Assembly: GCA_965287045.1 (NCBI GenBank)
Contig: OZ336889.1
Span: forward strand, 7,812,001 to 7,876,000
Reading direction: 5' to 3'
Source: Carcharhinus amblyrhynchos
Lineage: Eukaryota
DNA: 64,000 bases
The notes beneath the pieces were generated by a model. That model was not told where the DNA came from and did not search any database. It worked only from the letters and a program-made list of their open reading frames with translations. Within the stretch, counting starts at the first letter, position 1, and each line of letters begins with the position of its first letter. Positions 1 to 64,000 of this stretch are shown in pieces. A program made the position numbers and the translations under genes.

Positions 1-59
1 TTCATGGAAGTAATTGAGAAACATTATGGTAATACAAGAACCTGAAGTATTAAAGGAAA

Positions 60-405
60 TGTAGACCATTATCTGTATCATGGGAGTCATCTCTTGAGGA
101 AGGCTGAGCGACGTAAAAAAGTATTTGAGGACCAGGATTTTAAACTCAAGAGTAAGGTCATGGCCACAGCAGTAACCCTATACGCTTCAGAGACTTGCAC
201 AACCTACAGCAGGTACCTCAAAAGCACCGGAGAAGTACCAACTGCAGTGCTTTCACAAAATCCTCAAATCTGGTGGAAACAAAGGCAATCTAACTGCAGC
301 ACCCCCTCCCAAGTCAATATGCCCAGCACTGGGGCACTAATCACTCTTAACTGTTGGCTAGGGCATGTTGTTCATATACCTGACGCCAGACTCTGGAAGC
401 AATTG
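60..405 (+). mobile_element. Degenerate RTE-like LINE fragment (RT C-terminal region)
   Basis: Peptides LYASETCTTYSRYLK and WLGHVVHIPDARLWKQLL resemble the RTE ORF motifs YGSETWT..RH and RWAGHV.RM...RLPKQLL; the fragment is frameshifted. Confidence 0.6.
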
Positions 406-1067
406 TTAAGAAATCACAATAAAATGAAAGACAAGGAAATCCAATAACCAGTAATCTGTTCTGGTGGTGTACACTTTTTTAAATGGAAATTGCAGTCAAC
501 ACGTCAGTTCCTTGCTGGGTTGGTGGAACTGATGTGTTGATAAGCCTAGAAACACAAAGCAGAAGTACACCTAGGACAAGCCGGGAATAATGGAGAACAG
601 AATGTTAAGAGTTACAAGTAAAAGGTGTGAAAAGTTGAAGCAGAAGAAGGGGGTGTGAGTTAAACAATTCCATTCTAAAAGGCAAATGTGCAAAATAAAG
701 GTAATTAAGATTGACTTCTGAGAAGGTTAGTTCAGATCAGGGAACATCAGATGGCAAAATAGTACATCAAGGCAAATTCACACTTTGTAATATGGCTGTT
801 TTGAGACCTCGTGCTACAGCAGGAAATCATCAACTCCCAACAAGTTGTGCTTGGAGAAAAGCCTGTTTGAGAAACCCATTGTTCGACCCCAAGTCGGAAG
901 CATTCCCAAACGACATAACTGCCTGGTGTGGTAACTGGATTTTGCCTATAGTTTTAAACCCTGTGGATGTTGTTTGGGTAGGTTTAATTCTGAATTTAGG
1001 AAAGTAAAGAGATTTTGGGTAAATTTAAAGATATTGTATATAACCATTAAAGTAGTTGTGTATATTT

Positions 1068-1731
1068 AAGAACATAAGAAATAGGAGCAGGAGTAGGCCA
1101 TCTAGCCCTTCGAGCCTGCCCCGCCATTCAATAAGATCATGGCTGATCTGTCGCTGCTCAGTTCCACTTTCCCGCCCTCTCCCCATAACCCTTAATCCCC
1201 TCTCTTATCAAAAACCCATCAACCCGCGTCTTAAAAATATTTAGCGAGGCAGCCTCCACCACTTCAACGGGCAGAGAATTCCAGAGATTCACCACCCTTT
1301 GAGTGACGAAGTTCCTCCTCAACTCCGTTCTAAACCGCCCCCCCTTTTATTTTGAGGCTGTGCCCCCTAGTCCTACTGTCTTTTTTGAGCGGGAAGAGTC
1401 TCTCCACCTCTATCCTATCCATCCCATTCATCATCTTATACGTCTCAATGAGATCTCCCCTCATTCTTCTAAACTCTAACGAGTACAAGCCTAGTTTATT
1501 CAGCCTCTCCTCATAGCTCAACCCCCTCAACTCCAGTATCAGCCTAGTAAACCTCCTCTGCACTCCCTCCAAGGCCAAAATATCTTTGCGCAGGTGTGGC
1601 GCCCAAAACTGCACACAGTACTCCAGCTGCGGCCTCACCAATGCCCTATACAGCTGCAGCAAGACCTCCCTACTTTTATATTCAATCCCCCTCGCTATGA
1701 AGGCCAGCATCCCATTCGCCTTCCTGACCAT
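1068..1731 (-). mobile_element. Young CR1 (HER1-like) LINE, 5'-truncated 3' end
   Basis: ORF 1330-1731 has LYRALVRPQLEYCVQFWAP and RGDLIETYK, the CR1 ORF2 C-terminus. The 3' UTR and (GTTCTTAT)n tail read aagaacataagaaatagg on the + strand. Confidence 0.92.
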
Positions 1732-2182
1732 TTCTAGTTGATGTCTGTGTTTTATTGTTTAATGAACATTTATTTTCTTTAAAAACCCCATAAGATCATC
1801 TGGAACATCCTACATTGGTTCTTGCATCTTTTTCACATTATACCAAAATGCAAAATACACCTGAGTAGGCGTTCCATCTTCCCTTCTGGGATTTGGAATA
1901 CCCTAGTGTTTAACATCAACTGTGCTCTTAACACAATTGCCCCACTTGGAACTGAGACACAGCAGGAGACTCAACGAAGAACAACAAAATGCTTTTGGGA
2001 TGCCATCGGGTCAAATATACCTGGTAACTCAGACCGAAATGGCGAAGGTTCAATAAATAAGGCATCAAGGATGTTGAACGACTTCGGGCACATGCAGAGG
2101 CCAATTTGCTACATCCAATAAACTTCCAAACAACTCCTCTTCCCAACCTTTCAAGCATCAGATATATGTTAGAGTCTGCAGA

Positions 2183-2487
2183 TGGCACAGGTTAGCATTG
2201 CTGCCTCACAGCACCAGGGACCTGGGTTCAATTCTGGCCTTGGGTCACTGTCTGTTGGAGTTTACACATTCTCCCCATGTCTGCGTGGGTTTCCTCCGGG
2301 TGCTCCAGATTCCTGCCATGGTCCAAAGATGTGTGGGTTAGGTTGATTGGCCATGCTTAATTGACCCTAGTGTTGGGGAATTAGCAGGATAAATATGTGG
2401 TGCTACGGGAATAAGGCTTGGATGGGATTGTGATCAGTGCCGCTTGATGGCCGAATGGCCTCCTTCTGCACTGTAGGGATTCTATGG
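2183..2487 (+). mobile_element. tRNA-derived V-SINE (HE1-like)
   Basis: tRNA-like head (ggcacaggttagc...gggttcaattct), V-domain (ttctccccatgtctgcgtgggtttcctccgggtgctcc) and a CR1-like tail (gatggccgaatggcctccttctgcactgtagggattctatg). Confidence 0.85.
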
Positions 2488-3480
2488 TTGCGCAGTGGAC
2501 TTTAATAGCCATTTCAGAATCAAACCTTGGTGAAAACAAGTCATGCTTGATCCCATGGGACTGAGACACATCAAGTGATGGGAGTTCTATAGTTTAATAA
2601 TTCTCTCTCTATTTAGACCTCATCTGAAGTACTGGGCATTATATTTTAGACAATATATTGTCCTGAAAGGGGATAAAGCACAAAACAAACCTGGGCTAGA
2701 GTTCTCATTTGTGTTCTCCTGGATACCCGAGGTCATCTGTTTGTAAGGTTCTATGAAAGGAGCCTTGGTAAATTCCTGCAGTGCATCTTGTAGAGGGTAT
2801 TGTCATCGATTGTTGAAGGGAGTAAACATTTAAGGTGGTGGTTGAGATGCCAAACAAGTGGGCTGCTTTGTCTTCCGTGGTGTTAAGCTTCTTGAGTGTT
2901 GTTGGAATTCAGGCCAGTATTCTATCTCAGTTCAAACTTTTGCCTTGTAAATGGTTGGAAGTCTTTTATTGAGTCAGGTGGTGAGTTACTTGCCATAATC
3001 TTCAGAGTTATGGGTTAACTGCAGGAAATTAGTGTAATCAGGTCTTTGTCGACTGGCGTGGACGTGATGGGCTGAATGGCCTCCTGTGCTGTAAACATAT
3101 TTGGTTCCTGATTTGCTCTTGCAAATATTTAAGCTGTTGAGACTAGGTCAATTGGACATGTAAAAACAGTTTGATATTTGTTGGGTTAAGTTCTTCAAGT
3201 GCATGATGCAAAGGCAAGTACATTGAGTTGAGGTAGAAATCAGTCATGATCCAATTGAATGGCAGAACAGGCTTAAGGGACTGATTGACTCTTTGAACCT
3301 CCAGTTTTAAGAGGCAAGTTGAAGACTGGAGATTTCGTACAGCAATGTGATTTCAAACAAGATTTGTCAAGCTTTTTAAACCTTATTTATTGATGGAATG
3401 TATCACACCTAAAGCCTCTTGTGAATGTTTCCCAATATGATAGCGATCTTCCTGAGTTTGTTTTTCTTTTCCGTGTTTAG

Positions 3481-3552
3481 GTAAAAGGAATGTAGATGCT
3501 GACAAAAACTTTGATACCCTGGACTTGCCAAAGCGTATAGAACCAGTAAAAG
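3481..3552 (+). CDS. ARVCF: ARVCF internal coding exon (72 bp), insert region of the ARM domain
   Basis: Acceptor ttttccgtgtttag|, donor |gtaact, phase 1 to phase 1. Translates (G)KRNVDADKNFDTLDLPKRIEPVK(G), matching the ARVCF segment NFDTLDLPKR..AKG. Joins in frame to the exon at 44816. Too short for the ORF track. Confidence 0.9.
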
Positions 3553-4124
3553 GTAACTTGTGTGTATACTGAAATGTCCCACAATGTAGTGCATGCTAGA
3601 AATCCATTTTAATTATAATATCCAACAGTCATTCATTCACTTGTTTCCTGTTCTTTTGTTCCTGTTCCACGCTACGCATAACAGATTTTTAAGCCGTTCT
3701 AAAATGTCTTTTTCCAAAGTGAATGAAACTCTAAGTAAGCAATAGGCTATTTTGTGCATACACTCCACATCTGCCAGCTCTAATCCAAACACAATGAACT
3801 TAATGTGTTCACAAATTACATTAGTAAAATGTGAAGTTAAATTGTTTTCCAGGTATTGAAAAGGCTGAAAATATCAAGTCAGGCAGCATCTGTGGAAAAT
3901 CAGAAGTCATTGACTTTTTTAGGTCTTAAGATCATCCCTGTGGACAGTGAGGTAGATTGGCCGTATTGGATGTGATGGGTGGTGGGGAAGGGGGAGAAAA
4001 ACCACACAGAGTGGAGGATGAGAGATGATTAAATGGCAGAAATGATGCTACCAGGAGAGTGAAGGAGCAGACATCCATCCATTCAATTAGATTGTAGATA
4101 AATAGATCATTCAAGTAGTTCTGA

Positions 4125-4255
4125 GAATCCATACAGTGCAGAAGGAGGCCATTCAGTCCATTTGAGTCTGCACCAACTCTCCGACAGAGCATTTTGCCCA
4201 GACCCGATCCCCATAACAGCACTTTTTGCCCTGCTAATCCCCGTAACCTACACAG
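4125..4255 (-). mobile_element. 3' fragment of HE1-like SINE or CR1 tail
   Basis: Reverse complement of the same tail seen at 2440-2487 (tacagtgcagaaggaggccattc). Confidence 0.65.
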
Positions 4256-4449
4256 AAAATGGCTAAGTTCTGAAGCAATTAGTCAATGACAAGGTCAGAA
4301 GGCTGTAACATGTCAAGTAGAAAGATGTGCTTGAAACTTGTATTCAACTCTACTGGAAATAATGCAAAAGACCACAAACAGAATCTCTTGTGCTTGCCAT
4401 TTCAATTCTCCCACTCTGACATTGTCTTTTTAAACACAAAGGTATAATT

Positions 4450-4900
4450 GAATTAGAAGATTTACTTGACTGATCCCTGGATTGAAGGAGTTAGTTTATG
4501 AGAATAAGTTTGACAGGCAGGGCCTCTCTCCATTGGCTTTCAGAAGAATGAGGGGTGATCTTATGAACGCAGGATCTTAGTGGGACTAGACAGGGTTGCT
4601 GGTGAGAGGATGTTTCTTTGCTCATGGGAAAGAGTAGAACTAGGGGACATGAACGAAGGGTCTCCCATTTAAGATGGCGATGAGAAAAACTGAGTTTTTA
4701 GTTTGGAATTCTCTTGCCCAGAGAACAGTGGAGGCAAAATCATTGTATATTTTTAAGCTGTTAGATTCTTGAATAATGAGAGTCAAACAGGAAAGGCGAG
4801 GTAGACAGGAAAATTTTAAAAACAGATCAGCCATGATTTAATCAAATGGCAGAGCAGGCTCGAGGAGCAAAATGGCTCACTCCTACTTTGCATGTACTGT
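4450..4900 (+). mobile_element. Old CR1 LINE 3' fragment
   Basis: Degenerate match to the young CR1 copies (ttcagaagaatgaggggtgatctt, tggaattctcttgcccagaga, gatcagccatgat). Confidence 0.7.
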
Positions 4901-5899
4901 GCATCTACAACACCCCTCTTGAGGAGAGGGTCTTCAGATGTAAAATGTTGACTGACTGCTTTTTCACTGATGTAGTCCATGCAGCTGATGGGTTCTGGCT
5001 TTTTCTATTTGAGTTGTCAGATTTCCAGCATCTAATGATTTGTTCTTTTTTGCTTAGCTTATGTTCTGGATGACTGAGTGAATGCATACAAGTGTAATGC
5101 TTTGCTAGACAATTCATTTCCACATTTGAGCTCGGTTAGCTGATCCTCATTTGTGTGATAAGAGTACGATAGTAGGGTCCGTGTACCTAGGTTCACCACC
5201 TCCCCTTGGTTTTCTCACACTTTTTCGAACCCTCCTCATCCCAAAGTTCATTTTAAATTCCATGAAAAATCATGGAATGGCTCTTTGAATATTAAAAATC
5301 TTCCTTGACTTATCTTTCTCTGGCTCTCGCTCATCTTCCTAATTTAACTGAAGGGTGTTGAAAAAGACTGTGGGGCCAGCTGTTATTTTCGATTACCTCA
5401 GACTCTCAATGTTGGTGTCCTCTCATTCTTGCATTCAATCTCGCTCATTTGCAAGTGTTCACGAATGCTGTGGCTCATTTGAAATTTTATTAGATCCCAT
5501 GAATACATTTACTGTTGTACGCTTTGTGCAGTAATGTTTGGGACTTAGAACCAAGATTAATTGAAGAAATGATCTGTTTCTACACCTACTGTTAACAAAG
5601 TGTAACAGTTTTGATCTTGTTTGGAAAGAGTGATGGTTTCTGCATGGAATCCTGTAAGGTGATGCCAATCTCAAACAGCAATCCAAAAGTATTTCTTTTA
5701 AATGCACTGTGAAATACAGTAGTTCTGATAAAAATGAAGTTTTGTACATTGTTTAATCTTTGTTATTATGTTCAATTCTTTAAAACCGGCAGTTATGTTA
5801 ATGAAAGTAAGTTTAAATTAAGCCACAAAGCAGCTTTTGAATTTGATAATTGAACTATATGTCCTTTTAATCAGGTCTCCTTAGAATTATCTAATTACA

Positions 5900-7270
5900 G
5901 TTAATGAATTCCAAGCCTCCTGGATGTCGAGGAGCTTAAAAGTAGACAGTAAAGGAGGAAAAGAGAAGCTTGTGACAGATCTTGAGGATTTAATGCTACA
6001 GAAGCCTGGAGGAATATAGAAGGTGTAAAGTGTCATTAGAAAGGAAATTAGAAAAGCAAAGAGAGGGTATGAAAAAATATTGACAAAGAAAATAAAGGAA
6101 AACTTAAGTTGATTTTATAAGTACATAAAGAAGAGGAGGATAATTGAAGAAGGAATAGGACTTAGTGGGGACCATAAGAGATTGGGGGAACAGAGATATA
6201 GGGGTGCAGATAGGCAAGTCTTTAATTGCAAGTGCAAAAGGCCAATTGAATTTTGGATTTTGTATACAAGGGTATCAAATTACCTACTTTGTGATGGGCA
6301 GCTGTGGATATGCAATAAATGTTGGCATAGCCAGCGGTGCCCACATTCTGGAAAATTAATTTTTGAAAAAACAAAGACATAACATAGAATTTATACTTGT
6401 CAGTGTTTGGGTCACAGTTGGATTGTTGCACCCAGTTCTGACATTATTATAAAAGAAACATGGAATGCTGTGATGGACCCAGCTAAGATTCAGTGGAATG
6501 TCAGGAATAAGTGTTTATACTATAAAGACTTGAAAAGCTGAATACTTTATAAAAATGAATAGCAAAGGTTAAGGGGGTAAATATTAGGTGAGTACAAAAT
6601 TATGGCAAATCTTGAGAGTATTTAGTCAACATTTCCACTGGTTGGTATTTATATAACAGGCAAACATAAGCTTAGAAATGGCATGAGTCACAAGGAGGAA
6701 GTTGAACTAAAAGAATTCATACATTGGGTTAGCATGGCACACTTCACCAAAAGTGAAAATAAAGTCGTAGCAATAGCATTATTTTAATTTTTTTTCTGAA
6801 ACATGCAAGCAGCCCTGAGAAGATGTCAGGAAGATGGGAATAGAGATAATTTGAATAGGAACCAATGAACTATATGGAAGTGTATTTTATGCCACCCTGG
6901 GCCATTACATAAGAGTCATTGTTCTGTGCCAAGTTTTTGCCTACTCAATTTCTTTATATCCATCCCCTTTTGTTATTATCACCACTTGGCCTTTATATCT
7001 ATTTTGGGTCATCCACAAACTTGACAGTTGTACATCCATGTCATGAATATATATTGAAAATAATTGTAGACCCAGCACTGATCCCTGTGGCATTGGACTA
7101 GGTACAGGCTGCCATCCTAAAAATGCCCCTCTCATCCCCAAGTCTCTTTTCTACTAATTAGCCAATCCTCTATCCAAGCTAATGTGCTGCCCCTAACTTG
7201 GGAAGATGTTTAATTGAGGTTCTACATATCCCTTTTGTGCAACGTTATTGGAAATGCATCCATATTTTAA
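5900..7270. mobile_element. Highly decayed CR1 fragments (+ strand about 5900-6880, - strand about 6980-7270)
   Basis: The minus-strand peptide PQGSVLGLQLFSIYIHDMD is the CR1 RT motif. The plus-strand segment resembles CR1 ORF2 (cagtgtttgggtcacagttggattgttgcacccagttctg). Confidence 0.55.
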
Positions 7271-10050
7271 AAAGCAAAACAGGATATTCATTGCTTGTAA
7301 GTTGAGAAAAAGAGGTATTAAGATGTCGCATGTTCAGTTTGGAAAAAAAATGTATTTTAAGCATGATCTTGGAAGGAGTTTTAGAAGCTTGGTGAGTAAA
7401 ATGCATTGAACTTGCATATTCTAAATGACAGTAAAGTTGAAATGAGCTCACTGCAATAATTTCCAATTTAGAATGAAACAAGCCTTAACCCTGGGATTAC
7501 ATTAGAATTGATATTCTGCAAGGCTCGGAATATTAGGACATAGCTTTGTATATGTAATTCTAACATTGTAAGTTCCTATCTCAGCCATACTGATGATTTC
7601 TTTTATGTAATGCTAAAGGAGAGTGTAGAGAAGAAACCTGCAAGTTCCCAGGAGATCGATAAAGAATTTCAAAGTTACCATGGTTCTCAGAGACAACAGT
7701 GGTTTGTTCAAGGATAGCATTGGAAATTGGAACAGACTACTTAAATGCAATTGGCATTTAGGACAGTTATGTGCAGTAACAGAGATCAGAGTGCATAAGT
7801 ATGCAAACCTGGTGGTTTTATGATGCCAGTTAATACTGGACAAGTCAGATCTCAAAGTGAAACCTGGCTTGACAGATCCAAACTCTCTCTTTAAGAAACC
7901 ACGGAGGTTTGTTACTGAAGACGTTCACAAGAGTCTGCCTGTTTACTTTTAACACTGTATACAGTATTTATTAAACAAGATAAATTAGCTTATATTAAAC
8001 TAAACGAAGACATTAGAAAGATTTCTGTAGAAACGCCAGAAAAACGATTTGGATTCTTCACTGTTCCTTTTATCCCAGCAATACTCTTACAGACCCACAA
8101 CCCCAGGGAAGATTTACCAGCATCTTCCTTGGGCCAGCTCAGCAGCAAACCTTTTTCTTCTGATAGATTTGAGTGTTCGCTAAATGCTTTTCCCCAGCTG
8201 TTATCTCTCTGAGACAACTAATAAAACCTGCAATCTGAACTCTGTTACCGGCACTTCAGAGCAAACACAAGTTGCCTAAATTAAAGTCCTCAGCAGCCTT
8301 GCAGAATTTCTTACTAAAGGGTTTAGAACTTCTGCCTTCACTCTCTGGTACACATTGACTGAACTGCCCTCTGCCTTTCTCTGTGTCTCCATGGACCCTT
8401 GTCGCTAGGCAACTGCACAGATTTTCTACTTTTCATTTGTTCACTAAATTCACTAAACTACTAATCCCTTTGTCACCCACCTCTTCACTTCAAGCGTTAT
8501 ACAATCTCATTAAAATGCTTATATACTAAAAGGGCCTCAGGCTTCCTGGCACCAAGCCCACCAAAAAAGAAGTTCTAACTGAATCTAGAGTCATGTTCCA
8601 CCTTTCTTAACACACAAATATAAATTAAGCTTATACATTGCTCTTTAGTGGCAGCAAGTTGAGGTTGTTGAAATGATGTATATTATCCTTAAAGATGCAT
8701 CATCTAAAAGCAAGAATCATCAACCCCTACAGTGCAGAAGGAGGCCAATCGGCCCATCAAGTGCACCAGCTCTCCAAAACAGCAATTTACCCAACAACTG
8801 TCATCCCTCAGATCAAACTGGAAAGCTAAAATTACTGTTTCCTTTCATTAATGTAATCTTAACCAGCCTTTTGGCTTTGCAATGGAATCAACAAAATATC
8901 TGTACAGTTTAATAATGTGAGAACAAGCTAGCCTTGAGATTTCAGAACACTGTTGATCCAAGATGCTGTGCCAGAGCATAATAGGATGTGGGTTCACCCT
9001 GGTTCATCTTCACATGGAGTTTTTAATCAGAATAATCAAGAGGTGAGAATTATTTTGTGTAAAATGTAACATCTGGCTCATTCCTGCTATTGGCAGCGTT
9101 GTCCCTGCTCTGCTGTGTTGTCCATGCGAGGAATAAAAAGTGTAACTTGTAGAGCAGGTGATGAAGAGAAAGAGTAGATAATTGAGCATTTTGATTTTGG
9201 ACTGCTGTGCAATGAAATAGAACTCAGGTGAGGTAAACAAAGGACAAATGACTAAATATCTCCTGTGATGTTCTGACAAACTCAGATGTCCTGAATCCAT
9301 TTTGCTTTATTGGGAGATTACACAGTATTTGATTGTCAGTCATCTTGTCTCCTCAATACTTGGAAACAATGTGTGCAATGCTTGAATGTCTTCTTGACAA
9401 CTCGATGTATGAAATATATTCTATTTATGACTCTAATACAAACATGTCTTGCAAAATTAGTCTAAGAGCTATGATGGACCTATATAATGTGTACATCTTT
9501 TGAATTTCTCCTTACAGCTGTCAGGTTATGTACAAGTTACTTTTATTTGCAATTTTGACATAATGGAATATGAATGCTGTGGTGCATCTGAGACCGTTTT
9601 GCATTTATCAGTATGGGAATGTGTACAACGCTTAGATTTAACTCATTGTGTACATTTCTCAAGCATGTGTTGTTTCTTGGTGATATCACCCAGCTCAACC
9701 TCATCACTGCCTCCACTGTGTTTCTGAACTGTCAGACTGCTTGGATGAGCAAATATTTCCTCTGAATAAACTCAGAAAACAAAAACTGTTGTCTTTAGTC
9801 CCTGCCACAAGTCTCATCCTCTAGACACTGACTTCATTACGCTCACTGACAGCTGTCTGAGGCTGAACCAGACTGTTTGCAATCTTGTCATCTTTAATCT
9901 CAGTGAGCTTCTGACGACAGCCATATCATCATCAAAATTCATCTCAGTAACATCCCCTGATTCCACCCCTCATCTGGTGCTTACACCCTCATCTAGATCT
10001 TGATTGCTATAGACTTCACTTTTCCAAAGCAAAGCTCTGAATACTAAATA

Positions 10051-10275
10051 AAAGCAAATTACTGCAGATGCTGGGATCCGAAACTAAAAGAGATAACGCT
10101 GGAAAATCTTAGCAGGTCTGGTAGCATCTGTAAGGAAAGAAAAGATCTGATGTTTCGAGGTCAGAGCCCAGCTGTGGGTCATTTGGGCTCAAATGTCATC
10201 TGAGCTCAATGTCGGCTCTTTTCTCTCTATACAGATGTTGCCAAACCTGCTGAGATTTTCCAGCATTTTCTCTGC
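10051..10275. mobile_element. Short inverted-repeat element (Penelope-terminus-derived or MITE-like)
   Basis: Arms at about 10098-10160 (gctggaaaatcttagcaggtctggtagcatctgta...) and 10203-10264 (...tacagatgttgccaaacctgctgagattttccagc) are reverse complements. Single-arm copies occur near 4920-5050, 16805-16925, 23155-23275 and 55190-55290. Confidence 0.7.
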
Positions 10276-13200
10276 CTCCTGAATTCTACTGTTTTGTGGC
10301 GAGAATATTTTGTGTGACCATTGAAGAAGAGAGTCGACTCAGATTTCACTTAAACAACCTCTCTGTTTTATTAAGAGTTAAGCGCCAATAATCAACATAG
10401 ATTTACATTCATGATAACATTAACTAATTCATTTAACGTGAACCTTAATTTTAACTCATTTAACTTTAAGTTTTTGATTAAAAACAGCTATTAACCATTT
10501 GAGTGAATTGGCCAGGTCTGCTCTTCAGTACTAACCTTCCTTTTGTTCTTTGTCCTTCTCTGAGGCTGCCTTCAGGGCGTAGATTGCGAATGTGATTCTC
10601 GAGTTCCTGCTGAGAAAAAAAGACTCAAAAGCACATCTTTTATTCTAAACATTGTGCATTCTTCCAGAAAATTCCCTGTCACTTAGCCTGATACCGGAAA
10701 CTGATCACAGTGTTTGATTGTAGCCAATGGATTTGCTTGTAATCAACGTCCAAATGCATATACCGAGTTGTTAGTCACGTTGTTTCACCATATATGGAAT
10801 AAGGTGGGAATAATTAGCGCTGGGATGTTTGGCAGTCATCCAAATAACTACCCTTATTTAGTCAACACAGGAAGTGCCAGATCACATTTCCCAGGACAGG
10901 TCACAAGCCTTCTATGACTTGCATCTGTGTTCAACACAACTTGACCAAAATTCCCAGCATACTTGATTGTAGCCCTTAACCATTCTCATTGATGCTGTCA
11001 CTGTTGATATTGGCCAACCGGTCACACTACCCTCTAAACTTGTGGTCATCCAGAACTCTGCTCATTTGCTTCCAGTTAAGTTACGTGACTTTAAAATCTC
11101 ATCCTTGCTTTCAAACCTCCACATGGCCTTGGATCCTCTCTCTCTCTCTGGAATCTCCTACAATTCTCAGATACCTGCGTTTCTTCAATTCTGGCCACTT
11201 GAACATTTGTGCTTGAAATTGCACTACTATTGGTGATCATATCTCCAGCTGCCAAGATTCTAAACCTCTGGAATAGCTTCCTAAAAACTTTGTGATGATA
11301 GTAGTGCAACTGATACAGATATGTTATAATTTTTTATCTTTAAGGGGAGTGTATAAAAAGTCAGCTTTATTCCACAGGCATTTGGTATGTCTGAGAGGAA
11401 TATAGCTCCAATTTTGGGAGAGCAGGAAAATTATTTATTTTAGCCTTGCAAATGTTTATTTTATGTGGAGCTAATGTACTTTTATTTACTTACTTTTCTC
11501 TAAGATTTCTGATTAGGACCAAGACCCCAAAGGTTTATTAAGCCAAAGGAGAACCCAAGTTTTCTTATTTTGTCATAAATGTGAGGAAAGTATACTTCCT
11601 TTCAGGAATTATTTGATTGACCAAGTAGGGTTTTTTAGTCATGAAAAAAAACTTTATTTAATAACACAGTTTATATGTAGCTCTAACAAATGAAGCAACT
11701 TGACCATTAACAGTTGAACAATATTAAAACATGAAAAGGAAACAACTTTAATTTCTAAATTATCACTGTTTTTTTTCCAAATAAGCAACATTATTCTTAG
11801 AGACTTAAATGCTACTTTAATTACAGTTTGCAACCATAAGCATACTTGCTATAAGTCTTCAAGCTTTCAGAGAGAGATAGCGTTCCAGGACCTTGTTGCA
11901 GAATGCTAAAACATCCCCAGTAATTCCCTCTTTCGCAAGCTTTACGTTAACCTCCCCCCAGCCACCCTGCTCCACCACCACACAAGTATTAGGACATGTA
12001 GTGGGGAGCAGGAAAAATAAGGCCATATAGCTTCCGGGATCTCCAGCATCACATTTTGCGGGTACTCCAATGTTGCACAGGGAAATCTATGCAGGAAATT
12101 TTCATGCAAGAATTTACCCAATAATTGCCCGCAAGTGCTGACTTCCTCTGGACAGTGCCACTGGGCTGCGAACCATCGGACAGAAGTGATTTAAATTGCC
12201 AACTAGCCCCTCCCCAAAATTTCTTGCTCAATCGTCCCTTTAAATATCCTCGCTACAGCAGCTGCTGTAAAAAGGTGTTGTCCACCTCAGTTACTATGCG
12301 CTGCACCCAACCCCAGTCTGGAACATTGGGCGACACAGGAGCTGTGTAATTACAGTTGTCTGGCAAAAGTGATATTTCGACGGAGATTGCCACTCTATGG
12401 AAGATATGGACTAAGTTCTTGCCAGCAAGAGTCTAGCTTCCAGACTCCTGCAGGATTTTGGGCCAGAATTATCTCTTATGCTGACTGCTAACACAGGCTC
12501 AAAATCACCCCAATTGATTAGGAACAATTCAACTTATAGTCACAAGATGGCTCAATTCAACTAAAATGTGATGTACATTAGCAAATGACATGGATTTTAT
12601 AGAGGGGTATAAGAATTCTTTACCTCTTTAGGCTTAATGATGGAATCAAGAAATTCCAAATTACCTTAAGATTTTAGATCTTTCCTATTACATTTCTCAA
12701 TCTATGGACTAACCTTTTCAGTTCTTAAAATGTTATTTTCACTTGTAAAATAAATGTTTCCTATTGCACCTTAGTTTAAGAACTTAATTTATTATTAATC
12801 TGTGGGAAAATTTAATATTGGAATGAAAATGCTAAATCTTACCAGAAAGTGCTGTTGGATTTATCTTTGAGAAGTCTTCCACTTTAAAACCTGTGCATAT
12901 ATAGAGTAATTTAATATTATTTTAAGAAAATAATGTAATCCAGAGAGGCATGCATATAATTATATTATTTTGATTATAGAATATAGTAATTCATTTGGCA
13001 AGGCCTGAATCCTGCAATTTGACGCTCAAATGATTATGCAAACAGACTTGGATTTGATTTGCTTTGGAAGCTCATTGACAGCCCTTTTTATCATTATAAT
13101 TAGTCAATAAATTGAGTGCTGTTTTTATTTCTGATGTTAAATGACTGGCAAACCAAAGTAAAGACAGAAAGAAAAACGCACAGATAATCATGCTAGCCCC

Positions 13201-13559
13201 AGAGATCTATTCTGTTGAGTGACCTGTCAGTACTTTTAACAGCATGTTGAGGTATGTACTTTAGAAGAGAGAAAGAATACTTCATCGGAGATTAAACAAC
13301 ACAGTCCTACTAAAGTGCTGAACTTTCTTGCCTTTGGAAGTTACAGTGGGGTGGGGGGGATGGCATTGGTGGTGGATTGAATATGCACATTCAATTTGTG
13401 TTGTCATTACGCTACTTTAGCGAAGCATGTTATCTATTTATTTTAAGTTAGCTAAGGGTTTCAGACAGATATATTATGAATTTGAATGCTCATATTCCAG
13501 TGTAATTTGAGGTCATGAGTGTTGTATATTTGAAAAATGACTCAGGAACACAAACTAAA

Positions 13560-16150
13560 TGTAACTTTATTGTGGTGTGTTCTCTCTCATACTTGTTGCT
13601 TCTTGTTCCCTGCTCCACATGGCATGCACCATTTCCTTGCATATATTACAGCAAGGAACCACAGTGAGCCAAAGAAGACAAACATTTTAACATCATCCCC
13701 CCCCCCCCCCCGCCGCTTAATTTGAACATCCTCAAAACAAATCAACATACACAATAGTCGGTGGGTTAGTCATTACTATAAATTCAGGTGGTCTGAAGGT
13801 AATCACTCAGAACAGTCGATGGCGAACTGCAGGCGTTTTCATCTTCATATTGATCATAGAATCCTGACAGTACAGAAGGAAACCATTTGGCTCATAAAAT
13901 CTGTACCGACCACAATCCCACCCACGCCCTATTCCCGTAACCTCACACGTTTACCCTCCTAATCCCCCGACAGTAGAGTCAATTTAGCATGGCATATCAA
14001 CCTAGCCTGCACATCTTTGTGTCTGTGTGGGTTTCCGCTGGATGTTCCGGCTTCCTCGCACAGTGCGATGTGTAAATGCCACACAAGTAGTGACTCGAGG
14101 CTGGACTTGAATCCAGGTCTCTGGCACTGTGAGGCAGCAATGCTTACCACTGTGCTGTCCACTTGACGTCAGTGATGGTTGGTTTAACAGGCATTGACAT
14201 GGGAATTGGAGGTTGTCTCTGCAGCGTAACAGAGGGTGAGGTACTGAATTCCTCAACAGTATCTGATGGTATTGTGGTTGCAATTAAGTCCTGACTTGGT
14301 AAGTTGGAACCTGAATTCTCAACAGGCTCCAATTTTAGCAGATCTGTTTTTCCCTCCAGTAACTGGTCTGCAAGTCTCCTCTAGATGATGTCATCTGAGG
14401 TCTGGATTGTGTAAAAGACAGATTCTGTTTGTGCAATGACTGTGGCCAGAATCCGTTTCTCCCAAGGAGTACTTCCTAGCCAGAACTTCTTGTTCCTGGT
14501 GGAAAACTGCTTGCTTTGCTTTGCTTTCAAACTGTTCCACTTGTGCTTGTGTTGTCTCAAAATCTCATTGGTTTTTGGAGGTTTTAGAAGGTCAAGTGCA
14601 GAATGCAACTGCCTTTTCATCATAAGTAATGCAGGCAAGGTCTTGGTTGTAGCATGTGTGATGTTTCAATAGACCAATAAGAATTTGTTGAGGCGTTGGA
14701 TAAGTAAACCTTTTTTTTAAAAAGTATATTTCAGAGTTTGGTTGAAGCATTTTGTTAGTCTATTCCTGTGTACCAGCACCATCCTTGATGACCTTAAGGG
14801 AACATAATGGGAATTTCTCATTGTAGATGTTCTTTGGCACCAGTGAGACTTCTACCCTAATGTCAACTTCCATCCTGGCTGGCCTTCCAGCAGTTGAGTG
14901 GCCCACAATGTGTGTGCAGTACTGGTGATGGCTAGCGCCTGTTGTGATAGCTCTTCCTCTTGACAGTGTGACACTTAACTCTTGACTCTGTTGTGCAGCG
15001 TGGACGTTTCTTCTTTAAATGTTGTCTTGGTTTTTCCCTGCTTTTTATCCTTTTTTAGTTCGTGCTTGCAGGAATGAAAAGCACTGTGTCCTTTTTTTTG
15101 CCACCGCTTTGACATTCCATGTCATTATATCAGCTTTTAACAGCAGTATACCCTGATTTTGCACCAGTAACATCTATGTGCACCTGCTGCTTCAGGTGTT
15201 GATTCAACAAGCGTTTTGTGCAGCTGAGTGAATTGCTGGCTTCCTTTTCCAGCTAGCTCCATAAAAACAATGATTTCAATGGCGTTCTGCAGAGTGGGAT
15301 TACTCAGTGAATAGGCGTTTTTGTGTTACTTCATTGCAAATGACACAAACTAATCTTTCTCGAATAGTGTCATTAAGCATCTCTCCAAATTCACAATATC
15401 CTGCAAGTCTCTTGAGCTTTGCAATAAATTGTGAAATTGGCTTCCCCTCCTCTGATCTTTTTTATGGAATCTAAAGTGCTCTGCACTCACCAGAGACTTA
15501 GTGTAAAATGTGCTTGCAAAATTTCCACAGTTTGCTTGGGTATCTTAGTGCCTGGCTTATCAGGTTTCACAAGACTGTGGTAGAGATTAAAAGTATTTCC
15601 TTCCATCATGCTCAGGAAAGTGGACACCATGATGTCTTTTCTATTTTATTCACCAGCACCAAATAATCTAAGTGCTCAGTAAAAGAGCTCCACTGCTCCA
15701 TATTCTCATTAAAAACTCCAATGATGTTGAAAAACATCACTTTTACTCGTGTGTTTCCCTTGTGCATATTTTGCAATCGTGTTTCCAGCAGCTGCCTCTG
15801 TTTTATCATTTACTCAAGGCATTAACTTCAGTCTGTCACTCACTGCAGCCAGCTCTCAAATGTTGTCAGACAAGTTTCTTTTATTCATACCCACACTAGC
15901 CAATTGATTTTCCCCATAGACAGCAATGTGTGTAGTTTCCCATTTTCTGACTTTTCTGTGCTGAAGCTTCTTAGGAGCAGCTTAACAGACACATGTCCGC
16001 TATCCTTGTCATGACACTCTGGAACACTTGATAAACAAATGTAATTTTATTGTCTCTCATGCCACTGCTTCATTGTTTCCACTCTACATCATGTTACATC
16101 TCTTCCTTGCATACATTGCAGCAAGACTCCACAGAAAGCTAAAAGGAATT
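13560..16150 (-). mobile_element. Old, internally deleted Gypsy-like LTR retrotransposon
   Basis: Gag N-terminal remnant at 15612-15750 (IIGVFNENMEQWSSFTEHLDYLVLVNKI) and integrase C-terminal remnant at 14381-14638 (PALLMMKRQLHSALDLLKP...ATVIAQTESVFYTIQT). Diverged direct repeats at about 13565-13675 and 16045-16145 (ttccttgcata.att.cagcaag) are candidate LTRs, with a C-run (PPT on the - strand) at 13697-13711. Confidence 0.7.
13855..14160 (-). mobile_element. HE1-like V-SINE inserted in the Gypsy remnant
   Basis: Reverse complement of the tRNA head (cactgtgaggcagcaatgcttaccactgtgctgtcc) and the CR1-like tail (catagaatcctgacagtacagaagga). Confidence 0.75.
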
Positions 16151-18251
16151 TGCAGTCTTGAGAAAATCTTTCAGATGATTTTCTTATTTTCTCGGCCTGA
16201 AGTATTGTCAGTGTCATCTTTTTGGTTTCTATGGAAGGAACTTGACATAAAGGTATGAGTTGAACTTTTAGTTGGTGTAGCTATTCCACCTTGTATCTTA
16301 CATGAGTTATTATCTCCCCAAAGAGGAAAGGACCATTTGTATTTCTATTTTAATTGCAGCTTGTTGCAGAGCTGCAAGGATTTTCACATGCAAGATTTTA
16401 GTCTTCTTGCTGAAGTGTGGTCAGATTGTTATTGGTCCCCCTGCTGTTAAATGGTCAGATGCAAGTGCAACTGTCAGGCTTCAAGTGAATGCCTGCTTGA
16501 GTCTACATCCTTATTGTTTAAAATGGAGGAATTGGGTTTTCTGTTGGTCTGAGGCATCAGCAAGCAATAAATATAGTTTAATCAGTTAAAGCATTTGTCC
16601 CCAACTTAAGGGGGAAGGAATTCCCCGTACTGATTGTGCAGTGATTCCACTGGAAAATGTGTTTACGCAAGCATGGAAATAACCATGATGGATGTGATTG
16701 TGGTATGCTCCCTGATGCTGGAGCTTTTCAGATGAAGGATGGGCATTTCACCAGACTGTCAAAACGCTGTAATTAATATTTCGAGTCGTAACATTTCAGA
16801 GCTTTGAAGAGGACTGGAAACGTTAGCTCTGTTTCTCTCTATACTGATGCTGCCACACCTGAGGTTTTTCCAGCATTTTCTGTTTTTATTTCAGATCTAC
16901 AGCATCTGCGGTATTTTGCTTTTACCAAAATGCTATACTCTGCAAGGGGAAGTACCTTCACAGGAGAGACAGGGAAAGATTGGGTAAGGAAGTTTGAGGA
17001 AGATTAAAAATACAAATATTAGGTGACTTGAGAGATTCTAATAGACTTCAACACAGTAAAACAGTTCTTGTTTCCAAAGTGTAAAATAATGAATTGGATA
17101 ACTAAGACTTATTGACTTTTGTTAAATGTTATGTACCATAATAGCAACAAAAATATCAGTTAGCGTGCCTTCGGAAGCCAAGATCCTGACAGAGCAACCT
17201 CACTGATTTTTGTTGTGACGTTTCAAGTGGACTATAAAAAGGCCAAATGCGGTACCTAGACTTCCAAAAATAGGTTTATAAAATACTGTTTAAAGGTAAC
17301 TGTCATGTTTGTGTTTGATGCATCTAGAAGTCGTCAAATATCAAGATCCTGTCCTTATTTCCACTAGCTGATTGTGAAATTGCCTAATAGAATTCACTGG
17401 CTGTGAAAGGGCCCATGTCATTTAGAATGTGGAGCCTATTGTACAACAGGCCCCGTGCTGTCTTGAGTGAGCATTGTTTGGTTTTACTGAGACAAGCCTG
17501 TATAATTGAGGACAAGGCTGTATTGCCAGCCAATCCTCCTTTGAGAAATTTTATTGTTGGAGGAATTATTGAATGGTGACCCTGACTTAAATTTCACAGG
17601 GTGCTCTAAGCCACGTTTGAAAGTTTGGCATGATGTCGACCACCCGCTATCTCACTCCACCCTATTCATCTTGCCACTGCAGCCCACGACTGCATACTTT
17701 TCAAGTGAGGTGCTACTTATTTTGCAACTAGCTTTCATTTCTGAGGGTTCCAACTATCTGCTACCCACTGACATGGTTGCTTCAGCTTTCCCCAACAACA
17801 GTAATACCGTTCTGAAAGTACAGTTCCTTTGGATATGTCCCCTATTTGTAAAGCTCTGTCAAATCATAGAAATTCCAGGTGACTTAAAGAGATCCCCTAA
17901 TGATCAGTCTTCAAGGACTGAAACAGGTTTAACTATTGCAACTGCAGGGACATAACATTATTCATTGTAGTTGGCAAAGTCCTAGCTGGGTTGGTTCTCA
18001 ATTTTCTCTTGGCAACTGCAGAAATGGCCCTTTCAGAGTCCCAGTGTGGCTTCCTGCTGACCAAAAGAACGCCAACAGGATCTACACAACAATGCAACTT
18101 AAGAAAAATACAGAGAGCAAAACATGCCTTTGTATATGGCTTTCTTCAGTCTAAAGTCTGACAACAACCTGGTGTTGTCAGACTTTTTACTGTGTTTACG
18201 CCAGTCCAACGCCGGCATACCCACATCATTTCTTCAGTCTCTCAGAAGCCT

Positions 18252-18405
18252 CCAATTTGATTTGATTGTTGCCATGTGTATTGGGTTACAGTGAAAAGCA
18301 TTGTTTCTTGTGTGCTATATAGACAAAGTATACTGTTCATAGAATACATAGGGGAGAAGGAAAGGAGAGGGTGCAGAACGTAGTGTTAGAGTCATAGCTA
18401 GGCTG
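18252..18405 (-). mobile_element. Rex1/Babar LINE 3' UTR fragment
   Basis: Reverse complement of the 3' UTR and tail at 30025-30154 (gatttgattgttg...tacagtgaaaagcattgtttcttg). Confidence 0.7.
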
Positions 18406-19039
18406 TTTGTAAATAAAATTCTCAGTTGGAAGGTGCTACAGTGACATGGATGCCCACCTAAGTTTACGAATACCATCCCTCTACTACAAAGCTACGTTAA
18501 TAGTACTGTGCAATAACTACAGATTCCTTCCTTGCCAAAACAGGTGTCAAACAAAGGTATGCAATTGTACCAACAATAGTCTCAATCTTTCTTACAATAA
18601 GACTGCAGCTTACCACTGACAGACTCCCATCAGGTGTGGTAATAACTTAACATGTTAACCCTTTTATATACAGAATCAGCTGAAAGCCAAATCTTCAAAC
18701 CACTTGTGTAATAGAAATCCATATGTTCATGAAGCCCAATCTGAAGTACTGCAACACACAGTTTATATCTTCATCCAAGTTTGTAATAGCGTGATACTTG
18801 TCTTGAATGCTAAGACCAAAGTCCTCTACAAATCCACATCAAATATGTTAAATCCAATGCCTTCAACTGAGATTTCTAGTGAAGTAATAGAAAATGTCCT
18901 TTGCATCCCATAACTTGGAAGCTATTTATTTCAAAAAGCTGATATTTGTTTCAGTTATGTGTTTCTTTATCAGTGTGCTAGCTTGGCCTGTGCTAAATTA
19001 TGTTCTCAAGTTTTTCAGAGTTGTGATATCAGACTGATA

Positions 19040-19450
19040 TAAAACTCAGTCTTGCGAGCAGTAGTTTGCTCCATGCATGTCAATGTTGGTGAACTCAGAC
19101 AACCTATCGAGGCTCTGGAAAACACCACTCATTAAGAGGATCTTGCAAATCTTGTAGGAGGACAGAAAGACAAACATGAGTATCATGCAAGGTCCACGCA
19201 TGCCAAATATTGAAGCCATTGTAATCTCACATCAGATGAATTGCTGTGACATGTCATCAGAATGCCTGACATCAGACTGCCCAAGCAGATTCTCTACTCA
19301 GAATTACACCAGTGAGCCTGTCCACACGAGCCAAATTAAATATTCCAAAGATGAGTCAAAGCCCAATGAAGGTCTGCTCTTATTAACAACATATAGGAAA
19401 TGAGAACGCCATCACAATTAAAAGGGTGATCCATCATTAAAAATGTCAGG
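19040..19450 (+). mobile_element. Degenerate RTE-like LINE fragment
   Basis: catgtcatcagaatgcctgacatcagactgcccaagcagattctctactcagaatta translates HVIRMPDIRLPKQILYSEL, an RTE C-terminal motif. Confidence 0.65.
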
Positions 19451-20334
19451 ACCTTCAAACCACCAACAATGGCCATTTGGAGAGAATGAGAAAGTGAGAA
19501 CATGCAAGAGTCTTAAAGGGAATTGAATGTGGCCTGTTTGTCCTCTGTGTGGCACGTACTTGATTGTTGGGCACTTAGAATGTTGGAAGCAATAGTGTTC
19601 ATTCGTTTCAATGACTTGGATTCTGAAACGGTCAAGTTTAGCAGATGATAAAACAGGAGACGAGTTGATTTTGAGGAATTAGCTTGGCCAAAAAAAATTA
19701 GTTGGGCAAAATGAGTGACATATGAAATTCAATGTGGATTAGTATTTTACAAAAGAGAATAAATGAATAATGTACAGAGCAGCAGTCATTAAAACAGAAT
19801 GGTGAATTATGTAGCTCAAACAGTTGTGTGTAAGGCAAGAGGTTGTGCTTAAGCTCATTCACATATGAGTCTTTGAGACACAAGGGGCATTCAAGCGCAG
19901 CTGGCAATCCAAAACATAAACCCCAGGTTGATTTCTGTTGCCAGACATCTGTTTTATGAGAAAAATTCAAAGATTTGCACTTTTGAAAAATCGCAAGGTG
20001 ACTCTGTGGGGGTATTTTGGTCAGCAAATGGCATGAGGAATGTAAATCCAGTGGAGATCTTGCAGGAGTCGAACAAATAGGCTTCAAAGTGGTGAAAGTA
20101 GAATTTCTAAATGTCAAGATCTTTTTAATGCAGTGATTAATATTTAAGTGACCTTAAAAGTTGTGTTATGGAGATGAACATACTTTGAATCATTTGTGCT
20201 GTTAGAGGGGGTAACATTTTGACATGGTTAAAAGATTGGCTGGCTAACAGGAAGCAGAGAATAGACATGTCTTCCAGTTGACAAGAAACAAGGGGTACTC
20301 GGGGATCAATGCTGGGACCGCAACTATTTAGAAT

Positions 20335-20870
20335 TTAGAACATAGAACAGTACAGCATACTACAGGCCCTTCGGCCCTCAGTGTTGTGCCGAGCTATGTC
20401 CAAACCCAAGATCAAGCTATCCCACTCCTATAATTCTGGTGTGCTCCATGTGCCTATCCAGTAACTGCTTGAAAGTTCCTAAAGTGTCCAACTCGATCAC
20501 AGCAGACAGTGCATTCCACACCCCAACCCCTCTGAGTGAAGAATCTACCTCAGACATCCCTCCTACATCTCCCACCATGAACCTTATAGTTATGCCCCCT
20601 CGTAACAGCTACATCCACCTAAGGAAATAGTCTCTGTACGTCCACTCTATTTATCCCCCTTATCATCTTATAAACCTCTATTAAGTCACCTCTCCTCCTC
20701 CACTGTAAAGAGAAAAGCCTCAGCTCCCTCAACCTTTCCTCATAAGACCTACCCTCCAAACCAGGCAGGTTCCTGATAAATCTCCTCTGCACTCCCTCCA
20801 ATGCTTCCACATCCTCCTTATAGTGAGGTGACCAGAACGGAACACAAAATTCCAAATGTGGTCTCATCAA
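20335..20870 (-). mobile_element. CR1 LINE 3' end, nested
   Basis: ORF 20619-20870 reads RPHLEFCVPFWSPHYKEDVEALEGVQRRF; tail agaacatagaacagtacagc. Confidence 0.85.
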
Positions 20871-20967
20871 TGTCCAACGTTAAATAAAATTTAAGTGATT
20901 TGACTGAAGGGATGGTTGTCAGATTTACTGATGACACAAAGGTAGGAAAGTAAATTGTGAAAAGCTT

Positions 20968-21165
20968 TTAGTTTTTATTTATTCGTATCACAGGTAGGCT
21001 TACATTAACACTGCAATAAGTTGATGTAAAAATCTCCTAGTCGCCACACTTCGGCACCTGTTCAGGTACACTGAGGGAGAATTGAACATGGCTAATGCAC
21101 CTAACCAGCATGCATTTTGGACTGTGGGAGGAACACCCAGAGGAAACCCACGCAGACACGCACAA
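20968..21165 (-). mobile_element. V-SINE, 3' half (alternative-tail subfamily)
   Basis: gtaggcttacattaacactgcaat...gaggaaacccacgcagacac; same family as 47125-47410 and 49275-49545. Confidence 0.8.
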
Positions 21166-22239
21166 AAAGGGGCTACAGAAAGATGTAGGTTGGTCAAGTG
21201 GGTGAACAAAGATCTGGCAAATGGAGTGTAATGTGAGAAATGTGAAATTGCCCATTTTGACAGGAAGAATAACAATGACACATATCTAAATGGTGAAAGA
21301 TTGCAGAGCTCTGAGATGCAGAGGGATCTGGGTGTCCGAATGCATGATGCCCAAAGAGCTAATATGCAGATACAGCAAATAATTAGGAAAGCTAAAGGAT
21401 GTTATCATTTATTGCAAGGGGAATGGAATATGAATAAGATGCTTCAGTTGTACAAGCACTAGTGAGACTAATGCAGCAGTTCAAAGAATCTTTACCAGAC
21501 TAATATCTGAATTCAGTGGGTTACCTTAATAAGGAAACAAGACAGACCAGGCTTGTATTGTTGGAGTTTAAAAGAATTAAGTGATGACTTGATTGAAATA
21601 TACAAAATCCTGATGGGCCTTATCAAGTGGCTGTGGAGCTGATATTTCATTTTGTGGGAGAATCTAGAACTTGGCGGTCACTATTTTAAAATGAAGTGTT
21701 GCCTATTTAAAATGGAGATGAGGTGAATTATTTTCATTTAGCAGGCCATGAGTCTTTGGAACACTCTCCTTAAACGATATGTAAGGCACAAGTGGATAGA
21801 TTCTTGGTCAGCAAGGGGGTGATAGGTTACCATCAGATCAGCAAGATATTATTAATGGTGGAATAAACCTGACGGGCTGAATGGCCCATTGCTCCATCTT
21901 TGAGATAAAAATACATCCTACATATGGGTGGGATCAGCTGGGGAGAAGGGAGGGAATGTTATTTGAGATATTCTTGGATATTTAAACTGAAGTGGATGAA
22001 ACTGCCTACCTCTTCCTCTTTGGTCTTGTTAACACATGCCACCAATTGCCTAGCTCTTCAGCACCATGTTTCTGCTCTCTATTGCCCAATAAACTTTTGG
22101 CCCAGTTACATAATTCATTATTAATCATGATTATCTTCAAAAACTTTGTACAGACCTTCAGTAAATGTGTTCTGCAAAACCAGGCTAATCCCTCAGCTCT
22201 GTTATTTCCTCAAAAGAATTCAAGTAAGTTTGTGAGGTA

Positions 22240-22986
22240 GCAGGCGACGGTGCAGAGGGACCTTGGGGTCCTTGTGCATGAATCGCAAAAACCCAGCTTG
22301 CAGGTGCAGCAGGTGGTCAGGAAGGCGAATGGGATGCTGGCCTTCATAGCGAGGGGGATTGAATATAAAAGTAGGGAGGTCTTGCTGCAGCTGTATAGGG
22401 CATTGGTGAGGCCGCAGCTGGAGTACTGTGTGCAGTTTTGGGCGCCGCACCTGCGCAAGGATATTTTGGCCCTGGAGGGAGTGCAGAGGAGGTTTACTCG
22501 GCTGATACCGGAGTTGAGGGGATTGAGCTATGAGGAGAGGCTGAATAAACTAGACTTGTACTCGTTAGAGTTTAGAAGAATGAGGGGAGATCTCATTGAG
22601 ACGTATAAGATGATGAATGGGATGGATAGGATAGAGGTGGAGAGACTCTTCCCGCTCAAAAAAGACAGTAGGACTAGGGGGCACAGCCTGAAGATAAAGG
22701 GGAGGCGGTTTAGAACGGAGTTGAGGAGGAACTTCTTCACTCAAAGGGTGGTGAATCTCTGGAATTCTCTGCCCGTTGAAGTGGTGGAGGCTGCCTCGCT
22801 AAATATTTTTAAGAAGCGGGTTGATGGGTTTTTGATAAGAGAAGGGATTAAGGGTTATGGGGAGAGGGCGGGAAAGTGGAACTGAGCCACGACAGATCAG
22901 CCATGATCTTATTGAATGGCGGGGCAGGCTCGAAGGGCTAGATGGCCTACTCCTGCTCCTATTTCTTATGTTCTTATGTTCTTATG
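22240..22986 (+). mobile_element. Young CR1 LINE, 5'-truncated, ORF2 C-terminus intact
   Basis: Open ORF 22250-22885 ends ...FFTQRVVNLWNSLP...GERAGKWN*; (GTTCTTAT)n tail. Confidence 0.93.
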
Positions 22987-24811
22987 ACCTGATGATTCTA
23001 AAATAATTATTCGTCTCTCTGGCCTTTTAGGTATTTGGATGACTGATGATAAGTGATGGAATGTTGTTGAGCATTCCTGCAATGCCGCAGTCCTCCTTTT
23101 TGGTTCTTAAAATTACACTTGCTATCTTCCACCACTCCAGTATCATGAGACATGTTGATGAAAGGTTATCCAGACTCAACGTTAGCTCTGTTCTCTCTCC
23201 ACAGATGTTATCAGATCTGCTGAGATTTTCCAGTTTTTTTTTCAGATTTCAGCATCCACAGTAATTTGCTTTTACATCAACATATCAATTGAGTTCTTAG
23301 AAACATTAAGCAGAGGACTAATTTACTTCTAGTCATGATTTCTGTTTGTTTTGTCTTTCTTGACTTGTCCTCTCTCTGTAACTACGGTTACCTTTTGCAT
23401 TAATATCTGCGTTCCACAGTTTCTTTTGTTTCATTCCATTTTCAATTCCGTGTGTATTTTACTGAGAAGAAATGTTAATGCCCTTATTCAGTCACTGGAG
23501 TTTTGGTCCTGTAGTTTTCCATTGAAATAATAGTTACTTCACACATTCCAATTCAAAGTATAATCATATTGGAAAAAAACAACAATTTTGTTTGAAATTC
23601 AGTATCACTTCTTAACTTAAATTTCCTTAGAGCTGATAAAATTGCTACAAGATTTGTTCTTCTAAACTATTGGCATCTGTGTTGTTTTGACCTTCCCTTC
23701 TGTTGCAGTTATCAAATCTGACTTTCTAATAAGTGCAAGAACCCAAGCATTCACGCATTTCCAGCCCATTAATTGGTTTGTGTGCGCTGTTAAATGTGGA
23801 TTGAATTCCAGCATCTGTCGCAGAATGCCAGTTCATCAGTTTGTGTTGAGAAAGAACTATTACTTCACTGCTGTTGTTTTTCCCCTTAAACCAAGTTTTT
23901 GGTTAGTTGTTGTACCATTTGTTATGTTGAAAATCCCCATGATTCTCATTTGTTTCCTGCAGCCAGCAATTATTTCTGTTCTTCTTAGCGACATCAGCTA
24001 TTCTGTAGCTGCCTAACTACTCAAACTATTACAGAGATTTTCCTATAACATCATGGCCACTTTTTTAAAATAATAATTCTTGGGCTGTGGATGACACAGG
24101 CAAGGTTATCTATCCTTGTATCCCTTGAAAAGGTGGTGGTGGCTGCTCTTGAACTGTTGCACTCCATGTGGTTAAGGCACTTAAATGCTATCAAGCATTC
24201 AAGGATATTGATCCAGCTACGAGAAAGAAACAATGTTTAACCAAGTTATGAAAGTGTTAGTCTTGGAAATAAATTTGGGGTGATGGTTTCCCATGCACCT
24301 ACTGCTTTGATTGACCTAACTGGAAGTTGTGGGTTTGAGAAGTGTTGACAAAAAAGTTGTGGTAAGTTGCTGCATTCTGTCCTGTAACATCAGTTTGCAA
24401 TTGTAAATTCTGAACATGACTGAAGTTGCAACCACAGTGTTTATGCTGGTGGATGAAGTGCCAGTCAAGCAGGCTGCCTTGTCACTGTCAAACTTCTGAA
24501 TATTGTAGAGAATATTCCATTACACTCCTGATTTTGGTAATAACATAGAAGGACAAGAACATGAATTTGACTACTTAAGCCTTCTGTGCCATTTAGTAAG
24601 GACATGGCTGATCTCCTCCCTCTGTCTTCCTGCAGTCAATTCCTGTAGTAACAAAGATCTATCAATCCCTGTCATTCATGGGATGCAGACATCACTGGCT
24701 GGGCCAACACTTACTGTCCTAATTGCATTTGAACTGAGTGGCCTGGTAGGCCATTTCAGAGGGCATCAAAGACCACGTTGCTGTGAGTCTGAAGTCACAT
24801 CAGCCAGATCA

Positions 24812-25335
24812 GCAAGGATATTTTGGCCCTGGAGGGAGTGCAGAGGAGGTTTACTAGGCTGATACCGGAGTTGAGGGGATTGAGCTATGAGGAGAGGCTG
24901 AATAAACTAGGCTTGTACTCGTTAGAGTTTAGAAGAATGAGGGGAGATCTCATTGAGACGTATAAGATGATGAATGGGATGGATAGGATAGAGGTGGAAA
25001 GACTCTTCCCGCTCAAAAAAGACAGTAGGACTAGGGGGCACAGCCTCAAGATAAAGGGGAGGCGGTTTAGAACGGAGTTGAGGAGGAACTTCTTCACTCA
25101 AAGGGTGGTGAATCTCTGGAATTCTCTGCCCGTTGAAGCGGTGGAGGCTGCCTCGCTAAATATTTTTAAGAAGCGGGTTGATGGGTTCTTGATAAGAGAG
25201 GGGATTAAGGGTTATGGGGAGAGGGCGGGAAAGTGGAACTGAGCCACAACAGATCAGCCATGATCTTATTGAATGGCGGGGCAGGCTCGAAGGGCTAGAT
25301 GGCCTACTCCTGCTCCTATTTCTTATGTTCTTATG
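24812..25335 (+). mobile_element. Young CR1 LINE, 5'-truncated
   Basis: ORF 24823-25242 is nearly identical to the 22240 copy and has the same tail. Confidence 0.93.
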
Positions 25336-26239
25336 ATGGCAGATTTCTTTCTCTAAAAATGTTAGTTTCATGATCATTAGATTTTTAATTCCAGATTTTT
25401 ATTAGATTCAAATTTCACCATCTGCCATGACCCAATGACAATACCACGTCATCGCCTCCCCCTAAAACTAATAACATATTTAATAACTGCATGTCCAACG
25501 CCCTTGAAATCCAAAATTCCAAACATTCAGAATGGTTTGAGTGAAGAAATTTCTCCTCATCAACGCACTGACCTTATTCTGAGACAATGACCCTTCATTC
25601 TCAATTCCCCAACCAGTGTAAACATCCTCACAGCATCTAACCTGTCTGACATTTGTATGGTATTTCTTATTAATTGCTACTTATCAAGCCTGGATATTGT
25701 TCAGTTCTTACTGCATGTGGGCATTCACTGCTTCATTACCCAAGGAAATGTGAATGGAACTGAAGATCTTACAATCATTAATTAGCTAATACCCCGCTTT
25801 CTGACCTCTATTTCTTGTCTGGCTCACTTCATTATTTCAGTGATGTGAGTATTTGTACCAGATGGAAATTACTTTCCAGTGGCTTATTACAAATGCTTCT
25901 GGCGTCAGAATGAAAACCTTTTAACTTTATTGTGATTTGTAATCTTGTTTTGTATTTCAATTTTTTTCCTCCAAACATTTTGTTTTTTATCAGCAGAAGA
26001 ATTATTTACCTATTTTTACAGTAATTATCTCCTCCTCCTAAATCTAATCCAAATGAATTCAATTGCTGTCCAATTTTCAGAAGTAGGAAATCCCTGGTTA
26101 CTTCCAAAACCTCATTCTTCGCAGATCTTGTCAATGGGATTCAATACCTAGATAAAATTGATAGTTAAATTGGGAACTCAATGTAATTACAAAATGATAA
26201 AAGTCTAATGTACAGCTGCATGGAGAAGAAAATGCTGCA

Positions 26240-27093
26240 TTAGATAGGCTGGGCGAATGGGCCAGGAAATGGCAAATGGAATTTAATGTTGGCAAGTGTG
26301 AGGTGGTCCACTTTGGTAGGAAGGACTATTACTTACGGGGCGAAAAACTGCAGCAGGCGACGGTGCAGAGGGACCTCGGGGTACTTGTGCATGAGTCGCA
26401 AAAACCCAGCTTGCAGGTGCAGCAGGTGGTCAGGAAGGCGAATGGGATGCTGGCCTTCATAGCGAGGGGGATTGAATATAAAAGTAGGGAGGTCTTGCTG
26501 CGGCTGTATAGGGCATTGGTGAGGCCGCAGCTGGAGTACTGTGTGCAGTTTTGGGCGCCGCACCTGCGCAAAGATATTTTGGCCTTGGAGGGAGTGCAGA
26601 GGAGGTTTATTAGGCTGATACCGGAGTTGAGGGGGTTGAGCTATGAGGAGAGGCTGAATAAACTAGGCTTGTACTCGTTAGAGTTTAGAAGAATGAGGGG
26701 AGATCTCATTGAAACGTATAAGATGATGAATGGGATGGATAGGATAGAGGTGGAGAGACTCTTCCCGCTCAAAAAAGACAGTAGGACTAGGGGGCACAGC
26801 CTCAGGATAAAGGGGGGGGCGGTTTAGAACGGAGTTGAGGAGGAACTTCTTCACTCAAAGGGTGGTGAATCTCTGGAATTCTCTGCCCGTTGAAGTGGTG
26901 GAGGCTGCCTCACTAAATATTTTTAAGAAGCGGGTTGATGGGTTTTTGATAAGAGAGGGGATTAAGGGTTATGGGGAGAGGGCGGGAAAGTGGAACTGAG
27001 CCACGACAGATCAGCCATGATCTTATTGAATGGCGGGGCAGGCTCGAAGGGCTAGATGGCCTACTCCTGCTCCTATTTCTTATGTTCTTATGT
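26240..27093 (+). mobile_element. Young CR1 LINE, 5'-truncated
   Basis: ORF 26276-26827 begins MEFNVGKCEVVHFG; frameshift in a G-run near 26812-26819; same tail. Confidence 0.93.
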
Positions 27094-27182
27094 ACTCAAC
27101 AGTTTGCATTCCTGTAAGTGTTGTATGTCTAACTGGCTAAAAAAGCCAGAGGTCCAAAGTACACTTCCCTGCCTGAGTTGGG

Positions 27183-27650
27183 GAGTTGAGGGGGTTGAGC
27201 TATGAGGAGAGGCTGAATAAACTAGGCTTGTACTCATTAGAGTTTAGAAGAATGAGGGGACATCTCATTGAGACATATAAGATGGTGAATGGGATGGATA
27301 GGATAGAGGTGGAGAGACTCTTCCTGCTCAGAAAGGACAGTAGGACTAGGGGGCACAGCCTCAAGATAAAGGGGGAGCGGTTTAGAACGGAGTTGAGGAG
27401 GAACTTCTTCACTCAAAGGGTGGTGAATCTCCGGAATTCTCTGCCTGTTGAAGTGGTGGAGGCTGTCTCGCTAAATATTTTTAAGACACGGGTTGATGGG
27501 TTTTTGATAAGAGAGGGGATTAAGGGTTTGAGGAGAGGGCGGGAATGTGGAACTGAGCCACGACAGATCAGCCATGATCTTATTGAATGGCGGGGCAGGC
27601 TCGAAGGGCTAGATGGCCTGTTCCTGCTCCTATTTCTTATGTTCTTATGT
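27183..27650 (+). mobile_element. Young CR1 LINE, 5'-truncated, slightly more diverged
   Basis: ORF 27186-27698 begins RGLSYEERLNKLGLYSLEFRRMRG; same tail. Confidence 0.92.
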
Positions 27651-27698
27651 AAACCAGATGGTGAAGTACAAAGCAAAACATCAATCTTTTTCTTGTAG

Positions 27699-28288
27699 TA
27701 GGGCATTGGTGAGGCCGCAGCTGGAGTACTGTGTGCAGTTTTGGGCGCCGCACCTGCGCAAGGATATTTTGGCCCTGGAGGGAGTGCAGAGGAGGTTTAC
27801 TAGGCTGATACCGGAGTTGAGGGGATTGAGCTATGAGGAGAGGCTGAATAAACTAGGCTTGTACTTGTTAGAGTTTAGAAGAATGAGGGGAGATCTCATT
27901 GAGACGTATAAGATGATGAATGGGATGGATAGGATAGAGGTGGAGAGACTCTTCCCGCTCAAAAAAGACAGTAGGACTAGGGGGCACAGCCTGAAGATAA
28001 AGGGGAGGCGGTTTAGAACGGAGTTGAGGAGGAACTTCTTCACTCAAAGGGTGGTGAATCTCTGGAATTCTCTGCCCGTTGAAGTGGTGGAGGCTGCCTC
28101 ACTAAATATTTTTAAGAAGCGGGTTGATGGGTTCTTGATAAGAGAGGGGATTAAGGGTTATGGGGAGAGGGCGGGAAAGTGGAACTGAGCCACAACAGAT
28201 CAGCCATGATCTTATTGAATGGCGGGGCAGGCTCGAAGGGCTAGATGGCCTACTCCTGCTCCTATTTCTTATGTTCTTATGTTCTTAT
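27699..28288 (+). mobile_element. Young CR1 LINE, 5'-truncated
   Basis: Reads RALVRPQLEYCVQFWAP...GERAGKWN*; same tail. Confidence 0.93.
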
Positions 28289-29764
28289 TCACAAGATGCA
28301 GCATTACAGATCTCTGCCTCCTCACTGCCAGTGTCCCAGCTGACTTTCTTGATGTGTTCTTTTAAATGACCCATAAACCAATAAAATTAACAAATTGACA
28401 AATTAACAGCCCTTAAAGGGGCACTATACAAAAATCAACCTTTGTAAGGAAACTTTCAAATTCAATCAACTAACTCAAATTAAAAGTGTTCCCAGAGCTG
28501 ACTGTGCATTCCAACTGCTGTGACTGCACCAGCGAATACTGCATGATCCTTCTCCAGGAATATCCAGGTGTGAGCACACCCACAGAATAAGAGCAGACAG
28601 GTCAAACAACAACCTCCACAACCCTCAATCTGTTAATGACCACTTGTATCAGGCTCACAATCCGACTCACAAGGAGGTCCTTAATCAAACAATACCCATC
28701 ACCTGTGTATCTTTAATCAACCAATCTTTACCAAGGCTGCCAGTTATAAGGTATCCCAATTCTGGAAAGTAAATACGTGTTTCTTTCAATTGTCTTTAAA
28801 GCACAGTAATGAAAACCACATAATGAACTGGGCTGTGCTGCATGTTATTGCAGGTGGAAATAATGGCATATTCCTAATGTTGAGGAGAGGATTCACAGTA
28901 ACCTTTCCTTTATAGAGGAAATATTGGCAGCTTTATCTGAGTTGTCTGAGGGAAGAGAATAATAATGCTGCCTGACATCCATCCTGTTGCTTGTCACTGG
29001 TTGGTGAACACTTTGGCCACATTTGCCTGTCTTTCCCATGTATATGAGGGGAACATCGTAAGTGATTGTGATGTGCTTTTGTTATGGAAAGAAGGATGGG
29101 GAAGAGAAGAGAAATTTTCAGTATTTTACATGCTTAATTATATAAAAAAGGGGTCGCTTCTACAACTTTAAATGGCATGTGGTAATCAATCATAAGAGTA
29201 TTCACAGCCAATAAAAATGCCTTTGATATGGAAAGACCATTTCTCATATCCACAGTCCTGCAACAACAACTGAAGATCTAGAGTTAACTCATTGAAGTCA
29301 TAATCTCTACCTTCTACAGAGTATGGCTTTCAGAAATTCTTTGGTTCAGTTTCTTCTCATTAAGAACAATGCAAGGAATATTTTGAAAGCTACAGCTGAG
29401 ATTCTTTCCTTTGCTCTTTGAAGCATCTTTCATGCTGCAGAAAATCCTTTCAGCTGATGCAGTTATTTCTGTAAGATGAACAGTGCTGTGGATCTGACTA
29501 TTGATATTGCCATGGTAGCTACTCAAGGATTCTAGTGTTAGTGTGAAGTGAATGTGAGAATATTGAGGACTCTGTTCTGGTCTGCCTTATGATTTCAGTT
29601 TTAACACCAATGGATAAGAGTAAGAAAGTATACTGCTGTACTCACATTTAGTGGAGATGCTGGTATTGGACTGGGGTAAACACATGTTGTGAGACTACTT
29701 ACTGTGTTTACTCACATTTTGACAGCTTTTCACCGTTTACATTTTTTAAATAAAACTACAAAAG

Positions 29765-30154
29765 GTTCTGAATGTAGTCCAATCCTTCACGCAAACTAGC
29801 CTCCCATCCATTGAGTCTGTCTACACTTTCTGCTGCCTCAGCAAAGCAGTCAGAATAATTAAGGACCCCACACATCCCCAGGCATCCTCTTCCCACCTTC
29901 TTCCATTGGGAAAAAGATACAGAAGTCTGAGGTCACGTACCAACCGACTCAAGAACAGCTTCTTCCCTGCTGCCATCAGACTTTTGAATGGACCTACCTT
30001 GCATTAAGTTGATCTTTTTCCACCCTAGCTATGACTCTAACACTACGTTCTGTGCTGTCTCCTTTCCTGCTCTATGAATGGTATGCTTTGCGTATTACAC
30101 AAGAAACAATACTTTTCACTGTGTACTAATACGTGTGACAATAAATCAAATCAA
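29765..30154 (+). mobile_element. Rex1/Babar LINE 3' end
   Basis: Translates IIKDPTHP...HLLPLGKRYRSLRSRTNRLKNSFFPAAIRLLN, the Rex1-type ORF C-terminus; tail caataaatcaaatcaa. Confidence 0.8.
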
Positions 30155-31204
30155 CAATCCAATAAATTCTCTGAACCCAGCTACGAAGTGTGTGCATTTT
30201 AGTATGATTAGTTGTTAACTCCATATTTGCATTCTTCATTGTATTGGAAAGGTCCTTTTATCAAAATTGTACCTATTGAGACGGTCAGAACTTTATGGTA
30301 TTCCAGCAGAAGAGTTTTATGTATTAGCTCAATTCATTCAATTTAAAATCACCACAATTTCTTCCAACAAGTTAACTGCCCTGAGCAATAATGAGATGTT
30401 TTTAATGGTTGCGTTATTACATTAAGTTAATATCTGGCCATTTGATCGCCGCATTTTTTTTAAACTATATGGTATATTGGCCCACAAGTTAATGCTGTGA
30501 CATTATGGCCATTCTTGTAACCTGGAAATATTTAAAGTAACTTTAATTTTTCACCAAACACTTAATCACCATTTTATCAAGTTAATTTTCAGCTTCTGCT
30601 TCCACCTGTTCAGTTGGATTATTATAATAGTTTTAGATATTGAGCTTGACACTGTACAGATAGATTAAGCAGATTAGAATGTGACTTTAACAAGTATCTA
30701 CTCATTAGATGGGGATGCACAAGACAGTTCTTTTGATAACTACATATTCTGAAGGAGGGACCAAAAAAATCCATTCTTTACGGTTCTTACTGGTTTTGCT
30801 AATTCACAAAACCGATATCCAGTGAAGACTATCTCCAGGCAAGTATTATCTGTTGCTGCAGCAGCTACATCATTTCAAAAAAACTGGCAGTTTTCTGTTT
30901 CTCTGAGAAATTTTTGAAATAGTTTGCAGTCATGTAATGGTTCTGGATGTAAGCAACTCTGAACCACTGTTGTTTCCTTTGGATTTTTTTATTTGGCAAC
31001 TTTAATGCTGGGAATAAGAATTGGGGCTTTCACAGGAAAGTCCTAAAAGAACTAATCAGAAATTTTAGAAATCACACCATGCTTTCCTTAACCCGGCCTC
31101 CAAAAGCTGTGTTATGATCTGGTTTGTCTATGAAATTACAAAATGTGGCCTTAGTTTATTATTTTGAAACTTATGAATTTGGTATTGCAGTTTGAGATGG
31201 TAAG

Positions 31205-31340
31205 CCCAGCTCCTGCCCATCCACTCAGGTGGGGATAGAGGACTCCATGGCACTCTTGAATCAGAGCAGGGGAGTTCAACAAGTGTCTTGGACCTATATC
31301 TTTCAGCATCAGATGGATAAATGTCATTGTAATGGTCTAG
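31205..31340 (+). mobile_element. Ancient Deu-domain SINE fragment (SacSINE/AmnSINE-like)
   Basis: ctcaggtggggatagaggactccatggcactcttgaatcagagcaggggagttc resembles the Deu core as I recall it; degenerate. Confidence 0.5.
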
Positions 31341-32154
31341 AATGTTGCCGCACTGTCAATAATTAAGACTGACAGTGTGGCACAGGTGGTTATTGACAGC
31401 TGCAGATGCTTAAGCTCCACAATCACCTTTAATGTTGAAATCAACATTTTTTTGCTTTCCAACTTAATATTGATATGGTTCTTGGTCCACTGTAATACAA
31501 TCGACAGAGTGTAGTTACTCATTTGTCCTTTATTGAGTTTGCTGTTTTTCCTTTTAATGTTGATTTCAGTGTGCAAACTAGGATAAACTTTGTACCACCT
31601 GCAAAGAATGCATTTGGGCCATACTGGGTATAGTGTAAATTGAGAACAGAAAATATCCTATTATGTTCTGACCTTAAAACCACAGACTAATTGTTTCCTG
31701 TAATTATACTTTTTGTTGCTTATTTTGGAACCACTAAATATTTGGATTTCTTGTTAAGCTCAACTCTGTACACAGTAACACAATGTTTGTTCTGACAATG
31801 GAAGTAGCAAACTGACAAGAAATGCATTCACTGTAGTCAAGGGTTTACTTCTAGCTGTTGTACAATGCATTTCTTGAGCATTTTTAACTAGGAAATACGC
31901 CTTCATTCCTCAGAAAATGAAATGAAGAATGGAAGCTAGAGTAGGAAGGCTGACAAAAAGCTTGGTTGAAAAGAGAAATTTTAAGTTGGGTCTTAAGGGA
32001 GAAGAAAGAAATAGCATGCCAGAATGTATCAAGAGGGAATTTCAAAATCTGATTAAGGAATGGTCATGCAAGTGGGCAGAAGAAAGGGCAAAGGAACACA
32101 GAATGGCAGTGGCAATTGTAAGGTTATGGGATGTTGAATATAAAGTCAGAGGTT

Positions 32155-32690
32155 TATAGCACGGAGATAGACCCTTCATCCCAAATTGTCCATGCCACCC
32201 TTTTTTTAAACCACAAAATTAGTCCCTATTGTCCGCATTTGGCCCATTTCCTTTAAAGCTATCTTACCCATGTAACTGTCTAAATGCTTTTTAAAAGACA
32301 AAATTGTACCTGCCTCTACTACTACCTCTGGCAGCTTGGTCCAGGTACTCACCACCCTCTGTGCGGGGGAATAAAACGCCCTTTTGGACACTTTTGTATC
32401 TTCTCCCCTCTTGCCTTAAACCTACGTCCTCTAGTTTTAGACTCCCCTCCCTTTGGAAAAAGATATTGACTATGTCGCTGATCTATGCCCCTCATTATTT
32501 TATAGATCTCAATAAGATCACCCCAAACCACCTACACTCCAGAGGAAAAAGTCTCAGTCTATCCAGCCTCTCCTTATAACTCAACTCATCAAGTCCCAGT
32601 AGCATCCTAGTAAATCTTTTCTGCACTCTGTCTATTTAATAATATCCCTTCTATAATATGGTGATCAGAACTGTACACAATCTTCCAAGT
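32155..32690 (-). mobile_element. CR1 LINE 3' end (older subfamily)
   Basis: Minus-strand peptides GDLIEIYKIMRGID and QRVVSTWTKLPEVVVEAGTILSFKKHLD. Confidence 0.85.
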
Positions 32691-33561
32691 ATATGGGGAT
32701 GGGTTTAGGTCGGGAGAAGGGTGGGAGTTATGGACAAAATGGTGCGGTGTTGGGAGAGAACAGCAGTGAGCGAGTCTCTGGCCATGATACTGGTGGAACG
32801 GTGTGAGTGCTGTTGGTTGAACAGTTGCAGTACCAGTTTGTTGGTGAATCAGGAATTGATGTTGTCAATGTTTTAAAAATTTAGTGACCTCTCTTCCCCA
32901 GTGGATGAACTCAATTTTTCAAAAACTCTAGCATGTGAATACCAGGATAGTGAAAGATTAATTAGATGGACCATGTGTCAGTTTTGATCTTGTAGTTCCT
33001 GTATTACTATTCAAAAGATCAATCCACTTACTCCCAGTATGCTGTTGTCTCTCTTCTTTACTGAGACCATTAACAGTTGGGAGAAAGATGGTTCCCGTTA
33101 TTAGATTTTACTTTTGCTCACTATGAAATAACTGCCTGGTACCACAATTTGTCATCTGAAAAATATAGATGTGAAATCCCCTTGAAGGTTCTGCTGCAAA
33201 ATATTAAAGCATCTGTACCATTGAGAATTTACAGAACAAGTTACTGAGCAGTATGGTTCTGAATAATTAAATTTAACTTTGACTTTTTTCTTCACTGTTT
33301 AAATGTTGCTGATTTTGGTGAAGAGGTATGAGGGTTCAGATGGTGATCACTGCATCATACAGTGCAGAAGAGGCCCTCCGACCCCTCGAGTCTGCACTGA
33401 CATGAGAAACGCTTAATCCCATTTAGCAGCACTTGGCCCATAGCCTTGAATGCAATGACATGCCAAGTGCTCATCCGGGTATTTTTTATAGGATATGAGG
33501 CAACCCACCTCCACCACCCTTCCAGGCAATGCATTCCAGACCAATACCACCATCTGGGTTA

Positions 33562-34200
33562 AACAAGAAGTTTCACAACACTAGGTTAAAGTCCAACAGT
33601 TTATTTGCTATCACAAGCTTTTGGAATGCTGTTCCTTCATCAGGTGAGTGGAGAATTGGGTTCACGAACATAGCATTTATAGACGGAGACTTGATTGCAA
33701 GATAATGGTTGGAATGCGAGTCTGTATAGGTAGTCAAGTTTTTACAGATACAGTCAATGCAAGTGGAGAGAGGGATAATAACAGCTTAAAGAGGTGTGAA
33801 TTGTCTCAAGCCAGGACAGTAAGTAGGATTTTGCAAGCCCAGGCCAGATGGTGGGGGTTACATGTAGTGTGACATGAACACAAGATCCTGGTTGAAGCTG
33901 TCCTCATGCGTGTGGAGCTTGGCTATCAGTTTCTGTCTGGCAATTCTGCATTGTCATACGTCTTGAAGGACGCCTTGGAGAAAGCTTACCCGAAGATCGG
34001 AGGTTGAATGTCTTTGACTGCTGAAGTGTTCCCTGATAGGAAGGGAATACTCCTGCCTGGCGATTGTTGCACAGTGTCTGTTCATCCATTGTCGTAGCGT
34101 TTGCATGGTCTTGCTGCCATGCCTCGGGACATCGTTTCCTGCAGCGTGTGAGTCCATGCAGATGTTCTGGCAACGGATGAATGGACGCTTCAAGGGTTCC
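33562..34200 (-). mobile_element. Penelope-like element 3' part with GIY-YIG endonuclease remnant
   Basis: Peptides RCRKRCPEAW and TMQTLRQWMNRH...SLPIREHFSSQRHSTSDLRV fit the PLE GIY-YIG domain. The terminal sequence (ggactttaacctagtgttgtga on the - strand) is also seen in fragments near 18165-18228 and 29650-29710. Confidence 0.8.
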
Positions 34201-34375
34201 ATTCAAGGGTATTCAGCCTCTGACCTCATTTATGCTGCTCATGCACCTCAGTCATGTTGCCCCTCAGCCTTCTCTGCTCCAACGAAAATAACCCAAGCAT
34301 ATCCAACCTCTCCATGACTTAAATGCTCCATCCCAGGCAACATCCTGTTAAATCTCTTCTGCACCCCCTCCAGTA

Positions 34376-34801
34376 TGTGAGAAACACAGCTCACAGTTAA
34401 ACAATTTAGTCAAGTCAAGTTCTGAAGGAGCAAGATTTTATTTGTCGTTCTTGCAAGACCGGGTGTCTAGTCAAAATAGGCACACCTTACATAGATTTGC
34501 AGCACATTTTATACTGTTTTTCAAACATTGTGATGGCTTGTATTGTGTTATTCCCCCTTATTTGGCTGTTAACCTTGTTAACTTTAAACACTGTAAATGG
34601 CTTGTATTGTGTCATTCCTTCAATTAACACTCTCTCAACTCCCATTTTGCGCTTAATCTCATCACTGTGGTTATCTGTTTCGTGTAACCTAGTTAACTGT
34701 CTGTCATGTGCCTCCCCCTTTCTGTATGCTGCTGAACTCGTCCATCACTGCTGATTGTACTGTTGGCTCTTGCAGCCTTAAAAATTACACTACTTCTCAC
34801 A
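34376..34801 (-). repeat. ERV 3' LTR (426 bp)
   Basis: No difference from 39635-40060 found by eye. On the - strand TATAAA is at 34508-34513 and AATAAA at 34437-34442. A 16-bp direct repeat atggcttgtattgtgt occurs at 34533 and 34597. Confidence 0.95.
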
Positions 34802-34803
34802 AT

Positions 34804-34820
34804 CCCCCCTTTTCTTTTTT
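34804..34820 (-). other. ERV polypurine tract
   Basis: AAAAAAGAAAAGGGGGG on the - strand, 2 nt from the 3' LTR. Confidence 0.9.
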
Positions 34821-34905
34821 ACTGTCTGTAATTTTTCACTAGCATCCCTTTTTCCAGGTTTAGTCCAGATATGCGCGAGTAGGTTGTTCCAGTTTGGCTA
34901 ACATA

Positions 34906-36301
34906 CTATTCACTTGCTCGTCCCAATCTTATATAATTTATCCAATCTACGTTCTTATTTATTGTTACCCACCAAAACAAGGATTCAAACCCAGCTGTAA
35001 TCTGATTTCGAGCTTTAAATTCATCTGGAACTCCCCGAGGCACTCCTATGGGATCTAGATATATCTTTTCATCAAAAGAAATTCCTATCACTGATCTCTT
35101 GTTTTTCCTGATCCTTTTGATTTTTCAAATGCCAGGGTAAATGGTATAGCCAATTGGACAATTGCACATGTACCTTTCCACTGAGGGGGTAGAGTTGGCC
35201 TCAGTACCCTTCCTCCACAATACCACCATATATCTGCTCTGGGGATTTTCAATGATGAATAGTTCCCTCCCATTCCGTTCTCTGTAATGCTCCTGACCTC
35301 TGAGCATGATTCTAACTCCCCCATATTATGAGTTAACTCTGCCCTTTGTCGGTTCACACATGAAGTGTGATTCACAACGGCAGTGAGAAACTGAGGGGGA
35401 GTTTTTAAGTTCTTTGCTTCCACAGGAGGGAACATCAGGGATAGGGATGTGCAGTTCGGGTTGCCCCATGCTTCCTTTTCTTGATACAGGGCTAACATGC
35501 ACTCCATACCTCTTCTGTCGCGTTTCCATCCCAGAGGGAAGGGTACTATTTGGGCCACTGGCTTCCCAGACGCACAGGCATAGCAATTGCTTTTATTTAA
35601 GCTTTTTACAGTGTATTTGACCCATTCTACCCAGGCATTAGTCTCCTCATACCCAGTCTCTATTTCAAGGATTTGTTTTAGGTTGTTTACTTCGACCACT
35701 CTTACTGCCCTTGGGTCGTTTTGGGGAACCTTATCATTCTAGTCAGGTGTTTTCAAATTTTTATCTACATAGATTCGGAAACAACATTTCAATTTGCTAT
35801 CTTTTCCTCCCTCCTTTACCCTAATTCCAAATACTGCCTGGTGCAATTGTTGGTCCCTGGTCCAGTTACCTGTAAAGAAGGGCCCACCAGCTATGGAGTA
35901 CCGGGAGAGGTTCTTAGGATCTAAGACTGGACTGCTTATTTTTTTTTTTCAGTCCATTTGGTCCCTATAAGATTGTATTCCTTATCTAGGCATTCTGATC
36001 TTGGCTGCATATGTTTCTGATGAAGGGATATTATGGAAGGGAGTTTACCCCAAGGATACTTTCCGTCGGCATAAAATTGTAAGGATTCTACCGAATATTT
36101 TTGCTGGCTCACCAGATCCCCACATATTACCAAAGAACACAGGTCTGTCTCTACTACCTGTGTTGTAGTGAGATCCAGAACCGTAACTGAGCTCATAGTG
36201 TTTCCCTTGTCCTCTTCTAACTTATCTGAATTATATCCCATACTTGTAAGTACTCTCTTGGACAAGAGGAAGGAAAGCATTATCCAGGTTACCCCTTCCA
36301 T
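34906..36301 (-). pseudogene. env: ERV env pseudogene (signal peptide, SU, start of TM; TM anchor deleted)
   Basis: Signal-like N-terminus MEGVTWIMLSFLLSKRVLTS, CXXC motif CYAC, basic cleavage site RKNKR|SVIG, and DPIGVPRGVPDEFKARNQITAGFES...DWINYI. Lesions: A-run frameshift near 35940, in-frame TAG near 35740, frameshift near 35110, truncation after DWINYI. Confidence 0.85.
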
Positions 36302-36389
36302 TCTATCCCTTTCTCGTTACCTTTTAGGAGAGAACTTAATTCAAAACAGTTCCTTTCCCGCGCTCACGCCGCAACTAAAAATTGATTAT

Positions 36390-36895
36390 TTAGAGTCTTT
36401 TAAATTTCAGCTTCAAAGGTTCTTCAGTCAGTTTGACCATCCACGTGTTGGAATTATCTGGAGGTTTTACCAGTCCCTTGATTATAGTATGATGTGTCCA
36501 CCCCTTTTCAGCAGTCCTGATTACTGTCTCAGTTGTTAGGAGTGCTTCATATGGTTCCTCCCATTCCGGTTGCAGCTTAGTTTCTTTCCATGACTTTACC
36601 AGGACCCGATCTCCTGGTTGAATTGTATGTACCGTGAAGTCGAGGGCTGGAGTCTGCGACAATAATCCTTGTTTCCTAAGGGGAGATATCGAGGAGGACA
36701 GGCCCAGTATATATTTCTTTACAAATTGATCATTCATTTCAGGAACCGGTAACTCCCCGACTGCCCCCATATAAGGTAGTCCAAATAGCATTTCATAGGG
36801 GGATAAACCCAAATCCTTTCGAGGAGCTGTACAAATACGCAAAAGTGCTTTTGGTAAGCACTTAGTCCAAGGGAGTTTCGTTTCTATTATCAGCT
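36390..36895 (-). pseudogene. pol: ERV pol: integrase C-terminal half only
   Basis: Reads ETKLPWTKCLPKALLRICTAPRKDLGLSPYEMLFG...QPGDRVLVKSW...PEWEEPYEALLTTETVIRTAEKGWTHHT. The zinc finger and the first DDE residues are missing. Confidence 0.88.
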
Positions 36896-37490
36896 TAGAT
36901 CCTCTGTCCACTTTAAAACATTAGGTTCTTCTTCTAACAGTTTCAAATATAGTTGTTTAGTTTTCTGTGCGTACCCTTTGATCCACAATCTACAGTATCC
37001 TACTAATCCCAAGAACCTCCTAAGTTCCTTTTTAGTCCATAGTATATTTAGATCTAGGATTCCTTGTATTCTTTCTGGATCTATTCTTCTCCTTCCCTCA
37101 CTGATTAGGTGTCCAAGGTATTTAACTTCCTTCTCTACGTACTGCAGCTTTTTCTTTGACACCCTGAATCCCTGTTGTCCCAGATAATTCAATAAGCTAT
37201 TTGTGGCTTCTATTACCTTTTCCTTTCCTCCTCCTGTTACTAGTAGGTCATCTACATATTGTAACCATCCGTGATCAGGAGGAATCTTGCTTAATAAAAT
37301 ATAAGGATTAGGGACAATGGGGTGTCGCATCGTCACTATCTGGTTCAGGGCCCTTAGGTCCTGTACCAGGCGGTACGTTCCCTCAGGCTTCTTTACAGGC
37401 AATATAGGGGTATTATAAGGGGACATGCAGGGTTCTAACAGTCCATCTCTAACCAATCCTTCAATTACTGGCTGTAAATTTTCTCCTTGT
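36896..37490 (-). pseudogene. pol: ERV pol: reverse transcriptase with internal in-frame deletion
   Basis: GLLEPCMSPYNTPILPVKKPEGTYRLVQDLRALN...PPDHGW is joined directly to LQYVDDLLV at about 37264, so the DLKDAF and LPQG motifs are absent. YLGH and RFLGLVGYCRLWI follow. Confidence 0.9.
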
Positions 37491-38055
37491 CGTCAGCCCA
37501 ATTTTTTTTACCCAAGACTGAGATGTGTTCAATTAATCTGGTTTAAACCTGTTCAATTAATTCAAACTAAGAGAATTCCAATTTTCTTAGTTCTGTCCTT
37601 TTTTTTCAATCATTTCCATTGTTGATCTAGTGGGTGAAATGGATCCCACCCCTAGGTCGCTCTTATCACAGTCCGGTGATACCTATCAGGGGTGATCAGT
37701 CCCCTCCGTACCACCGCTTACACTCGTGAGCTTACACCTTTAAGCTCACACTATTAAGCCGGCTTTCTTTCTTACTCACGTCTGAACATCACATCCCAGG
37801 CATCCTTCTCTAGCCTTTACACCCACTTCAAACTCCTGAGCTTTGCGTAGGGGGCTACCCCTCTTAACAACTGGTCTAGGGCTAGGTGTAAAGACAGATG
37901 CCTCCTTGTCTGTACGTGCTCAGCTCAGACCTCTCACACACACTCACACTTTTTCATCACAGATGAGCACCTACTGTACTTTGATTCACTCCCTTAAATT
38001 TGGTAATCTGTTCCGGAGCTCCAGTTGTGGCCATTCAACCGGACCCGTAAACAGA

Positions 38056-38073
38056 TCCCAGGTTTCAGCACCA
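38056..38073 (-). other. Second, internal primer-binding site (tRNA-Phe-like)
   Basis: TGGTGCTGAAACCTGGGA versus the tRNA-Phe PBS TGGTGCCGAAACCCGGGA: 16/18, with both mismatches being CpG to TpG. Confidence 0.7.
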
Positions 38074-38984
38074 ATCCTTGTAGGTAAAGATACCTCTGAG
38101 ACTAATTGTGGGTCAAAGTACAGCAGTTTAATTAACAAAGCCTGATTCAGAAAATCCAAAATAAGATTTATTTTTATCACCATTAAATATCCTCACTAAA
38201 TCAAGACCCTTGCACCTTCTTACAATTCTGGTACAATAAAACAAAACATCACTTGGAGCACAGATGCACGAAGAAATACTGAAAGCATTCTAATGTGCAA
38301 TCTATATGTTTAATTATTTCTACAGCTCTGCCTTTGTAACCAACACAGGCAAGTACAAAATCAAATCTACTATGTGCCTAAATGGTTATCTCTCCTCACA
38401 ACTTTAAAATGCAATATAATGCCACCTTTCCCACTTGGCAGAATTCAAATCTCTGTCCGATCCCTACATAATTTAGTAAACTTAAAAACTTAAAGCAATT
38501 CACTTTGATTGGCTATATCTATTACATCACATGAGGGTCTCAATTACACAGTTACACCCTCTCTCTCTCTCTCTCTGTACCATACAGAGTCAGCCTGCTT
38601 GTCTCTTTTTAACCCTTTACTGATGGGAGCTCACTGGCCTCTAATAAATTTGACCATGTTTGATTCGGGTGCCTCATGTCGTGACAAATCCCTTTCTCTC
38701 TCAAACAGTCATATAGTCATGCACAATTCCAAATACATAACCACTATGAGCGTTCTCCCCGCACCTCAGTAAAAGCCCATGTCAGGGTTCCCAGTTCCAC
38801 TGACATACTTCTCTCTACCTCTTTCTGCTCAGACCAATTGTAGGTCCATCCCATTCATGCTGATCCATCTATATACTTCGTGACCCATCCACAAACTCCA
38901 GTGCCTCTAGGGGCACCTCCCTTATTCGACTTTCCTCTGTTCCCTCATCACATAACCTCCCCCGCAGCCCCTAAATTAACATTA

Positions 38985-39366
38985 TCCAGCAACTTGCATG
39001 ATCAATTCCTTCCTGGGACGCCGGCTGCTTCTGTCTCACATATTTATTAAGAATCTGACAAACCCAATCCTCAACCGAACCGTACTTTGGCCAGAAGACG
39101 GACGGACTCCTGATTGGTTCCTTCACCCAAACAAAACACAATATTTCATCATTGTCGTCTTGTTTTTATCCCTAGTACTAGTGCCCAAACCTTCCAACAT
39201 CCTTCCCAACGGACTTTCTGGAGGGATGTTCCCTGGGGCCCCACCCTTCTTCCAACATCCGTCCCAAAGGACTTTCTGGAGGGATGTTCCCTGGGGCCCC
39301 ACCCTTTCTCCGCGGATTCCCAGCACCTTTCCCGGGGGACTTTGTCCTACTACCCCCACTTCCCAT
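38985..39366 (-). pseudogene. gag: ERV gag 5' remnant (matrix), frameshifted
   Basis: Starts MGSGGS (myristoylation consensus MGxxxS). IPPESPLGRMLE...MMKYC and, in another frame, SVFWPKYGSVEDWVCQILNKYV resemble the matrix of HERV-I-like gags. Confidence 0.75.
39191..39306. repeat. 58-bp tandem duplication inside gag
   Basis: Two copies of cttccaacatcc(t/g)tcccaa(c/a)ggactttctggagggatgttccctggggccccaccctt, at 39191-39248 and 39249-39306. Confidence 0.9.
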
Positions 39367-39614
39367 GGTTTACCTACCACGACCCGGTCGCCAAGGCAAT
39401 ACTTAAAAGTCACTTTTCTTACCTTGGTCCGCAGTGTTGCCCGACCACACGACGGTGCCTATCGTTTCCCACTTACTCGTTCAGAACAACTTTCCTAGGA
39501 TTCTCAACAGTCAGTGGCAGAGAAGTCCACCGATGAACACCTGGGACCATTCAATTTGGAACGGGACGCATCTTCCCAGTTGTCACCGGCAACCTCCCTA
39601 CCAGGGATGTTAGG

Positions 39615-39632
39615 ATCCCGGACGAGCCCCCA
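39615..39632 (-). other. ERV primer-binding site, tRNA-Pro
   Basis: TGGGGGCTCGTCCGGGAT is the canonical 18-nt tRNA-Pro PBS (as in MLV), 2 nt from the 5' LTR. Confidence 0.95.
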
Positions 39633-39634
39633 AT

Positions 39635-40060
39635 TGTGAGAAACACAGCTCACAGTTAAACAATTTAGTCAAGTCAAGTTCTGAAGGAGCAAGATTTTAT
39701 TTGTCGTTCTTGCAAGACCGGGTGTCTAGTCAAAATAGGCACACCTTACATAGATTTGCAGCACATTTTATACTGTTTTTCAAACATTGTGATGGCTTGT
39801 ATTGTGTTATTCCCCCTTATTTGGCTGTTAACCTTGTTAACTTTAAACACTGTAAATGGCTTGTATTGTGTCATTCCTTCAATTAACACTCTCTCAACTC
39901 CCATTTTGCGCTTAATCTCATCACTGTGGTTATCTGTTTCGTGTAACCTAGTTAACTGTCTGTCATGTGCCTCCCCCTTTCTGTATGCTGCTGAACTCGT
40001 CCATCACTGCTGATTGTACTGTTGGCTCTTGCAGCCTTAAAAATTACACTACTTCTCACA
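39635..40060 (-). repeat. ERV 5' LTR (426 bp)
   Basis: TG...CA ends, adjacent to the PBS. TATAAA on the - strand at 39767-39772. ORF-track translations are identical to those in the 3' LTR. Confidence 0.95.
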
Positions 40061-43000
40061 AGTACTTCCTATAATATGACTATAACTGCACACAGTGCTC
40101 TAGCTGTGGCCTCATCAAAGTTCAATAGAACTCCAATATGAATACCTGCTTTTGTAATCTATGGCTCAATTGATAAAGGCTCTTTTACCTTCAGAGATCT
40201 GTGGACAAACAAACTAAGGTCCCTTTGTTCCACAGAACTTCCTAATGTTATGCCGTTTAACAAATTTTGTCAAATTACTCCTTCCGAAGTGTATACCCCT
40301 CACTTTGCAGGATTAAATTCCATCTGCAACTTATCTGCTCACTTGGCCATTCCGTCTGTATCTTGTAGCTCAAGACGCAGCCTCACCTGGCCAATCTTTG
40401 TGTCATCTACAAACTTTGTTATCCTACCCACTACATTGTCATCTATGTCATTCGTATAAATGGCAAATAATAGGGCACCCAACATTGATCCCTGTGGTAT
40501 GCCACTGGACACTGGCTTCCAGTCACTAAAGTAGTCTTCTGTCATCATCCTCTGTCTCCTACAACAGAGCCAATTTTGAATCCATTGTATCAGATTACCC
40601 TGTATCCCATGCACATTTGCCACCTTTATAAGTCTCCCACGTGGGAACTTGTCAAAGTCTTTGCTGAAACTCGTGTAAACTACATTAACTGCACTACCCT
40701 CATCACCACCTCAAAAAGTTGAATCACGTTTGTTAGGCATGACCTCCCTCTGATAAAGCCATATTGACTGTTGCTGATCAAGCCTTGCCTTTCCAAATGG
40801 CGATAGATGCTCTCCTTCAGAATTTTCTCCAGTAGTTTCCTGATGATGTGACACTCACAGATCTGTAGTTCCCTGGCTTATCTCTACAACCCTTCTTAAA
40901 TAACAAAGCCACATTAGCTGTTCACCAATCCTCTGACACCTTCCCCCATGGTGTGGAGATGCGTTTACTATCAACTAAACCTGTTGGACCTCCCCCCCAT
41001 GGCAGGGGGAATGAAAAATTTGGGTCAGAGCATCTATAATCTCCTCCCTTGTCTCCCACAGCAGCCTGGGACACAATTCATTTGGCCCTGGAAATTTGTC
41101 CACTATTATGGCTGCCAGCACCTTCAGTACCTTGTCCTTCCCTATGTCAATTTGCTCAAGAACCTCAGTTTCCCTCCCTGAATTCCACATCATCTTCATC
41201 CTCCTTGGGTGAAAATGGATGTGAAGTATTCATTCAATAGTCTATCAATGTCCTCTGGCTCCACCCACAGATTGCACCTTTGGTCCCTGAATTTGTTAAC
41301 ATTTATTCTCAAAACAGCTGTCTCATTTTATCACCTGGTTGCTAGCACTTTGCACATTCCCAATTTTGTGGATAGGCTGTGCTGTAATCTTCATTTGAAA
41401 GCAATTTTTGAAACAAATATGGAAATGGACAAAAAGAAACATACGGAAGGAATTGAATAAAACTTGTTTTTTTTCCTGTGGAGCGATGATATCCTAAACT
41501 TTAAATTGTGAAGTGAAAGAAATAATTTCAAGCTAAGTAATCCAAAACTACAAGCAAAGTAATCCAATGGTATTAATTTGTATTTAGATTTATCCTGCTG
41601 CTCTTTTGGGCTGTTCAGAACACTAACTAAGGTTTAAAGAATATGAACACTTCACAAGTCATTTTATAAGCACATTTCAGACTAGCTTCATAACTAGAAA
41701 TTTGAATCCTTGTTGAAAAGTGTTTGGCAACACAGCAAAGATTATTGTCAGTTATTATCCCAGCTGCCATCCTTCCCACGTACTTGCTCATCCTCCTATT
41801 GGCATTGGATGTGTCTGGAGGAATGTTTGCCATTGAAGAGCTCACCAAGTATGTAATGTATTCTTTTTAAAGCTCTTGGAACTGCCATTTTTTGATCACT
41901 TGGGTTAAAGCATAGCTCTTCAGCCTGCCAAATTTGACAAACTCCAGTGTCAGTAGTCTTGTTTCATTTAACAGCATATAGTTAGTGGTGCCATGAGGCT
42001 GATAAATGTTAAGCTGAATATAACACTGAAATATGAATATTACTAAGGGAAGACCACCTGGAGCTTTGCACAGATACAAGCCAAACTCGCTCTTCCCAAC
42101 AGCTGCCACATTTTGTCATCTGGTTGCGAGCATTTTGCATGTTGATAGTTTTGTGGATGATTAGTGCTGTAATATGTAGTGGAATCATGGTCAAAATCTA
42201 CAATTATTTTTATCCTCTGCTCCTCCACTAAACAGTTAGAATTACAACCTCTATCATCTTGCCAGCCCTGCTATACCAAAAAGTTACTTCTCCAGTTCCA
42301 GAAATGCAACTAGTGCATTCCCAAGATCATTAAGCACCCAAACATTTGGTTTTCTTCTCTGCTGTAACTCCAATGAATTGTTCTTCAATTCACTTAAGAA
42401 CAGATTGTGCCACCCTTCCCTCACCAATTTTTCTGACCTCTCCCCCTGCTTGCACTGTTCCTATATGATGCATGTACTATGATGACCATACCAATCAAAC
42501 TAATCATCCTCAGTGGAAATGACCATGCATTATTCTGGTTGGAATGGGCTTTTAGCTGATCTCTCCTCTTTGTTCTCTTTCCCCATCTTCTCTTCACCCC
42601 CCCCCCCCCCCCCCACCTTCCTCTGTCCCCATGAGAAAGTTAAATGCGTTTCTGTTTTGTTTTTTATTGTATTAACACGTGACACACAAACAGTTCAGTA
42701 TATGATTGTGACTAATAGAAACGTGCCTTTTCTCCATTACATTTCTGTACCAAATTTAGTATTCCGTGTTGATCATTGCACAATCTGACATGTCAATGGA
42801 TCCAATGAACTTCTCTTTTGTTGGAAATAAGTGATTGGCTAAATTAACAGTGAAACATTCGTGAACAGTTCCCAGTTTATGTGAATCAACCTAATGTATG
42901 AATGCAGGATGGTTACCCAGTTCAGGGGACTGTTTCTTTTGGGCACATGGAGTTAATCACTGCAGAGGAGGAATAAAAGACTTAAAGCAAAAAATGGCTG

Positions 43001-44815
43001 TGACGGTGATTAAGCAGCAAATATTGTCCCATTTGATTTATCCTGCTTGGTTTTGTTCACAGAATCAGCAGCACAACCACGATGCCTGTGCCAGCTCTCT
43101 ACAAGAGCTTTCGACTTGGTTCTACCTCCCTGTCCTTTGTTTGTTAAAGATGTTTGTTTTCTGTTAATATTTGTCTGCCTCCCTTTCTCAAAAAATACTT
43201 TAGATCAGCTTCTAGCACTGTTTTCTGGGAAATCATTTCAGCTCCAAATTGTTAAAATAATGCTGACCTCTCACTTCATTCATTTGCTAATGACTTTGCA
43301 TTTGTGTTCACTTCTACAAACATTAGCAGTTAAATTGTGTTTTCCCTATTTTACTTTAACAAAATGTCTTAATTTTGAATGCTTGTATCAGGTTTCCTTA
43401 ACCTCATTTCAATGAAAGCAAACAATCAGTTTAGCATTACACCTTGACCTTTATATTCTGTGCCAACAGTTATAAACATGAGAATCCGTGTTTGTTTCCA
43501 ACATATTTTCAACTAATCCTTTCAATTTAAAAGTTTTGTACATTTTAATCCACAAGCCTCCTTGATCCTTTGCTTCTTCCTTTTCCTATATGGTGCATAT
43601 TTTGTTGGCTTTTACTTCTTTAAAAAGTTAACGACATAATTTTCATCTGATATTTATCTGCATTAACTTGTCTGTCCTTTTTGAGCTTGTTTATCTTAAC
43701 AGTTAAGTAACTAAATTTTCTCCAGCTAATATTCATAATCTGCATGTGTACTGAGAAGAACAATATTTTAATGGTTACCCCTAAGAGAGACCACTCGTTA
43801 CATCCCTGCAGTTTGAAAAGCACACATTAACCATAACTTTTGTTCTTCAAGTAACTTCCTGTAAGTTGGTCAGACATGATTTGCCTTTCACAAGTCATGC
43901 TTGGCTAACTTTTAATTAATCTGTGCTTTCCAGGTTTTTAAGTTTAGTCTATGCTATTACATATTGAAAGATACCGACTCTTTTACAGTTGATTAGAATA
44001 TTTCTACTGCTTTGGACAATGTTAAAATTGGCCATCTTTCAGATTTATTACATAACTTCCATACGTTCAGGAGATGGAAAGACTGTGGTCAGAGCTGGTA
44101 CCATTACTCCTCTAATTTCACTTGGCGCTGTCGGCTGCTGACAGGACGTGGGTGTCTTTTCCACTGAACTTCACCAATTTTCTGACTTCCCTGTCTCCAG
44201 TTATCCAATCTAATTGCTGAAACTCCTCCTCTTGTATCTTTTAATTGCTAATGCTGCATTCCATTCCATTAAAACCGAAGCAAATGCTCAGTCAGGATTT
44301 CTGCCATCCCTTTTATTTTTAATAAGATTTGCTTTTTTAATGTTTAACTGGGCTGGTGTTTTTTGTTCTTTGTGTTCAAAAATTTCTTTACTGCCTCCCT
44401 TTATTACTTTCCAGCCTTTGTGTTTGTGCTCCAATCTCCCATTCTTTTACCCCTCCATTTTCTATATTTCACAAAGTTTTCTTCTGCACTAATATGATAT
44501 GATATGCTTCTTCGTTTCCCCAGATGTCACTTTAATTTTCGTTACCTTACTTATTCAAGGAATGCCACCCAAATAGTGAATGTTCGATAACCAAGAATTT
44601 TTAGCTCCCAGTTATGCCATAGGCTAAACAATACATGTTAACCCTATTTGTTATACCTCACCCTATTCATAGTAATTGGCCATTTTTGTTCACCAGTTTT
44701 AACCATAATATATCTTAAACTTTTTATATACATGGAACTATCTATTTTCATGCATTGAGAATGGTGGCGAGTTCAGTTAATGAACACGAATTAAATGTCA
44801 TTACTGTCTTCTCAG

Positions 44816-44943
44816 GCTATGAACTGCTGTACCAGCCTGATGTGGTTCGACTCTACTTGTCCTTGCTCACTGAAAGTCGTAATTACAACACGTTGGAAGC
44901 TGCAGCAGGTGCTCTACAGAACCTCAGCGCAGGACAGTGGACG
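44816..44943 (+). CDS. ARVCF: ARVCF coding exon (128 bp), armadillo repeat
   Basis: Acceptor tgtcttctcag|, donor |gtgggt. Translates GYELLYQPDVVRLYLSLLTESRNYNTLEAAAGALQNLSAGQWT, near-identical to ARVCF as I recall it. Confidence 0.95.
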
Positions 44944-45479
44944 GTGGGTTTAGTAATACAAGTACAACTGAAATGTCATTGGATGTTTTACAATTTTGAA
45001 TGGAAGTTCCAATTGACAAGCTCTCTTTCTCCACTCTCCCTCCAAATGATGATTTCTCTGTCGAGGCAGCCAAATTGTATCAGTACTTCAGTTGATGGGA
45101 GTGTTTTCCAAAAGTAATTTCTGACTAGCCACAATAGTGGCTTATGAGGTTGCACTGTTTTAACCATGTGCACTGATATTATTAGAAACCTCATCTGTAT
45201 GTTCTCTCAGTACAGAAAAATATATTTCACGTAACGATAACCAAGGAAGCATTGATCAAAGGTTGTTTTTTGTTTTAACATTATATGACATATGCATGCT
45301 CATACAAATGTGTACTGAGAATCCATTTTCAATGATGGTGAATATTTATTTACTAAACAAATTCAGTTATCAATACCTGGGTTCCCATGTGGCAAGTGGC
45401 TATTGTTTAAGGCAATACTCATCTAAAATCCTTTCTTTGCAAGAAGGGGTGTGGAAGAAGCACCTTCCAAACATGAGAC

Positions 45480-45745
45480 CTCAAATCATTACAGACAAAG
45501 GGAGCACATGCACGCGAAACCACCACCTGCAGTTTCCTCTCCAAGCCGTGCATCATCCTGACTTGGAATTATATTGCTGGATCAAAATCCTGGCAGTCCA
45601 TTCCTAACAGCACTATGGGGCATACTGACACCACACGGACAGCTGCAGTTCAAGAAGATGGCTCAGCACCACCTTCTTGAAGACGATTGGGGACGGCAAT
45701 AAATGCTGGTCCTGTTAGCAATATCTATATCTCATGAAAGAATTT
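45480..45745 (+). mobile_element. Old LINE (CR1/L2 group) 3' end
   Basis: caaaatcctgg...cctaacagcact...cagttcaagaagatggctcagcaccaccttcttgaa...ggcaataaatgctgg is a typical LINE C-terminus and 3' UTR. Confidence 0.55.
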
Positions 45746-45754
45746 TAAAAATGC

Positions 45755-46058
45755 AGTTTCACCAGCTGAGCACTACTGCCCCTCAGCGTCAGGGACCCAG
45801 ATTTGATTCTGGGCTTGGGTCACTGTGTGGAGTTTGCACATTCTCCACATGTCTGCGTGGGTTTCATCCAGGTGCTCCAGTTTCCTCCCACAGTCCAAAG
45901 ATATGTGAGTTAGGTGGATTGCCTGTGCTAAATTTCCCCTTTTAGTGTCAGGGGGACTAGCTAGGATAAATGCATGGGGCAAAAGGGATAGGGCTGGGAC
46001 TGTGGTTGGTGCAGACTCGGTGGTCAAATGGCCGTCTTCTGCACTGTAGCATTCTATG
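45755..46058 (+). mobile_element. HE1-like V-SINE
   Basis: Same head, V-domain and tail as 2183-2487. Confidence 0.85.
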
Positions 46059-47124
46059 GTGAAGTGCGTTGTAGTAAGCTTATAAATGTTGTTGGAGCTG
46101 TACGCATTTCATTGACTTGCTGAAGCTCGGCAAAGCTTCAGGGGAACTGAAGAACTCCAAGAAGGAGTTCATATAGACTGTAGCGAATCCTGTGAAAAAA
46201 GGCAGGTCACTCTGCCTTTTAAGTGTTTAAGGGGTTTCATACAGCACCAATTATAACCAACATGTGCTTTAGATATATGCTGTAAGATGTACAAGAATTT
46301 TTGGTTCCTCAACAAATTGCAAATTGTTCAATGTCCTGTGCTATATTACACAGCTGCAAAGCACCTTTTGGATACAGCGGTTACGTGCTTGCACTGCATA
46401 AAGGAGCAGTCAGAAAGAGCTTAGTGGGTAGGTGGGGAAATAAAGAAGTTGGTTTGCGTAGTAATTTTTTTAAAGTCGCTTTCAGTCCTGATTAAGTGGT
46501 CATTGTACTGTCCTGAGAGCAAAATGTAAATTATAATGGAAAAGAGAGGAAAATAGTTGACTGTCAACTGCATAAACATGTTCATGTGTGGAAATATATG
46601 AACCTTTATTTCTATTTTTTTCAGCGAGTACAAAATATAACTGAAATATTTTGGCATGTGTTATATAAAGAAATATCCACTTCTGAGATCAAATGTTAGA
46701 ATTGAGAATTTTTTTATAAATCTCATGATTACGCTGAATTGAAATTTAGTAAATATTGGAACTTCAATTGCTTTAAAAATGCACAGCAGATCAGCAATAT
46801 CTGAAACAAAACTGTGTTACCTGGAACTTAGTCCAGGTCAGAGAAACAGTCAGGTCTAAAATATGAGCTCTTTCTGGAATCCCACTGGACCTTGTTTGCT
46901 TTCTTTTTTGTTCAATTTTAATGGTAGGGGTTTACTGAGTTTGATGAGGTACTGAATTAACGTGCGCAGTTGAAGCAGATTATCTTGCCAATGATTGTCA
47001 GTATTTTAATTTTAAAAGTTTAATTTTTTTCGAGGGTATATGGTGATTTGCTCTTCAAATTATTTTCTACCTAATTCTGAGGGTTCCACCTATGTGGGCT
47101 GAGACATTTTATAACTTTACAATA

Positions 47125-47410
47125 AAGTAAAAAGTTTGTTTATTAGTCACAAGTAAGGCTTATATTAACACTGAAATGAAGTTACTGTGAAATTCCCCAA
47201 GTCGCCACACTTCGGCGCCTGTTCTGGAGCGTGCACCTGACCAGCAAGCCTTTCAGACAATGGGAGGAAATCGGAGCACTTGGAGGAAACCCATGCTGGT
47301 ACGGGGAGAACGTGCAAACTCCAAACAGACAGTGACCCAAGCCAGGGATCGAACCCGGGTCCCTGATGCTGAGAGGCAACGGTGCTAACCACTGTGCCAT
47401 CGTGCTGCCC
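47125..47410 (-). mobile_element. V-SINE, full length (alternative-tail subfamily)
   Basis: The minus strand starts gggcagcacgatggcacagtggttagcacc (A box) and contains gggttcgatccc (B box), the V-domain, and the tail ...gcttacttgtgactaataaac. Confidence 0.88.
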
Positions 47411-47568
47411 ATTTTCCTTTGCAATCTAAATTTTTTTTAGAGTGTCATTAAATAATCAATCCTGATAAACTGATTATATTTCATGTACTAATAAAATAAA
47501 CACTTCGGGAGAGAATTCAGCTTCTCTGTGCACTGATATGAGTTTGATCATTTTTCTTGTGTTTGCAG

Positions 47569-47719
47569 TGGTCCAGTTACATTCGTTCAACTGTGCGTAA
47601 AGAGAAAGGCCTCCCAATATTGGTAGAACTGCTGAGATCAGACTCTGATAAGGTTGTACGAGCTGTGGCAATCGCATTGCGAAATCTTTCTGTAGATGGG
47701 CGCAATAAGGATCTCATTG
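47569..47719 (+). CDS. ARVCF: ARVCF coding exon (151 bp), armadillo repeat
   Basis: Acceptor tttttcttgtgtttgcag|, donor |gtaaag. Translates [50 protein letters not shown](G). Confidence 0.95.
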
Positions 47720-49274
47720 GTAAAGTACCAAAGTTTTTTTGATCTTTAATTTTTGTATAGTGTGTCCTCTTGATTTGTGTTACCCAGTGGTGGTGGTTAT
47801 GGCAAACAGTGGATCCTCGTCCAGAAGGCACTCATTGAAATTCTAGTCTCAACTGTCAACTTGGTCCTTGTGTCTCAGTTTTGTTGATTTTTATTTAGTC
47901 TGTTGAATGGCCTGCGTTATTGTGAAGCTTGTGGCAGAAGAAAACTGTTGTGATCTGTCTCATCCTGTCCAAGCTCTCATCTGGTGACAGGATGGCACGA
48001 TCAATGGCTTTGGAAGTCCTTAGTATATATTGTTACTCACAACTGAGTGAGGCAGTGTGCCAGCAAGAACCAGCTGAGGGTGGTATTGACAGAACCAGTT
48101 GGCTTCTGCAGTTTCTAATGCCAAGAAGGAGGTGGTGGCCTGTGATTCTTTATTTCTCCTCTTTAGAATTAAGAAGCTGCTTGCTACATAGCAAACCAGT
48201 TAGTGACCAAAATTCCCCAATTCTGAATTCAACTTTGGGGTTTAAAACAGCAAAGCAAATCAATCAACAGGGGGGAATATTGCAGTTTTTAATTTTGTGT
48301 ACTCAGTTGCCCACCTCAATTTGTTTTTATTTTTTCCAAGTGTCAAAATTTATTCTCAGGATCTCTTAGTCCACCTTAAATAACGATCAATGATAAACTC
48401 TCTGTAGATCCATAGCGTTCTGTGCAGAATTGTCATACCTTGGGATTAGTAGCGTTTGGTCAATCTCACTCCTTTTAAACTGTATCGTTGATTTTTTTTT
48501 TAAATATAAAAAAACTGACAACTATGATTTTATCATTATTTTGTGTTGCCTTGAAGGAGTATACTCTCCCTGAGCACAATGTTGCTACCATTAGCATAAA
48601 CTGTACATGAATAACGTGACAAATCAGAGCTGTATTAAGAATCTAGTCATATTTTGGTATGCCACCAGCACTGAAGCAGCACAAAATGTTTCATTTTCTT
48701 TAGGTTTCACAAATTTCAGAGACCCCAATTACCATTTTAAAACAACTTTGGATCTATTGGCTAATTGAATCTTAGGCTATTAAGTTTACTGAAAATAAAT
48801 TCAAAACAGATTTGTTCCGCCTAATCAGTGCTGAAGAAAGGAAAACCTGACAATTTTGGCATCAGATGTCAGAATAGAGCATCATCAAGACAGTTTAGAG
48901 TTCTGTTTAATGAAGTTCCTTAACCTCCTGAAGGCCATTCTGCCATCTCAAATTGCATCACTGTAATTTTCCCATTTCACACACAGACCATTTGTTTAAC
49001 CTTTTTGGGAATATGAATGTGTTCCAACAGAGAGAACTTAGAACATGGACTGAATCTAATCAAATTCAGTTTACTCAACTTGCTGAACCAACTGAGAGCC
49101 CAGACCTTTGCATTCCACTCATTTCAGAGAATCTAGAACTACGATACCTTGTTAACTTCATGGGTCAGCCTCTGATGGTGAAAGTGCCATTGAGATCGAC
49201 TCCAGGGTAAACAACAAGTAGTGCTAGTGAATACTTCACCTACTACATGATGTCAAAGATCAACAGCTACCGTA

Positions 49275-49545
49275 GTTTAAGTTTAAATTTTATTAGTGTC
49301 ACATGTAGCTTACATTAACACTGCAATGAAGTCAGTGAAAATTTCCGAGTCACCACACTCTGATGGGGACACTGAGGGAGAATTTGGCATGACTAATGCA
49401 CCTAGCAAGCGCATCTGTGGGAGGAAATCGGAGCACCATGCAGACACGGGGAGGATGCACAGACTCCACACAGTGACCCAAGACCAGAATCAAACCTGGA
49501 TCCTTGGTGTTGTGAAGCAGCAGTGCTAATCTCTGTACCTCCCCA
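49275..49545 (-). mobile_element. V-SINE (alternative-tail subfamily), diverged
   Basis: Similar along its length to 47125-47410. Confidence 0.8.
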
Positions 49546-50198
49546 AGTGGCAAAAATCTACACCCAATGGTTTAGAGCAACACTGGGGTATTAACTGACC
49601 TGCAACGAGAATACAAGGGCGAAGACAGGTGAGAAATTGTAGGTTCACGTACCTGCGAAAAGAAAATCAACAAACTTGGAGGAAAAAAAGACATTTAAGG
49701 CTGTAGAAAATCACTGCTATGCACAATTAATGTTCTGAATATGGTTTTCAGTTAAGTCAATTGAAATGGCACCCTAAGATATATATTAGTCTTAAATTCA
49801 GTTGCAGACAATTAAAATTTTCGATTCTTGGTTTCAAAGAACTGCAGATTGTGAAATTAGTTTTTTTCAAGAACATTAACAGCTCATTGGAATGTTACAG
49901 CTGTTAATTTTTGTGATTCAGCAGAAGATTTGTGTTGTCAATTCACAAAGCCTTCTCAACTAGATTTTAAAAGTGATGTATCAGTGTAAAGACATCACAT
50001 CTAGCAATACAAAATGGGGGTATGTTTATCATCAACTGCGAAAAGACACTTACTGAGAAATATGTGGTAGCAATAAATTGTTAGCTCAGTTTCATTACAG
50101 TGAAATCCAATCCATTTTGCTGTCTTGTCATTCCTGCAAAGTATGTTCATTAAACAGGTTTTCATGGTTGAATATTCTGCCTCCATGCTTTATTGCAG

Positions 50199-50391
50199 GT
50201 AATTATGCTATGCATGATCTGGTAAGCAATCTGACGGGTGGTCAACAAAGACCAGCCAAGAACCTTGAAGAAGACACTATAGTCGCAATACTCAACACTA
50301 TCCATGAAATTGTTACTGACAGTTCATCGAATGCCAGATCCCTGATTCAAGCACAGGGCATTGAGAAGCTTGTGGCAATCAACAAATCCAG
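50199..50391 (+). CDS. ARVCF: ARVCF coding exon (193 bp), armadillo repeat
   Basis: Acceptor ctttattgcag|, donor |gtgaac. Translates GNYAMHDLVSNLTGGQQRPAKNLEEDTIVAILNTIHEIVTDSSSNARSLIQAQGIEKLVAINKS(S). Confidence 0.95.
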
Positions 50392-51703
50392 GTGAACTAA
50401 ATTATGTTTAAAATTGAACTAGAAATTTCAAGATGTTAACATCCGAATTGCACATGTGAACTTGAATATCCTTTCGTCTTTTTGGTGTTCACTTGAGTTA
50501 TGTGCCCAACAGACAGCAATTGGAGAACTAAGATTTTATTTTCTAACAATTCCAAAATAAGGTGTGAAACTTGTATATATTTTCCTGACCGTAAGTAATC
50601 AATCCTCCTCACCAGAAATTGGAGGCATGAACTCTCATTCCACTGCTCCGGTATTTTTTGCTATTTCTCAATGGGTGAATGCATTGAAAACTAAAACTGG
50701 GAATATTTCTTATCATTTCACAATTTACTATTGCAAGAAAATCAGATTTGACTATCTTACAGAATGATCTACAACAAGAAATGCTTGCAGTTCTTAGCAT
50801 GAATAGAAATTGTACCCTCCAACAAACTTAGATTTGTAATCTCTCAAAACAGCTGCTTTAATAAGTCATTTGACATACCCAAAATATTATTGTGCATTTA
50901 AAGAAACTGACTTTTTATGTTTCCATGTACCTATGCTGCTTAAAAATCTGGCCTGATGCTCTCCGTTCTGCTGCTGAGTGATTGCATGCAACTGTGCTTA
51001 AACGTTCAAGAAATATCACTTCTAAATTTGCTGAAGTATTCTAAGTAAATTTGTATCAAGCATTACAGGGTGTTACTTTTTACCATCCTACCATATATTT
51101 TGGGTCAAATTAAAACTTGTATATTGCTTCATGGATTGTTGGTGTTGCTGGCAAGGCCTTCAACCACTGTAGTCCAAGTAGTGGGGGTAGTGCAGGTCCT
51201 GCATTATCAGGAGTTTCCAGCAATAATGAGCAAACATTGATATATTTCCAAGTCAGAATGATGTGTGACTTGGAGGGAACTTGTGCAAGTGATGGGTTTC
51301 CCATTCACCCGATGGTCTTGTCCTTCTAGGTGGCAGGTACAGTGATTTTGGAAGTAACTATGTCAGAAGCCTTGGTGAATTGTAGCACTGTACCTTTTGG
51401 CTCAGGGGGTGGGGCCACGGTGGGTGACCTCCCCGTGCTTGTATCCAAGAGTAAGAGAATGGCAATCAAATGTATGCTCAAGATCCAAGCTCTTCCCCCT
51501 TAGTGGATCAGTCAACCTTCAATGCTTTGGCCTGACTGGTGCAAAGTTTTGTCAAGCTGATCTGGCAAGTTTCTGATCAATATTTCCCTCCAGGATGTTT
51601 ACGGTGGGGGAATTCAGTAATGTCATTGAATATCATGAAGAGGTGGTTCGACACTCTTGTGGAGAGTATTGTGGAGCCATTGCTTGGCACACATATGGTG
51701 TGA

Positions 51704-51993
51704 TTTTTATTCCAATTCAGTCCAATCAAGTCCATTTCAGAGTCTCAACAAATTGAGACATTCCTGATCCAAGCTGACAAGACAGGGCTCTCACCTCCTG
51801 CCTTGGGCTTGATCTACATGATCCAAACTGATTGGAATAGGTGTAGCTCCTCCTCTAAGGTTTGATCTCATTTGCATCTTAGCCAAAAGGCTGAGATGCC
51901 ACTTTTAAAAATGGCTTCAAATGAAGCTGAAATGTAACCTACTGACTTCAGCCAAGCGCAGCATGTCAACACTACACTTGATCTTAGCCAAAG
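51704..51993 (-). mobile_element. U2 snRNA-headed short retroposon (SINE-like) with 18-bp TSD
   Basis: The 5' end matches U2 nt 12-37 at 51971-51996 (25/26; the first 3 nt overlap the TSD). A second U2 copy matches nt 4-27 at 51876-51899 (22/24). The 3' end is A-rich. Flanks are ggcacac(a/g)tatggtgtga at 51686-51703 and 51994-52011. Confidence 0.8.
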
Positions 51994-52683
51994 GGCACAC
52001 GTATGGTGTGAATGTTACTTGGTGAATAAAATTGGTTTTTTAGTGTTGCAGCAATGACTCTTGATTAAGGTCCCTGTTTCAAAGGTTTCCTATTAAACAA
52101 GTGGTGTCCTTTCTGCATTGCGTTTTTACCATCTTTTTGGCTCATTTTTCCTCTGTCCATATTTTGTTGTGTAGGTGGTTTCCTTAAAAAAGGAGTATTA
52201 TCTTGCTGTGAAAAATGCATGTGTAGATGCATGATATTAAAAGCAAATTTTTACATGTTGCTGCTAGACATCCATCAGTGTACTTCATGTTAGAAATGGC
52301 TTTGCATAGTTTGTATTTTCTAGAATCCTAAAACTTACGAGTCACTCCCCATTGGTTTTATTGGTGCCATTTTATTATGGGCAGTTCAGGAGGTGCTTCA
52401 ACGAAAATATATTCTCTTTGCTTCTGAATACAGGTTTCGGTGCCTTATCACTGTCAGCTGCAAGAGTGTAATCTTCTAAAGTTTAGGGGAGTGCATGAGA
52501 CTTTTAGCTGGAGATTATGATAATGACCAAACTGTTAAATGTGTGGAGAAACTCTTTTGTGTTGAACAAAGGCAATTACTATTTCATTTAAACTTCTCAT
52601 TGTCACACATTGAATTTGTCTAAAGATGCATTGTTCTTGCTTTTTTTTAATGTAACCATATTGGTTTGAATTCAACATTGTAG

Positions 52684-52795
52684 CCAGTCAGTAAGGGAGA
52701 TGAAGGCTGCAGCTCATGTCTTGCAGACAGTATGGAGTTACAAGGAGCTGCGAAATGCTTTGCATAAAGATGGCTGGAATAAGTCCCATTTCCAG
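52684..52795 (+). CDS. ARVCF: ARVCF coding exon (112 bp), last armadillo repeat
   Basis: Acceptor cattgtag|, donor |gtaaga. Translates (S)QSVREMKAAAHVLQTVWSYKELRNALHKDGWNKSHFQ. Confidence 0.95.
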
Positions 52796-53727
52796 GTAAG
52801 AGTCACTTTTGGGGAAGATAGTAAATATGAAATCTTTGGTCAATCTTTTTTGTTTGTTGCTTTGGATCAATTGCAGTGCTTACTAGCACTGGGCAGCAGT
52901 TGACATAGAAAAGATTATAATTGCCAGGGATCGATGAATCACTGCAGAATCAATTGAAACCCACAGAATTCCTACCTCACTTGCTGTGCTTTTATCAGCA
53001 TTAGTCTAGAGTTAACACTGAATATCTTTATTTATTCACAAGCAGTGATCAGTGCAAACAATTCAATATTCACATGATTGTTATTAGTTAATAAAATTCT
53101 CAATGCAGCACTAATAATTGAAGGGCTTAGGCTGCATGTTGATCAACGGGAAAGCCCAAAAGATACAGGAAAATTTCTTAACTTACAAATTTCCAAGGTA
53201 CTTTGCTTTGGAAAAGTGACGGTATTTACTAGTGCCAATGAGAAGCAGAGATTCAGGAAACACTATGATGTAATCTGAAAACTTTCTGACCATTTCAGAA
53301 GTCTGTGATTCTTACTAGATAAACACTGCATGCAGCTTAAGAGATGCAGACTCAAAATCTTTAATTCTCATGTTGGTCTCAGTCAGGTTTGAGGTATGAC
53401 AATAATTGGTGCCATTACCTTGTATTTTGGTGGGGATGAGCAGACTGTGCTTCCTGTTGATTGTCACAAATAGATGATCCCCGCTGAAAAGTGTTTGATT
53501 AAAGCAGAATTGAACATGGCTGCAATATTCTGCCGTCAAATCAGCTGTTGATGCCCATTGTTTAGACTTGCACAGAAGCTTGATGCTTGGGTAAGAAATT
53601 TGAGATTGCTTAGCACTTTCAAAACCATATCCATAAAATAATCTCTTCAGGGATAGAGAGAAAGAGTAAACAAAACTTGCATGTACTAGAACTGACTTTC
53701 TTACTACTTTTTTTAAACAATATGTAG

Positions 53728-53827
53728 CTGAATGTAACTACGCTTCCCAAAGGATCTAAAAATAGTGGCAAAGCAACTGGCTATGATGACAGCACTCTGC
53801 CGTTAATTGAACGGAACCAGAAAGATG
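53728..53827 (+). CDS. ARVCF: ARVCF coding exon (100 bp), C-terminal tail
   Basis: Acceptor aatatgtag|, donor |gtgagt. Translates LNVTTLPKGSKNSGKATGYDDSTLPLIERNQKD(G), which includes the p120-family DDSTLPL motif. Confidence 0.9.
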
Positions 53828-54771
53828 GTGAGTGTTGATCACTTAAATCACGTTCTTTTCCATCTTCAATTTGTTTGCTGCTTTTGCAGCCCACCTGCAG
53901 CACTGACATTTATGGTCTTGGGTTTTGAAAGTCGTTATGCGTTAATGATATACGTAATTTAAAACGTTATTTTTTTAAAAATTACCTTTAATGTTTTATT
54001 TAAAGATAAGTTAGTTATTGGTTCCATTTTTCTTGGCAAGTGGCATTGTCTTTCTATGCCTGTTTCAAAGCCACACCAGTGGGCATTGCAGGCACTTGTG
54101 AGCATCTGTGCTTAGAAAGAAAGCAGGGCTGCAGCAGTGCAACATTCTTGGGTCAGGAGCCTGTGGTGAAATACTTGGCTTTACATGGAGTGGATCGTGG
54201 AATGGGTGAAGGTCAGGAGAGATTTGAAGTTGTCGGGGGATTGGAAGTTCACATGAGAGACTATTGGTGAGGATCTGGCCATATCTTTCTGGATGACTTA
54301 GCCAACATTGGAGACAAGATGCAGGGCTAGGGTGAATAATGTGAGGTAAAAACAAGAAATCTTGGAATATGATGAGATGCACGGGGAGGAAGCTGAATAT
54401 CTGCAGTGCTTGAGATGATGAAAAGAACTGTCAGAGTCATTCTTGTCTGCAAATTGTGGAAAGACACTGATCAGTGTGAAATATCCCACAGGCTGAATGC
54501 AATTTACAGATTGGAGGAAACAGTGGAGGTGTTTTTCTTTTAATGGAAAGAGAGCTTTCAAGTGCTTTGCTTTTTCCCTGTATTACCTATACAGTTATCT
54601 GACTGGCAAATATGTATGAAAGATTAGAATTTGAGCTATTGTATGCTGAGAAATTCAAAATATGTCCTGAAATACCTTAAGGGTTTGGCATTAAATTCTG
54701 GAAACTTATTGATTTCAAGAAGCATTTCAGCTTTTTCATTCTATGAACCTCATGGTCAATTCTATTTTTAG

Positions 54772-54819
54772 GTAACAAATGGTCTGGTGAAATGATACCC
54801 ATGGAGCAGTTTGGTCCAG
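54772..54819 (+). CDS. ARVCF: ARVCF coding exon (48 bp), C-terminal tail
   Basis: Acceptor tctatttttag|, donor |gtaaat, phase 1 to phase 1. Translates (G)NKWSGEMIPMEQFGP(D), similar to ARVCF DVIPMDALGPD. Confidence 0.85.
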
Positions 54820-55854
54820 GTAAATATGGCCTTGAATTCCTTTTGCTGCTAAACGCATGTTCAGTACTTTAACCAGTAGCAAATTAACAACTGGCTTGCA
54901 GTACTTCCATTTAAAAGGCATGTTTTTTATTGACTCAAGAAGAACCAATTATACATGCACAGCTTTGTTTGAAAAAAGAGTAGGATCATAAACTACTCAA
55001 ATTTTATTTTGGTCTTTGCTTGGGTTTCCAATTCCCTGGTTAGAACTTTGTGACTTTTTAGGGTGTGGCGATGGGTTTTGTTTCAAGCTGTGTTGCAGTA
55101 CTTGAAATAGCCACAGAAATGTTTTGTGATTCAACTGCAGCCCCTACTTGCAGAAATCTGGTACTGCACTCAAAAATTCCAAGAAATAAGCAATACTGCA
55201 GATACTAAAAATCAAAAATAGAATAGGTCAGATAGAATTTGTGGGGAGAAATACAGTTGAGCTTTCAGATCCATGACCTTTCATCAGCAATGGCAAGTTC
55301 TCTGCAAAACTCATTCTATTTAAACAGCGTACTTTATAATTGAAGCTCTGTGTAACCAATATATAACCTCAGTTGCAAAGAAATAATTTGATCCCTGTTT
55401 GATTTTGATAGATGCACTTTATAATGTGTTCACATCTCCTGTTTTTACTGGTCCATACATAATACATTTTTTAGGAATGGGCGGCATTCTACTGATCCAG
55501 GATGTTTTTTCTAAAATATGAACATTTTTTACACTTAAGTTTTAAGTTCATAACATTTACAAACACTTCCTCTTTTTTTCTCTCCTTTCTCCCTGCACCG
55601 CCCCCCACCCCCCGCCTTCCCAGACTTAAGTAACCAAATTTGTCCAAAATCTGCTTCTACGCTAACTTAGCACCGAGTCTTTATGTTGTAGGTTGAGCTT
55701 TGACTGCATGTGAATTATTTTTCTGGTTTCCTCATTTTTTCTGAAATTGCACTGTTGTGTGTAATATAAACCCTATACCTCAATGAATTATTCATGGCAA
55801 TAGAGCACTTGAGTTGAATACATTTGTATTTGAAATATATATTTGTCACCACAG

Positions 55855-55946
55855 ATACTTATTCTACCTTGGATCAGAGGGAGAAAGAGCGCAAGTGTAA
55901 GACTACGGATGTTTCTGGGGATGCTTTTGAGCGGCAACCTCTGCGG
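55855..55946 (+). CDS. ARVCF: ARVCF coding exon (92 bp), C-terminal tail
   Basis: Acceptor tttgtcaccacag|, donor |gtaggc. Translates (D)TYSTLDQREKERKCKTTDVSGDAFERQPLR, similar to ARVCF DGYSTVDRRERR...EKEPLK. Confidence 0.88.
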
Positions 55947-56092
55947 GTAGGCTACATTGCAGTCACTATTACTTCGTACAAAATAGACATAAAACACCAC
56001 CAGTTAGATGAGGCAGACCTTATCTAACACGTGAATCCAGATATGGATAGAACTGTTGAAATACAAGCCTCAGTTAGCTGTTATCCTCTCTC

Positions 56093-56178
56093 GTGTGTGC
56101 GCGCACAAACTCTCTCTCTCTCTCTCTCTCCCCCTCGCGCGCGCATACACACACACACACACACACACACACTCTCTC
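56093..56178. repeat. Compound microsatellite (GT/GC, CT, CA)
   Basis: gtgtgtgcgcgcac, (CT)n at about 56110-56130, cgcgcgcgc, and (CA)n at about 56147-56172. Confidence 0.9.
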
Positions 56179-57600
56179 TTCACAATTGCTTGGCAGTTGC
56201 TGCTATAGACAGCTATTTCGGAAAAAAGTAATGACTTCCTTGCTTATTGCCCTAACTGATAAACTGATGATTTCTGATTAAAATGCTTCATGTGCTTTCT
56301 TAACCGCTTAGAAAATTCTTATCTTGGAATTGCTCTTGTCATGTTTGATTTGTCAGCTATATGCATGAATGTTTAATGCTACCCTCCACTGCAAGGGTTC
56401 TTCAGCGAGTATGTAAATTTTGCATGAAATGTTGTTGAATTTTTCCAGAAATGTTAAGGCCATAAAAAAAAACTTGTCCTTTTAAGTTTTTTTTGAAAGC
56501 ATTGCTGAATTTTATCAAGTTACCCTTTGAGAACTGAGCTGCATACTGTGGTCAGTTGAAAGACATTTATTTGGCTGTCTGATCTTGCTGCACTGCATTG
56601 TCATCCCAGATTTAGAAGTTAAAATGGCAGATTCAGCTTCCCGAGGCTGGAGAAAACATGCTGATACAGCTTTTCATGACTTTACTGAAGTGAAAACACC
56701 ATTAGTAAGGAGAGTACCACAGGGCGGCATAATTTTGAGGCGTGAAAAACATACTTTTGTAACTAGAACAATGGTTGCATTTTCTATTAAAGGGAAATTG
56801 AGAAGAAACCAATTTATGATTCCAGTGAATAAACCTAATGTGCATTTTTTTCAACTGTGGATTGTGTTTTTGTTGCACGATCTGAATCGAGCATGATGAC
56901 ATAAATTACACTTCCAAATTAATGTAACTGATCTAATTTCAATTAGACCTGACTTTTTAGGTGGAACATTTTATAAAGCCATTGTGCACAAAATTTAGGT
57001 TTCAAATCCAAATTGTTTTTGAATTTTATATTACCCTGACCTATTTTTGGTTTTCCAAAGAATAAATGGAATCATAATGTGAGGAGAGGAAAATATATTA
57101 GGATATACATTTCTAAGAAGAATGTGCAGTTAAATCCTCAGATGTTTTATGGTGAAGTGGAGCAAATATTCCCATTACTTACCATTTTATATCTTTGTAT
57201 GCTTTCAAACTAAACCGCTAAAGATTTACTTCACTTTAATTTATATTCTAATTCGTGAATTAATGAGTGCAGTTGCATTTCCTGTTCAACCGATCTCCTT
57301 ATGTCAGACTGTTGAAACTTGACAAGATTTTCTAAATTCTATCACGTGCTGGTCAGATTGTCAATAGCCTTCACTTCCAGGTGTCCAGCTTCGCAAGTGA
57401 ATTTGGGTCAAAATGAATTTTCACTGCTCACAAATTCCACACTGCAAGTTTTCTTTAAAAACTTAAGATTATATTTTTGTGGCCTTGAGCTTTGAGCTGT
57501 CAATTATACTTAATTGCTTTTATGTTAAACTAACTTGCCTTTATCTGTTCCTGTTTTAAGACCAGCTCTCTTGCTATTAACCCTTTCCCTGTTGCCACAG

Positions 57601-57702
57601 AATGATACAAATAAGAGAAACATTAACAGGATTAGTAGGGCCTCAGTGAACCTTGTGGATGCTCATGACACTAAACCTCAGCCTGTTGACTCCTGGGTCT
57701 AA
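57601..57702 (+). CDS. ARVCF: ARVCF last coding exon with PDZ-binding motif DSWV and stop codon
   Basis: Acceptor ccctttccctgttgccacag|. Translates NDTNKRNINRISRASVNLVDAHDTKPQPVDSWV*. KPQPVDSWV is the ARVCF C-terminus. TAA at 57700-57702. Confidence 0.93.
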   Translation, partial: NDTNKRNINRISRASVNLVDAHDTKPQPVDSWV

Positions 57703-58064
57703 GTGCTTGCATGGTAGGTGTCTTTGAGTTCCAATCACCTAATTAATAATCTAGTCTCATGACAACATCAATCATATTGAAGTAAAGTTGTTAACCATGC
57801 AACCTTTGGTTTTGAAGCGTCATTCATTAGTGTTTGAACAGTTGCTTCCTATCATTGCTATTGCATTCAGAATTTAAAGGGTGTTTACTCAAACTGGAGG
57901 ATCTTTCATTAGTCTTATTCAAAAAGGCAATTTTAAAATCCCACATTTCTAATCTAATTACGATAAAATCTACTTTTTTTAAACTGCATCTTTTTCTCCC
58001 ATGAGATGACCCATCTATTTATTGTAGTAATGTGTGTCTGGAGTCTATTATAGATCTGTATTGT

Positions 58065-59840
58065 TTAAACAGTAATCCTGTCCAACATCCAACTGGAGCA
58101 TGCTTGGAGCAAGCTGTTGACAATCTATGCAAATGATTTAAGTGTGGGGACCAAATATAATGTTTCTAAATTTTCTGATAACACAAAACTTGGGAATGAG
58201 AGTTGAGGGGACATGCAAGAAGGCTACAAGGGAATTTGGGCAGGTAGGTGAATGTGCAAGAACACGGCAGATGGATTGTAATGTGAATACATTTGAAGTT
58301 CTCCACTTCAGTAGAAAAAACCAGAATGGATATTACTTAAATGCTGTGGGTTTGGGAAATGTGAATGTCCAAAACAACCTGGGTGCCCTTGTTCATGAGT
58401 CGCAAAGTGTTAAGAACACTTTGATCAAGTGTGAGGAGATCCCAAAACCCAGAAGGATAACTTGGAACTCTTGTTCTTAGTAATGTATATTTTCCATTTA
58501 GTATAATGTGAGAAAAGAAGATGCACACCAGTGAAAAACAGTCCACCCTTGTAATCAATGAGTAAAGAATATTTGGGAAAAAAACACAGCAAAGACTATA
58601 ATACACTTACAATGCTACACTCAACTACAATAATGGATATACACACACAGCACGAAGTTGCTCCTTGTTCCCAACTGCCTGAACTCAGAAGTGCCCCTTT
58701 TCCCACGCACCATCGAATATTACATAATTCTCTGAGCTAAATCATTACCACTCTCAGGTTATTACCTAGCCTGGAAATATCACCTTGAATTTTTTTAAAA
58801 AGCAGGTTTTAGCGGCAACTTATATTAGGCAGTGCCTAATTTGCTCAGTTGGGTGTGTCTACAATGGTAGCTGCTTCTTTCCTGCTGTATTCAGCTATCC
58901 TCCCATGGTTGTACTGTTCTTTCCCCTTGATGTTAACCCCTCATATCAGGCCTTTGGTGTACAATTGCAAGTTATATTCTTCTCTCTCCACTTTGAACTC
59001 TTCCATAATTCCAACACTTGTTTCTAGATGCTATTGTTTTCCCCTAGTCATTTGGGTAAACAATTGATTTCCTATTGCTACACTAATTCACATTTCAGAA
59101 GCACCTTAAGACAGTTGCAGCTGTCAGTTCCCCCTTTTATCCAGTTTGTTTACTTTATTCTGATTTCATTTTTAATATTTGATTTTTGCTCAATTCTTTC
59201 ACCTTCCTCTGAACTCCAGTATCTTAACAAAAGCTCACATGCAGGTGCACCAAGCAAATAGGAAGGCGAATGGCACGTTGGCCTTCATCACAAAGAGATT
59301 TCAGTACAGGAGTAAAGATGTCTTGCTGCAGTTGTACAAAGCCTTGGTGGGACCACGTCTGGAGCATTTTGTTCTCCTCATCTAAAGGTGTACTTGCCGT
59401 AGAGGAACTGCAGCGGAGATTCACTAGGCTAATGCCTGAAATGGCAAGATCATCTTGAGGAAACTGGGTCTGTATCCTCTCAAGTTTAGAAGAATGAGAG
59501 ATGGTCTCATTAAATCTGTCAGGGTCACTCTGGATCGAATGTTCCCCTGGCTGGTAAGTCTAGTCAGGGGACGGGCCATTTAGGATTGTGAGGAAGTATT
59601 TCTTGACAGAGGGTGGTGAATCTTTGAAATTCTTTGCTCCAGAGGGCTGTGAAAACACTATCATTGAGCAACTTCAAGGCAGAAATTTATAGATTTCTGA
59701 ATATTAATGACATCAAGGGACTGGGAAAATGGGGGGGAAATGGCTTAAGAGGTAGAAGATGATCAATCATCTCTTTGAATGGTCCAGCTGGCTTGATGGG
59801 TCAAATAGCTTATTCCTATTTTCTATGTTCTGATGTTCCT
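58065..59840 (+). mobile_element. Old CR1 LINE split by a solo LTR
   Basis: QMDCNVNTFEVLHF...LGALVHESQ stops at 58407 and resumes at 59230 with KAHMQVHQANRKANGTLAFI...LYKALVGPRLEH; 3' tail near 59830. Confidence 0.8.
58408..59229. mobile_element. Probable solo LTR (822 bp)
   Basis: Ends are TGTTAAGA...TCTTAACA (8-bp terminal inverted repeat, TG..CA). 4-bp TSD AAAG at 58404-58407 and 59230-59233. Removing it restores the CR1 sequence. Confidence 0.8.
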
Positions 59841-60402
59841 GAGAGTAGTGACAGTAGTGATAAGAAGCGGAGTTATAGTATCTCATCCAAAGTTCCTCCT
59901 TCAATAAATGCTACCAAGGAAAATAGACTAGTCATTTGTGTAACCGCTTGTGAGACATGCCTGACACAGAACGGCATCTGATATTTAAATTAAGTTAATT
60001 CCTTATGCCAGGTGCATCAAGCCATTTTGACATGATAAATTACAGTATAATACAAGAAGTATAGAGGGATTCAGGTCAACATGCTGTAACTGAATGATGG
60101 AACAGACTCGCGGTGTCAAATGGTCTGCACCTGTGCCGCAGCAGTAGAATTTTTCATTACCTTTTTTAAATTGCACTTTGGGCCTATTTTGGGTCAAAAT
60201 CTCTGCTTAAGGCAAATAATCTACCCATCTCAAATTGCAGCCTTGGGCTGCAAACATTATTGGCTTCACTTCGGCAGACAGAGCTTGTGAAAGCGGACTG
60301 ATTGAATTTTAGACAATTTTATTTGTTTTATTTTCTTTAGCTCCTAAAACAATGATGACCTTGGAAATTCTTTGTAATGTAAAGCAGTTTATGTACAGAT
60401 TA

Positions 60403-62880
60403 CATAGAACATAGAAAAACTACAGCACAAACAGGCCCTTTGGCGCAACTTGTGGGCCAATCATAGCCCTACCTGCTAGGCTTACCTATAACCCTCAATC
60501 CTATTAAGTCCCATGTACTCATCCAGAAGTCTCTTAAAAGACCCTATCGAATTTGCCTCCACCACCACTGACAGCAGCCGATTCCACTCACCCACCACCC
60601 TCTGAGTGAAAAACTTACCCCTGACATCTCCTCTGTACCTACTCCCCAGCACCTGAAACCTGTGTCCTCTCGTAGCAACCATTTCAGCCCTGGGAAAAAG
60701 CCTCTGAGAATCCACCCGATCTATACCTCTCAACATCTTATACACCTCTATCAGGTCACCCCTCATCCCTTGTGTCTCCAAGGAGAAAAGACCGAGCTCC
60801 CTCAACCTATCCTCACAAGGCATGTCACCCAACCCAGGCAACATCCTTGTAAATCTCCTCTGCACTCTTTCAATAGCTTCCACATTCCTCCTGTAATGAA
60901 GTGACCAGAACTGAGCACAGTACTCCATGTGGGGTCTGACTCGGATCTTATAAAGCTGCAGCATTATCTCCCAACTCCTAAACTCAATCCCTCGACTGAT
61001 GAAGGCTAGTACACCATACGCCTTCTTAACCACATCCTCAACCTGTGAGACCGATTTAAGTGTCCTGTCGACTCGGACCCCAAGGTCTTTCTGATCTTCC
61101 ACAGAGTCTTACCCTTGATGCTATACTCCTTCATCCCATTTGTCCTGCCAAAATGGACCACTGTACATTTATCCAGGTTGAAGTCCATCTGCCGCTTCTC
61201 CGCCCAGTCTTGTATCCTATCTATGTCACGCTGCAACTTCTGACTTCCCTCCAAACTATTTACAACACCACCAACCTTCGTGTCATCAGCAAACTTACCA
61301 ACCCACCCCTCCACTTCGTCATCCAGGTCATTTATGAAAATTACAAACAGCAAAGGCCCCAGAACAGATCCCTGGGGCACTCCACTGGTGACCGACCTCC
61401 ATGCAGAAAAAGACCCATCTACAACCACACTCTGCCTTCTGCGGGGAACATAAGAAATTGGAGCAGGAGTAGGCCTTCGAGCCTGCCCTGCCATTCAATA
61501 ACATCATTGGCTGATCTGAAGTGGATCAGTTTCACTTACCCGCTTTCTCCCCATAACCCTTAATTCCCCTGTCTATCAAAAACCTACCTACCTGTGACTT
61601 AAATATATTTAGCGAAGTAGCCTCCACCACTTCAATGGGCAGAGAATTCCAGAGATTCACCACTGTTTGAGTGAAGAAGTTCCTCCTCAACTCTGATCTA
61701 AACTGCCCCCCCTTATCTTGAGGCTATCCTTTCTAAGCGGGAAGAATCTCTCGACCTCTATCCTATCCATCCCCTTCACTATCTTGTACATCTCTATAAG
61801 ATCCCCCCTCATCCTTCTAAACTCTGAGTACAGACCCAGTCTATTTAGTCTCTCTTCATAGTCCAACCCCCTCATCTCCGTTATCAGCCTAGTGAACCTC
61901 CTCTGCGCTCCCTCCAAGGCCAGTATATCCTTCCGCAAGTGCGGTGACCAAAACCGCGCACAGTACTCCAGCTGCGGCCTCACCAGTACCCTGTACAGAA
62001 TTGGCAAGCCAATTCTGGATCCACAAGGCAACAGCCCCTTGGATCCCATGCCCCCTCACTTTCTCAAGAAGTCTTGCATGGGGGATCTTAACGCCTTGCT
62101 GAAGTCCACATAAACCACATCTGCTGCTCTTCCTTCGTCAATGTGTTTAGTCACATTTTCAAAGAACTCAACCAGGCTCGTAAGGCACGATCTGCCTTTG
62201 ACAAAGCCATGTGATTACTTTTGAGCATACTCAACTTCTCTAAATGTTCATAAATCCTGTCCCTCAAGATCTTCTCCATCAACTTACCAACCACTGAGGT
62301 TAGACTCACCGGTCGGTAATTTCTTGGGCTATCCCTATTCCCTCTCTTGAATATAGGAACCACATCTGCAATCCTCCGGAACCCCTCCCGTCTCCATCGA
62401 CGACACAAAGATCATCGCCAGAGGCTCTTGCAATCTCTCTTCCCTCGCCTCCCACAGTAACCTGGGGTACATCCCATCCGGTCCCAGCAACTTGTCTATC
62501 TCGATGCTATTCAAAATTGCCAACACATCCTCCTTCTTAATGTCCACGTACTCAATCTTTTTCAGTCCGCCGCAAGCCTGCAGCACAATCACCCAGATCT
62601 TTTTCCACCGTGAATACTGAGGTAAAGTATTCATTAAGCACCTCTGCTATTTCTACCAGTTCTGTATAAACTTTCCCACCTTCACATTTTATAGGTCCTA
62701 GTCCTTCATATCTCATCCTCTTACTCTTCACATATTTGTAGAATGTCTTAGGGTTCTTCTTAATCTTGCCTGACGAGGCCTGCTCTCATGACCCCTTCTC
62801 GCTCTCCTAATTTCCTCAAGTTCCTTCCTATACGCCATATACTCTTCTAGATCCCTAACATCGCCGAGCACTCTGAACCA
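60403..62880 (-). mobile_element. CR1 LINE (about 1.9 kb of ORF2) interrupted by another CR1
   Basis: ORFs 60482-61102, 61006-61494 (SGVPQGSVLGPLLFVIFINDLD, KFADDTK), 62151-62408 (NYRPVSLTSVVGKLME) and 62335-62634; tail catagaacatagaa. Confidence 0.9.
61446..61997 (-). mobile_element. Nested CR1 3' end related to the young subfamily
   Basis: Has its own tail gaacataagaaattggagcagg at 61446 and reads LYRVLVRPQLEYCARFWSPHLRKDILALEG. The host sequence ctctgccttctgcggg|...|gcaagccaattc resumes after it. Confidence 0.85.
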
Positions 62881-64000
62881 ATTGTGTAGAATATTTTGAC
62901 AAGTTAATGAATTACCTTTTTTGAAATTTAATTTTCTGATTAGGATCTTCAGTGGACCATATCTGCTGTTTACAGAGACCCATTATTCTCTTGATTAATC
63001 CTGTAGACATATATCTGCTCATGTATATCTGGTCCTGACCATTTGTACTGTACCTGTCTTTTACATGGAGGCTTGGGGAGAATTACCTCTAAATGGGAGT
63101 TCTTTCTCTCATTTCCTGGCCTGTCATCAATCTCCATTAGATGGCTACTAAAAATACACACTTTCCATGCTGTTGGTCCATGGGAATCCCCTGCTGCTGT
63201 GTGGGACATTGCCTCTGGCGTACTGTTTTGTGGAGTTGGCGGCAAAAATACCATTTGTTTGTCACTGGCACTCTCTGAAAATATGCAATAAGCAGTGTGT
63301 GCACTTCGTAATGCCAGGCTCAAGTAATGACGATCATCTCCTTGATTGCTTAATGACTTGATACAATGCAAAGTCTGGTAATGAGATATACAAACCAGAA
63401 GGACCCAGCCTGTGTGCCCAATCTGTGCCAAGTTTGTTCTAATTTAAGCAGTTGGCACTCTTGGGTTTGGAAGGGACACATAGCATGTGTTCCAATTTCT
63501 GATTCTAGCTGAAAAGTGTATATCAAATAAAGGACATGATTATTAATGACTGTTAAAATAAGATCTGACAGATCTGCATCCGCCAAAAAATCACTTGTTT
63601 TGGATGAAGTACCACAGGATTGTCAGCACTTTTGAGCGGTTATGCAACTTGGTCTGCTCTGACCAGCCCAATCCATTTTCTCCCTGTTGCCGCACTGCCA
63701 GTTTCATGCTGCTGGCTTCATGCTTGCCACACATTGCCATTTAGTGTGGATTGCCTGTCTTTACTGCATCAAGCTGTGTCACCTTATTTCTGATACTGGT
63801 TTACATGAAACACGTTCATGGAATTTCTAATTACTTGGTGTGATTTGTGCTATATTTTACTTTTAAAAAATAATTCACTAATTTCACAACTTCTGCTGTT
63901 ACGCCAATTTTAAAAAAATTGTGTGAGCTTGAGGTTAACTAATTAATTGACAATTCTAATGTAAGTGATTTGCTTTTTCAAGTGTTAGCCTGTCACATCG

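What the first reader, a model, noticed from the sequence alone, without database searches (positions are those of the whole stretch)
34376..40060. Very recent ERV integration whose genes are all dead: a non-autonomous element copied in trans
Seen: the two 426-bp LTRs show no difference by eye, and the TSD, PBS and PPT are perfect. Yet gag is frameshifted and truncated, protease is absent, RT lacks its DLKDAF/LPQG core, IN lacks its N-terminal half, and env has two frameshifts, a stop and no TM anchor. Known: LTRs are identical at integration. Inference: the lesions pre-date this insertion, so a defective RNA was packaged and integrated by a helper, which implies a recently active class I retrovirus in this lineage. 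The RT and matrix peptides resemble the HERV-I group.
Basis: partly seen in the sequence, partly recalled or inferred. Interest (0 to 1): 0.7.

Follow-up and report, generated by a model that had tools for sequence, protein, structure and literature searches.

The report
Defective shark retrovirus, borrowed promoter
This is one of about a hundred near-identical copies of a gene-dead retrovirus in a shark genome that carries the promoter end of a different, still intact-looking retrovirus family and was likely copied around the genome by that family's proteins.

Summary
Confirmed: 426-bp LTRs identical, 4-bp TSD, PBS and PPT present, all genes broken. The element sits antisense in an ARVCF intron of a shark. 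It belongs to a family of at least 99 copies averaging 0.42% apart. Loss of RNase H and the integrase core, and the env truncation, are shared by 32 of 32 two-LTR copies, and coding remnants drift near neutrally, so copying was in trans. The family is a three-way mosaic: body from a dead lineage C, 1.5 kb from a third family F, and PPT plus U3 from family A (315/320 identical). Family A is young, and 7 of 21 loci have three long open frames. No intact lineage-C pol was found, so A is the likely helper (not shown); family B is the rival. An empty orthologous site exists in another organism's run. 'Very recent' is overstated: pooled LTR divergence of 0.18% allows 0.4-4 Myr or more. This is the ETn/MusD or recKoRV pattern in a new form. 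None of the 3 earlier notes listed for this genome describes it.

The parts
34372..34375 (+). left copy of 4-bp target-site duplication
   Evidence: empty site with one copy in run X10
34376..34801 (-). 3' LTR, 426 bp, hybrid: U3 from family A, R/U5 from lineage C; TATA at about 34513, AATAAA at about 34442
   Evidence: diagnostic sites are A-type to LTR position 286 and C-type from 300
34516..34930 (-). tract derived from family A: last 128 nt before the LTR, PPT and U3
   Evidence: 315/320 over PPT+U3 to the closest A subgroup; env just upstream is about 72% to A and 93-97% to C
34804..34820 (-). polypurine tract
   Evidence: sequence
34930..36316 (-). env remnant, aa 1-466 of 649; two frameshifts and one stop; cut off at 34930 by the switch to family A sequence, so no anchor
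   Evidence: switch shared by 32 of 32 copies; 99 exact hits genome-wide
36393..36899 (-). integrase C-terminal remnant (MLVIN_C)
36885..36905 (-). family-wide junction joining RT to the IN C-terminus (Pol aa about 420-991 lost)
   Evidence: 32 of 32 copies; also in the older pre-swap element L130
36908..37477 (-). RT remnant, with a 219-bp deletion private to this copy at 37264/37263
37470..37485 (-). second private deletion junction (374-394 bp relative to siblings)
37477..38985 (-). 1.5-kb segment from a third LTR family (F): internal piece, then U5 end, second PBS and leader
   Evidence: 82-85% to F loci L113, L114, L121, L129
38056..38073 (-). decayed second PBS (tRNA-Phe type; label recalled)
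   Evidence: 1-3 mismatches in 32 of 32 copies
38983..39472 (-). gag remnant (matrix region only; ATG at 39366) with a 58-bp tandem duplication at 39191-39306
   Evidence: duplication in 30 of 32
39615..39632 (-). primer-binding site (tRNA-Pro type; label recalled), also found in families A and B
39635..40060 (-). 5' LTR, identical to the 3' LTR
40061..40064 (+). right copy of target-site duplication
3570..44799 (+). host context: 41-kb interval between two consecutive ARVCF exon matches (3480-3569 and about 44800-44943); the element is antisense to the gene

Best explanation
The element is one copy of a ~100-copy, gene-dead, recombinant class I endogenous retrovirus of a shark, and it was likely packaged, reverse-transcribed and integrated by the proteins of a second young family (A), whose PPT and U3 it carries. 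Shown: the shared deletions, the mosaic structure, separate integration of each copy, near-neutral drift of its coding remnants, and no intact pol of its own lineage among the search hits. Inferred order: (1) a lineage-C provirus took up 1.5 kb of family F; (2) it lost RNase H and the IN core (L130 still shows this stage, with the old LTR and a full-length env match); (3) RNA of that element and of family A were likely co-packaged, and two template switches (one homologous near the TATA box, one non-homologous at 34930) gave it A's U3 and cut its env; (4) with a promoter now likely active in the same cells as A, it amplified through several source copies while losing more sequence (7.4 kb, then 6.3 kb); (5) this copy lost two more pieces (5.7 kb), either during its own reverse transcription or afterwards.
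For: Copy number: 99 exact hits of the 34930 switch and 225 of an LTR 26-mer, controls 0, which implies few solo LTRs. Similarity: mean pairwise difference 0.42% among 14 copies. Shared lesions: RT-IN junction and switch in 32 of 32. Separate integrations: 29 of 32 two-LTR copies have their own 4-bp TSD. LTR pairs differ by 0.45 within a copy and 1.56 between copies, with 9 haplotypes among 18 identical pairs. Selection (N/S of distinct variants): family RT 0.88, IN 0.82, env 0.86 and 0.67; A pol 0.32, gag 0.45, env 0.57 (rough counts). Own lineage: only 2 of 40 scored hits (56 candidates) for the RT-RNase H connection are lineage C; L023 has a broken pol and the other was fetched but its frames were not read. 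Family A: 7 of 21 fetched loci have three long open frames, and 5 of those have identical LTRs. The A-derived tract is 452/465 to the closest subgroup, with sharp switches, and gives the family A's U3 att end (first 10 nt identical). Empty site: in run X10 a contig has 46/46 left flank plus 29/30 right flank, and the left 46-mer is unique in the genome.
Against: Shared U3 shows past contact with A, not who supplied the proteins during the burst. The best match is to an older A subgroup (569-bp LTRs, 3-7 differences between LTRs in the two pairs measured), not to the youngest A copies. R, U5, PBS and leader (where the packaging signal would lie) are lineage C, and pol is only about 70% identical to A. 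Family B is equally young, under selection (pol 0.31) and shares 31 nt of U5 end plus PBS exactly. Other chimeras with the same F segment carry other LTRs and env that is 70-78% like A/B (L126-L128), so several helpers may operate. Expression, co-expression and present-day activity were not shown. DNA-level recombination for step 3 is not excluded.
Confidence: 0.68

Rival explanations
1. Same non-autonomous family, but the helper during the burst was family B, or an exogenous or unfixed virus (including an intact lineage-C virus) missing from this assembly; the A-type U3 is an older acquisition.
For: B shares the U5 att end and PBS exactly over 31 nt, is young and under purifying selection. 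The leader is C-type. One assembly cannot show polymorphic proviruses.
Against: Only A left a long recombinant tract in the family. All 32 copies carry it, and the only pre-swap element found (L130) is 94% identical, i.e. older. No intact C pol was found.
Confidence: 0.22
2. One reading: every lesion, the RT-core deletion included, came from a source copy, and the insertion is extremely recent.
For: 0/426 LTR differences; only 4 substitutions private against 49 other copies; LTR haplotype shared with L001 and L003.
Against: The RT-core junction is single-copy in the genome. Four private substitutions in 5,683 bp (0.07%) is about the family's per-lineage average (0.09%). No polymorphism within the species was shown.
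Confidence: 0.07
3. LTR identity and copy number come from assembly collapse, gene conversion, segmental duplication or LINE-mediated copying.
For: One tandem arrangement sharing an LTR exists (L147); raw long reads were not inspected.
Against: 29 of 32 copies have distinct 4-bp TSDs and complete LTRs; LTR haplotypes are copy-specific; solo LTRs L015-L017 have TSDs; the family is also seen in independent short-read contigs.
Confidence: 0.03

Closest known systems
Koala recKoRV (KoRV x PhER), PMC6112702 (passages read)
   Same: Defective recombinant of a young virus and an older element; TSDs at each site; co-packaging proposed; breakpoints shared across copies.
   Different: recKoRV keeps KoRV ends around a foreign middle (as described in PMC10924933). 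Here only PPT+U3 come from the young family; R, U5, PBS, leader and body come from another lineage, plus a third family.
Bovine ERVK[2-1-LTR] D-type / C-type pair, PMC10924933 (passages read)
   Same: Defective copies outnumber competent ones (85% against 15%); recombination shows co-packaging; trans-complementation assumed.
   Different: That pair is one ERVK clade with shared flanks and measured de novo insertion. Here it is class I, helper and passenger pol are about 70% identical, and activity is not measured.
Mouse ETn / MusD, PMC6466679 (passages read)
   Same: Non-coding LTR element mobilised by a coding partner, more numerous than it.
   Different: ETn descends from MusD and trans-mobilisation was shown experimentally. 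Here the body descends from a different lineage than the presumed helper, and the link is inferred.
Shark ERVs: CmiERV and the lemon-shark ERV, PMC4422223 (first 10,000 of 14,366 characters read)
   Same: ERVs in cartilaginous fish; the lemon-shark sequence is described as closely related to a human ERV.
   Different: CmiERVs are epsilon- or SnRV-like and dated to more than 50 Myr (LTR divergence 2.4-3.3%). This family is about 15 times less diverged, and its RT groups with snake, stingray and bird ERVs.

Membership tests
Class I (gamma-like) ERV | RT closest to gammaretroviral RT | tested here: met
   Sibling RT hits the MLV-type RT chains at 4e-79, against 9e-34 for foamy-type and 6e-21 for HIV-2
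Class I (gamma-like) ERV | Gag_p30 capsid with one CCHC knuckle, MLV-type IN C-terminus, TLV_coat env | tested here: met
   MLVIN_C in the window; Gag_p30 + zf-CCHC and TLV_coat in lineage C relatives and in A and B; capsid is absent from the element itself
Class I (gamma-like) ERV | 4-bp TSD, TG..CA LTRs, gag and pol in frame across one stop | tested here: met
   frame layout in families A and B
HERV-I-related group | RT clade containing HERV-I | not testable with these tools
   No HERV-I reference was among the 120 hits listed; the two original papers are not held. The tree places it with snake and stingray ERVs (96/85) beside bird ERVs including Passer, which fits my recalled host range of that group but is not a test
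Non-autonomous, trans-mobilised ERV | Disabling lesions shared by many separately integrated copies | tested here: met
   32 of 32 share two junctions; 29 of 32 have their own TSD; 99 copies
Non-autonomous, trans-mobilised ERV | No purifying selection on coding remnants | tested here: met
   N/S 0.67-0.88 against 0.31-0.32 for A and B pol (rough counts, no significance test)
Non-autonomous, trans-mobilised ERV | A coding partner shown to mobilise it | tested here: inconclusive
   Family A is implicated by the shared PPT+U3; B is not excluded; no functional test
recKoRV/ETn/D-type architecture | Both ends (whole LTR, leader, 5' gag) from the helper, only the middle swapped | tested here: not met
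   R, U5, leader and gag start are lineage C; only PPT+U3 are family A
Invading ERV (ERVi, PMC10435555 criteria) | Identical LTRs, intact genes and insertional polymorphism | tested here: inconclusive
   The element fails 'intact genes'. Family A has 5 of 21 loci with identical LTRs and three long open frames; polymorphism was not tested

The most novel reading that the evidence does not exclude
A helper-dependent retroviral parasite changed hosts at the virus level by taking the promoter and att end of a distantly related (about 70% pol identity) active retrovirus, is still mobile in sharks today, and has travelled between shark species in that helper's particles. Hints: run X7 (another organism label, no cover of the unique flank) holds a 99.3% contig across the same switch at low depth; run X11 has the hybrid LTR; run X10 has near-identical flank sequence yet lacks this U3.
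Probability: 0.15. Interest if true: 0.75.

Novelty: new variant of a known kind. Interest (0 to 1): 0.48.

Why it matters
A 2,004-genome survey confirmed no invading ERV in 13 cartilaginous fishes (PMC10435555, Supplementary Data 8), and the shark ERVs dated in PMC4422223 are over 50 Myr old. This genome holds at least two young, intact-looking class I families plus a defective passenger with at least 99 copies, more than either family shows. The passenger's stepwise history is readable, down to the recombination that gave it the presumed helper's promoter just before it amplified. That makes a testable case for how a defective ERV switches to a new helper lineage. The single locus itself is an ordinary antisense intronic insertion.

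Tried and rejected
Splicing as the source of the two private deletions: no GT..AG ends and 1-nt microhomology; rejected. A whole nested family-F LTR at 38985-38080: my first guess, rejected because 38953-38127 matches F internal sequence. The second PBS as a working primer site: decayed in 32 of 32 copies; unlikely. The siblings' RT frame (longest piece 190-346 aa in the 13 siblings) as a cis contribution: no RNase H and N/S 0.88; rejected. An autonomous copy with the same LTR: 9 further loci (10 stretches), chosen for odd LTR spacing or as unexamined copies, hold only insertions or other deletions and none covers the IN core; about 60 of 99 copies were read, so this is not exhaustive. Expression: no RNA holder listed; X5 is only guessed to be RNA; not used as evidence. 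Contig depth (element about 1,200-1,400 against flank 14.8 in X1; about 1,900 against 12.8 in X3) fits roughly 90-150 copies, but the tool warns it is no copy number; not used as evidence of polymorphism. Empty or filled allele in X1 and X3 (same flank sequence as the window): no bridging contig was shown, because the flanks are repeats. One search was an uninformative pattern search with 0 hits. Literature searches listed no paper on this family; the library lacks most subscription journals. The tree used 38 RT rows: 9 from this genome and 29 of 30 chosen database proteins out of 120 listed; one fell below the length filter. The window's own RT was left out because its core is deleted.
Full report
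Observation. The two LTRs (34376-34801 and 39635-40060) are identical over 426 bp and are flanked by a 4-bp TSD, with a PBS and a PPT in place; the element reads on the minus strand. Against a full-length Pol 77% identical in RT (P0003), the window keeps aa 157-232, 293-419 and 992-1159. Gag is reduced to matrix-region pieces, and env covers aa 1-466 of 649 in three frames without the anchor. The host gene is ARVCF on the plus strand, with the element antisense in a 41-kb intron; the tested exon is identical to shark proteins.

It is a family. The LTR search gave 964 first-look candidates; all 40 scored were at least 99.5% identical. Exact patterns count 99 internal-bearing copies and 225 LTRs, with controls at 0, which leaves roughly 27 solo LTRs. 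Fourteen copies differ by 0.42% on average. Of 32 two-LTR copies, 29 have their own 4-bp TSD. LTR pairs differ by 14 substitutions over 31 pairs (18 identical) against 1.56 between copies, in 9 haplotypes. That pattern is what separate reverse transcription and integration give; collapse or conversion would not.

Which lesions are old. The RT-to-IN junction and the env cut at 34930 are in 32 of 32 copies. The junctions at 37264 and 37478 are in 1 of 32, and 37264 occurs once in the genome with one mismatch allowed. All 39 other loci scored hold the RT core. The family falls into nested classes: about 7.4 kb (18 of 50 loci carry the marker), about 6.3 kb with at least two junction types, and this 5.7-kb copy. 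Distinct variants among 50 loci give N/S of 0.67-0.88 in the remnants, close to neutral.

It is a mosaic. Most of the body is 88-97% like an older lineage C with different, roughly 600-750-bp LTRs (L021-L023, L026-L030), and its RT nests in that lineage (100/98). The stretch 38985-37477 comes from a third family, F: an internal piece followed by a U5 end, a second, decayed PBS and a leader, 82-85% to free F loci. From 34930 into the LTR the sequence switches abruptly to family A. Upstream env is about 72% to A and 93-97% to C; downstream it is 94-95% to the A loci first tested, 452/465 to the closest A subgroup and 315/320 over PPT+U3. Diagnostic sites put the return to C between LTR positions 286 and 300, at the TATA box. 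L130 has the same RT-IN junction with the old LTR and a full-length env match at 94%, which is the stage before the swap. The missing env anchor is thus a by-product of this recombination.

Helper. A search with the IN core, which the family lacks, found about 65 near-full-length matches at 58-72%, many inside frames of 1,163-1,165 aa (150 of 2,246 candidates scored). Those fetched sort mainly into families A and B, about 70% apart in pol and about 67-70% from the element's RT. Seven of 21 A loci have three long open frames and 5 of these have identical LTRs; 1 of 8 B loci does. Both show purifying selection (pol 0.32 and 0.31). Lineage C has only 2 loci with the RT-RNase H connection among 40 scored; the one whose frames I read is broken. 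By established retrovirology, template switching between two RNAs needs both in one particle, so the A tract is physical evidence of contact with A (inference; DNA recombination is not excluded). It also supplies A's promoter and U3 att end. Against A: the leader and U5 are foreign to it, B shares 31 nt of U5 end and PBS, and the best match is an older A subgroup. I put A at about 0.68 and B or an unsampled virus at about 0.22.

Age. The 17 pairs picked through pol (not biased by LTR identity) differ by 13/7,242 = 0.18%. That is 0.4 Myr at 2.2e-9 per year, 4 Myr at the 2.2e-10 per year assumed in PMC4422223, or 1.3 million generations at 7e-10 per generation (PMC10587355, passages read; computation). 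For this copy, 0/426 bounds the age only below about 16 Myr at the slow rate; its 4 private substitutions are average for the family. Run X10, from another organism label, has the empty site with one TSD and no contig of this U3 at 97% or more; the left flank is unique in the genome. So the insertion post-dates that split, or is polymorphic if X10 is conspecific. Polymorphism within the species was not shown.

Comparison. It works like ETn/MusD, recKoRV/KoRV and the bovine ERVK D/C pair (PMC6466679, PMC6112702, PMC10924933; passages read). It fails their shared architecture, in which both ends come from the helper and the middle is swapped: here only PPT+U3 do. Class I membership is met. HERV-I membership is untested; the label is recalled and the original papers were not held. 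Four searches listed no account of this family. PMC10435555 (section 6 and supplement rows read) reports 0 of 13 cartilaginous fishes with a confirmed invading ERV.

Verdict. New variant of a known kind; interest 0.48.

Noticed in passing
L126-L128 (G000 C17, C21): Other young chimeric elements (repeat pairs 98.4-99.8% identical) carry the same family-F segment at 92-95% but have other LTRs and a partly different env; L126 is a tandem. The F segment recurs in several defective families and had 915 first-look candidates against 188 for pol, so it may hold a useful cis signal.
   Followed up: partly
family A and B loci among L031-L060: Two young class I families about 70% apart in pol, with open gag, pol and env frames in several loci and purifying selection including env, which suggests spread by reinfection. 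Each deserves its own study.
   Followed up: partly
runs X7, X10, X11 on window 34280-35562: X7 holds a 1,076-nt contig across the switch with 8 differences and 1 gap at depth about 12, but no unique flank. X11 holds the hybrid LTR and both parental continuations at 34930. X10 has the empty site and only the lineage-C continuation. The distribution across organisms is unexplained.
   Followed up: partly
window 22241-28285 and 1060-1758: Five near-identical (mostly 97-99%) 3' fragments of a CR1-like LINE are clustered within 6 kb, with a sixth inverted copy at the window start.
   Followed up: no
L078, L084, L139, L141, L144: Several family copies already carry insertions of 1.0-1.7 kb inside (LINE-like in L078), which argues that they are not brand new.
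   Followed up: partly
L098, L014: Partial LTRs in inverted orientation next to a full LTR or a half element; rearranged copies.
   Followed up: no
L025: A related ERV whose LTRs hold long arrays of a 22-bp repeat.
   Followed up: no
window 3480-55949: Eight exon matches of ARVCF on the + strand; the tested exon is 100% identical to several shark proteins.
   Followed up: yes
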